Source: Torpedo marmorata
Lineage: Eukaryota
Direction of reading: 5' to 3'
Assembly (NCBI GenBank): GCA_977017645.1
Contig: OZ360240.1
Location: 34,224,001 to 34,288,000 of the forward strand
Length of the DNA stretch: 64,000 bases
In this document: piece after piece, positions 1-64,000 of the stretch
Numbering within the stretch: the first letter of the stretch is position 1
How the letters are laid out: each line of letters opens with the position of its first letter
The notes under the pieces: generated by a model
The model's input: the letters and a program-made list of their open reading frames with translations, nothing else
What the model was told of the DNA's origin: nothing
Database searches by the model: none
Program-made: the position numbers and the translations under genes

Positions 1-1387
1 AACTCAAGGAGACTGAATTTGTAAATAGTTGCCAGGCAGTGCATGACAATAGAAAAAGATAGAATAGCAAAAATTACATTCTACTATATTTAGCAATTAA
101 TGTTAAAGAAAGAAAAATCAAGAAATTATCCCAGGCATGCAAAACCTCACTTTCTGTGATCCAACTGTCTGGAATCAAGCTGATTTGCTTTTGCTCTGTT
201 TTTGTGTTTCTGCTGTGACTGATGAGGCCTTTGTGGGAACTATAGACTCAGCCAATAATGGGGTAGCAGGTGCCTGATGTCACATAGGTTAGTAGTCTGT
301 AGGTGATGGACTCCTTTCAACATTTATGCAGAGCTAAGGGGGTTGGACTCAAGGTGATCAACACCATCTTGAGTGGTCCAAGAGCATGTTGCATTTTTTT
401 CCCCAAACAGGTTTACAGCATTTTCTTGAATCTTTCCCTCTGTCTGCCTCGTAATCTCCTCCCATGACAGAACTGGGAACACAAGTTATATTTTGGGAGT
501 CTTGTGTCATTGCTGAGATCTTCAACTGCCTCCTTCTAGTGGTTGATGAGTTGCTTTCCAAATTGCAGCCCAGCGTAAAGTGGCAGAAGCAGCGAACTAT
601 GGATTTCATCCCTCGAGATGTGATCCTCACTATGCCACAACTACCACAGAATGCAGGGAGCAGCGCCCACCACTATTTCATCCTTCCTGTTGATGGAGCT
701 GTCACAGCTGATTGGACAGCTTGATATATAAAAGATATTTTCAAATGGTCTAGGATAAGAAAGCAGCTGAATTTCCCAGTCACTGTATGCATGATCAGAA
801 GCAGGAAACAGATGATTTTTTTGTTATCACCCATCTTCACCATTGCAATAATACTTCTCTTTCACTTTGAAAATGTAATTGCATTTTTCAGTCTTCCACA
901 TTGTCTGTTTGGCTTTCACCTAGATCTTCACTGTCCATCATTTATTGCAACATACTGTCCTGATGTTTACATCTTGGCATGATTTTCCCCTTGCTCTTGG
1001 TCTTGGTCTTCTCACATGCCTAAACTAAACTTCTGTTCATTTCTCTGACACTGGCTTTTCAAGTTATCACTTTCCAGTATCTCGCAATTGCCAGCAGTCT
1101 CTTCAATCATCTTCGACCTCACCCTTCTGAACCCCCTGCCCCCTGGGAATCTCCATAAACCCATTACATCGATCAAGCCCTAATTATCTTCCATAAGATC
1201 TATTTCTCCAATCCAGCATCCATCTCTTATTTCAATGGCACTGCTGTGAAACTCCATGGGAAGTTTCCCCATAACAAAGGTATGTTGTTTTTGATGTTTT
1301 ATCACATTAGAGGGCCAGAATTCTTTTATATTGCTCTGTTGCCTCCAAAAGATTCTCCTGTCTACTTCAAAAACTGACCAATAAAAT

Positions 1388-1888
1388 ATTCAAGATTCAA
1401 GATTCATTTTATTGTCATTTAATAAAAACAGTGTCATATTACACAAAATTGTTTTTGTCTGCTGTAAGGCAGACAGATTCGCCATCAGCAGAAATTGCCT
1501 GAAGCGCCTCTTACAGTCAGTCAGAGAAAAAGAAGCAAAAAAGAGTTTCCCCAAGAGTCACCAAGTGTTTGTGGATTCACCACAGCACTCCCGCAGCCTC
1601 TGCAGCCACACAGAGTCCAGTCCAAACCATCGGCAACCCGAGCTCCAGATTCGAACCTCCGATACGATTGGGAACCCTTCAGCACTCTCTCGCATCCCAG
1701 TTCCGATACCTAGTACCCCTTCAGCCAGTTTCGAGCCAGTCGTCAGCAGTCTGCAGTCTGGCGCGAGTCCCTTGACTGCAGTCTCCAGCAGCCCACAGCC
1801 TGTGTGGGTTCCTCGCCTTGAGTAAATAACAGCCCACCGCCTGTGTGGTTCCTTCAGCAGCAGAACCTCTCACTGGTCTGCCGCCGTG
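1388..1888 (-). mobile_element. Repeat A copy 1: non-autonomous GC-rich retroelement, 5'-truncated
   Basis: Begins with the reverse complement of the (TTGAATC)n tail and GACAATAAA (attcaagattcaagattca..tttattgtc); aligns by eye with copies at 1886, 30404 and 60510. Confidence 0.9.
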
Positions 1889-2525
1889 ATTTTATTTAAA
1901 ATCCCGCGACCGCGGTGTCTGTGCCCAAGATGGCAGCGCTTCTGATCGGCAGCAGCCACGAGGGGTTGCAGACTCCAGGGGAGCGGAGGACTGGTGCAGG
2001 GCACCAGAAAACGGGGAGACTATCCCCCGTCTGAGAAGGAGAAGCAGAGGAGATGACCCACAGGACGGTGACCACGGCAGCGGACCAGCGAGGGGGCTCT
2101 GCGGCTGGAAGACCAATGCACGTGGCGGGCTGCTGGCAACTCGAGGCGAGGAACCCGCGGAGGCTGCGGACTGCTGGAGACTGGCTCGAACTGGCTGAAG
2201 GGGTACCAGGTATAGTAACCGGGATGCGAGGGGGTGCCGAAGGTGCTGAAGGGTTCCTGACAGTGTCGGAGTTCGGATCTGGAGCACGGGTTGCCAATGG
2301 TTTGGACTGGACTCTGTGTGGCTGCGGAAGCACTGGAGGCGAATCTACGGACACTGGGTGACTCTGGGGGGAAACTCTCTTTTGCTTCTCTTTCTCTGAC
2401 TGTAAGAGGCGCTTCAGGCAATTTCTGCCGATAGCGAATCTGTCTGCCTTACAGCAGGCAAAAGGAATTTCGTGTAATATGACACTGTTTTATTGCATGA
2501 CAATAAATTGAATCTTGAACCTTGA
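1886..2525 (+). mobile_element. Repeat A copy 2, 5'-truncated, head-to-head with copy 1
   Basis: Colinear with about 60667-61315; ends gacaataaattgaatcttgaaccttga. Confidence 0.9.
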
Positions 2526-4186
2526 CGTTGTCTATATTTCTCAGCACCAGGGAGAGAGCAACTGTTCAGATCTCACCCTGAATGCCCAGGAATTATCATC
2601 TCATCACTCGGCAAAATGTCGTTATTATCAACGCAGCACAGGTTAGATAGCAATTATCACCATTCTGGAGGCGGAGAACTCTAGTACTAAATAGCTTCAG
2701 AGTTTATTTATTAGAAATCAGTTTGTATCAATCTGTCCACTAAACCTGGACTGTTAAAAGCGGTATTGGGCTGCGTCAGCCACTGAATTAAATATATAGA
2801 GATTAAACCAATTCTGCTCCAAATGAACTCTCAAATCCTCAGTGTGTAAAATCTTTTAATTGAATTCCTGTGCTGTTCCTTTTCCCATTGAAATGCTGAC
2901 AGAAAGATATCTGGCTTTAGTCTGTGGGGGGAGGGGGTGGTGGTGCATCTACCTTTGAAGGGGGATCTCTGGGAGAGATTTGAAATGCTTACAACTAATC
3001 AATACAAAAAGAATGAACCTGAACCTCTTCATTTCTAATGCTGTGGAAATATGTCAATACAGGGATTAAAGTGATCTGTCTTATTGATTCCCAAAGGACA
3101 GGCCTCCCCCTGAGGTGCGATCACAACACCAACAGCACTGCAGTAATGTGTTTGCCTTCTCAACCATAAAAACTACAAATTACTGCTCTGAGGGGAACAG
3201 ACTGCCCCCAGAGCAGGCAGGCAGATTACTGAGCTATTTACCTGAATCACTGCTGGTTGCAGGCACCAGGCAGTAATGTGGAAAAAAAACGAGGCAATTT
3301 CCACACTGTGTACATAAAAAGGGAGGAAAGCAGAAGTCACTCGGAGCCTTGCAAATGGAACAACTCAAAATGGGACAGAGAGAAAAATAGTAGAAGCATT
3401 AAGAAGTCAAAATGTGTCCTGAATACGATCGATATGTTTCTTTCCAGATGTAGATATTTATTAAAAGTGTCAACAGAACTGGCATTGGAAAATAAACTCT
3501 TTTGTGACTTTCATTTGAAGGAAAATCCAGAAAATGGCAATTTGGATGTAAAAATAATTTCTGATTTGACTAATTCAATATTGGTCCTTGTAATTTGTAA
3601 ATAATTATCCTTAAGGATTAGGCTAGAAACCAGGGCAAATGTGGAAGCCAAAATTTGTCTTTAAATGTTCTAGAAGTCAGGCTGGAGCTGCAAGGAAACA
3701 AGCGATGCAAAGGAAGAAGTTAAAATGAGCGATCAGCTACAGAAAAGCACGTGATTTATCTTACACCTTCAAAGAGAGGAATTATTTTGGCGGTTGGTGG
3801 GGGGGGGGGGGGCGGAGTATGTATAGAACTGCAAAATGAACATTACTCTAAAGAAAAGCAGTGATGGTCATCCAAAACACTGTTTCCTGGATGTAGGAGG
3901 CTGGGATTTGGTTCAGCCAAGGAAAACCCATAACATCCACAAGAAAGCAGTTTTTTTCTGCTGACTGGCTCAGAAGATAAGAGAAGCCCAAATTATTCCA
4001 ACGGAATATTTCCAACCTAATGTCAGTGGGTAAAGAGGATGAGCAGCACTGTGACTGAAAACAGAGGTGGAATTAATTTATATCCCTTTTCCAACAGGAC
4101 ACATTTACATTTTTGAAAGTTATTTCTATTTCATAGTGTTGAGTTTCTATCCAATTAAAGCTATTTTGGACATTTTTAAATCTAAC

Positions 4187-4240
4187 TTGAATTGTTTTTG
4201 ACTGCAGTGTGTATTGAATTGTTTTTGACTGCAGTGTGTA
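4187..4240. repeat. Perfect 27-bp tandem duplication
   Basis: ttgaattgtttttgactgcagtgtgta twice (4187-4213, 4214-4240). Confidence 0.95.
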
Positions 4241-5221
4241 ATGCTCCCATAAAATAACCAGGTTTGACAGGTGTTAACAATGTCAACTCCATCTGTGACT
4301 GTTCTGATCCTTGCCTCCCATTTGAAATGATGGATAAGATATAAAAGCACAAGAATGTTTTGATAACTATCCTCACTTCTGGTCCCTCAGCTTTGTTCTG
4401 ACTATTTTCACTAGCTTCCTGAGATGCAGGCAGGTCATGAAATAATGGCAATCCAGGTTATAACAATTTACTACCTGGAAGGATGGCAACATTGCTCATT
4501 ATGCAGGCAGATTAAATGCTGCACTAAAAACATTATGCAGTAAAAAAAGAAGTAACTCACAAATAAGCAGAGCGAGATACATGAAAATGTTTCATTACTG
4601 GCAAAGAAAAATAAAAAAAGCCTTGTGCCTGACCTAGGTTGGTAGAGCCTGTCTGACAACATAAATGGATGACTGTCCCTAGCCCATCATAATGCATACA
4701 GCACATGGATATAAATGCATCCGTATGTTAACTTGCCATTTTAAAATTCCAGGAGCTAGCATATCTATTTGAATCACATTTTTAATCATGACATCTGACG
4801 AGGAATCTCATTTACCAATTCATAAATTCTGTGATTTTGCTTTTCTAACGCTTTCTGCAAACATGCAGCCGCAGGTCATCCATAAATTGATGGACTTAAT
4901 AGCTAACTGAGAGCTTTTTGGAACCTCATTGTAATCTCCTCCCAAAACAGGAACAGAATTGAGCAGTCAACACACAGACACAATGAAAAGAGCCATTATT
5001 CTGCATTATGGCTCCTCCCACCATGAAGCTACAAACTAAGCATAAATTCATGAGTGCAAGATCATTCGTGTTTTCTTTGGCCACACCATCTATGAGAATG
5101 TATTGGGAACAAGACAGAAATAAACAAATTTGTCCTCAGAGAATAGGAACAGAAAATTCAATGGGCAAGCTTACAACTCAAGCTATCCATTCAATCAAAG
5201 CACTTGAATAAAGACAGGTGG

Positions 5222-5870
5222 ACTTGCATTTCCATAGCACCTTACATATCACTTTTGGAGATCCCAATGAGCTTTACAAAGTACTTTTGAAATACAAAGA
5301 CTTTGATAAGGTAGGAAGATCAGAAGCAAATGAATGTGCAACAAATTCCATCAACCCCAATGTGATAATAACTAGATAATCTATTTCAGTGATATTGCTT
5401 GAAGAAGGGCTTGAAATAAATAGCACAGTAATATTTAAAGAGAATTTGAACAAATGCATGAGGGAGAAGCGTACAGAAAGTTATGCAGATTGATTTAGGG
5501 GAGGGTAGGGAGGAGGAATATAAATGGCTACATGCATTGGTTACATTGAATGACCAAATTTTGTGATGTACAGGTAGTCCTCGAAATACGACCAATCCGA
5601 GTTACGACCACTCCTTCGGTCCCAATTACGGTCATAAGTCGAGGACTACCTGTATAGCCAATGTAATATATATTAATCTGGACATCAGTGATACTCCCCT
5701 GCTCCACTTTTAAGACTAATGAATCATTTAGATCGCCTCAGTGAGCTGATTAGGCTTGCCTTATACAAAAAGTGGAACCTTTGCCTCATCACTACAATGG
5801 AACATTCGTCCAGATATTTGTTCTTAGTTTTTTGGAGTGAAACTTGAACACTTGTGATTCAGAAGCAAGA
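5222..5870 (-). mobile_element. Ancient Deu-domain SINE (SacSINE1/AmnSINE1-like), interrupted at about 5420-5670
   Basis: acttgcatttccatagcacctt..atcccaatgagctttaca..aagtacttttgaa..gataatctatttcagtgat resembles the recalled reverse complement of the Deu-SINE 3' region; degenerate head resumes after 5670. Confidence 0.6.
5571..5652. mobile_element. 82-bp Tc1/mariner-pogo (Tigger-like) MITE
   Basis: 14-bp TIR CAGGTAGTCCTCGA / TCGAGGACTACCTG, TA on both sides. Confidence 0.9.
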
Positions 5871-6361
5871 ATTTAAAAAAAAAATTCTGAACCACTGTTC
5901 GGAAACATTAAAAAAATAAATCTTATTAAATCTTAACAATTCATCAACTGGAGAAGGAGAAGCACAATATCCCAAACTAGCTGATGCAGATCAATCTTCG
6001 TAATATGCTATCCCAATGAAAGAAAAATTGTAATTACCATTTAATCACACGTATTTGAACAAAAATTCTGCAGTTATCCAATGTACGATGACTTTATCAC
6101 ATGCGAGAGGGATCAAAAAATTAATTGAAATTGCTGAGGCATATCAACTATATAGGCTCTGATTGTCAGGCATGTTAAAATTCTATATGAAAGGGTTATT
6201 TATGTAGTGCAGCATTCCACTGTAAGTCACCGTACTTGTATTTCAACATGCTTATGGAAAGGATCTACAAAATGTTCCTGTACCTATAGCATTGCCAAAT
6301 CATTTGATGCCATCACTTCAGTTGATAAATTGTGTATTCTGCAGCTTAAGCCTAAATCCAT

Positions 6362-7060
6362 ATTATTTTTCGCAAAAAGATTAACAGTGTAAACATAGTC
6401 ATACAATTTCCAATTGTATACAACATCATTATTAAATTTCCCCTCCCTCCCCCCCAACTAAAAAAGGAAAAGGACAAACCTAAAAAAAAACCCAAAACAT
6501 ACAAATAAAGAGAAAAGAAAACTAAACGTACTGTCAGTGCTTACATTGCTTTTCCCACCTTTCTGGAGACATCACACCATTGATTTTAATACATTACATT
6601 TCATTGTACCTTGGGGTTTAGATTATAACTGGGCCCCAATATATTCCAGATATGGCTGCCACACCTTAACAAATGTGTCATATTTGTTCCTGATATTATA
6701 TGTGATTTTCTCCATGGGAACACAGCTGCACATTTCTGTTGACCATCGAGTGATGACAAGGGGAGAATCGGACTTCCAAGTTATTGCTATACATTTCTTT
6801 GCCACGGACAAAGCAACCTTTACAAATTGAATTTGAAATTTAGATAATTTATAGCTTATGTCCATTAAATTTCCTAAAAGATACAACTCCAGGTCCAGCG
6901 GAAAGTTTACCCTCGTAATTCTAGTTAGTGTGTTAGATATATCATGCCAAAAGGGGCGTACCTTTACGCAGGACCAGGTGGAGTGTAGAAAGGTTCCAAT
7001 TTCCACACCACATCTGAAACACATTTCCGATATTTCAGGTTTTGATTTGTGTAGCTTTGT
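6362..7060 (-). mobile_element. L1 LINE 3' fragment (ORF2 C-terminal Cys-rich domain plus 3' UTR)
   Basis: ORF 6623-7024: CFRC..GTFLHSTWSC..AKKCIAITWKS..WQPY, homologous to the other L1 ORF2 ends in the window; G-rich 3' UTR. Confidence 0.9.
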
Positions 7061-8599
7061 CTAAATCCATATTTAAATAATTGGGAGATTCTATTTGTCT
7101 AAATAATTTACCATAGATATTGTTTCAGGTCTTAATTCTCTGACTTCTTGGGCTTCTAAATATCAATAAAGGTCTTCAATTTCTGCCTTTACTAAATTTC
7201 AGGTAATTGTAGGCTTGCAAATGTATAATGTTGTGATCCCTGAGACATTTGGTTGCATGGGAGGCTAATGACATTAAAGCACGAGGATCCAGGTCATCTT
7301 TAGTGTTCACTCTGGCTGCCATCACTAGAACAATATTAACAGAGTATCTAAGTGAGACTAAATTAGGTAGATCACAGAATCATGGAGCAACACACAAGAT
7401 GCTTGAGGAATTCAGTGGAATATCACAGAATCTGGAAGTTCAAAAGGAGGTCATTTGGTTTATTGAATCGAAGCTGGCTTATTCACAAAGCTACCCAATT
7501 ATTTTAATTTGTTTGATGCTTTCTTCTTCAAAATGTTCAATATTTTCACCCAATTTGGTACATTACTGCAAGAATGCAGAGGGAACTGCTTTATTATAGG
7601 CACAAGTATATAATTTGTTGTACTTATTTAACTTTTCCACTATTTTCTTTATTTATATCACACAATGTATCTTTCAGCTGCATGTCTTTGTCTCTGAAAA
7701 TAAACCTAATGTGACTACAGATTTTAATATTAATTTAGAAATAGAACTCTAGGAAGAACTACTGTGGTGGTAGTTCTCCCATGTAAAATTCCACAGCACA
7801 TGTAAAATATAAATGCTGAATTTGACTCAAAGCTGCGCAACACTGATTTGTGGTGACTGAATGTTCTGAGTTTGTGAAAGGTGGCTGTGATGACTGCACG
7901 CTCTAGCCCAAAACAACAACATGAGAAAATCTGAGCAAATATGCAAACTGCATTTAAAGGGTTGCTGAAAGATACGTGGTGAAGACAAGATCCACGGCAT
8001 CCTTTTGCGAGTAGAATTGAACTATTGGTTCTTTTAAATGGCTGAGGATTAAGTGAGTCAGAGAGTAAAAGCCCTAACAGAATCCTCGAAAAATACAATT
8101 AAATAATCAGATTCACTGATGTGAATTTCAAAAGATGAGGCAGAAATTAGGGGAGAATGTTGATTTGCTCAACAATACAGTCCATAAATACAAAGAAAAG
8201 GAATCAGATGAATGGGTAGGGGACCATCAGATTCAGTGATCAGTACCTCATGAAAACAAAAAAAAATGCCTTGATCAGGAGGGAGGAGGTATTTGCAGCA
8301 AACAGAAAAAAAATCCGGCATGAGAGAGAAAGCCACAAGTCGTCAGATGAAGTGCAGACTACTCTGATAACTAATCTCGAGATCAAACTCAAGATGGAGG
8401 AAACAATCTATTCTCTTCCCTCTCCAATCAAAAGGCACCTTCCTCTAAAAAGCAAAACAGAGCTGAACTGAATATACCCAGGCAACTTTGAGGGAACAGC
8501 AGGACGCTTTGAAGTTTTTGAATACCACATCAATATAGATCACAAAAGGTAAACAGTGATCCAACCTCCACAAACATTACCAACCAAAAAAGAGAGCCT

Positions 8600-10330
8600 G
8601 AAAAGGAACTCCAAAAAAGATGGAGCAAAAGGGGTAATAGCCAAAGGCAGTTAACAAACCATGCAGGCGAACTGCATTGTGGTGAGAGAGAAGCTTGATA
8701 GGATATGCCTGACCAACAAGATGATGCGTGATCATAAAGGATTACTAGTCAACCCCAACTCTGGGAGAAATCGTGCCAGCATTGACAGAGATCAAGACAT
8801 TACCAATAATGCCTGACCAAGTCCTGGAGAATGAAGATTGATGAGGAGTTTTCACTTTTGACAAATTCAACACACTATTTGAATGATACAAGTGACATGT
8901 ACCTTTTGACGTTGAGTAAGCCGGGATATGTTCTTCAGAAAGTAGATGACACTTACAGAGGACGTAAAACAGCATTAGGCAGATAGTGTCCAGATCTTGG
9001 AGTGGTTGACAAAGGGCATACCTGTCATCTCCTTGAGGAAAGAACAAGAAATCTTGGCTCTAAATACATATTGGCCAATGCAAAAGAAAGCAGAAATATT
9101 GTGAGTTTTGTGGAATGGTATATACACTGCACGGCGTTAAACCAAGCCCAGAGAAAGGCAGAGCTGATAATGAGATGAAAGCAAACGCAAAGAAAGAACT
9201 GACAAACTTTCTAATGCTCATCTAGTTGTTGAATCCTCCCCATCTCATGTGTAAACACATACCCCAAACCTGGGAGAATTGATGAAAGAAGGTGGCAAAC
9301 ACAACTGGTTAGAAGCCATGAAACAAATTTCAAGAGATAGTGTGCACTGACAAAAGGTAGCCTTATTGCAACAGTAAAAAGCATGATTTTTCAGAAAATG
9401 CTTGTGCTTAAGGTTTGCGAGCAATTACGTTATCACAAATATCATATGCCAACATAGATGGACAGTGATCTATGAATGCAAGAAGTGCCACATGTATAAT
9501 TATGGAGAATATAATCAGTAACTCCTACAACAAATACCTAAGAAAAGCCCCTTTAAAGCTCCAGCAAGACTACAAAGATTATTCTTCAGTGTTGTTATTT
9601 TGCGTTGAAATATAACCTAGGAAAGGAAACAGTGCACGTGTTAACGCTACTCCATCTGTTGCGACAGGACAGCATGAGATGATAGATTCCTGGTGCAAGG
9701 ATACTCGCCCGACTAAATGTGGAATTAATAAAGCTGAATAAAGCCAAAGAAGAGACTGACAAAGGCGAGAACTTACCATTGCTCTCCCAGCAGCTGATTC
9801 ACGGACGGACCAAGAAAAGGAATCAAGTACAGTCAGCAGTAATATGTTGCTGGTCAATCAGAGATGACATCTCAGTGGAGGATGCTATATTGTTTGGACC
9901 TAGAATCAGCAAAGCCAAATGAAACGTTCAAGGAATTCTGACAGAATGTTCATGAGGGCCAGATGAGCAGAGAGATCAGCTAAATACTGGACTGATAGCA
10001 ACAAAGATCAAGTGAGTAGGGTGCCAACATTCCATGTGTTCCAGGAGTACAATACACCACAAAATCAGAAATGGAACTATTTGAGATACCACCTATGGTG
10101 ATAAAGTGCAATGGGAGCAGATTTGTTCCCCCTCAGCCAGGAATGGGGTCTTACACTTCAAGTTCCCAAAGGATGACAGAGGCACAAGAAGTTAAATTTT
10201 GTTCGCAGCACAAAGGATTCCGGGAATTTTTTTGTGTGACAATGGAACACGATTCACAGAGAACATGGACAGTTTGCAGACTGATATGGGTTTACCATTG
10301 TGACCTCACCCACACTGCCTGAGAGAACAT
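8600..10330 (+). mobile_element. Highly degraded Gypsy-like pol remnant
   Basis: Only scattered motif-like pieces, e.g. RDDISVEDAILF..RI at 9860-9910, typical of the RNase H-integrase linker; many stops. Confidence 0.35.
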
Positions 10331-10360
10331 CATTGTATGGAAACATGTTCCTTCAGTCAG

Positions 10361-10732
10361 GAACAACATCTTATTTTCTGTCTGGGCACTCTCCAGCCAG
10401 ATGGCATTAACATTGACTTTTCTGCTTTCCACTAAACCTGCTCGCCTTTTCCTTCCCCTCCCCCCTTACCTGTCCTTCCAGTTTTTTCCACACACCCAGC
10501 CATCCCTCCTCCCCCTCTTTGCTGCTGTCCCCTCCCTCCTTTCTCCACCTATCATCTCCTGCCTTTGCCACCCCCCTTCCCCCCCTCACTCTTTTGTTCG
10601 GACGCCTGCCGGCATTTTCTCATACTTTGATGAAGGGCTCAAGCCCGAAACGTCGGTTATGTATTTCTACCTTTGCTACATAAAAGACACTGTTTGACCT
10701 GCTGAGCTTCTCCAGCATTTGTGTTTTTTACT
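10361..10732 (+). mobile_element. Penelope-like element (PLE) 3' fragment with hammerhead motif
   Basis: Starts EQHLIFCLGTLQPDGINIDFSAF (PLE ORF C-terminus); 13-bp TSD TTCCTTCAGTCAG at 10348-10360 and 10733-10745; near-identical to 49550-49915. Confidence 0.85.
10621..10661 (+). ncRNA. Minimal type-I hammerhead ribozyme motif (U3 variant)
   Basis: CATACT-TTGATGA-A-GGGC(TCAA)GCCC-GAAA-CGTC-GGTTATG: core, stem II, palindromic ACGT stem III, bulged stem I; predicted cleavage after 10654. Confidence 0.65.
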
Positions 10733-12169
10733 TTCCTTCAGTCAGAAGTTCAACAAACAGAAAAGCAAAGGGGAATGCAAACTTTACTTTATTGTCACTC
10801 CAAACTATAATGAGATTAGCAGCTGAGCCTCTGAATAGTAGAGAGAGCAATGCTACTTTCACAAAGCAAAATATATCTTCCACAAGACTAAGACGAAGTA
10901 AGGCCATCTCAAATACAATTTACACCATTCAGGATTTCCATTGTTACAGGCAGAAGTATGCTATTAGTACTTCATGCACCACATCACTCACACATATATT
11001 CTGTGTTGAAATCATGTATTTGGCAGCAAATTGTCTATATAGGAAAATAAACATAATGTAGACACCAATTTGAGTCTAAGTTTGTAATTTAAAAATAAAG
11101 TTACGGAAATAACAATTCCTTTTGAAAGTTATTATGGACTTTATATCAATCTCAAATATTATTGCATTAGAAACTCATCTTTGCTTGACACCCTACCCTC
11201 CCCGCTGTTGGCCAAGTTCAAGGTTTTTGGGTTTAATTGTTACACATATAAATTTGGAAATGGAAACAGAATAAATGTGAGTAAACTGTGTTATGGACTA
11301 TGGCTGACCATTTGGACTGCGGACGGTCAGCAGGAAGAATGAAGTCTTTTGGGTACACACTGGGACCAGGTACTGAAAGAGTTAACTTGCCCAGGACTGG
11401 CTGTGCTCAGAGAGAGAGACACATAGAGAGAGAGACAGGCTGTGGAAAGATACTTTGTTGCACTTTTGCAAAAGCTGGTGCAAACCTCTGCTAAAAGCAT
11501 TCAGTTTGGAGTTGCAAAAGGCTGAAGCAACAATATCAGAAACAGGCTTGTGCTTTCCAGTGAGAAAGGCTTGGAGAATAGCACATGGCCTCCTGTATCA
11601 GCAAAATTCTGAGATAAAGCAACTTTTGTGGAGAACAGGCGTGAGATCAGCGAGACAGGCTGTGAGATCCAAGTACACGCCTCCATCAGTGATATACTGA
11701 TTTGGAACAGCAACCCTCGTGCACCTACCAAAAGGGAAAGCCATCGGAAGAAAAACAGGCCAAGCATTCAAAATCTTAAACAGTCATTGTCTCTCTCTCC
11801 AACGTTCATTAAGAAGTCCTTTGTGCCAGTGCGCAGAGCTGAATTTGGACCCTGAACATAGAGAGTGATTTTTGTGGACTGTATTTATGAGACTGACTTA
11901 TTTTTACGACTGACCTGGGGTTTTGGGGAAGGTTTTCTATTTTTTTTCCTTGAGGGTTGGGCACAGACTGTAATGGTCTGGGCTTAACACACACACTCAC
12001 ACACACACACACACACACTCACTCTTTAGATAAGAAGTGTTATAGACATTTATAGTGGGGTTGATTGTTGTGAAATTATATGTTTAATTGTCATTAATAA
12101 ATATAAATTTCAATTTTGCCCATTTTGCATTGCGTCTGCTGTTGTTGCTGGATTGAGTTTGTAACAAAT

Positions 12170-12187
12170 TGGGGGCTCGTCTGGGAT
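12170..12187 (+). other. Primer-binding site for tRNA-Pro
   Basis: TGGGGGCTCGTCTGGGAT, one mismatch from canonical PBS-Pro TGGGGGCTCGTCCGGGAT, 3 nt after the LTR end. Confidence 0.9.
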
Positions 12188-12294
12188 TCAATCAAGCTCC
12201 AACTTGGTAATTGAAGGAATCCCAGTCTGGTTTAAGACATCCCTTTTGTAAAGCTAATTAAAAGCTAGTGTGTGTGTAACATAAACCAGCAACA

Positions 12295-13270
12295 ATGGAT
12301 GTAGAAATTTTTTTGGAATCACCTGAACCTGATACTTTAATAAAGGCTAAAAGGAACAGTTAGTGGCTGTAGCAATAGAGTTGGGCATTGCTTCTGTAAA
12401 GCCATCAATGAAAAAGGCAGAGATTGGGAGAAAAATTGCCAAATACTATATAAAAGGGAAAACGTTTGAGGAGAGCGTGTTACAGCAGTTTCCCCAAGGG
12501 TAAACCTTCTGAAAACATACAGTTGGAACAAAAGAAATTGGAATTGGAATTGCAACAAAAGAAATTAGACAGAGAACAAAAGAGATTAGATTTGGAGGTA
12601 GCCAGGGAACAAAATAAATTAGACAGGGAATTGAAACAAAAGAGATTAGACTTGGAGGCAGCCAAAGAACAAAAAAGATTAGACTTGGAAGCAGCCAGAG
12701 AACAAAAGAGATTAGACTTAGAGAGAGAGGAGAACATTAGGCAATATGAGCTGGAAAAGATTAAGTTGGAAAATAAGAGGAGACAAGAAGAGCACCAAAA
12801 TCAAATTCATGGTCCTGTTGAGAGTTTTTTGGTGAGTAGAGAAGTTAGGTTGGTTCCTCAATTTGAGGAGGCAGAAATAGATAAGTACTTCCAGCATTTT
12901 GAAAAGGTGGCTGTGAAATTAAAATGGCCACAAGATCAATGAACTCTTATGTTACAACGTGTAATTAAAGGAAAAGCTCAGCAAGCTTATTCTGCTCTTA
13001 CCACGGAGCAAGCTGCTGATTATGAAACAGTGAAAAAGGCTATACTCCAGGCTTATGAGTTAGTTCCAGAGGCTTATAGACAGAAGTTTAGAAATTTAAA
13101 AAGGTCAGCAACCCAATCTTACACAGTGTTTGCCTATGAAAAAGTTATGTGTTTTGACCGGTGGTGCACATCTAAAGCGGTAAACAATGATTACAATCAA
13201 TTGAGAGAATTGATACTAATTGAGGAGATAAAAAGGTGTGTTCCTGAGGATATTAAGGCATACTTAGATA
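12295..13270 (+). pseudogene. Disrupted gag (coiled coil plus SCAN-like capsid domain) of the Gmr1-like element
   Basis: VRLVPQFEEAEIDKYFQHFEKVA..LKWP; GKAQQAYSAL..DYETVKKAILQAYELVPEAYRQKFR..LRELILIEE; has a frameshift and a stop. Confidence 0.85.
12526..12730 (+). repeat. In-frame 21/33-bp tandem repeats in gag
   Basis: Repeated gaacaaaagagattagacttggaggcagcca units encoding EQKRLDLEAA(R/K). Confidence 0.9.
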
Positions 13271-16200
13271 AGAAGTGTTTATAGACGTTGTTAGTGGGGT
13301 TGATTGTTGTGAAATTATATGTTTAATTTGTCGTTAATAAATATAAATTTCAATTTTGCCCCTTTTGCATTGCGTCTTCTGTCATTGCTTTTTTGAGTTT
13401 GTAACAACTGTGATATAGCAAGAAAATTACTCCATTGCACTTGAACTGCCTGTGGTTAATATTTTGCTCATCCAGTTGCTAGGAGAGCAGTGGTAACAAA
13501 TCCTTGAAATGATGGCTGATAGGCCACTCAAGTAAAGTAAACTTACTGATTGGCATTGCAGGGTTTACCACATATTGCAAGAATTGTTCTCTTTGTATCT
13601 TATGGCAGACAACTATAATATAGTTTAGGTTGAGTGCAGTCAAATATATCAAAGAAGGTGAATTCAGGGTCAATAATTTAAAATGAAAGTCAGTTCCGCA
13701 AGTTTTGCAATATGTAGAGATTACAAAATAATAGTGCTAAATAAAAATTAAACTTAGATTATACCAAAGTGTATATATGAATAAACATATTGGTTTTACC
13801 AAAAGAATAATATAATTCACTGTCCAATGAAAGTCCACTTTTGGGTGGTTCTGAGAGTGCTTGTAATAGCACCCTCTGTATTAAAGGAGGAGGGTGCTAT
13901 TACAAGGACCCTTCTTTAATAATTATGAAATTATTATTTGCACATTCACATGTATATGTGCAAAAAATACATATTTTCAATCTGTCCTTCCATAAACAGT
14001 TTGGCTTTAGAGTTGAGAACCAGCGGAAATAAACAGTTTGGCTTGAGAACCAGTGGAATAGCCTCTGGATAAGGACTTGGCTGTGGAGAAATTGCTTCAC
14101 TCAGGGTGTTATGAATTTTTGGAATTACTCCTGTAAATGCTCGATTAATGATAATGTTAAAATCTAAAATCAGTAGCTTCTTGGATACTTAAGGAACTGA
14201 GATCTATGGAGGGTGATATAGAGCTGAACTAGATCATATTCATGGTTCAAATGACCAAACTGATTATATTCTCTTCTTCTTGATATACTTCTTACCTGGG
14301 ACAGGCTCAGGAATTTATAGTTGTCTGCTTTTATACACATATCATAACCAAAACCACATACTGATGCAATTAATGAATATAGTGGTTGCCTTGTGGCCCT
14401 GCTGGCTGTCCCAGATCTTGTTTCTAAATAACTGTAAGAAATAGATTGCTGCATCAAAGTACTCTCCCCAGCATGGGGATTATGGACATATTTATACATC
14501 GTAAATAACGGTTTTGATTTTTCAGGAAAATGAAGAATATAATTCCCAAAAGAGCTGGTAAAAAAATCTCAGAATCTTCAGTCATAAAAATAAATTTGAT
14601 ATTTAGTCACGACTGCAAAGAACCACAGTCCTTTTCTATATTACAAGCAAGATCACTAGTTTTCCATTTTTATATGAAAATCAATAGGAAAACACAATAT
14701 AATCCTTAAAACCAGTGCAAATTCTCAAATCCTATGTAATACAAAAAATGGAACTTGACTTATTCAATTACTGTAAACCACCAGCCCTGATTATACAGTT
14801 AAAGAGTTAGTCGTACTGCAGCCAAGAAATTAATTAACTTCATTGTGCCAAAGCACAGGTTCTGTATTATGGGAATGTTGAACATATATGGATTATTAAT
14901 GTAATGGCTAGTTCCTACTGACACAAAGAAATGCCAGAATTTCCAGCTGCCAATTTACCCTGGCTTTTTTCATACTGCTCTCATTGTCGAAGGCAAAATG
15001 GCACATAATCGAAAGGAAACGATTGTGGACCTTCTGGGAGAAACTGCTGGCTGCGTGCAAGATCAGACTTGCTCAGTGAAGTGGTAGGGAGGCTTTTAAA
15101 CCCATTTGACCTGATATGATTGGAAAGAGGAAGTACTACATTCCACATTAATCAGCTACGCTGCAGTTTGTTTCAGATGTGAAAGGATAATATGGCAACA
15201 CAAGACACGTGGACATGTAAAATATCCCTCTGATCCCGACACAGAGCAAAGAAGCAAATATCCGCACGATGATACAAATGAAGTAGAAGTTACACAAAAA
15301 CAACAAGGACTGTGGGGTAAAATAGAAGGGAGTTGAAGAGCGTAAACAAGTGCAGGCTGAGACACATCTCTACCTCATCATCAAAATATCCCAAAGTGCT
15401 TCACTTCTAATTAATTGTTATGGACAACGTAAGCACATGCCTTTTAATTGCTCAGTATTGTGATGCCCTGCCAATGGAGGACATGGTGATGATCATTCAT
15501 GTGTAATCAAGGTGTTAAACCTGCATCCCAAGCATTGGAAGCAAGGGCATGTGTGCAATGACATTAGGTGAGTTCAAATGTGGGTGTGCTGCCTTTGTGG
15601 TTGTTACAGCCGGCCAGTTAGACAGTTGGCACTTAGCAACACTATTTCTTCAATGAAAGATGCATTTATAACTAATGAACGCAGACACAACTTAACAACA
15701 ATTAATGTTTGGGTGAATAGATATCGGGCCATCTTTTTTTTTGGAATATTTTATTTAAAATTTTTGATAATACATGTAATATTACCCCATCCCTTATCCC
15801 CCTCCCCCCAAGCCACCCCCTTCAAAGTAATGTATTTATATTGCAAATATATATGTATAAAAAAAAAGAAAAATAGAAAAAGGAAAGACATTTTTGGATT
15901 GCAAAGAGGAGCACCACCCAGGAGATATCTCAAAATATCATATACACACACTTAGAGGATGGTCTTACAGTTCTAGAGGCGTAAAAAAAACCATCTTTAC
16001 AAATTTAATCTCATTTTTTGGGTGTACGGACGCCATATTTGCAAAAAAGTAGAATATTTGTTCCTCAAATTATATGTGATTTTTTTCTAAAGGAATACAA
16101 CTTTGAATTTCCCCATGCCACCTTTGCATATCCAAGGATATATCGGATTTCCAAGTCACAGCAATACATTTCCTCACTACTGCTAAGGCTAATTTAACAA

Positions 16201-17157
16201 ATACCAATTGATAATTTGATAGTTTCAATTTAGGTCTTGCACCCTCAATATTTCCTAAAAGAGCTAAATCGGGTGTTTGTGGAAATACAATTCCTGTAAC
16301 TTGTTCTAAAAAATTTCGTATGTCTAGCCAAAATGTTTTTACCTTGGGGCAAGACCAAGTTGAATGTATAAAAGAACCTACATCTTCACCACATCTAAAA
16401 CATTGATCAGATAATTCTGATTTTATTCTATTTAACTTCTGTGGTGTCAGATATAATTGAAGCAAAAAATTATATTGAACTAATCTATATCTTACATTTA
16501 TAGTGTTCGTCATAGAATCTTTACATAAATTTTCCCATGTTTGTTGATTGATTGTGATATTTAAGTCTGTTTCCCATCTCTGTCCAGATCTATTTAACCC
16601 TTGTTTAGGAGCTCCAGCTTGTAATAGTTCATAAATCTTAGAAGTAATTTTTTTAACAATTCCTCTCCTAATCAAGAGCTCTACTTCATTGCAACTAGGT
16701 AAAGGCATGGTTGGTCCCAATTTGTCTCTCAAATATGCTTTTAATTGAAAAGAACAAAAAATAGTATTTTGTGGTATGGCATATTTGTTCCTCAACAGTA
16801 CAAATGACATTAATTGACCTCTTTCATTTAAAAAAAATTATTTAAAATTTTTAATCACACGATAGTACATGTTTATATTTAGTAATTCTCTCTCCATCAG
16901 ACCGACCGGTTCCCCCTTCCACATTTGTAATATACTTGACATCTCCTTAGAAAAGAAAGAAAAACAAAAAATAAAAAGAAAATAAAAAAAACACTATATA
17001 ATATATAAAAAAAAATACTGGTATATTTATACCAGTACTACCACCCTCTATTGTTCGGGAAGTGGCCCTCGCCACTAAGGTGACGTGTGATTAGGTACGG
17101 AGAAGACAAAAAGTCCACCCCCCCAACAGATTTTACATAATATTTGTTATCATTTCT

Positions 17158-20100
17158 TCATCCAACTTCTTCCAGATCTCTATTAACTTGATCCTCATTT
17201 ATTTTGACCCCCTCTTCTTGTCCTGAAGCTCTTGATGAAAAGAAATCACGAGTCGGTTCCGTAGTAACTTGAGGTTGTCCCATCAGTTCCTGATCTTTCT
17301 TTAATTTCAAAAGTGAATTTGCATACTTCAAAGCTTCTTGATGATCAGTAAAAAAGGATGACTGATTCTCTCCAGACTGTACCTTCAATGTCGCAGGATA
17401 TCTGAATGAAAATTTATATCCTTTACTCCAAAAAATTGCTTTCACTGGGTTAAATTCTTTTCATTTTTTAATTATTGCTGCACTTAGATCAGCATAAAAA
17501 AATACCCTATTTTTATTAATTATTAATGGAATCTGGTTCATTCTAGCATTTTGAACAGCTAATTTCAATATCTTCTCTTTATCCTGGTAACAGAGACATC
17601 TGATTAACACTGAACGTGGCCTTTGTCCAGGATTCGGTTTCTTTCTGCTATCTCTATGAGCTCTATCTAATTCAAGTCCATTCGTAAAGTGTTCAATACC
17701 CAAAATTTCTGGAATCCAATCTTTTTTTTTTTTTTAATATTTTATTTTAATTTTTTAAATTTTTCACAGTAATACAACATACGTATTATACATTATTAAT
17801 TCTAGTACATAGAAAAACATAATTTGTATTACAGTGTATCTAACCCCTCTCATAACCCACCCTCTATAAAGTTGCCCACCCTCCACCCTTCCCCTCCCTT
17901 AATTCCCTCCCAATCTAAAAACTAAAAGAAAAAATAGAAAAGAAGGTATTAATATTTCTTATCCAATATAACAAAATGGATCGCTGCTGGGTCCACGGCT
18001 CGACGCGTGGTATTCAACAGTATTTATTCTTTAAGTTTGAGAGAGTCAATAGGGTCCAGGATGTAGAGCAACACATTCAAATATTCATACCTAATGATTG
18101 GATATATGGACGCCAAATTTTCAAAAATATCCCATATTTGTTTCTCATATTATATGTTATTCTTTCCAAAGGAATACAGCTCCGCATCTCTGAATTCCAC
18201 CTATCTATACTTAAACTTGTATCTGATTTCCAAGTTACTGCTATACACTTCCTTGCTACTGCTAAAGCAATTTTTACAAATTTCAATTGACATGTAGATA
18301 ACTTCAACTTTGGTCTGGTTCCTTCCACATTTCCTAATAGGAATAAATCAGGATTCTGTGGAAATGTAACACCTGTAATTTGCTGTAACCGATTCCCTAA
18401 CTCTATCCAAAAACCTTTAACTTTAGAACATGACCATGTTGAATGTAGAAAAGTTCCCTCCACTTCACCACATCTAAAACACCTATTTGATAACGTAGAT
18501 TTTATCTTATTCAATTTTTGTGGTGTAAGGTATAATTGATGTAAAAAATTATATTGTACTAATCTACATCTTACATTAATAGTATTAGTCATACTGTCTT
18601 GACATAAATCCGACCATCTTTTTTCATCAATTGTAACATTAAGATCTTGCTCCCATCTTTGTTTAGACTTATGAAGTCCTTGTTTTAAAGCTCCCCTTTG
18701 TAACAAAGAATACATTATAGAAGTAAATTTTTTAATATTTCCTTTCCTAATAAGAATTTCTACCTCACTACAATCTTGTAACAACATATCTGGACCTAGT
18801 TTTTCTCTTAAATAACCTTTTAATTGAAAATAACAAAAAAGAGTGTTATTGGGTATTCCATATTTATCCCGTAGTTGTACAAACGACATCAGCTGGTTCC
18901 CTTCATAACAATCTTCTATCTTCTTTATTCCTTTCTGTGACCATATGTTTAAAAATTGATTATCTTTTGTAAATGGTATAAGATTATTCTGTATCAAAGG
19001 CATTTTGGGTGATATGTTTCCTTTCATCCCTATCTCATCATTAATCTTGTTCCAGGCATTAATCAAATGTTTTAACAACGGCGTTTCTTTAACACCTATC
19101 AATAATTTTGAATTCCATTTATATATAAATTCTTCTGGTATCTTTTCTCCTATTTCGCCAAGCTCTATTCCAACCCATGCAGGTCTTACTTCACTTTCAA
19201 AAAAGGAAGTAACAAATCTCATTTGTGCCACTCGATAATAATTCTTAAAATTAGGGAGTTGTAAACCTCCCAGTTGATATTTCCATGTTAAACGTTCCAT
19301 CGAAACTCTTGACATTTTACCTTTCCAAAGAAACTTTTGCACCTGTTTATTTAAATCCTGAAAAAAAGCCTGTGGTAATAAAATAGGTATAGTTTGATAC
19401 AGGTACTGTAGGGAATCCAATCTTGAAAAAAATCAGTTATGTTCACCCCTTCAAAATCTTCGGGCAATCCCACGATTTTAACATTATTTCTCCGACTCTG
19501 ATTTTCCAATACATCTATTTTTTGTAAAAGTTAATTTCTTTGTTGCTCCCAACCTGTAAATGAGTCTTCCACTTTATCTACTCTATCTTTATAATACACC
19601 ATTTCTTCATAGTGCTCTTTAACATCATTTTCAATTTTCTGGACTTTCGATATTACTTTATCCACAGTATTTGTATGTTTTTTCATATCTTGTTTCATGC
19701 CTCTCATTTCTTCCTCAATTCCATTAAATCTAAATTCCATGCGTTGATTCATATTTGACACTTGTTTTGTTAAATTATCCATAGCTTTAATCAAAATCTC
19801 TGATATTTCTTGTTTAGCTTGAGGTAATTGAGCCTCCTCTGCACTTAATTCCTCATCCTCTCCCTCCATTTCTTCTATTTCTTCCTCCATTTTTTCATCT
19901 TTCTCTCTCCTTTTGTCCTCTGACTCCGTTGATAATGAGAAATCCTGTCCAACATCATACTGAAATGATTGAAGGACTCTTCTTTTGCCGTCAGCCTTAG
20001 CTGACAGCTCCCGTTCTTTATTGCGCATGCGCGATCGTTCACTCTCGGGTTGTAGTTCCTTCGTCTTCCTTCGAGCGCCAGCGCCATCTTCCCCATCTCC

Positions 20101-20190
20101 CCGGGAGGACGGCACTGGCGCTGCAGTTACCTTAACCGTCCTTGTCCGCATCTTCCTGGGAGGGAGAGAAACTTGATCCCGAGGCTCCAT
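17158..20190 (-). pseudogene. L1 ORF1p (Transposase_22-like; coiled coil, RRM, CTD), ~443 codons reconstructed from 20190-19425 plus 17723-17158
   Basis: IDVLENQSRRNNVKIVGLPE, LDRAHR, PRSVLIR, FFYADLS, FRYPATLKV; one frame with two in-frame stops (19531, 17461) once the nested L1 and one TSD copy are removed. Confidence 0.9.
17724..19411 (-). mobile_element. L1 #3: 5'-truncated L1 nested inside the ORF1-only element
   Basis: Intact poly(A); uninterrupted ORF2 C-terminal frame 18077-19411 (GGLQLPNFKNYY..CFRC..HSTWSC); 13-bp TSD GGAATCCAATCTT at 17711-17723 and 19412-19424. Confidence 0.95.
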
Positions 20191-21558
20191 CGCTAAGGTA
20201 GGCCTATCTTACTCTTGAATTAAACTTTCCTGAAGCAATACTTTCTTTGACTTTTCCTCCTTCCCTTTTCTTGTAGTCATTCTTCAATCTTAACTTTTTT
20301 TAATAACTAAATAAAGTTTTTTTTAAACAGGTTTTAATTAATTCTGTAGGGAGAGGTGTATTTCCACGTCTCCAACCTATGCCATCACACCACATTAATT
20401 GACCTCTTTCATAACAATCTTCAAGATTTACAATACCATTACGGTACCAAATATTCAAAAACTGGTTATCTCTTGAAAAAGCTATAAATGGATTTTGATT
20501 TAATGGCATTTTAGGCGATATAAATCTTTTTATTCCAATTTCATCTTTTTTTTATTCCAAATATTGAGTAAATGTTTCAATAATGGTGTATCTTTACCAG
20601 CAGTTATCAATTTCGGTTCCCATTTATATATAAAATCTTCTGCTATCTTTTCTGCTATCTTATTCAGTTCTATATTTACCCACGCTTTTTTTTATCTTCA
20701 AAAAAAAGAAGCAAGAAATCTCATTTGAGCGGCTCGATAATCATTTTTAAAAATTATTGACCTCTTAAATAAGCCTTTAAAGCTTCCCAAATAATACATT
20801 TATTATTAATTGAATTTGAATATATTGAGTATATAGTCTTCATAAAGATATCTCAGGATCAGTCAAATATATTAATAATTGCCAGGCTAATACCTTATGT
20901 GACCTCTCACCTAATTCATAATATCTTTGTTTCGTTCTTACTATTGCTTTCTCAGTTATATACATTTGTAATGTATTATATTGCGTGCCATCTTGAAGAT
21001 AGTATAAATGATCTAAATGTTGACGAGTTTTGAAGTCTGTCTTTTATTTTACAGAATTGAATGTACCCATTGTTCTGTGGTAAATTGAACTGAACATATC
21101 CATTTCCCGGAAAATGTATTTAACTTGATTGTTCCCACTCCACTGTGTGATAGAGGATAATTGCATCCATTCCGTGGCAATGTAAGTTCTCCTTTACTCA
21201 CTTCTGTCACTGCTGTGCCGTAATTTAGGTGTTTTGGCCGCAGTGACTTGTCAACATTCACAGCTCTGTAATCCAAAGCATGTCATGATTTTAGAGCCAA
21301 GTTAAAACACAGGTATATGGTTAAATTTCCCATGAGAGTCACAAGATTTTGAAAGCCAATCATAGGTCCTGCGATGAATTGGATGAGTTGTTGGTAGTGC
21401 CTTGGTTTCAAAAAAAATGGGAACTTCAGCTGTGATTGCTGGCGAACAATGGTTCTACACTAATTAGTCCGATCATGCACAGGAAAGATATCCATTCAAA
21501 AAGGGTTGACCTGCTGAGCACTGTTTTACTGCAAGTGCACTAATCTGGGTATACTTGC

Positions 21559-21734
21559 TTATAATGTAATAAGTACAATAAAATGGCAGCACCATACTTA
21601 CATGGTGTATCCTCATGAAGCTAGCGGCCACTCTGAATGATAAGTTTATAATGTAATAAGTACAATAAAATGGCAGCACCATACTTACATGGTGTATCCT
21701 CATGAAGCTAGCGGCCACTCTGAATGATAAGTTT
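21559..21734. repeat. Perfect 87-bp tandem duplication
   Basis: Unit ttataatgtaataagtac..ctctgaatgataagt starts at 21559 and 21646. Confidence 0.95.
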
Positions 21735-21831
21735 GGGACTCACTTCACCTTCTTTATCTCCTGTTACTTTCATGCAATGGATCTTTAGCAAGTTCCTAAC
21801 CCATCTTTAGAAATCTTTACTATACCTTGTT

Positions 21832-22070
21832 TTTAGACATACAGCACGGTAACAGGCCCTTCCGGCACATGAGCCCGTGCCACCCAATTACACTCAATTG
21901 ACCTACAAACCTTGTACGTTTTGAAGGGTGGGAGGAAATCAAAGCATCCGAAGGAAACCCACGCAGACACGGCGAGGAGATACCAACTCCTTACAGACAG
22001 TGCCGGATTTGAACCCGGGTCGATGGTGATGTATCACCGTTGCGCTAACCGCTACGCTAATCGTGCCACC
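21832..22070 (-). mobile_element. tRNA-derived V-SINE (HE1-like)
   Basis: Head GGTGGCACGATTAGCGTAGCGGTTAGCG, B-box GGTTCAAATCC, V-domain GTGTCTGCGTGGGTTTCC, CR1-like tail GGGCCTGTTACCGTGCTGTATGTCTAAA. Confidence 0.9.
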
Positions 22071-22353
22071 TTTATAAAAATTATACCTTATAAAGACTAT
22101 CGTTCAAGGTCAAGTATTACCACCACTTTCAAAATTTAGAGTTCAGGAAATGTGCCTGGCACCTTTTAAGACCAAATGATAGCAGGACTGCAGAGGTACT
22201 GGTTGTAGGATCATTCAGCTCTGTCCATTGCATTGTTTAGTTCTACATTGTAATTTCACTGGGTTTTTAGGTACGACTTGTACTGCTTCTGACATGTCTT
22301 TCTGCTTGCCGCATGGAACTGAGGTTGAACCCCTGCCTTGATGGTAACAATTT

Positions 22354-22510
22354 GGTGGCACGGTTAGCGTAGCGGTTAGTGCAATGCTTTTACAGTGCCA
22401 GTGACCCGGGTTCAAATCCCCCCACCCTCTAAAAACGTACGGGTTAATTGATGTATTTGGGTGGAGCGGGCTCATGGGCCGGAAGGGCCTGTTACCGTGA
22501 TGTATCTCTT
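22354..22510 (+). mobile_element. V-SINE (HE1-like) with central domain deleted
   Basis: tRNA head and B-box joined almost directly to the tail region. Confidence 0.85.
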
Positions 22511-23221
22511 TAAAAAAAAAAAAAGAGTGAATGCTATGCCAAACACTGAAGTTACTGATTGTAAGACTGTACATTTCTGCTGTTGCTGATGGGAAAAGTG
22601 CACCAAGGACAGTTGGTTTTGAGTTTCCATGTCTGCTCCAAGCCTTAAGCATGGTGGTTGTGTCACATAACATAATGGAAGCTCTCGTCGTTATGAAGAC
22701 GGCACTTTATCTCTCAAAGAACTGCATGGTGGTCACTTCTTCCAACACTGTCATACACAAATCAAGGTACAACAGGTCGATCGGGGAGAATGACATCGTG
22801 ATTTATTCTTTGTGTTAGTTTGCACACTGCCTGCCACAGATCCAAATTGGTAGCTCTGCCTTTTAGCACTCACCAGCTTTACTAAGCCACTTCTGCTGAT
22901 GGGCATTGACGTCCCTCCCAGAGTACACATTGTGGAGGAATCTGGCACCTTTTCTGTGCAGTTTGATTCTACGAGTTTGAATATGTTACGTTGATGCTTG
23001 ACTAGGCTGCGAGACAGCCGGGTGATAGAAAGGAGGACTTTGCAAAGCTGATTGGGCTGGAGGCAACTGTGCCATGCTCTGATTGGGTGCCTAGGTTGAT
23101 GCCAAATGATTCATCTGAGTTTATTGTCATTGTGAACATGTTTTCTGTTGAGTTTCCATGTCACTGAGGATTTCTTCTGAAAAATGCATTTCTTGTTCTT
23201 CCTACTTCTCACGGTTATTAA

Positions 23222-23494
23222 CCCTTTGGACTCCGGCCTTTTTTAACCTTTCATAATATATACTCTGGACTGGGTCCATGGGTAAACTACAGTATGAACA
23301 ACAGTACAAACTAGCTGGTGGTCGGGTATAAAAAAAAGTCCTGGAAAAAGAGGACATGGAGTTTATGCACTTGTTGGTAGTCCCTGAAAACCGGGACAAA
23401 GAGTATATGTGCTTGTTGGTGGACCCTGAAAACTGGGACAGAGAATATGCACTTGTTGGTAGTCCCTGAAAACAGGGTTACAGAGTCCAAAGGG
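23222..23494. mobile_element. 273-bp piggyBac-type MITE
   Basis: TTAA on both sides, CCC..GGG ends, 12-bp TIR CCCTTTGGACTC, three ~41-bp internal repeats at 23359-23477. Confidence 0.9.
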
Positions 23495-24863
23495 TTAAAA
23501 AAAACAACTCTTCCAGATTCCTTGGCAATTGAACGTACACAAACACAACATGAAAATAAATTATTCAAATAACTTGGATACCTTAAAGTCCAATGTCAGG
23601 ATATTGAGATCTACTGCAATAGATTCAGCTTGTTAGTACTCCTGGGAAGCAATGCAAAAATCATCAAGTACACATCCCTGAATATATGTTCCTAAAATAC
23701 TTATATACCCACATATTGTGAAAAATGATCAAATTCCTATTTTTGTACCTTACAAATTAGTGATATAATTATCCTGGCCACAATTTATTCATTCTAGTCA
23801 GAATGAGTGTCTTTGAAAGTGCAGTCAGATAGATGGAGTACAATACATCAACCTTTCTTTAAAAAAAGCAATTAAGGACAAATAATAAATCAAAATATAA
23901 AACAAATTTAGTAAAGGCCAAGTGATACAGCTGAAATGTTTGCATAATTATGAAGAAGAGACAGATACATTAAAATGGCATTTTAGCCTTTCCATCGAAA
24001 GGACTCAGTGATACCATGGCTTTTTGCCCATCTAAATGTTTAATGACTAGCTCTGATGACACGAGGAGGCTGAAATTTGGCAAAGTGATAAATTTTGCTA
24101 AAATGAGAATGTTGTTACACTCCAGGCTGTACTGGGACAGCTGACACATTATGCAGCAACCAATCATGTCCCTGGATTTGAACTACCGTATCTGAGAAAC
24201 CAAGGATCCCTAACTGCTGCAACATATATTACCATGAGAAAGACAAGTTGCATATGAGCCATGGGTCCGTACTAGCTAGCGGAGACCTTCAAACTGAAAT
24301 AGCAAAATGTAAATAAACTGAGACACATCTGTTCACTGCACTGCAAATGCTAAAAATGTCCCAAAAATCTGCTGCTGATAAGCAGAGTTGAACAAATTTC
24401 TTGCATCCAGAAATGTGCAGACCTCATTATTGTTTGAGACCAGTGCAACTGATTTTAAATTAACTTATTGCTTTCTTTGCTACATTTTCTCTGCACAAAT
24501 TAATGATGTCCTGGTCACTGTTTGCTCAGTGGTTGAGTCTACCATTTATAACAGTATAATTAATCGTATGGACATGGATGTGAAAAAGACATGTTATGGA
24601 TATGGATATGATAGAACCCCAGGGGTTACTGTATCACCATTAATCTCATTGTACAAAACTGTTTTAACCTCAGTACTAATGTGCAGTAAATACAGAAATC
24701 CATGAAAGGAATCAGTGATCAAGACTATAAAGCTCCACTCTCACATTATTTTAGAAAATAAATTCTGTATGTTATTTTTATTTGTACAAATTCCATTCAC
24801 AAATCTCCTTTAAAAATAAATGGCTGTATTGGACTTTAAAGAAAATCAACCATATTTTATCTT

Positions 24864-24988
24864 AAGACCATAAGATATAGGAGCAGAAGTGGGCCATTTA
24901 GCCCATCGAGTTCTCTCTATCATTCCATCATGAGCTGATCCATTGTCCCACTACCCCCACTCCCCTGCCTTCTCCCCATAACCTTTGG
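24864..24988 (-). mobile_element. CR1 LINE 3' end
   Basis: ccataagatataggagcagaagtgggccatt.. is the reverse complement of the CR1 terminus seen at 61500-61561. Confidence 0.8.
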
Positions 24989-25214
24989 CTGCCAAGGGTC
25001 TAAGCTCTGGAGCTCCTTTCAAATGGCCCTGAACCATTCTCTCTCCTCCTTCAAGAGACATAACGTTTGACTAAATTCTTCATTAGCTTACCTCGTATCA
25101 CCCAAATGGCTCTGTGTCAAATGCTCCTGTGAAGTATTTTATTAAGCTTGACTGAGGAAGCATGGAGTTTTATTGAGGAAGGATGGCATATTAAAAGAAT
25201 TTGCTGCTGACAGT

Positions 25215-25300
25215 CTCAATACAAGGTCCCAACCCGAAACGTTGACTGTCCATTTCTCTCCATGGATGGTGCCTGACTTACTGAGTCCCTCCAGCTTCTC
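25215..25300 (+). mobile_element. Degenerate PLE terminal fragment
   Basis: ..cccgaaacgttgactgtccatttct..ctgacttactgagtccctccagc resembles the hammerhead-bearing terminus. Confidence 0.55.
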
Positions 25301-25416
25301 ATGGTTGATTCAGGACAGACAGCGGATGTAAAAAGGATAGAGGGAATAATATGCTGCTGGCCTACAGTGCTCATTGACTGGAGATATCCACTGGACGTCT
25401 CCAGGTAGTTTATATT

Positions 25417-25642
25417 TTAAAAAATTTTAAATTTTAGACAGGCCCTTTCGGACCCAATTACACTTAAATGACCTACATCCACGGTATGTTTTTGAACGGT
25501 GGGAGTAAACCAGAGCACCCGGAGGAAACCCACGCAGACACAGGGAGAATGTACAAACTCCTTACCGGCAGCGCTGGATTCGAACCCTGATCGCTGGCGC
25601 TGTAACAGCATTGCGCTAACCGCTACGCTAACTGTGCCACCC
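25417..25642 (-). mobile_element. V-SINE (HE1-like)
   Basis: Same family as 21832-22070, with small 3' deletions. Confidence 0.9.
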
Positions 25643-27332
25643 TTAGTAAGCAAATTGCAATTTTGCTTACTAACCTAGTAAGTTAGTAAGCAAATAAAAA
25701 ATAAAAAAATATATATATATACACATAATGTCAGTGGCATAATCATGGAAAGTAATAGAGAGATACAGCTCAGAAGCAGGACCTCCATACCAACCATCAA
25801 GGACCTACAGTATATACACTGAACCTACATTAATCCCATGTCTTATTCTTCCCACATTCCCAACAACTCCCCCCCCCCCAATTCTACCACTCACCTATAT
25901 AAAGGGGCCAATCTACAGTGGCGATCATGCCAATCATAATACCTGAGCATCAACAATTCTGTCACAATAAACACAACAAATATATCTGCAGAGTCTTTCC
26001 AGCAGGATGGATTATATATTGTGGTTTATGCTCTCTGTTTGAGCCCTCTACCCGATTCTACAGGGTCAACATCCCTAAGGTATATTGGCCCAATCCGAGT
26101 TCCTGTTGAAAAACTCCATTTGACTTCTTGGAAACTTATTAAGCTTCACTTCACATTGATGTATTTAATTTGAAGCCTGTGTGAACTCAAAGTTTATCTT
26201 ACACCAGCTTCATTTAATTTAGATAGCATTAAACTTTGACAAAAACCATGTGGGTTCACAGGCCTATAAATAAATATCAGTCAGAAAGCACTTGCTTGAA
26301 TTATGGAAGCTGCAAATCGACATCTTCACTCCCGAGATAATTTAAACAAACACACACAGCTCCCTATGGACCCTCATCTCCAACTTGACCCTAAATTGAC
26401 TCCCCAATGCTAATTGATTGATTAATAATTTGCAAGTGCAATTTAGACAAATGTTATGCTCCAAAGGGAGAATACAATGATTCTAAAACAAAGTAATTGA
26501 TTGACTTTGACTTTTTTTCTCTGTTACATCATTTACAAAGCATATGAGTTACCTCAGAGTGACATGTCTCTCCTGAACTCAAGACATGCAACAGGTGATT
26601 AGTGGCTCAAAGCCATTAATTAGTCACGTGTGGCCACTGTGTATTCATAAACAAACTCAATCAGACGCTGTGGTTTTATCTACAAAAGAAAAGATAACAA
26701 GCCACCCTTCTAAAATGATAATTTTAATGATATGGAATGAAAAGTAGCCATGTGTCACTGTATTGTAGTTTAAATGTTCAACAACGTTGTCTACACTCTT
26801 GCTTGTAAAATTGGTGGTTGATAACTGTGCAACCCCACTAAATACACTCTTAAGCCTTAAATTTTGTGTAATATTACATCTGTTTTATTTCACAATAAAA
26901 TAATCTTCAAATATAGCACAACAGTTTCAAACTTATAAAAGAGACACCACAGGTTATGACATGATACAATCCAGCCATAAGCGGTGAGGAAGCTAATTTG
27001 TCCCTCTCTTGCTCCGTTGGGCACATTTACATCACGTAATACAAAATGTGATTAAGTGATAGCACATTCATTCTTATCCTTACATCTGAATTGTGCTTTT
27101 TATCGTGTCCAATGTGTAAGGGAGAAAATATTTTATGTAGACCTCCCTTTGACTTATTGAGTGATGGTCAACTACCCATTGGAATGAAATGGATGAAGAA
27201 GGAACTCCCAAATTACAATGTAAAATGTCTCGATGTAGCAGAATAAAATAAATTCAGATTGCTCAATGCCCTTCATATGGGATTAATGTTTGTCTGATAG
27301 TTTGAAAAGGATATGAATTTGAGTCACCCATA

Positions 27333-27607
27333 AGATTTAGATTTTAAATTTAGATTTAGATTTAGACATATAGCACGGTAAGAGGCCCTTTCGACCCACG
27401 AGCCCATGCCGCCCAATTACATACAATCGACCTACAACCCCGCTAAGTTTTGAATGGTGGGAGGAAACCGGAGAATGCGGAGGAAACCCATGCAGACACG
27501 GGGAGAACGTTCAAACTCCTTACTAGACAACGTGAGATTTGAACCCCGATCGCGGTCGCTGGTGCTATAACAGCATTGCACTAACCGCTACACTGACCGA
27601 GCAACCC
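27333..27607 (-). mobile_element. V-SINE (HE1-like) with (TCTAAA)n tail
   Basis: Full head, V-domain and tail; gatttagatttagatttagacat tandem tail. Confidence 0.9.
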
Positions 27608-29449
27608 TAACTTCATTATCAAGTTCAAGAAAGATTACAGAAACAATTCACACTTTATCAAAGTGAATGATGATTAATAAATACGCTTTTAATTGTGATC
27701 TTAACTATTTAAAATGCATGTTGTTCATGGCAATGAATTAAATAGTGGAACAAAAAATGTTCATTTTCCACAAACCACTGCAACACAGTTCACTATCTCA
27801 TTAGGATCAGATATAAAACCTTTAAGCAGTATGCTGTGTGGAGGAGGTTGAATTTATTGTCACCAGATTTGGAACTATTCAGACACTAACCGAATCATTG
27901 TGCTCAAGAGAAAAATAAAAATAAACGAGTTAATAACAATATGAAAAAGGAATTGAGGTAAATCAGTGGTATTACATTCTGCGGTGCATCACAATCACAA
28001 CACTTTCACAGAAACGTCTATTGGGGGAAAATGTACCCAGAGAGTTCAAGTGAAATCAGCGATTTATTCAATTTTCACTCACATAATTAAGGTGAAGGTT
28101 CTTTTCTGGTTTATTACTTGAATACCTTAAATTTTAATTTCTCCTATGTCAGACGTTTGGGTTTGGCAAGTTGTACTGCTGAGCAAGGTGAAACACATGA
28201 ATATCTCCAAGGTTTGCTTAATAAAATGCAATAGAATTTCTTTTTTAGCAAGGATTGGTATTTTGTCTCTTACATTACCTTTGAAAGAAAATGAAAGAGA
28301 TTCTTTGGCAACAAAATACCATTGTTCTGTCAAATCGGCACCATCCAATGTTTATGATTATCCTAACATGGATTTCCCCCTTTAAATGTAAAATCATTAA
28401 AAAAAACAGCCTGCATAAATTGTGTATATTTTGCTTAAATTCAGTGTGCAACATTTCATTTTCAATGGGGTATGGATGTTAAGAAGAATGAATAAATGTT
28501 TAAAGCAAGAAGATGAAGAGGCCATGTTGAGGAGGTAATGCAATGAGATTAATTCTGGGGAAAGAACTGACACAAATATAACAGGCTGAATGGCTTTTAT
28601 TCTCTGCTGTAAATCTCCTATTTCTAGAAACACCATATTGTCAATTGCTTGCATTTAGACCAATAGGTTGTTTAGAGCTGTCCAACTTGTCCTTCCTTCC
28701 ACTAAAAGTTATATGATTGCTTAAATTCTTAGCAAGCTGAATCCTAATTTCAGCACATTTCTACCACTTTCAGAGGGAAGAATATTTTCATGGAAAGGCA
28801 GTTAAACTCAGATTATGATACTAAGTAGTTGAGTTTGTCTTATTCCATGCTCGTGCTGAGGACCTGCATCCAAATTCAAGGATTCAAACTCCAGAATGAA
28901 TTCAGTGGAACTGCTTCATTTCATCACGGGGAACTACTGCAAGAATATTAAATAAATGGTACATGTTTTAACTAGTGCTCATTTCAGTCCAGTTTCCCCT
29001 TTTTATCCCCCACACAGAATCAAAAGTAATAATTGAACTGAATATGAAAGCATCTGCATGTACTGTACATTAATACCGGTAGTTTCCTCAGGTGCACAAT
29101 CTTTTGTAAAAATAATATACTGCTCTGCCATTTTTGTTTTACCAAAATCTAGAACATGACACGGTATGCCGATTATTGGAGAGTGAGGGATTGTTCAAAG
29201 ATTTATTTCAGTGTCCTATTATGATTAAACAAAAAGACGATGAAACTCCTCTATTGCATTTTTATATTCTCCACCAATTTTGAAAGACAAAGAGCCAGGC
29301 AAGGGATTTATCTGAAAAAGTATTTGTTGATGTGCAACATGGGTGATAATATTGAGAAAAAGTCTCAGATTCTGCAGTGGAGACAGAAATGGTAGGAAAT
29401 GCCTACCTCATAAGACTCTGAAAATAATCACAAAAGAAAAAAAAAATAC

Positions 29450-29600
29450 ATGGTATCTTTCATGTCTTTTTCAGGATGTCTCAATATGTTTTACTGCCAA
29501 TGAAGTATTTCTTGAAGTGGAGCCCCTGTTGCAAAGTAGGAAACATAGTGATCAATGTGTGCATAGCAAGCTTCCAAAAATAACTGTGATAATGAAGATA
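29450..29600 (-). mobile_element. Ancient Deu-domain SINE fragment
   Basis: caggatgtctcaa..gccaatgaagtatttcttgaagtg..gtaggaaac..gcatagcaagcttcc, homologous to 5250-5390. Confidence 0.6.
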
Positions 29601-29857
29601 TTATATTTTGTATTCTTTCATCTAACAATATTTTTTAATAAAGATCACACAAACAGAGACATACTCACATACAGCAGTGTTTGTAAGTACAGTGCTTTAA
29701 ACATGCTAAATTCAACCACCCTCTCCAAATATACTGGCAATTATTTCAGTGAGTTGTGAGACGCAAGAGTTTATTTTTCCTTGAATCTACACCCATTGTC
29801 CTCCACAGGAATTTTGTGATTAAAGGATTTCCAAATAAAATAAATAAAGAAACAGCA

Positions 29858-31120
29858 ATTGCTTTTTTCTGAGAAGACTGAAGCAGGCAAGGCTACCGGC
29901 CACCATCATGTACAGGAGCTCTATCGAGAGCGTCCTGGCCGGCTGCATCACAGTGTGGTACGGTTGCTGCAGAGAAATGGATCGGAGGTCAATCCACAGT
30001 ACCTTAAGAGTGGCAGAGAGGATCACTGGAGTCTCCCTCCCCACCATCGAGGTGATCTACCGGGATCGTTGCCTGAAGAGGGCTCGCAAAATCGTTGAGG
30101 ACCCCTTCCACCCCGCACACAGCATCTTTCAGCTGCTCCCGTTGGGAAAGAGATACAAGAGTATCAGAGCCAGCACCACTATGCTGAGAAACAGCTTCTT
30201 CCCATGGACAGTGAGAATGCTGAATGACCAAAGGAAATGCTCACACTAATCATCCGAGACTTTCATATTTACAAAACTATATTTATTTATTTTTTCTGAG
30301 TACTTGTCCTGCATATGTATTGTTTGTTTGTGTGTATGTGAGTCTGTGTGTTTTGCAACGAGGACCGGAGAACGCTATTTTGTTGGGTTGTACTTGTGCA
30401 ATCAGATTCAAGATTCAATTTATTGTCATAGTAATAAAACAGTGTCATATTCCATGAAATTTCTTTTTGCCTGCTGCAAGGCAGACAGATTCGCCACCGG
30501 CAGAAATTGCCTAAGCGCCTCTTACATTCCTTACAGTCAGAGAAAGAGAAGCAAAAGAGAGTCCCCCCAGAGTCACCGAGTGTCCATAGATTCACCTCCA
30601 GCGCTTGTGCAGCCTCCGCAGCCACACAGAGTCCAGTCCAAACCATTGGCAACCCGAGCTCCAGATCCGAACCTCCAACATGGTCAGGGCGCCCTCGGCA
30701 CCCCCTCGCATCCCAGTTCCGATACCTGGTACTCCTCCAGCCAGTTCGCAGCCCGGCGTGAGTCCCCCGACAGCAGTCTCCAGCAGCCCACAGCCTCCGC
30801 GGGTTCCTCACCTCGAGTCGCCAGCAGCCCGCCGCATGAACTGGTCCTTCAGCCTCAGAGCCCCTCACTGGTCCGTCGCCGTGGTCACCGTCCCGTGGGT
30901 CGTCTCCTCCGCTTCTCCTTCTCAGACGGGTGGGGGGGGGTGATCTTCCTGTCCTCTGGTGCCCTGTGCCAGTCCTCCGCTTCCCCGGAGTCTGCAGCCC
31001 CTCGTGGCTGCTGCCGGTTAAAAGGCACTGCCACCTTGGGCGCAGACCCCGCGGTCGTGGGATCTCAAAGCCCATGCGGAGCCGACGGCAGTCGACTGGA
31101 TGACGATAAACTTGACTTGA
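29858..31120 (+). mobile_element. Rex/Babar LINE 3' fragment (29858-30407, tail resumes at 31099-31120)
   Basis: FLRRLK..YRSSIESVLAGCITVWYG..HPAHSIFQLLP.GKRY..RNSFFP; terminal gatgacgataaacttgacttga is displaced by Repeat A. Confidence 0.9.
30404..31100 (-). mobile_element. Repeat A copy 3, inserted antisense into the Rex 3' terminus
   Basis: Tail agattcaagattcaatttattgtc at 30404; homology to copy 4 ends at gtcgactgga (31100). Confidence 0.9.
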
Positions 31121-31737
31121 TACCGTACAAATTCAAGTATTCTGAATAAATTATTTTGTGCATAAAATTCATGGGGAAACACTTAGGTACTTTTCATCAG
31201 ACTCTGCTCTGGTCAATAACGGCTTGCATATGCAAACAATATTGCATTTTAAATTCCTGTCTTGTTTCAAATTTTCTCCTCTTCTGAATTTCAAGCATTA
31301 GCAAGTGAACATTTTGTTGATGGCAACACACTGTTTTGACCCCAAGGTTGTTTTGAGCCTGAATGCCACATTGGGCCAGACATCAATGACCATCTCTAGA
31401 CAGTAGACCAATCATATCGGCCATGGATCTAAAACTGTGACGTTTACCTTTCAGGAAACAACTCCTCTTCCAGATCTCTACATTTGAGGTGCTCACATTC
31501 CATTTTAATGCCTACATTGGTTGATTAGTAACCAGCTGCAACACCCATTTGCTTGAAAACTATTCAGTTTATCGATCCCAAGCTAAATTCTCACTCAGCT
31601 GCTGCAATATTCATAATGAAGTTGATTATGATTTGCCCCTTTAAAACAGCTGGCTGCTAATTGGAGTCAAGCACAGTATAACAAAGCAGGGTACTAAATT
31701 CTTTGCAAAATTGCTGAGCTCACACACTGCCCTTCCA

Positions 31738-31965
31738 AAAGTAAATCACGAAAATCTGTAGACACCGTGGTTGAAGTAAAAACACCTATCATCTCCTGCC
31801 TTAGCGACCCCATTCCCCCCCCCCACTCTTTTGTTCGGACGCCTGCCGGCATTTTCTCATACTTTGACGAACGGCTCAAGCCCGAAACGTCAGTTATATA
31901 TTTCTACCTTTGCTACATAAAGGACACTGTTTGACCTGCTGAGCTTCTCCAGCATTTGTGTTTTT
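31738..31965 (+). mobile_element. PLE short element with inverted terminal segment at its 5' side
   Basis: 31739-31786 is the reverse complement of the terminus seen at 49904-49951; hammerhead motif at about 31860-31895; imperfect ~14-bp TSD acactgcccttcca / acactgctctttca. Confidence 0.85.
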
Positions 31966-34900
31966 ACACTGCTCTTTCATATTATTTGGTGGAGCAGAAG
32001 GAGGAATCCAACAAAAAACGGTGGCATTTAATCCAGTGAAAGCATGTGCATCCATATGACAGCCAGGCAGTTTCTGGTGAGCTAGTAGAGGAGCAGTGGA
32101 GTGTGTAATGGCTTAGCTGTTCATAAACGTCATAATACAGTATCAAGGTGTATCTTAGGCCATACATTATAAATGAGAAGTGAATTACTTTCTCCATTAC
32201 TAATGGATGACGAGGGGATTGGCAGCTTGGTGCTGGGCTCTGCCAGCAGGGTTCTCACTGAATGATAGCCTCACTAACTCACCTTAGAAATCGCTCCGCA
32301 TGACAGACACCGCACATTCAGCACTAGCTGACTTATTTCTTCCTTAAATTATTGGATTTTAAAAAGGCAACGACTGCCTAAGGTGAGGAATTCAACTTTC
32401 TGCTTCCCAGAAGTAGACATTAAATTTAGGTTGGAATTTAAGTGAAATGCAGAGTACACTTTTTAATGTTTCAGAAAATACGTATGGTTACATTTTAAAA
32501 CACAACAAAGTACAATTTAGGCATAATAGCTGGAATTATAAAACTAGAATTCTGCCTGTGAAAACATAGCAATCAATTGTTCATTGATTACATAATCTCC
32601 AGTCAACTTACAATTTGCTGACCATTTACACTTACAAGGTAACTATACTAATTGGCATCACAGACCAAACACTTCAGGGTTTTAAAACTAAATGAATCCA
32701 ATTGCATTTAATTTCATTGCTAAAAAATGTTATAAATCAAATGTCAATTTATAAAGGAATTTTATTTATCACGAAGCACCAGACTCCATTCTAATTTCTC
32801 ATGATAAAGTTCAGTAGAAGCAACTGCCAGTTTTGTACTGTGGCAAAGCCACATTTGGAGATCAGACCTGAGCTGAAATTGGCTGAAATTTGACCTGTGA
32901 AATGCAGTATATCTCAGCAGGCTTACTCATGATGAATCAGTGCCAGTGTAACCGTGACCACCTCAGACATCGATTTCAAACTGGCGGTGATTCAGATGTG
33001 CATCAATTTAATCTGACCGTGAATTAGCATTCTACCTTGAAATGTTGGCATTTAGTTTATTCATTCTCTTTTCCATTGTGGCCACCATTTGGTCTTCAAT
33101 AAATTTTTTAAAAATAGATGGATCAGGAAGCCCACACCAGCAGAAGCAAGGAGAGAAGTTTCTATTCATGCAGGATCAGGGGCTGAAATTCATCTCTCCC
33201 AAAATTCATTGTCACAGTAGATTAGCAAAGTAAGCAGAATGCCAGCAATTTAAGTGCACAACTGCAAATTACTTATAAAACCTACACTTTCTTCATCCAA
33301 ACTAAATGAAAGCATTTAAAATACTTTTTAAAGTGCTTCTGCTCAGGTCCCCACTCAATTGTAAGTGCATTTACACAATATTAATGAAATTTTAGGCTGA
33401 TTAAGCAGTGGCAGATTTGTACCGGCGAAGAACATTTGCCTTTATTCATGCACTACAGCCAAATAATTAGCACTTAGAATAAGGTACAACTTGTTCTCCA
33501 TGACCTCAAATGAGTGCATTGCCTTCTAGTCATAGAAAAGCAAATTTAACGGGTACAATATAATATCTCGAGTTTCAACACCAGCTATCCAGGTGCACCA
33601 AAATTATGAGCCAGCAGTGTGCTCAGGTGCTGGGTTAAGCCCAACATTTTTTTGACTCAGATCCCTGATTAGCTTTGATGGGGGAAAGTTTCAGACGCTT
33701 CATCTTGACTGGAGTTGGATTTGACCATGAAAACGAAAGGTTCATGAAAATTAAAAGAAAATGAACAATTCAATACTTGTATCTTGGGTGCGCATCAGCT
33801 ATTTGCTTACAACCCTCAAAAAAAAGTGGTCTCAGATGTCCTTTATTTATTGAATTCCAGAAAATTTAAACTTGGTTTCAATGAAACATAGGGAAACTCC
33901 GTGAGGTGGTGAAGTGGTTAAAATTTGGTCATGATATCAGTAAGAGATCCATAAAATGCAAGCTAGTAAATGGAGTCTGGTATTTACCCCAAGTATTTAG
34001 GCCTTCAAACCCCATTTCTCAATAACAGGAATGGCAAAGCGAAGCGATTCCTCAGAAAGGGTCCTTTATAATCTTTACCTTTGAATAATTACCTCCTGAC
34101 TAGTCTTTTCAGTAGGTCTATCTCTTCTCATCGCCAGTACAGTGGTGATAGTGTTTTATTGATAGTGTTATTACAAAATACTAACTTTACCTGATCACTT
34201 CAAAGTCTATGCATCAGAAATAAATTGGTGAAATCAATATGAAATTTTCAATTCTATTCAGCTTTAGTGGAGATGCTGACTTCCTCTATGTGCTCTGGGA
34301 CTTACTAAACAATGATAAAGGGGACACATTAAATGGAAACACAAGTTCGTACAAAAAAATCCATGAAACTGTAATTTGTTCAATGAAGATTACTTTCATA
34401 AGTAGACTGAGGTTAACAGACTTGCAATTTACATAATTGTTTGAATTGTCAGCTGAAGAAGAAGAGGTGGGATTGGACAAATAAGCATCTCCCCACCATT
34501 GGAAAAAAAGACTGAAAAATGACATCAATCTGTGATAAAGAGGGTTATAGTTATGGGAAAAATGAATTGGAGAACAAATAATGCAGAAGTAACACTGAAA
34601 TGTGCAGAAAACACAGCATGCTGAAAGCACAAGTGCTATTTTGAGATTCTAAAGAGACCTCTTCCTTGAGATGGGAGAGATAAGGTCAGTGAACCAGCTG
34701 GGGTTTGGAGGTGCAGTTTGATTAAATTCAAATTGCTTAAAACCTATTGACCCAAAAACTAGATTACAACCAAATCTCAATTACGTGCAGGTCGGTGGAT
34801 GGTCCGGGAAGCTGCCGCACAACTTTGGTGACCATTTTATTAACACTTGGGGCTGGGACCTTAAGTTCAAGCTCGAATTGCATCTTGATATTGAATTTAG

Positions 34901-35125
34901 GTTCTTGAAATTCTAAACAAAATTGTAAGTTTAGCTACCTTCACTTTTATTTTCTTGACCAATCTCCTCATGCAAAGTAAAATCTCCATCCTCTCAATGA
35001 GCTGTGTGAGTTCTTGAGTCCAGTGTGCAGTGAAAAAGTTGAACTCACCAATTGGGCTGGAGATCCTTTCAATGCGGACACTAGAATTGATCACTATACA
35101 AGGTATTTTGTAAACTGAATAAATA

Positions 35126-35898
35126 CAGTAAAACCACTGGTATCTGGAATTCAAGCAACCAGGAGCCTCAAGCAACTGTCCAAAAAATTGAGAAAAATAA
35201 ATTTTAAAAATTAAAATAAATAAGAATAAAATAATAGGTAAAATATGTAAGTTTAAAATTGTAAATGTAAATGTTCTCTGAGGTAACATATAAGCCTTTG
35301 GTGAAGATGGGAGCAAATATTCAGCCAGCAGAGTGCCTTGGTCGTGCTTTGCTCGTAGCAGCTGTTTAAATAAAATTTGAATAAAGTTGTGTTTGAATAA
35401 AATGGCATCGCCTTGAATGAAGAGCTGGTTGATGCCGCTCGCCGTTGGGGGTGACTCTCTTAAAGTGTCTTCTTATCCCTGCTTAGTAAGAGTCTACCCG
35501 GTCAGAGGCTTTATCTGTAAACTTTGGGGAGGGGGGGGATAATTATTCTACAATGTTATTGTTCATCTTTCGGGCAGCTCCGTGGAGGGGGAGGAACCTG
35601 CAGATGCAGCGACGGTTAAATATTTTCAAAGAATGTGACTGAAAATAAAGTAAAATGCTTTAAGGTTTATATATTCATGCAAGTGAAGTTTGTTCAGTGT
35701 AAGTATAGTGTAGTATATTTGTCTTTTGTCTTTTAAACTGTTTATTCTTAATGCAGGTGTATTTTATTAAAATAAAATATTTAAAAAAAATATTAAAAAA
35801 TGCAGGTGTATTTTAAGAGCAAATCTCAAGCAACCAGAAAATTCACTTATCCGGCATCTACCAATCCACATAGGCACCGGATACCAGGGGTTTTACTG
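35126..35898. mobile_element. 773-bp Tigger/pogo-like non-autonomous DNA transposon
   Basis: TIR CAGTAAAACC(A/C)CTGGTATC(T/C)GG, TA flanks, subterminal CAAGCAACC repeats. Confidence 0.9.
35767..35798 (+). mobile_element. 32-bp L1 3'-terminus/poly(A) micro-insertion
   Basis: 17-bp direct repeat AATGCAGGTGTATTTTA (35750-35766, 35799-35815) flanks ttaaaataaaatatttaaaaaaaa; TT|AA site. Confidence 0.7.
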
Positions 35899-36994
35899 TA
35901 ATCAACAATCTGTGCAAGGGTGTCTGCTTGACATTTGTTTGGGGCTCAGTGATGGAACATTTTCTATCGCTAGAAACAGTAACATCAAGAACTTTATTCA
36001 TTTGAGACAACGGAATATCCCTTTTGGCACTGGACAACAGTGGTATTCAAGTGTTTATTTCCAGCTCCAGGACAAAAATCTGCCAATGGCAGAAAGACAA
36101 GGAAGAACAGCTGTAAAATAGTGGTCAGACGGGAGAAGCAATAAACAGTCACAATTCTCTTGAAATACTTTTCAAATGGAGAATTTGAATCCTACAACTG
36201 CATGGATAGAATGACCTATGACTGCTAATGCATGTTATCTCACTGGTAGAATAATGAGCATTAAATTTTGGACATGAATTGCTAATTTGCCTTCTGTCTA
36301 TGAAGCTGCTTTCCAAATTGATGTGACTCTGAAATGGTCGTACAAACTCATGTTGGATGATGAAAGCCCCAATCAATGCAAAGTTTCACACTCTCTTATG
36401 AATCTCCCACTATGACCAATGGTTTTTATAAGCCTTTTAATAAGACATTTCCATCAAAGTGAGGAAAAAATCTTCCTAAAACAGATCTCTGTCATGGAGG
36501 TGATTTGTCAGTCTCCCTGATTGTAGAGACTCATAAAACATACATCTGAAATAAAAGAAAGCAGCCACGAACACTGCTGCATTACATATCTGACATTTAA
36601 TTCAGCTCCAAGCATTCGGTCAAGACGCATTCTCCGTTCACAATGAGCATCAGATGCTCATTTTTTCAAGGTCCATTACTATTTCATTCATAGCAGCAAT
36701 GTGTACTGACATAGTACCTTGAATGTAATAAAATACCTGAAACAAAAGTTGACACAGTTGAAACAAAAGGAGATAGATTCTATTCCAAATGACATCACGG
36801 TGGCTTAACAATGCATTTTCAGAAATGTCTGTAGATTCAGATCAAAAACTTCAGAGCACAGGGCTATGGCACCCAAATAGTTCATGACTAATGATTCAGT
36901 AATTAGAAGCAGGGTTCCTGATGAAGGCAGATACAGCTCAAATTTGAAAGCTATAAAGGGAAAGCACAGATAAAGGGAGGAATATGGTTAGTAT

Positions 36995-37345
36995 GCAAAA
37001 CAAAGCTGGAGAAACTCAGCAGGTCATGCAACATCCATGGGAAGCAATAGGCAGTCGACGTTCGGGCTTGAGCCCTTCTTCAGGTTAGCCAAAAATCTGG
37101 CAGATGCCCGGATAAGAAGTTGAGGGGGGGGGGGTGGTGGTGAGGGAAGGGGGAGTGGCAGTTGCTAGCAGATGATGGATGCAGGAGGGGGAAGGTGATG
37201 GGGAGAGGGCAGAGGGCTGAGAAAGTTCCTCCCTGATTGGAGAAAGGAAGAGAAGGGGCTGGGGAGCTAGAGGGACAAGGGAAGTGAGAGAATGGGCGGA
37301 GGGGGTTACTGGAAATTGGTGGTCAAAATTGATGCTGTCTGGTTA
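36995..37345 (-). mobile_element. Older PLE 3' fragment with hammerhead motif (canonical CTGAAGA core)
   Basis: Reverse complement reads cctgaagaagggctcaagcccgaacgtcgac; upstream QPDSINFD-like ORF end. Confidence 0.8.
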
Positions 37346-37364
37346 TAGGGGATGTGGTAAACAA

Positions 37365-39060
37365 GCAAGACTCATCTTTCCAAGGGAGTGATGGGACTGC
37401 TGTGTGCTCTGCTTCACGGAGACATGACTCACACCTTCCTCTCCTGACAGTGCAGTACAATTGGAGGGCTTCTCAATCCACTGGATAGGCCGCATTGTGT
37501 CCTCAAGAACAGCAAGAGGTGGAGGCGTCTGCTTTCTCATCAACACCGCCTGGTGCTCAGACGTGGTGGTTCTTGGGAGCCTCTGCAGCTAGAGCGGGAA
37601 GGCCTTACTGTGAAGTGCTGCCCCTACTACTTGCTGTGAGACCGACTGCAGTCTACATCTCACCTCTGGTGACCGTGAAGCTAGTGCACCTCCAACAACA
37701 GCCTCAGAACAAAGTATCGCGAGCCTGCATTCCTATTAGCTGGTGACTTCAACAAAGCTAAATTCAAGAGTTCTCTCTTTGAATTCCATCAGCATGTCTC
37801 CTGCCCCACCAGAGGCCTCAACACCCATGACCACTACCACAGAGCCATAAAGAATAGCTATCATTCCATCCCAATCCAACTCTGTGGCAAGACAATCATC
37901 AGGCTGAGGCACTTCTACTTACTTACAAGCAGAAGCTGAGGATGGAAGGCCTGGGGTGGGGGGTAGGGGGGTGAAAGTCATTCAATGATTTTAATTTAAT
38001 TTTAATTTAGACATAAGAGCACGGTATCAGGCCCTTTCAGCCCACAAGCTCGTGCCGCCCAATTACACCCAATTGACCTACAACCCCGGTACATTTTGAA
38101 CAGTTGGAGGAAACCGGAGCACCTGGAGGAAACCCAAGCAGACGCGGGGAGAACGTACAAATTCCTTACAGAGAGCACCAGATTTGAACCTGGGTCGCTG
38201 GCGCTGTAATAGCGTTGCGCTAACCACTACGCTAACTGTGCAGCCCTGAGGATAAAGATGATATCCTACGCGGCTCCTTCAAGTTGGTAAGTTGGTCTGT
38301 ATTCCAGTGTGTGGAAGATTGCGTGACTCGGAGGACAGTACTGGTTTTCACAAATTGGAAGCGCTAGATGAACCGCAACAAAGGCCAGGCCTGAGATCCG
38401 GCCCTATACAAGAAATCTAAATCAGATCTTCACAAGGCAATCAAAGAAGCCAAGAGGCAGTCCCGCAACAGGCTGGGGTCCTGCGAGAATATCACGGAGA
38501 CGTGGTAAGGATGGCAGGGCATGCATGCCATCGTGGAGCACCAAGTAAAGGCATGCAGCATGGCATGCAACTATGCAACACTGCGCCAAGTGTTTGTATT
38601 TGAGAGCCAATGAGGCAGCGACATCCATCTCAACTACTTGTGCTCCTGCACCCACAATCAGGCTAGTCTTCCAGAGGAAAATGACTGGCTCAAATGGACG
38701 TGTGATGACAACCCGGGCAGATCAACTGGTGGGTGCATTCACAGATACTTTCAATCTCTCCCCTTATTCCTACCTGTTTCAAGAAAGTTACTGTTATAAC
38801 AGTACTGAAGAAAAGCACAAGAACTGGCCCAAGTGAGAACCAACGCCACCATCTTGAAGTGCTTTGAGAGGCTAGTCATGGCTCACACCAACTCACTTTA
38901 GAGTTGGTCTTGACCTATTTCAATTCACCTACCATTCATACAGGTCCATGGCGGACACTATCTCCCTGTCCCTTCATTTGGCCCGGAAACACCTAGACAC
39001 AAGGATACCTGTGTCAGACTACTGCTTCTCAACTGCAGCTCCAAGACCACATTCCCCAGC
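37365..39060 (+). mobile_element. Degraded Rex/Babar LINE, AP endonuclease to early RT
   Basis: DCCVLCFTET*LTP..LEGFSIH..RGGGVCFLINTAWC; AGDFNKA; ILKCFERLVMAH; many stops and frameshifts. Confidence 0.85.
37988..38246 (-). mobile_element. V-SINE (HE1-like) nested in the Rex remnant
   Basis: Full head, V-domain and tail. Confidence 0.9.
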
Positions 39061-39748
39061 CTAGCGATAATAGGGTTGTTTATGAGGTTTTCAAAAAGAG
39101 CTGTGCTGAGCATAGGGATGGGAAATTGGAGACGATCAAGGATAGATCCCAAGGGGATCACCAGCAGCAGCAAGATTGCAGCAGCAGTAAGAGGAACCAT
39201 TGATTCTTTGACAGTAACAGGACAGATAGGAGTAGAACCAGTTGAATACTCTAGTGATCAGGGAGTGATATGGGAGTTGCGAGGTAGAGTCTACCACAAC
39301 AAACCGTGAATATATGTCAAAAAGTTCATATACAGTTAGTTGTCCTTTGCAGAAGGTACAAATATGACTGATAAGAGCTGTTTCAGTGCAATAGCAGGAT
39401 GACAACTTGACTAGAGGAATTCAAACATAGGAGTGCTCGGAAAGAAGGACATGCATTTGGGAGGCGATAGCATGTCTAAAATCTTTGGAAGAGAATGAAA
39501 GGTTGGAGATGGGAAGGTGGTTTCCAGGGGCAATGAGGTGTTTATTTTTGAGGAAAATAAACTTTTAACTGAATGTTTCTTTGATAAACTCTTCATTTGT
39601 GATCCAATTATCACCCATGCATGCTCCAAGCAGCTACATTTGGCTTGAAAAGAAGTGCTTAAAGTCTGGACACAGCCTCAGTGATCATGCAGGGGTTTAC
39701 TGCAGCTGAGGTGTCTTAGTCAAAAATTTATGACTCAGGCCTTTGTTA

Positions 39749-39986
39749 GGGAGACACGGTTAGCACAACATGATTACAGCGCCAGCGACCCAGGTTCGAA
39801 TCCAGCGCTGTCTGTAAGGAGTTTGTACGTTCTCCCAGTGTCTGTGTGGGTTTCCTCTGGGTGCTTTGGTTTTCTCTGACCCTTCAAAAACGTATGGGGG
39901 TTGTAGGTTAATTGGGGTATTTGGGGGGGTGGGGCTCACAGGCTCATGGGCCGGAAGGGCCTGTTACTGTGCTGTATGTCTACATT
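39749..39986 (+). mobile_element. V-SINE (HE1-like)
   Basis: B-box GGTTCGAATCC, V-domain, tail gggcctgttactgtgctgtatgtcta. Confidence 0.9.
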
Positions 39987-41147
39987 AAAAAAATAAGGAA
40001 TGCTTCAGATAATAGATTCAATGTTCCAAACTTCAATCGGCAAAACACATCTGTTACCACATTGATGTTCCATGTCGACTTGAAAAAAACAATTTGCTGA
40101 ACTGATAGGGGTGAAATTTCTGTAATTGATGCTCCTATTTATTATTTGTTTTTGGTATTAATATAAATGTCATTAAACACCTATCATTCTTGCCTTTGAT
40201 GGAAAAGTACAAAATCTTTCATACCTTTATCTTAAAACAACTGTAAGCAAGCACACGACCTGCGAGATCCTTTCTCAAGCGATTTAAATTTCCTCACCTC
40301 CTCCCAGAATGGGTTTAATTTAAATGCTCCAAACAAATTGAAGCTCAGAAATGTTTGCTTATTGGGTATATGTGTATATATTAAAAATTTTAGTCTTATA
40401 TCCCATGATAAAATGTTCTAACGCCTCATTGGTAAAAGCTGGTTGTTAGGTTTAGTTCCAGATTGAAACAAAGACAATAATGAAAGATACATTGCATGTA
40501 TTTGTGATTCCAAACCCAAGATCCATATACAGATACCACAGTAACATTAGTAGACAGCAAAATGTCATTCCCCAGCTATTGAAACAGATACAGGCAGTAT
40601 TGCTTCTGTGAGTTATTCCATTGCATTGCTGCATTGCTTCTATAAAATTTTGCATGTAATACACTATTAAATACGGCAGGCAGAGTTAACAATTCAGATC
40701 CAGAATGTAGTACATCAAAAAGAATCAACATCACCAAAATGAGTGGGGTTGCCGATGTTACTCAATAAATTGTTCTTAAAAACAAAGTTATTAAGGTTCA
40801 AGAGAATTACTCGTGCTGCCCGTGTGAAGTGCTGGCCATGGTTTAGAATAAATCAATAATTCCTCTGCATTAATGTAAGAGATAATGGCTCCTGTCTGAT
40901 AAATCTCACTCTACGTTCATTGTGATACCCTGATCCTAATCAGCATGAGGCTCAATTACTGACATCATTGATTTTGAGGCTCAAGGATTCATAGCATCAT
41001 GCTGACAAAGGATGGAAAACCCAAAGCATTTCAGACATGTAATCTTTCTCTTTAAATCTGTGCACTAACCCTTGTCCCATTCCGACTTATAGGCAATCCT
41101 AGTGAGAGATTTTAAAAACCAAACATGGTGTCCAGGAAGGTCAGATA

Positions 41148-41250
41148 AGTAAAAAACACAAATGCTGGAGAAGCTCAGCAGGTCAAACAGTGTCCTTTAT
41201 GTAGCAAAGGTAGAAATACATAACCAACGTTTCGGGCTTGAGCCCTTCAT
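41148..41250 (-). mobile_element. PLE terminal fragment, truncated inside the hammerhead core
   Basis: Reverse complement of about 10630-10732. Confidence 0.85.
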
Positions 41251-41331
41251 AACTGACGTTAAGTGTTTGGTCGGTCATTAGATCTCTGCCACAATTATTG
41301 TAAAGGAGGGGCTAAAAACACATTCACAGAG

Positions 41332-42315
41332 TGTTACAACCTAGACCAGCAGCAATTGACATTCACCAAGACAATGGTATTTTCAAAACAATAATTTTTA
41401 TTAATAACTATTAATAACATAACTCTTCTTACTTAACTCTAAACTTAACCCCACTATGCGCAAATGTATATATGTGTGTATGTGTGTGTGTGTGGAAGAT
41501 TCAAAACCATTACAGTTTAGGCACAATTCTGAAGAGATGATTAAGATTTAAAGTTCAGTCTTAGAAATCTTTTGTGTTGAAACTCAGAGTCTTTACTGCT
41601 GTTCAAAAGTTCTCAAACTCACGAATTCTTGTAGATTTGCTTTCAGAGAAATATTTCTTCATACGAATTACTTTTTCACAAATCCCCCTCTCTTGCATAG
41701 AGGTTCCGGAACTTGTATTTTATACAATGAGTGTACAAACCCAGGCAAGGATTACATGAAGTGACCATTTAAAAATGGATATGATAGAACTGCCCTCTTT
41801 TGACAAAGAGATAGTGAAGTGGCTCTTTCTCTTCGAAACCACTGATTCCGTGTACCTCTCATGACAAGGAGAATACAACACAGTAGTACCTCTCTCATTG
41901 AAGGCTACTGCATTTCTGACTTCAAATGAAACTGGTGCAATATTAAAGGTGCCTTCCTGCCATCATAATCACATGACATGACATCACTGCTGGTTCTGTT
42001 TGATGTCTCATCTCTTCCAAAAGTATGAGTTGATGGTTCCGATTTGTCTGCTCAGGCCATTGAAGCAAAAGCCAGCTTATTTGAACAGATGCCCCTCTCA
42101 GCAAACACCATTGTCTTTAGTTTCAATGGAGAATCACTTCTGACTTTTATGGTTGTTTCTACAGCTTCAGCTGAACAATGAATTAGCAGTCGTTTCGTCT
42201 CACAAAATGGTTTCTGTGTGTGTGTAACTGTCTTTCCCTGTCCATCCACACAGTCTTTTCTAAAAATATATATATAATTTTAACTAAAGACTAATAATAA
42301 CACAATTCCGTCACA
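41332..42315 (-). mobile_element. Solo LTR (984 bp), probably Gmr1/Gypsy-related
   Basis: TGTTACA..GTCACA ends with 5-bp TSD CAGAG; on the minus strand has the same order as the 11.3-kb LTR: (CA)n, ATAGTGGGGTT, TTAATAAA, TTGTAACA. Confidence 0.85.
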
Positions 42316-42764
42316 CAGAGATAATTGATGAAATCATGAAATATTTGCAACTTTTATTTGGCCACTGAGGAAACCGAGAACGTGCCTTCTTACTGTGGCT
42401 AGCAGGGAACTGGACAGCCATAGGGATATCAACCTCAAACTGAACAGGTATTCCTAATATAAATGGTACTATGGATGGATGAATTATAATGAAACAACTT
42501 ATTCACTGCTAGCCTTTTAAAAAAATGGATATTGATTGTTAGATCCTTAAAATATTTTTATGCCATATTTCTGCATTCTCATTTATGAAAATGTTTCATT
42601 TTCATCTGCGTCAACATTATCCACATTTATTGCACACAAATATCTTGGGCTAAAAATTGCTTTGCTCTGTTTTAATGACAGAACCGAGAGTCACCCAAAC
42701 ATTGCTTTTCAAAGACCTGTGAAGACTTGAGATTTTCAATTGCAAGGTTAAGAGAATGGTATTG

Positions 42765-42950
42765 AAACACAAAAGTCTGCAGACACTGTGATTGTAGTAA
42801 AAACACAGAGTAAATGGTGGAGGAAGTCAGCCAGTCTCGCAGCGTCCACAGGAGGCAAAGATATATTACCGATGTTTCGGGATTGAGCCCTTCTTCAAGG
42901 TATATGCAAAAAACAGGAAGGCATCTGAATAAAGAAGGAAGAGAATGGTA
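42765..42950 (-). mobile_element. PLE terminal fragment (related subfamily)
   Basis: Reverse complement atataccttgaagaagggctcaatcccgaaacatcggtaatatat, followed by the PLE terminus. Confidence 0.8.
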
Positions 42951-44089
42951 TTGTCAGATCTCTCAGTGTCCTGCCACATTGTGCCCACTTCAACATGGTG
43001 TCCTTCAGTGCAGGTGTTTGAAGCTGCCAGCATTTAGCCCCACAGATGTGATTCCCTGTCGTCAGCTCTTGAAGTGTCATACCACTTAATGAGCAACACT
43101 CTTCCTTGTAGAATTCAGTTACTAAACTGATGAATGCTGCAACAATGATTGGACAGGGAGAGTGCTCCTTGGAGGATAGAGGCAATGAGATGAGCCAGGT
43201 CTCAGCCAGGAGATCGGCAGGAGGTTGCCAGGGAGATCTCTGTAAGGTCAAGAGTACAGTCCATGAATGGCTGCACTTTGGAGGTCTGCAAGGGAAGTAC
43301 ATACCCATGTCTGTTCTAGTTGCTCCTGCGTGTTAAAGAAAAAGTAGCTGAAATTTTCTCCTGTCTGTATGATGCTTGGATGTTCTCCCTTTTGCAGCAG
43401 TAGCTAACTGGAATGTGACTGAGGTAAACACCTGCAGCCTACAATGTACCTCAGGATAGCAAGCTAAAAGTGATCATGATCTTGACTTCCATTTCAAAAG
43501 ATGTACTGTACTTGTTGCAATGAACATCCATAGGTAATCATTGGTGCTAAGTTAAACTGGATGTCCAACAATAACCCTCATCAATTTCAATGAAGAGTAG
43601 AATCGGGTTGGATTGAAATCCATATTGAGTCTGACGTAATTTCCGAGAATGATGTGACTTATGTCATTGTTATTCTGAAGGCAAAAGGTAAGTAATAGCA
43701 AAACACTGGAGAATCCAAAATGACCAAGTGAGGTTTTTAATCCTGAAGACTCATTGATGTCATTTCATGTTGCCTTGGTAACTTCCTTTCAGAAGTGAAA
43801 TATTACATGAGACATGTTTTCCATTTCCAATGGACACATTTTGTAAGCAAGATATAAGCTCTGGCTTAGAAAGTGCTGTAGAAAAGCTCAAATTAAATTT
43901 ATAAACAATGGGGATGAACGCAATTGAATAGAAAATTTGTTTCCATGGGAAACTGAAAAACATAAATATTGCATTCTCATGACTTGGTGAAATTATGTCA
44001 AAATCTTCGTACCAGGAATTCAGATGTAAAATATAAAGTTTTGGCAGACACACTTGTGAATTGAAACATTCAGTCTTTTTCTCTTAAAT

Positions 44090-44425
44090 AGAGCATAGAG
44101 CAAGGCCATTGAGCCAATCAGAGTCAAACTGAACAATTCCATCAGTCCCACTCCCCTTTCTTCTTTGCGCTGCAGCCTATATCTTATTCTTTCACATACG
44201 CCTATCAACCTACAATCCACTTGTTTTCTTTGCTTATGATAAGAAATAACTTATGGTAGCCAATTAATTTGTCAGCATGATTTTGGGACGTGATGGGAAA
44301 CCAGCATACCTGGTGGAAACCCACATGGTCATGGGGAGAAGGTCCAAACTCAAGCAGCAGCTGAGGTCAGAATTAAATCTGGGCACCCAGATTTGTGAGG
44401 CAGCAGCACTAACTACTGTGCCATC
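44090..44425 (-). mobile_element. Older V-SINE
   Basis: ggaaacc..ggaaacccacatggtcatggggagaagg..aaactc..gcagcactaactactgtgccatc. Confidence 0.65.
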
Positions 44426-45383
44426 ACAGAAAAGGGTGCGATCTCTCCCAAGGAAATCATTTATTTTGGGGTACACTTCTAGAGACACTGCACGTCTTTA
44501 GTACTTCACTTAAGTCAATACTGAGCACTTCATGACAAAGGGGACTTCTCACCTGGGCCCACTTGCTCTAATGTGCCTCCCCATGCACTTATCAGCATGA
44601 GTCACCAGGCATGAAATTCGGACAGTTTTCATATTCTCTGTTGCAGGGTCCTGAGATCAATTGTGGTTTGGCCAGTGGCATTTCCTCTCTTTTGTCAGCT
44701 GGTCTATATGAATGTAGGTTATCAGTCAACCTTCAGCTCTTGAATTTTTTTTGTATCTTTAGATCACCAGATAGCTTTTTGGTTACTTTCTTTTCCCATT
44801 ACACAGAGCTATGATTGAAATTCTCACTTAGATGTCAAGAGAAACAAAATCAAAGTAATCCCCCAATGTTGCTAAGTTCTAATGAAGGTTTTTTTTTAAA
44901 CTCTCTTAATGAAAAGCATTATAGAATCAGTCAAGTTCTTTTCTTTTAATTGTGTTAGAGCATGTTCTAATTATTCTTTCAAGCTTTCCTCCTCTTTGTA
45001 ATAGGAGGAACTTTTGACCTCTTTCTCATGATGTTTCACAGTCAAAGGTGTTTATTAAAAAAGATTGGGCTGAAAATTAATTAAATGTGATGGAAATAAG
45101 GCCTATATCCCTTGAAATGCAGACTGAGCTTTTTGTCGAGGACTCAGGTCATTAACTTTACGACGATTAAATCAATGCATTCACTGAAAATAAACAGCTA
45201 TCCCTGAATTTCATGAGCGTGGAAAGAAATTCTGAGTGATTAGTTTTGACTGCACCATGTGTGAAATGAAGGAATAGGTGCACTTTTAAACTCTATCAGC
45301 ACAGGCATTTATTATTTTTACATTACTTTGCTGGTCTCCTTTCAATAGAAACACTATCAATGAACATAAAATTTATTGAGACA

Positions 45384-47429
45384 AGATTTCAGATTTCAGA
45401 TTTATTGTCAGAATACAAACCAGACATCACATACAACACTGAGATCCTTTTTCCTGCGGGCGAGGCAGAATCACCACTAATATTGGTAGTGCAAAAAAAA
45501 CTGTACACAATGTACACATGTAAACAAATAAAGAAATGTAAAAAACTGACTGTTCAATACAGAGAGGAGAAAAAAACAATAAAGTGCAAAAGTAAGAGTT
45601 CTTAAATGAGTCCCTGATTGAGTTTATTGTTGAGGAGTCACCCCTCTGCACCCCCACGTCCCCTGATGATCCCATCCTGTCCGTATCTGAGGATGAAGAA
45701 GTGCGTGCTGTCTTCAGGAGAGTGAATCCGAGGAAAGCATCCGGCCCAGAAAGAGTACCTGGCCGAGTATTAAAAATCTGTACTGACCCACTTATCAATG
45801 TATTCGCAGATATCTTCAACATCTCACTCCAGCAGGGTGCGGTGCCCACTGTTTCAAACAGGCGTCAATCATACAGGTGCCCGAGAAGAGTGCAGTAACC
45901 TGCCTTAATGACTATCGGCCAGTAGCACTTACATCAACAGTGATGAAGTGTTTTAAAAGTCTGGTGTTGAAGCATATCAGCTCCTGTCTGAACAGTGACA
46001 TGGATACATTACAGTTCGCCTATCATAGCAAAAGGACTATGGTGGATGCCATCTCACTGCTCTACAAAAAGCCCTGGAACACCTGGACAGTAAAGATGCA
46101 TTCATCAGGATTCTCTTTATCGACTACAGTTCGGCATTTATCATCCACTCAAAGCTGATCAGCAAACTCCAAGACCTGGGACTCAACACCCCACTGTGAA
46201 ATTGGATCATGGATTTCCTCACCTCTCGACCACAATCAGTGAGGACTGGCAAGAACAACTCCTCCACAATCTCCATCAATACCGGAGCACCACAGGGCTG
46301 CGTTCTTAGCCCCCTGCTCTACTAACTTTACACCTACGACTGTGTGGCTCGGTACGACAATAACACATCTACAAATTTGCCGACGATACCACTGTAGTGG
46401 GTTGTATAAAGAAAGGTGATGAGTCAGCATACAGGAGGGAGATTGAAAACGTGGCTGAATGGTGCACCAACAACAACTTTGTCACCAAAACTAAGGAGCT
46501 GATTGTTGACTTCAGGAACGGAAAGCAAGAGGTATACAATCCAGTGATCATTGGGGGATCAGAGGTGGAGATGGTGAGAAAATTTAAGTTCTTGGGAATC
46601 ACTATCTCGGAGGATCTTTCCTGGAATGAACACACTAAAAGCATCGTGAAGAAAGCACGTCAGCACCTCTACTTCCTCAGGAGTTTGTGGAGGTTTGGTA
46701 TGACATCGGAAACCCTGGCAAATTTCTAGAGATGTGTGGTGGAATGTGTGCTGACCGGCTGCATCATGGTCTGGTATGGGGACACCAATACCCCTGAGCA
46801 TAAAACCCTGCAAAAGATAGTGGACACAGCCCAGGACATCACATGCACAACCATATCCACCATCGAGAACATCGACAGGGAACACTGCCGTCGGAGAACA
46901 GCAGCCATCATCAAAGATCCACACCACCCAGCACATGCACTGTTCTCACTGCTGCCATCAGGAAAGAGGTATAGGTGCCACAAGACTCGCACCACCAGGT
47001 TCAGGAACAGCTGCTACCCCTCCACCATCAGACTCCTCAACAACAAACTCAATCAGGGGCTCATTTAAAGACTCTTACTTTTGCACTTTATTGATTTTTT
47101 TTATTCTCACTGTATTGCACAGTCGGTTTCTTTATATTTATCTTTTTACAGTTATTTATTTGTTTACATGTGTACGCTGTGTACAGTTTTTTTTTTGCAC
47201 TACCAATAAGTGGCAATTCTGCCTCGCCTACAGAAAATAATGTCAGGGTGGTATGTGATATCATGTATGTACTCTTGACAATAAATCTGAAATCTGATGG
47301 TGGAGGGGTAGCAGCTGTTCCTGAACCTGGTGGTGCGAGTCGTGGCACCTATACCTCTTTCCTGATGGTAGCAGTGAGAACAGAGCGTGTGCTGGGTGGT
47401 GTGGATCCTTGATGATGGTTGTTGCTCTC
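45384..47429 (-). mobile_element. Rex/Babar LINE short 3' fragment (45384-45639 plus 47293-47429), split by a same-family copy
   Basis: Both halves are reverse complements of about 46895-47297 and join at gaggagtc|tgatggtggagggg. Confidence 0.9.
45640..47297 (+). mobile_element. Rex/Babar LINE, 5'-truncated: RT domain, C-terminus, 3' UTR and (ATCTGAA)n tail
   Basis: [71 protein letters not shown]; ends gacaataaatctgaaatctga; stops and frameshifts. Confidence 0.95.
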
Positions 47430-49060
47430 ATCAAGATGCCTCAACATAGATCGTTAGACTGTTCAAGAGTTACTGTTTCGAAAGATAGAAATTTTCCCGC
47501 AGCTGTCAGTCTCTGTCATGCTAAGGGTTATCTGCATTTAGCGCTGCTGTCTTTGAATATACCATCTGCAGGGTGAGGCTTTGATCATTTCACATGCCTG
47601 CCTGTGGGATGCCAATCAACTGCTGACAAAGAAATGTGCAAGATGCCAATTGGATCCCAAAGCTCTGGCAGAAAAAAAGATTACTTGTCACAAGGGGCAG
47701 TTTTGTCATGGAAAGATAATGGAAAGAGCTATGCAAGAAAATAGCAATGTAATTTTATTTTAGCATAAACTATCAAGACCTGGTATAGTAACGAACCAAC
47801 TGCTTGGATGCCATTGTCATTTTGAGGGAGTTGAGGGGGGGGGGGTTGCAAATTTCCATTTGTGAAAAGTCATAGAAGTGACTATTCAATAAATGAAACA
47901 GCTTAAATGAAAAAAAATCTAACTACCTAGGAACTCCTTTCTCTAATAATTGTAAGCTTATGGTTCCTAAAGATCAGGAACCCCTCTTCCTCACAACGCT
48001 TACACTACCATCTAACAGATGAACAGCTGAACTGTCTTTGCAATTCACTTGAATGTATATTTGATAAATTAGAAGTTTGCCAGATGACAGACAGCCTTGG
48101 ATATTGTTGGAAAAGTTCTGTAGTGAAAGTGATTCAATAAAATCTTAAGGCTTGCTTGAAACCATTAGATCCTTTTGTATGCTGATTTATCACAATGGAA
48201 GCAGAGAAGAACAACAAATGTAACTCTAAAACAAAAATGTTCCATTTCAAACAAAATAGTGCAAAGACAGATGTCGCCTTAACTACTGAACATCCTATTT
48301 GCAAAATTAGTATTGATAATTCATATTTGTCTTAATTGTCATTATCCTCTTGGGAACAAAGGGTTTCTCTTTTATTTTAAGCTCCACTTAAATGTTCCCA
48401 CACAGTCATTAATATGACAGGAGAGGAGGAACATTCTCTTCACCTCTTCTTTTATTTAAGGTGTCCTCATGCCCTCCACTTGAGTAATCAGTTTAAATTA
48501 AAAAGCTCACATACATTTACATTAACTGTGACTGCCATTTTAAAGATCATTGTGAGATAATTTACTTTGAGCCATTCAACTGATTATAAAAGGGAAATAA
48601 AAAATAAATAGATATGTTTGAAACAACAATAATACTACCATCTGCACAAGAGATCTTTGGATATACAATCATTTTGTCAGGCACGTGAAGGAAGGCGGAA
48701 TCAGGTGATTACCTTAACGCTGGCTGCCTGCTTATAACACTTTGTCTTGTTAGAATTTCTTTCTGCAGCCAATACCCCAGCTTTAATCACGATGGACAAT
48801 ACTGACAAAAGTCACCATCACGGATAACCTTTTGAGAATTCTTTCCAAGGCAAGAAATTAGGAGATGATTGAGAAAGGTTTCTCGAGGAAAGGGGCAAAC
48901 AAAAGACTGGTATCTGATGGTGAAGGACATGGTATGGGAATTTTTTTTGACAGAAGTCAGAGGGCTATAATGTGTGGTCAGGGGTGCATGCAAATATTGT
49001 TGCAATGAAGGGCAGCATGGCCATTGAGGAATTTGAAGGATGTGAGTCTTAAAGTTATTT

Positions 49061-50092
49061 CACTGGACAATGAACATTTTGCTTCCTAAACACTTTTGGG
49101 CGTATTTTATGGATTTTAGACTGCTGATCACGAAAATCACCTTACAATTTTCCTATCACGTACCGTTTTTTTCACATATAACTTATTTTTGTGATTTCTT
49201 GTCATATTTTAAGTCTACTTCAAGCATACAAAACCATGAAGTGCAACATGTCATTGAAAATTCATTCTCTGCATTTGCACTTGGACTTCTTCCCTGCTGA
49301 TCTTGGTGCAGTCAGTGACGATCATGGTAAAAGGTTTCACCAGGACATTGCGACCATGGAAAAGCAGTATCAGGGCAACTGAAACCCATCAATGCTGGCC
49401 GACTATTGTTGGACACTGACACGAGAAGCATCAGATGCTGAGTACAAACGAAAATCAGCGGCAAGACATTTTTAGGTCAGTTGAACTAATGCAATGTGTC
49501 AGCATCATTATGTGATTAAACATGCTAAATTCAATAAAAGTTAATTTAACATCTCATATTCCGTCTCGGCACTCTCCAGCCAGATGGCATTAACATTGAC
49601 TTTTATGCTTTCCACTAAACCTGCTTGTTGTTCCCTTCCCCTCCCCCCTCACCTGTCCTTCCTGTTTTTCTCCAGCTACCCAGCCATCCCTCCTCCCCCT
49701 CTTTGCTGCTGTCCCCTCCCTCCTTTCTCCACCTATCATCTCCTGCCTTTGCCATCCCCCTTCCCCCCTCACTCTTTTGTTCGGACGCCTGCCGGCATTT
49801 TCTCATACTTTGATGAAGGGCTCAAGCCCGAAACGTCGGTTATGTATTTCTACCTTTGCTACATAAAAGACACTGATTGACCTGCTGAGTTTCTCCAGCA
49901 TTTGTGTTTTTTACTTCAACCACGGTGTCTACAGATTTTCGTGTTTTACTTCAAAGTTAATTTAATGTTTCTCCAACTTCCTACGTGATACAGCAAATGT
50001 GAAATTATCGTTGTGTTCAGCTTGAAGTTGTCTATCATAATCCCCAATTTTTTTTCAGGACGCGAACCTTTAAAAAAAAATGTTGTCCAGTG
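49061..50092 (+). mobile_element. Chapaev3-like (CMC) DNA transposon deletion derivative
   Basis: 10-bp TIR CACTGGACAA, 3-bp TTT flanks; transposase C-terminus MSLKIHSLHLHLDFFPADLGAVSDDHGKRFHQDIATMEKQYQGN*NPSMLADYCWTL. Confidence 0.8.
49550..49952 (+). mobile_element. PLE 3' fragment with hammerhead motif, nested in the Chapaev3-like element
   Basis: 13-bp TSD AAAGTTAATTTAA (49537-49549, 49953-49965); HLIFRLGTLQPDGINIDF; core TTGATGA at 49810. Confidence 0.9.
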
Positions 50093-50551
50093 TTTTCTGG
50101 GGTACATAAAACCAGTAGAGTTTGACATAATCAGAGGAACAGCAATGCTGGACCTATGAATGGAAAAGATCACAGAATTGGGAGAAGGTGAAGTTTGCGA
50201 ATGTGTTAGGAAGAAAAGAAGCGAAGGAACTGTTAGAGGAGTTAGGTTACGAAGAGATAAGGGTGCAATAAAGGTTTCAACCATACTTGCGCAAAGGCAC
50301 AAGTCAGCTATTGATCAGAGACGAGATAGTGCTGGAGTGAAAACAGACAAGGATGTATGCATGCCCTGATAGGACTTGTGAATGATGGCTTCTTGATACT
50401 GAACTGAAAGAAATTGGTATTTGATGTCAGAAGGGATTTTGGAAGCATTAAACAATATTGGAATTGATGATGCAGATTGAGATAAAGTTCAAAGTTTCAA
50501 CTGATTGTGCAGTTTGCATGTTTGAATTAATTGCTCAGGGTATTATGTTTA

Positions 50552-51513
50552 CTGTATTTGACGGCATAAAAGACCGCCCCCCCCCCCCACTATTTTTAGA
50601 GTGAGATTTCAGGAAAATTTGTTTTAGTGTATTTACCTTCACACCAGCAACATGTCCTCCTACCTGCCGCATGCCGAGGCTCAGGCTGCTTCCCCCCCAC
50701 CGTCCAAACGCTAATTGATTAACAGGTGTGACGGGACCTGTGGGCGCGCGAGGGTGCGAGGGAGAGAAGCCAGGACAACGGGCAGGGCCCAGGCCCACTG
50801 TCACGGGGAGCAGACAATTGATCGCTTGCTTTGCTTTGAGGGGAGCGCTGGGCCTCAGTGATCAGGCTCCACGCTGAGCCTTTGTTCGACGTGCATGGCC
50901 CCCCCGAACAGATTGAATGAGGCGTGGGGGCGGGTGGCAGTGAGCGAGCGGCCTGTTGAACTGAGCTTGACAGGCCGCTCGCTCACTGCCACCCGCCCCC
51001 GCGTCTCATTCAATTTGCTCGAGGCTCGTTGAACAAAGCCTGATCATCGAGGCCCAGCGCTCCCCTCAAAGTACTGTTGGTGAGAGCAAACAAGCGGGTG
51101 AGGGTGGGGAGAGCGGGCAGGCGAGGGCGGGGAGTGAGCGGGCGAGGGCGGGGAGCGAGCGGGCGAGGAGAGCGAGCGAGCAGGGAGAGCCGGTGGGCAG
51201 GGAGAGCGAACGGACGAGGAGAAAGCGGGCGAGAGCGAGCGAGTGGGCAGGGAGAGCGAACGGGAGGCAGAGCGCGGGCGGGAAGGAGGCAGAGAGCAAG
51301 CCTTCTTACCGGGGGAAGTGAGCGGCGGCGACTCCGGAAAGCACGGGCCACCCAAGGGAAGGTGGTCCACGAAGCTGCGGGCCCGCTTCCTGGACTCCAC
51401 TTGGTGCCCAAAATGGCGGCACCAAAATGTCACCTTCACATATACGTCCTGGGGTGGTTTTTGAGGCGATTTTTTTGGGAAAAAAGGGGGTTCTTATATG
51501 CCGTCAAATACGG
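50552..51513. mobile_element. 962-bp CpG-rich Tc1/mariner-pogo (Tc2-like) non-autonomous element
   Basis: 22-bp TIR C(T/C)GTATTTGACGGCATA(A/T)AAGA, TA flanks; internal inverted repeat 50834-51071 and GAGC/GGGC array at about 51095-51300. Confidence 0.9.
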
Positions 51514-53872
51514 TAAATGTCTTAGTCATTCTTGAAAGAACAAACTTCATAATCTGGCATTGAGTTGTCCACGGCTGCCTACAAGTGAAATGTAACTCAT
51601 CACTGTCATGAGATCAATCGAACGTGCACGGCAGTTGTCTTTTTGGGGCAATGAAGAACCAAGATTTTGCTTTGTGTAGAAGTCAAAAGAGGATATCTGA
51701 TTTAACTGTGACAAGGTGCAGCAGGCCAACCATATCTCTCAGTCATAGCGCAATGCCGACATCAGCTGAGGTCAATAAACATTGCTTATGATCAGCCTGG
51801 CAAGAACTTCATAGGAAAAGTTTAATTGATTGCTGTCAGTTAGAGACAGCAGATGAATCCTGGGGAGATCAAAAGTACCTGCTCTGAGGCAAAAATTCCA
51901 TTAGTGCCTCTTGTTTCAGGAACTAGATGTCATTTAAAAAAAAATCACTCATGTTGATAAGAACAAAAAATCAGTGCAGGAAAGCTTTGTGTTTGTCCTC
52001 TCAGTGAGTTCAGTTGCAGAAGCTTTTCCTAACGTTGAATAACCAGTCCTTAATAAAACTGCTCAGAACTGTGCAGGGAATGAGCTCTGTCCAAGGACCT
52101 TTGATGGATGTTGGAAGTGATATTATCATGTTGCAGGAAAAGAAACTCGCTGTAAATAGGTTGAGGGAGAAATGCTGAGAAATCATCTTAGATTGCAATT
52201 CTCTCTGGCTCTCTGAGTAGGACAATAGTGTTCACATGATTACATATTGAAGCCATTCCATATTAGCACCCCAGGGCTGCTTAGAATCATGGAAATGAGG
52301 AGATAAAAGTTCACAGCACTGTTCTGATTTTCTGATAATGTTGTAGTGGATGGGGCAGAACAAGGCACAGATGGAGTACTGTGAATAAATATGGTGAATA
52401 CCTTAAAGCTCTGGTAATAAAGTACAAATGATTTGCCTTCTGTTGCTGTTATTTCTGTGCTAAAATCACATCTTCTCTTCTTTTTCGCATCAGTTTTGAC
52501 CACAATTCCCCTCCTTGAGGACTCTGGGAGTATGTCTCCAAGTGCAGTAGTCATCATACGATACCTCACCTTATCAACTATTATTCAATGTGCATCTTGA
52601 CAATGAGTGCTCAGCAGGCTATTAATCAGCAGGTTGAATTAAACATTCAGCTCTGTCCTCACACAGAGGCTCTGCTCTAAGATCAGTTTTTCTCTTTTTC
52701 GGTCACTGGTACTGAGTCCAAAAGTAACACACATCAGCTAATTCACCCCATTAAATCTAAACCTCTTTTTCTCCACATGTTTTATCCTTTCTTTTGATGA
52801 AACATAATTGGGAATAAGCATCTTTGCTCTGTGAGAAAGCAACCTCTGCTACACAGGCCTCTGTGAGCCATCAGCTTGACGTGGAAATAAAACAGCAATG
52901 TGGATGCTTAATTAAAAATCAGAGAAGAGATTAACCAGAATGAAAAGTAAACTGTCACAAATAGCCTTCCATTGTTGACAGTTTAACTGCCAGGAACTTG
53001 CATCAAGTCTTCCAACGTTTTTTGCTTGAAAAACAAATAAGATAGTGGGATATTTCTGGTTTGAATTTTCCTGTGATATTTTTTGAAGACTGAAAGGTCC
53101 ACCTTCCTTTTTTTTTTTTAATTGCTTCAATTTTCACCCCACTTATCAACTCGATAACAGTAGGATTTACCATTGAAGAGTCATTGAGCTTTTCCAACTG
53201 GCCTTTCGAGAGGCACAGCAGAAAATGTTTCCTCATGTCTCAAGTCACCGGACAAACGATGCAAGGACCATTTCTGATTTAATGGGCTGAGTTAGTTGAT
53301 CTTGGTACAGTTATCAGATTTGGCTTCAACTCCTCTGACTGGTGGTCTGTTCCCTTGAAAACTAGTTTCTCAAATACAGAATGAACTCTGTTCATGGCAT
53401 TACATTGCAAGATTGAATAATTTCTTTGTTTTAGTACTTCAGAGTAGGAATCAGGTAATTTATTCAGATATATTTATTTTTGGAGTTCTCTTGGTTGTTC
53501 GATTTGCATCATCTTTCATCTTGTCTGAGTGTTTTAACAAAGATTTATTTTTTGCACCACAAACTCTACAATACCAATCTTCCAAAGCCATCTCCAAATA
53601 CATCGTTCTCCATTCCACCTTCACCCTTTCTAGATTCCACCATTCACACTGACACCAAACTATTGACCAACAACATCACTGCAAAGCTCAATGTAATGTT
53701 GATCTCTTCCAATGGCCTGTTCCCATCTCTTTTTCTTTTGTGGATGGGAGGACCTTTCTATGCTTTAGAATTTTTCTCCTGTCTTCTCCCTTTGATGTCT
53801 CTCAGGACCTCTCCCTTTCTAGTTTTATGCCTTCTATTGATCTTTCCAATGATAATTTCACCATTATAAATA

Positions 53873-54061
53873 CAGTAAACCCCTGGTATCCGGCACCTAT
53901 GGGATTTGGTAGATGCAGGATAAGTGAATTTCCCGGTTGCTTGAGATTGCGTGTTACGTGATTGGCGAACTAACGATGAAGTGCACCAATTTTAAACTTC
54001 CGTATTTTTTACCTATTTATTTTACGCGATTTTTTTGCCGGTTGCTTGAGGGGTTTTACTG
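53873..54061. mobile_element. 189-bp short derivative of the Tigger-like family at 35126, opposite orientation
   Basis: cagtaaacccctggtatccggcacctatggga.. matches the reverse complement of 35824-35898; TA flanks. Confidence 0.9.
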
Positions 54062-54339
54062 TAATGGAGAATTGGTCTTTTATAGTTGACAACGCACTAG
54101 CGTCAAAGAAAGCAGAACGGTTTCAAGACAGGAATATGGTTAGTGTATCAACACAAGGATCAACATTGCAGCAAATCGCTCTTCATAGATGCATGTCAGC
54201 CAGTTAAGTACCTCTAACAAAGAGTGCAGTGAACATGAGCGTAACAAGTGGATGTATTAAAGACTTTAGGCCATCGGAAATGTTCATGGGTTATAGCAGT
54301 CAGCAAATAGCACTATCAATACTTACATTAATTGACCAG

Positions 54340-55430
54340 ACTGGACAGTCTCCTCTACATCGGAGAGACTGGGCGCGGACTGGGAGATCGCTTTGTTGAG
54401 CTCCGGTTTCTGTTAAACCCCACCCCCATCTTTTCCCCCTGTCTCCTTTCCTCTAGTTCTGACTCTCTATCTCTCCCCTTTTCCCTCTGTCTCCTTTCAC
54501 GGAGCCAAAATGAATTCTCACCTTTCCTCTTATCATATCCAATTAACACCTTTTGTCTGTTGGTCTGAACTCCTCCCCCTCCTATTCTTCCCCCTTTCTC
54601 TCCCCAGGTTTTATTCAGGTGCCTGCCTGCTTTTACTTATATCTTGAAGAAGAGTTCAGGCTTAGATGTAAGAATGAAGTAGGTTCTTTTGTTCATTCTA
54701 CATGGTTATGCCCAAAGATTTTCAAGATTTTTTGGTTGAAAGTTAAGAATTTTTTAGATAGAGTTTTTAATGTTATGTTTCCAATGGATCCTATGTTATT
54801 TTTATTTGGAGATATTAGAAAATTTAGTATTAGGAATAGATTGAATATGTATCAGGTAGAATTTTTGCAAATTGTTTTAGCTGTCTCAAAAAAATGTATT
54901 GCTATTACTTGGAAATCAGATTTAGATTTAAGTTTAGATAGGTGGCATGCAGAACTTCGTTCATGTATTCCTTTGGAAAAGATTACTTATAATTTACGCA
55001 ATAAATATCATTCTTTTTTAAAAATTTGGAGCCCATATATGAGAGTTATGGGTTTAAGGATTTGAAATCTCTAGAAATCAGGTCTATTGGCGAGTTTAAC
55101 CTCCAGAATAAAATTAGTTTTTACATGGTTCTCTCCTCGCTATTAATCTTTTTTTTTCTTTTTCTTCTTTTTTTTTAAACTATTTTTAGAATAGTGGGGT
55201 TTGGGGGGGTGGTTAGGGAAGGGTGGGAGGGTGCGGGGGGAGGAAATTTATATCACTTGTATTTTGGAAACTATATATTTTGATTTATGTATTGTGTGAT
55301 TTAAAAATTTAAAATAATAAAAAAAAAATAAAAAAAAGGGTTCAGGCCCGAAATGTCGGTAATATATCGTTACCTCCGATGAACGCTGCGAGACAGGCTG
55401 AGTTCCTCCAACATTTCTGTGTATTTTGAC
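54340..55430 (+). mobile_element. Internally deleted PLE (GIY-YIG core plus terminus) interrupted by an L1
   Basis: LLYIGETGRGLGDRFVE at about 54350-54400; terminus ttgaagaag..cccgaaatgtcggtaatatatc split at 54661. Confidence 0.85.
54662..55335 (+). mobile_element. L1 3' fragment with poly(A)
   Basis: RC..GSFVHSTWLC..KKCIAITWKS..WSPY; TSD AAG(A/G)GTTCAGGC at 54650-54661 and 55336-55347. Confidence 0.9.
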
Positions 55431-56559
55431 AGGACAGATGTGTTATGCATTGGTGCTTCGAAATCATTCTTAGACATGCATGCCTAGAAGTAAGTTTTTT
55501 TTGGTGGAAAAGCCATTACTGCACTTTGCACAATGTCCATTTGGATCCCCGCAGAAAACTGTGGCGTTAAGTTGTTTACACCTAAACTGGGAGCTGTACG
55601 GTACTTAATGGGACCAATGTCCATTGAACATAACTCTATCAATTTGCTTTAAAACATCAGATGAGGCAGATTCTCCATGAAAATCAATGGCAGCAACACA
55701 GAGGTTGGGGCACTGTATAAAAGTCAAGAAGACATGTTGCAAATCAGCCTAGTGTTGCCAATTTCATAGACCTATGTACTTGCATCTCAAGATCCCTATG
55801 TACCTCAATTCTCTCGGGGTACTGCCATTTACTGTAACAGACTTCTACATTTGACCTCCCAAAGTGCAACACCTCACACTTGTCCCCATTAACTAATTCA
55901 TAAATATTTCAGGATCCAGGATCCCTACAATGGTATTAAAGATTACAATGGGCTTATTCATGAAAACCCAATCTACTAAAATCTTTGATCTATCCCATAT
56001 GCATTGACGAAGCATTTGGAAGAAGAGTTAGATAAATTCTAATGAAATGGAATTCTAGTGAAGACAAGCCAGAGTGAGTATCACCAACTGTAGTAGTACC
56101 AATGGCAAATAAAATGTTTGATGTTATGGTGATTACTGGCAGTTGCTTATGAAACTTTCTCATTATTATCTGCCACAAATTTGGCAGGAGCCAATGTTTA
56201 TACCAAACTTGTTAAGTCAAATACTCTGATGAACATGGATAAGGAGAGTCAGCAGTAAATGACTATTAATACACAAGGGCCTGTGGTTGCACACAAAATT
56301 ACCATATAGAATGGTCATCTTGAAAGACCTTCAAGCGATATGACTAAGACAATGCAAGGTGTAGATCATTGTCTATGCAATCAAGAAATGTACTAATAGC
56401 CACAGGTACTGAAGAAGACAATCTTCCAACATTTCAAACATGATATAAAATTAAAAAGTAATGGAATATCTGTACAGAAAGAACTTTCAATTTAATATTC
56501 ATTTTTATGATCTGGATGTCACCAGCAAGGCCAGCATTTACTGCTCGTTCCTAATTACA

Positions 56560-56820
56560 CCTGTCCACATTAATCTCGCTGAAGCCGAAAGAGCAAATAG
56601 CTTCAAGTTCTTTGGAATAAGTATCTCCAACAACCTGTCTTGAGTTAAACACAATGAAGTGACAGTCAAGAAAGCGCACCATTGCCTCTACTTTCTTGGA
56701 AGACTAAGGAAGTTCGGTATGTCCACTTTGTCCCTTAACAACTTCTACACGTGCCCCATTGAAAGCATACTTGCTAGATGCATCACAGTGTGGTATGGGA
56801 GCTGCTCAGCTCAAGATTGG
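56560..56820 (+). mobile_element. Rex/Babar ORF2 C-terminal fragment
   Basis: SFKFFGISISNNLS*..KKAHHCLYFLGRLRKFGMS..IESILARCITVWYGSC. Confidence 0.85.
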
Positions 56821-56889
56821 AATGCTCTCCTTGTCTCATTGCATGCATCCTGAGACTGCTTCATTTGCTCAGGAGTTGCAAATAGAAAT

Positions 56890-57010
56890 CAACATTGTGT
56901 AACTTTTGTCCAGATCCTCATTTACAATTGTATGATGGAAGGAAGATCACTAACGAAGCAGCTGAAGATAGTTGGATCCAGGACACTGCTTTGAGAAACT
57001 TCTGCTGATT
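56890..57010 (-). mobile_element. CR1-group LINE RT fragment
   Basis: AEVSQSSVLDPTIFSCFVSDLPSII, a decayed GVPQGSVLGP motif. Confidence 0.6.
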
Positions 57011-57249
57011 CCTGAGTTTCCTTTGAGCTAACAGTAGATGTTAGTAGATCAAAACCAGTCAAGAAAATATAAGAGCAACCACAAAGGCAAAGAAACATAC
57101 ACATTTTCAAAATTGCACAACCAGGTCATTAAATATATTTTTGCAGTGTAAGGGATTGATAACCATCATATTCACAGATATTCATTTGAAATGGATCATG
57201 GTGAAATATGTTAGACCCTGCAATTCGGCAGAATTTAGATCCATTCTCT

Positions 57250-57800
57250 CATCTCATGGCCTACCAGAAGTTAATCTTGGATGATGGTACCTAGTTCTAC
57301 TCATTTATATTTGAGTGCTTTATGGATCAAAGTTTTATGAAGTACACACTTAATTTTACTGTATCAACCAGTGGCAAATGATGCAATGGGGAGATCAGTG
57401 AGAATTGGGAAAAAAGTACTGAAGAAACAAGTATTTTACAGCATTTGTGTACAATTATGAGACATTGATCAGCAAACTTCTTAATAAACTACAGAACAAC
57501 AGCACATTCCACAGCAGATTATACTCCTGCTGTGATACTAATGCATAAAAGACTCAGAATACAATTGAGCTTAGTTCTGCCAAATCTTAAGGGGAAAATA
57601 GAAAAGAAGCAATTGAGCCAAAAACAAAGTTATGACTCAATGTACAGTCAGAGACATGTTGAACAACATGATAGAATTCTTGCATTAAAACCACTAAATA
57701 TTCTAACATTTGGAAAATAAATATTATAAGGTACAGGGAGACATCTTGTGAAAACAGCAGGTAGAATTAGAAGTATACATAAATCACTGCTGAAGATATG
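57250..57800 (+). mobile_element. Degraded Gypsy integrase remnant
   Basis: HGLPEV..DDGT*F; YQPVAND..RSVR; NFLINYRTTAHST..TPAVILMHKRLRIQLSLVLPNL. Confidence 0.7.
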
Positions 57801-58837
57801 CAATAGATCACGAGTATACACCAGAAATTGATCCGGGATGAGGCTGAGGAAGAAACAATACAAGATTTGAGGGAAAAGAGGAAGACATTGCAATGTCTGT
57901 GTACGTGTTATGTTTGTATGACAAATGTCGATTTGACCCATTAAAAAGAGTGGAATTAACAAGATAAAAATAGAATTAACAAGATGCATGTTTTAGAAGT
58001 TCTCCATTCGTCAAAGTGATTCATTATATTCCTGGCACTACCTGCAGTTAGAATAAGAATTTGTACATAAATTCCAGGAATTTTTTCAATCTCCCCTCCA
58101 GAATATTTTCTATAATGCTGATAACTGTTCATTCTGCATCTTGCTCTTTCTCCGAACTTGAGAAATTTATTGCTTATGCTTCCATCTTCTATTCACTCCT
58201 CACTTCCAACAATGACTCCTCTCTTCCTTTTGTCATTCCTCTCTCTAACTATGTTTCTGTAGATACTATTATAAACCAAATGACAACCACTATCTAAAGT
58301 ATGTTTCCATTTTGTTTCCAACTATCTTCTCCATTAAATCTACTCAGATGACTTATCTCCTGCACTGGAGTCTCTGAATTCACCTTTATTTTCTTCTCCA
58401 ATATTGCCTATCTCATTTCTCAAATCTCTGGCCTGACCCCAGCTGTCTCATTTACTGCAGAACTCTAGAAATTCCACCTCACCGGCCCCTGCAGTTTCGG
58501 CCTTCACTGGACCAACTTATGACATCACTGCTACCCATGAGATAAATACGCACCAAGAACATATTGCTTTCTGTAGCGACTCTTTGCCTCTTACTTCTTT
58601 CACTCTAGTTTTTAAATATAGAGGAAATAAAACCTATCCGTTTAGTACCACTCAAATCCCTAAATATTTCTTTGTGAGAAATTGCTAGTGCAAATCATGC
58701 ACTTCTTCTAATTCAGTATGTTACACTTACTCAGAGTGTGGACTCTGGTATCATTAGGGGGAAACCAAATACAGTTTAGTGACTAATTGTTGAATATCTC
58801 CATTTTATCTGTAAATATGATCAGCTCGTCTTTTTTT

Positions 58838-59085
58838 ACATTTTAAAATGTAGACATACAGCACGGTAACAGGCCCTTCCAGCCCATGAACTCGTGCCGC
58901 CCAAATACCCCAATTAACCTACAACCCCCATACGCTTTGAAGGGTGGGAGGAAACTGGAGCACCCAGAGGAAACCTATGTAGACACAGGGAGAATGTACT
59001 AACTCCTTACAGACAGCGCCAGATACAAACCTGGCTCGCTGGTGCTGTAATAGCATTGCGCTAACCACTATGCCAACCGTGCCGT
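58838..59085 (-). mobile_element. V-SINE (HE1-like)
   Basis: Same family as 21832-22070. Confidence 0.9.
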
Positions 59086-59924
59086 TCCTGTCTTATCAGT
59101 TTCCTATTGGGTGTTTCAACTCCCCATCTGGCTACTCCATCATGGACTGCATATCCTGTTCCAACTGAACTCACTTCATGCCCAAAGAATTTCTGTCTTC
59201 ATTTTTTCAGGATCTGAGCATCACTATAATGTCAGCATTTATTGCCCATACCCATTGCACGTGCCAAACTGCAGCCCTTCCGGTGGGCATTCCCACAATG
59301 CTCATGGGTAGGCGGTTTCAGGATTTAGATTCAGCACCAATGAAGGATTTGGAACATATTACCCAGTTAGAAATCTGTGCAAGTTGGAGGACAACTTGCA
59401 GCTCATGGTATTCCCATGCATCTGCTGCTCTTGTCCTTCTTCATGGCAGAGGTAGATGCTGTTACATTACATTCGTTAAGTAATCACAGTGCATTTTGTT
59501 GATGGTATACATTACAGTCCTGGTGCATCAGTGATAGAGAGAATGAATGTTAAAAGTGGTAGATGGTGTATAAGTCCTTTGTCCTGGAAGGTGGTGAGTT
59601 TCTAGAGTGTTAGCTGATTGACAAACTGGTTTGCAGGTGCAGCAGGTTATCAAGAAGGCAAATGGAATGTTGGCCATCATTGCTAGAGGGATTGAATTTA
59701 GGAGCAGGGAGGTTATACTGCAACTGTACAAGGAACTGGTGAGGCCGCATTTGGAATAGTGCATACAGTTCTGGTCTCTTTACTTGAGGAAGGATGTGTT
59801 GGCTTTGGAGGAGTTGCACAGGAGGTTCACCAGGTTGATTCCAAAGATGAGGGGGGTTAGCCTATGAGGAGAGATTGAGTCGCCTGGGATTGTACTCGCC
59901 AGAAATTAGAAGAATGAGAGGGGA

Positions 59925-60304
59925 CAGGGTCGGCGCCAGAACGAGTCTTAGCGGGGGGCACAGTCTAACGCTCGAAAACTTGCTCAGCGGGGAGGGGGAG
60001 CTGGTGGTAGTGCCTACCTGCTGAACATTAACGTCCTCCGACGTAGCCGACGAAAGCTCTGCTTATATTACGTGGTCGTGTAGAGCCTCTAGCGTAACTA
60101 GCGTGAGTCAAGCGTCGCTAGCTGCTAGTGACGCTTGACACACGCTAGTGACGCGGGCGGGGGTGGGTCTGACCGTAGTTAGAGGGTGCGAATGGGTCTG
60201 ACAGTGGTCTAGGGAGCGATGGCCACGAGCGTGTGGGGGGTCACAACACCTTGTTTGGGGGGGGGCAATGCCCGCGAATGCCCCCCCCCTTGGCGCCGAC
60301 CCTG
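59925..60304. mobile_element. 380-bp hAT-type MITE
   Basis: Perfect 14-bp TIR CAGGGTCGGCGCCA and perfect 8-bp TSD AGAGGGGA (59917-59924, 60305-60312); removal restores CR1 RMRGDL. Confidence 0.95.
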
Positions 60305-60509
60305 AGAGGGGATCTCCTAAAAATGTATAAAATTATGAAAGGCATAGATAAGACAGAGGTTGGTAAGTTGTTTCCATTGGTGGGGGAGACCAGAACTAGA
60401 GGACATATCCTCAAGATTTCAGGGTAGTAGATTTAGGATGGAAATGAGGAGGAACTGCTTTTCCCAGAGTGTGGTGAATATGTGGAATTTGCTGCCCATT
60501 GAAGCAGTG

Positions 60510-61315
60510 ACGAAGGGAACCAAAATGGCGCCGCTGTAGTGGCAGCGCTGCCGCTGGTGCAGACCCGCGGGGAGCAAGGGAGCGGAAATGCAGCGCTCCC
60601 GCGGGGTCCAGTCGACTGCCGTCGGCAACGCACGGGCTTTGAACGGCCAGTGGAGGGAGCAGACGGTGGTTTTATTTGAGATCCCACGGCCACGGGTCTG
60701 AGCCCAAGATGGCAGCGCCTATTAATCGGCAGCAGCCACGAGGGGCTGCAGACTCCGGGGAAGCAGAGGACTGGAGCAGGGCACCAGAGGACGGAAAGAT
60801 CACCCGTCTGAGAAGGAGAAGCAGAGGAGACGACCCACGGGACGGTGACCACGGCGGCGGACCAGTGAGGGACTTTGAGGCTGAAGGACGAGTGCATGCG
60901 GCGGGCTGCTGGCGACTCGAGGCGAGTAACCCTCGGAGGCTGTGGGCTGCTGGAGACTGGCTCGAACTGGCTGGAGGAGTACCAGGTATCAGAACCGGGA
61001 TGTGAGGGGGTGCCGAGGGCGCCGAAGGGTTCCTGACCGTGTCGGAGGTTCAGATCTGGAGTTCGGGTTGCTGATCGTTTGGACTGGACTCAGTGTGGCT
61101 GCAGAGGCTGCGGAAGCGCTGGAGGCGAATCTACGGACACTCGGTGACTCTGGGGGGGACTTTCTTTTGCTGCTCTTTCTCTGACTGTAAGGAATGTTAG
61201 AGGCGCTTAGGCAATTTCTGCTGGTGGCGAATCTGTCTGCCTTGCAGCAGGCAAAAAGAAATTTCATGTAATATGACACTGTTTTATTACTATGACAATA
61301 AATTGAATCTTGAAT
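60510..61315 (+). mobile_element. Repeat A copy 4, longest and probably full-length (~805 bp)
   Basis: Starts ..CAAAATGGCGCCG, ends GACAATAAATTGAATCTTGAAT; flanked on both sides by colinear CR1 sequence. Confidence 0.9.
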
Positions 61316-61360
61316 ATATTTAAGACAAGGTTGTATAGATTTTTACATAGTAGGGGAATT

Positions 61361-61435
61361 AAGGTAAAGGTAAAGGTTCCATTATTGTCACGTAATTTCT
61401 ACATTTAGAATGTAACATACATGAAATTCTTTAAT
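61361..61435 (-). mobile_element. 3' tail fragment of another Rex-type element with (CCTTTA)n tail
   Basis: Reverse complement aaagaatttcatgtatgttacattc..gtgacaataatggaacctttacctttacctt interrupts the CR1. Confidence 0.65.
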
Positions 61436-63439
61436 TTTTTGGGAAAAGGCAGGTAGGTGGAGATGAGCCTAGTATCATATCAGTCATGATCTCATTGAAT
61501 GGCGGAGCAGGCTCAACGGGCCAGATGGCCTACTCCTGCTCCTATTTCTCATGTTCTTATGAACTCTATTTGCCTCTCCCCGGGAAAGAGAAACTTGGAG
61601 GAGAGACAGGGAGGTTGGGAGGTCTACAGAAAGGAATTGCTGAAGGCACAAACTGATGATGCTGATTAAACTTGTGGATGAACAAAAAAAAAAATGCAAC
61701 ATTGGAAGAGTGGAACTATCTCAGAGGGTTGTGGAGCTTGAAGAGATCATCATTTGCTGTAGATTTGTTGAGGTAGACATTTATTGCCAAGCAGTATAAA
61801 TATTAAAAAAGTTTAATATGAGGACAAATGTGGTGCATTGTTGTTCTTAATAATTAATGAGAATTATGGAAAGCAGCTGTCGCTAAGGGTTGACTAGTTC
61901 AAAGAGCCACAAATACAAGCTCTTGGTTATGTGCTGATTAGTTAATTACATTGATTATAGCATAAACATTCTAGAGGATGTAAATATTCCCTATGCTATA
62001 TGACAAGGATTGATATCATTAACTGCTAGTTTTTAAAGTACACAGGGAGAGCTCAAAAACTCCCTCAACTCCTAATGATTTTAAGTTGGCACTTCATGTT
62101 ATTAAACATGACTCGTCAATTTACTGTGTCTCAACTATTGCAGCAGAAAAACATTTTAAGGTTTCCAGCTAATTGCATTGAATGGAGGATTTGCAAACTT
62201 CCTCTTGACAACCATTGAAAGTCCTGAATAAAGTGGTCAGTTATGTTAAGAGCAGTTAAGAAGTTCTAATGCATTTGAGACAAGAAAAGAAGGTACCGGT
62301 AAATACTCCTGTACCTAACAGGCTAAAGCAAATACTTGAAATAAAGGCAAATAGATTTTTTTTTCAGACTAAAAGCTGGAATAAAGGGGAAGAAAAATAG
62401 AAGGACTCAACTATCTAGGTGAGGAAATTAAGAGAAAAAAATCAATTTTGGATCATTGGGTTTAATTAAATTTAATACCATATCTAATTATTTGTATAAA
62501 TCATTATTCTGTTTTATTGATTGGCCCTTGCTACATCAATGCTGGATATATATGTATAAATGACCTATTATGATAAGATACCAAATTAACATAAATTGCT
62601 TACACGAGAATTTCCTCATGCCGCTGATTACCTTGAACTACTTCAGAATCTGGGACACTGGTTGTGGGTGAGATCAGACATTACCCTAAAAACTGAACCC
62701 AGTTGCAACTTTTTGGGGGGGAAATTGGACAAATTATTTTTTTACAGATGTTTTGAAGTGTTTATTCCCATTTCCTGATAAAGTCCAGCCCTTTGGGACA
62801 CAGGACTGGCCCATTAGGGTCACAATCCACTTTTGCCCAGGTACCGTCACTCCCCTGTCATACTCTACCCACATCCTCTACTGGGCTTTTTATTACCTTC
62901 CCGACAGAAACTGGATCTAAAGGTAAAGACCTAGACCTTGGTTTTCACTTCCTGTCAAACAAAGAGCAAACCGTGCTGCAAGTCGGAAACAATTTGTGAT
63001 TTAAAGGGACATAGATTTCATGAACATCATCTCTCCACAATCAGGTTTAGGGAACTGTTCCTCTGTTTACATGCAGCGCTGGCAAAGATCGCAGCATCTT
63101 GATACTGTACACAAATGCTGTGATAAATGGTCTCAATGATTTTTGGAGTCACTTGCAGCATCAGACTCAATTGGACTTCCCTGTAGCATGGAGGGAGTAT
63201 CCATGAGGAGTCCAGGGGGGTCATATCCCTGACCAGCCCTTCCTTGCACTCTCACTGCCATGCAGCCTTTATGACCTGTTACTTGGCTGTAATGGCGATT
63301 ACTTGTTACCAGTGCTGAATGATGCGGCAGTTACAAGCTCTATAAACATTCAGGATGTGTTATGATGTTTCTAAATGTGAAAAACAACAATAATGATTTC
63401 TTAAAACATGATGAGCCAACTCCATGATTTTATTGGTGA

Positions 63440-63650
63440 CTCCCAAAGGATGGTGGAAGTAGAATCATTGAAGTTTGTTTAAGGCAGATGTTATTGACTC
63501 TTGATAAATCTGGATTGAAAAATTATTGCAAGAAGACAGCAATGCAAGTTGCAGTTACAATCAAATCAACCATCTTCTCATTAAATGGAAAGCAGGCTTG
63601 AAGGGCCAAGTGGCCTACTCTTGTTCCTAATTTGTAAGTTCATGTTTTTA
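63440..63650 (+). mobile_element. Old CR1 3' end
   Basis: ..aaatggaaagcaggcttgaagggccaagtggcctactcttgttcctaatt.. Confidence 0.7.
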
Positions 63651-64000
63651 TAATGGTGAGCAGCAATTTGATGATGTTACATTGAATCATTTCTAATCAT
63701 AGTAGGCAGACTAGCTGATAATAATGTGAATTAAAGCTCACTTCTTTGGCATGGCAACTGTTTCAAGGTTTGGACAAAAATGTAATTGAGTAGATAAAAA
63801 GTAGGACATCATTATTTAGTAATTTTAATCTAACCATGGCCCCAAAGGCAAACGATTGTAGAAAACCCACAATTGTTCCCATTCTGACTATCAGAAATGG
63901 TAACAAGAGTAATGTTCTTATTTCTCTTCTCTGTGTCAGCGCTACTGAGGGTAATTTTCCATCTTGGAAAATATCAGATAGTTCTTCCCAAAATCGAGGA

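What the first reader, a model, noticed from the sequence alone, without database searches (positions are those of the whole stretch)
16828..20391. Full-length ORF1-only 'half-L1' (HAL1-like) retroelement in a probable elasmobranch genome
Seen: a perfect 21-bp TSD bounds an element which, after excising nested L1 #3, is 1863 bp: ~200-nt 5' UTR, one ~443-codon ORF1 frame with only two nonsense codons and no frameshift, then ~330 nt ending GTGATTAAAAATTTTAAATAA, like the termini of the true L1s here (15740-15770, 55297-55319). No ORF2 lies between the TSDs, and the target is L1-endonuclease-like (TTTCAT|AA). Known: HAL1 elements encode only ORF1 and are mobilised in trans; I know them mainly from mammals and cannot confirm whether one is described in cartilaginous fish. 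Inference: an independently evolved ORF1-retaining parasite of L1. Caveats: the poly(A) is poor, and a single prematurely polyadenylated or later-deleted L1 is the alternative.
Basis: partly seen in the sequence, partly recalled or inferred. Interest (0 to 1): 0.75.

Follow-up and report, generated by a model that had tools for sequence, protein, structure and literature searches.

The report
Half-L1 retroelement in a ray genome
A decayed 1.9-kb jumping-gene insertion, in what is likely a ray genome, keeps the first LINE-1 gene and a LINE-1-like tail but has no copying-enzyme gene, so it is likely one copy of a parasitic "half-L1" family of a kind I found described only in mammals, though its copy number is untested.

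Summary
A perfect 21-bp target-site duplication bounds 1,863 bp of element (after removing a nested L1) inside an older L1's ORF2. It holds an L1 head, a frameshift-free L1 ORF1 and a 330-nt tail, with no ORF2 trace. One correction: ORF1 likely starts 90 nt earlier (473 codons, three stops, 111-nt 5' UTR). The ORF1 groups with ray L1 ORF1s. The tail looks like an L1 3' UTR: its end matches another L1's terminus in this window at 26 of 29 columns (0 of 10,000 shuffles reach the score), and it has the same T-rich then G-rich layout. This favours loss of ORF2 by internal deletion over premature polyadenylation, but no ray inter-ORF spacer was available as a control. The feature that defines a HAL1 family, many dispersed copies with this structure, could not be tested: no genome is held and no second copy was found. 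Verdict: works like HAL1; probably (0.6) a member of an independently arisen ray family; a one-off rearranged insertion (0.2) or a transcript cut short in the spacer (0.15) remain open. Known kind, apparently new lineage.

The parts
20392..20412 (+). 21-bp target-site duplication, copy at the element's 5' side (host L1 ORF2 sequence)
   Evidence: 21 of 21 identical to 16807-16827
20281..20391 (-). 5' UTR, about 111 nt; begins GG-TGTGATGGC and holds an AGACGTG motif about 21 nt in, resembling L1 5' termini; probably 5'-complete
   Evidence: resemblance to motifs described in PMC5381506 section 9, judged by eye, not scored
19425..20280 (-). ORF1, 5' part (codons 1-285): basic N-terminus, acidic tract, coiled coil, start of RRM; stops at codon 24 (20211) and codon 250 (19533); CpG-rich start (CpG o/e 0.87 in 19950-20391)
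   Evidence: coiled-coil-type Pfam hits all below cut-off
17724..19424 (-). Nested younger 5'-truncated L1 (ORF2 residues ~816-end, 444 codons without a stop, 3' UTR, poly(A)) with one copy of its 13-bp TSD; not part of the element
17158..17723 (-). ORF1, 3' part (codons 286-473): RRM, CTD and an acidic ~45-residue C-terminal extension shared with P0002; stop at codon 373 (17463); terminal TGA 17160-17158
   Evidence: direct match to human L1 ORF1p 2ldy E 7.8e-5
16828..17157 (-). 330-nt non-coding tail: 10-bp perfect hairpin (17037-17016), T tract, purine/G-rich tract, L1-type terminus (16864-16837), ATTAAA 28 nt from the end, T8, then only AA
16807..16827 (+). 21-bp target-site duplication, copy at the element's 3' side; nick site TTTCAT|AA
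15728..20994 (-). Host: older 5'-truncated L1 into whose ORF2 the element inserted; bounded by an 8-bp repeat (15728-15735 / 20987-20994), likely its TSD
55290..55318 (+). 3' terminus of a separate truncated L1 (54664-55338); best non-self match to the element's terminus, used as comparator
   Evidence: 26 of 29 columns identical

Best explanation
This is a decayed, TSD-bounded 1,863-bp insertion made of an L1-like head, a full-length L1 ORF1 and an L1-like tail with no ORF2, and it is likely one copy of a HAL1-like family that would have borrowed ORF2 protein from full-length L1s. Inferred working: an ancestral ray L1 lost ORF2 by an internal deletion that kept both ends. The short element was transcribed from its own 5' end and polyadenylated after the ATTAAA in its tail. 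Its ORF1 protein (coiled coil, RRM, CTD) packaged its own RNA in cis. ORF2 protein from an autonomous L1 nicked TTTCAT|AA and reverse-transcribed it in trans, leaving the 21-bp duplication. Shown by the nesting: host L1 first, then this element, then the younger L1. This copy is now dead (three stops and an insertion).
For: Shown: TSD, open host frame across the empty site, 1,863-bp length. ORF1 is L1-type and sits in a 100/100 clade with ray ORF1s. No ORF2 trace. The terminal 60 nt match the L1 terminus at 55290-55318 at 26 of 29 columns (0 of 10,000 shuffles, under both shuffle schemes) and the host L1 terminus (p 0.009 and 0.004). In a scan of the whole window with the terminal 47 nt, the best non-self hits are those two L1 ends. 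The T-then-G layout counted from the 3' end is reached by 5 of 2,548 window segments: three are the reference L1 ends, one is the element, one is unrelated. Inference: two breakpoints that spare all of ORF1 and leave no ORF2 codon are unlikely by accident. All 4 other L1 pieces in the window are 5'-truncated, while this one seems 5'-complete, as expected of a short template. A family member is far likelier than a unique event to turn up in a given 64-kb window.
Against: Only one copy seen: none elsewhere in the window, no protein relative closer than about 60%, no relative in three contig collections. These collections hold little fish DNA, so the blanks are weak. Zebrafish inter-ORF spacers are 311-730 nt and T-rich too (PMC5381506), and no ray spacer was available as a control. 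Upstream of the terminus, sequence homology to 3' UTRs beyond composition was not shown (block-shuffle p 0.11, 0.11, 0.82, 0.73), though true 3' UTRs fail among themselves as well (p 0.05-0.91). Poly(A) is only AA, there is no AATAAA at the end, and the target is non-canonical. No significant rate difference of ORF1 against its sister (13 vs 7 changes, p 0.26). The host L1's scrambled 5' end shows that one-off template jumps happen in this genome.
Confidence: 0.6

Rival explanations
1. A one-off rearranged L1 insertion: the reverse transcriptase began at the 3' UTR of a full-length L1 RNA and jumped to the end of ORF1 (or a spliced RNA was copied, or ORF2 was deleted after insertion). No family exists.
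For: Explains the L1-type terminus equally well. The host L1's 5' end is a non-collinear mosaic of ORF2 scraps (residues 343-378, ~700-716, 276-295, then 870 onward), so such jumps occur here. Only one copy seen.
Against: Both breakpoints must fall in non-coding DNA with no ORF2 codon left, and copying must then run to the 5' end; inference says this is rare, and a unique event is unlikely to be met in one window.
Confidence: 0.2
2. A 3'-truncated L1: a transcript of an autonomous L1 was polyadenylated early inside its inter-ORF spacer and retrotransposed; the tail is spacer, not 3' UTR.
For: Fish spacers have this length and T-rich repeats (PMC5381506 passages). 3'-truncation by premature polyadenylation is a described route (PMC4859970 passages). 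ATTAAA lies 28 nt from the end. The poly(A) is poor.
Against: The terminus matches real L1 3' ends at the terminal position. No ORF2 start remnant could be shown in the tail (P 0.06-0.17, and another ATG scores better).
Confidence: 0.15
3. A processed copy of a domesticated ORF1-derived host gene (in the manner of L1TD1), not of a selfish element.
For: Ray ORF1 sequences are exonised into host gene models (P0001, P0003, P0005, P0159). ORF1-only content fits.
Against: Both ends resemble L1 termini; no close orthologous protein in 1.84 billion representatives (best 60%).
Confidence: 0.04

Closest known systems
HAL1 (half-L1) of mammals (Smit 1999; Bao and Jurka 2010, not held and not seen; described in passages of PMC5753468, PMC3627910, PMC13756887)
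   Same: L1-derived, ORF1 only, no ORF2, TSD-flanked, would need ORF2p in trans.
   Different: Host is likely a ray; ORF1 belongs to the ray L1 clade, so any family arose independently; ORF1 is long (473 codons); short fish-type 5' UTR; family status unproven.
ORF1-present bipartite non-autonomous LINEs: HeT-A (Jockey clade), Ag-Sponge (CR1 clade), HAL1 (L1 clade) (PMC5786205 section 23)
   Same: 5' part plus 3' part of a LINE with ORF1 kept and ORF2 lost by internal deletion.
   Different: The deletion junction could not be mapped because the parent element was not available; no telomere role as in HeT-A.
Autonomous ray L1s (ORF1 proteins from Narcine bancroftii, Mobula hypostoma, Hemitrygon akajei, Hypanus sabinus; ORF2 proteins P0151-P0153)
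   Same: ORF1 core 39-59% identical; shared N-terminal motif; shared 3' terminus with L1s in the window.
   Different: No ORF2; C-terminal acidic extension seen only in the closest relative P0002.
3'-truncated L1 insertions from premature polyadenylation (PMC4859970 passages)
   Same: 5'-complete, ORF1 only, TSD.
   Different: Those end inside the element; this one ends in a sequence matching true L1 termini.

Membership tests
HAL1-type element | Encodes an L1-clade ORF1p (coiled coil, RRM, CTD) | tested here: met
   Direct match to human ORF1p E 7.8e-5; profile with relatives E 2.8e-16; 100/100 clade with ray ORF1s. Pfam alone did not detect it.
HAL1-type element | No ORF2 between the element's ends | tested here: met
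   23 ORF2 queries, best E 0.012, none of the best 8 hits in the tail; all ORF2 matches belong to host or nested L1.
HAL1-type element | Inserted by L1 machinery (TSD, endonuclease-type site, poly(A)) | tested here: inconclusive
   TSD perfect; site TTTCAT|AA only partly canonical and poly(A) reduced to AA.
HAL1-type element | Multi-copy family with the same structure and 3' end | not testable with these tools
   No genome held; no second copy in the window; contig collections gave no relative.
HAL1-type element | ORF1 coding capacity kept by selection after loss of ORF2 | not testable with these tools
   Needs copies. Core is conserved (13 of 113 conserved columns changed against 7 in P0002), but this could predate ORF2 loss.
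HAL1-type element | ORF1 lineage separate from autonomous L1 families | tested here: inconclusive
   End branch 0.51 against 0.21 for its sister; rate test p 0.26; sampling of ray ORF1s is thin.
Bipartite non-autonomous LINE | Retains the 3' end of the parent LINE | tested here: met
   Terminal 26 of 29 match and 3' UTR-like layout; caveat: no ray spacer control.
Bipartite non-autonomous LINE | Retains the 5' end of the parent LINE | tested here: inconclusive
   Motif resemblance to vertebrate L1 5' termini by eye; no ray L1 5' end available.
Mammalian HAL1 families (by descent) | ORF1 derived from a mammalian L1 | tested here: not met
   ORF1 lies inside the ray clade; human ORF1p is only a distant match.

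The most novel reading that the evidence does not exclude
Rays carry their own, independently evolved half-L1 family, the first outside mammals among vertebrates that my searches could find. It was made by clean excision of ORF2 and kept the native L1 3' terminus in spite of a poor poly(A), because ray L1 ORF2p recognises that shared terminal motif (stringent 3' recognition) and not poly(A) alone as mammalian L1 does.
Probability: 0.3. Interest if true: 0.62.

Novelty: new member of a known kind. Interest (0 to 1): 0.42.

Why it matters
If it is a family, ORF1-keeping parasites of L1 are not a mammalian peculiarity but a recurrent outcome in vertebrates, about 400+ million years apart (date from my own knowledge). 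That supports the idea that ORF1p is needed in cis while ORF2p can be taken in trans (PMC3627910 passage). The terminal motif shared by divergent ray L1s and this element gives a direct test of whether non-mammalian vertebrate L1s recognise their 3' end, which is unusual for the L1 clade (PMC3747384 passages). If it is a single rearranged copy, it is an ordinary L1 fossil.

Tried and rejected
Copy number was not measured: no genome is held and no read or contig pile-up was obtained. Contig collections gave no relative of the element: metagenomes (0 of 153 candidate stretches; 1 of 89, a distant decayed ORF1, L001, not useful), viral contigs (0 of 33; 0 of 21), prokaryote genomes (0 of 12). My idea that the tail holds the first codons of ORF2 (ATG at 16897) was tested against 9 ray-like ORF2 starts and rejected. 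Faster ORF1 evolution: not significant. Tail folding: z -1.87, 4 of 100 shuffles as good. Rfam: nothing in 15500-17200, two chance hits far below threshold in 19400-21100. No tRNA head. The segment near 11121 with a similar composition profile is not evidently an L1 end. Earlier findings of this scan: nothing by sequence, genome or relatives. Literature searches for HAL1 or ORF1-only L1 in sharks, rays or fish (listings only) showed no such report; HAL1 does not occur in the manta-ray genome preprint or PMC13343379. Repbase and Dfam could not be searched and Bao and Jurka 2010 was not seen, so an existing entry is not excluded.
Full report
Observation. The stretch 16828-20391 is bounded by a perfect 21-bp direct repeat (16807-16827, 20392-20412) that extends on neither side; about 4e-5 such pairs are expected in 7 kb. 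With the insert removed, the flanking L1 ORF2 reads open for 293 codons. A second, 5'-truncated L1 with a 13-bp duplication sits inside; without it the element is 1,863 bp. The order of events follows from the nesting: host L1, then the element, then the nested L1, whose 444 ORF2 codons have no stop.

The reading frame. An in-frame ATG at 20280 gives 473 codons with three stops and no frameshift. The longer start is likelier: the N-terminal motif that follows the first stop lies 25-30 residues inside a Mobula ORF1-derived model. The C-terminal half matches human L1 ORF1p directly (E 7.8e-5) and through a profile with relatives (E 2.8e-16); Pfam did not detect it. Among 1.84 billion representatives, 698 match at E 0.001 or better; the best is an unnamed protein at 60%, and the named ones among the next best are from Hemitrygon, Narcine and Mobula. 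In a tree of 29 ORF1 cores it falls in a 100/100 clade of 13 that holds all the named ray proteins, and in a 99/96 subclade with P0002 and Narcine proteins. The host is thus likely a ray; this rests on protein similarity only. Three stops imply about 5% decay (95% range 1-15%).

No ORF2. All ORF2 matches in the region belong to the host or the nested L1. A sensitive search of the element's own parts with 23 ORF2 proteins gave 38 weak hits, best E 0.012, none of the best 8 in the tail.

What the tail is. This is the point on which the readings differ. Zebrafish L1 spacers are 311-730 nt and T-rich (PMC5381506, passages), so length and T content alone decide nothing. Two tests go further. First, the last 60 nt align with the terminus of a separate L1 at 55290-55318 at 26 of 29 columns; 0 of 10,000 shuffles reach that score under either shuffle scheme, and the host L1 terminus matches too (p 0.009 and 0.004). 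Scanning both strands of the window with the terminal 47 nt, those two L1 ends are the best non-self hits. Second, counted from the 3' end, the tail has a G peak at 60-90 nt and a T peak at 120-180 nt, like the L1 3' UTRs; 5 of 2,548 window segments reach its profile correlation: three reference ends, the element, and one unrelated segment. Against: upstream of the terminus no base-level homology beyond composition was found, though the true 3' UTRs show none among themselves either; the 'host 3' UTR' used included about 70 nt of ORF2 end; the nested L1's UTR was compared without its terminus; and no ray spacer was available. My idea of an ORF2-start remnant in the tail failed. I put about 0.8 on the tail ending in a genuine L1 3' end.

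Insertion marks. The duplication points to target-primed reverse transcription (established L1 biology). The site TTTCAT|AA is only partly canonical, while the host and nested L1s both sit at ATCTT|GA. The tail has ATTAAA 28 nt from the end, no terminal AATAAA, then T8 and only AA.

Family or single event. Not settled. There is no genome, no second copy in the window, and no relative in contig collections that hold little fish DNA. For a family (inference): the loss spares all of ORF1 and leaves no ORF2 codon; the element seems 5'-complete while all 4 other L1 pieces in the window are truncated; and a family member is much likelier than a unique event to be met in one window. For a single event: the host L1's 5' end is a non-collinear mosaic of ORF2 scraps, so template jumps occur here. 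ORF1 shows no significant acceleration (13 vs 7, p 0.26).

Mechanism. Most likely (0.6): an ORF2-less derivative of a ray L1, transcribed from its own 5' end, coated in cis by its ORF1p and copied in trans by ORF2p of autonomous L1s. Shown: anatomy, insertion, nesting, ORF1 identity, absence of ORF2, terminal match. Inferred: transcription, cis action of ORF1p, trans mobilisation, family status. Rivals: one-off rearranged insertion 0.2, early polyadenylation in the spacer 0.15, copy of a domesticated gene 0.04.

Comparison with what is known. It works like HAL1, described as an ORF1-only L1 derivative that arose several times in mammals (PMC5753468, passages; PMC13756887, passages; PMC8535693, passages) with long-kept ORF1 coding capacity in guinea pig (PMC3627910, passages). 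It fits the class of ORF1-present bipartite LINEs with HeT-A and Ag-Sponge (PMC5786205, section 23). It is not a descendant of mammalian HAL1. Membership of the type is met on structure and untested on copy number and selection. Bao and Jurka 2010 was not seen. Searches (listings) and term look-ups in 10.1101/050880, PMC5203782, PMC13343379 and 10.64898/2026.10.27.761883 (passages) showed no HAL1-type element in cartilaginous or other fish. Repbase and Dfam were not searchable. Supplements were not read; those of PMC5381506 (spacer sequences) may bear on the tail question. Unchecked notes of this scan report ORF1-only elements in fungi, a protist and mammals, which suggests the kind is common and lowers the surprise.

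Verdict. New member of a known kind; interest 0.42.

Noticed in passing
window 20757-20994 (- strand): The host L1's 5' end is a non-collinear mosaic of short ORF2 pieces (residues 343-378, about 700-716, 276-295, then 870 onward), inside an 8-bp TSD-like repeat; looks like repeated template jumps during one insertion.
   Followed up: partly
window 15728-15735 / 20987-20994 and 17711-17723 / 19412-19424: Two different L1s both inserted at ATCTT|GA, hinting at a target preference of ray L1 endonucleases that differs from TTTT|AA; n = 2.
   Followed up: no
window 20025-20034: A GCGCATGCGC palindrome inside the CpG-rich start of ORF1 (an NRF1-type site, recalled); lizard L1 5' ends carry a similar motif. 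May be a downstream promoter element.
   Followed up: no
window 17016-17037: Perfect 10-bp hairpin in the tail just before the T tract; resembles a terminator in layout; function unknown.
   Followed up: no
window 15728-20994: Three L1-family insertions nested in one another, all on the same strand.
   Followed up: yes
proteins P0001, P0003, P0154, P0155, P0005, P0159: Ray L1 ORF1 appears fused into RefSeq host gene models (ADAT1, TRIM-like, transcriptional adapter 1, mitochondrial elongation factor); the TRIM-ORF1 fusion is modelled in both Hemitrygon and Hypanus at over 90% identity and might be a real conserved chimera.
   Followed up: no
window 1390-2525, 30404-31069, 60666-61315: Three or more copies of a GC-rich repeat at 79-87% identity, with an inverted arrangement at 1390-2525; no Pfam hit.
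   Followed up: no
window 21827-22074, 25452-25646, 27340-27608, 37987-38250, 39757-39992, 58835-59083: About six copies of a ~240-bp interspersed repeat at 77-83% identity, SINE-like in size; ARAGORN finds no tRNA.
   Followed up: no
window 10365-10733, 31783-31965, 41147-41250, 49548-49916: A younger repeat family (92-98% identity) with shared 3' parts.
   Followed up: no
window 21559-21734: Perfect 87-bp tandem duplication next to the host L1.
   Followed up: no
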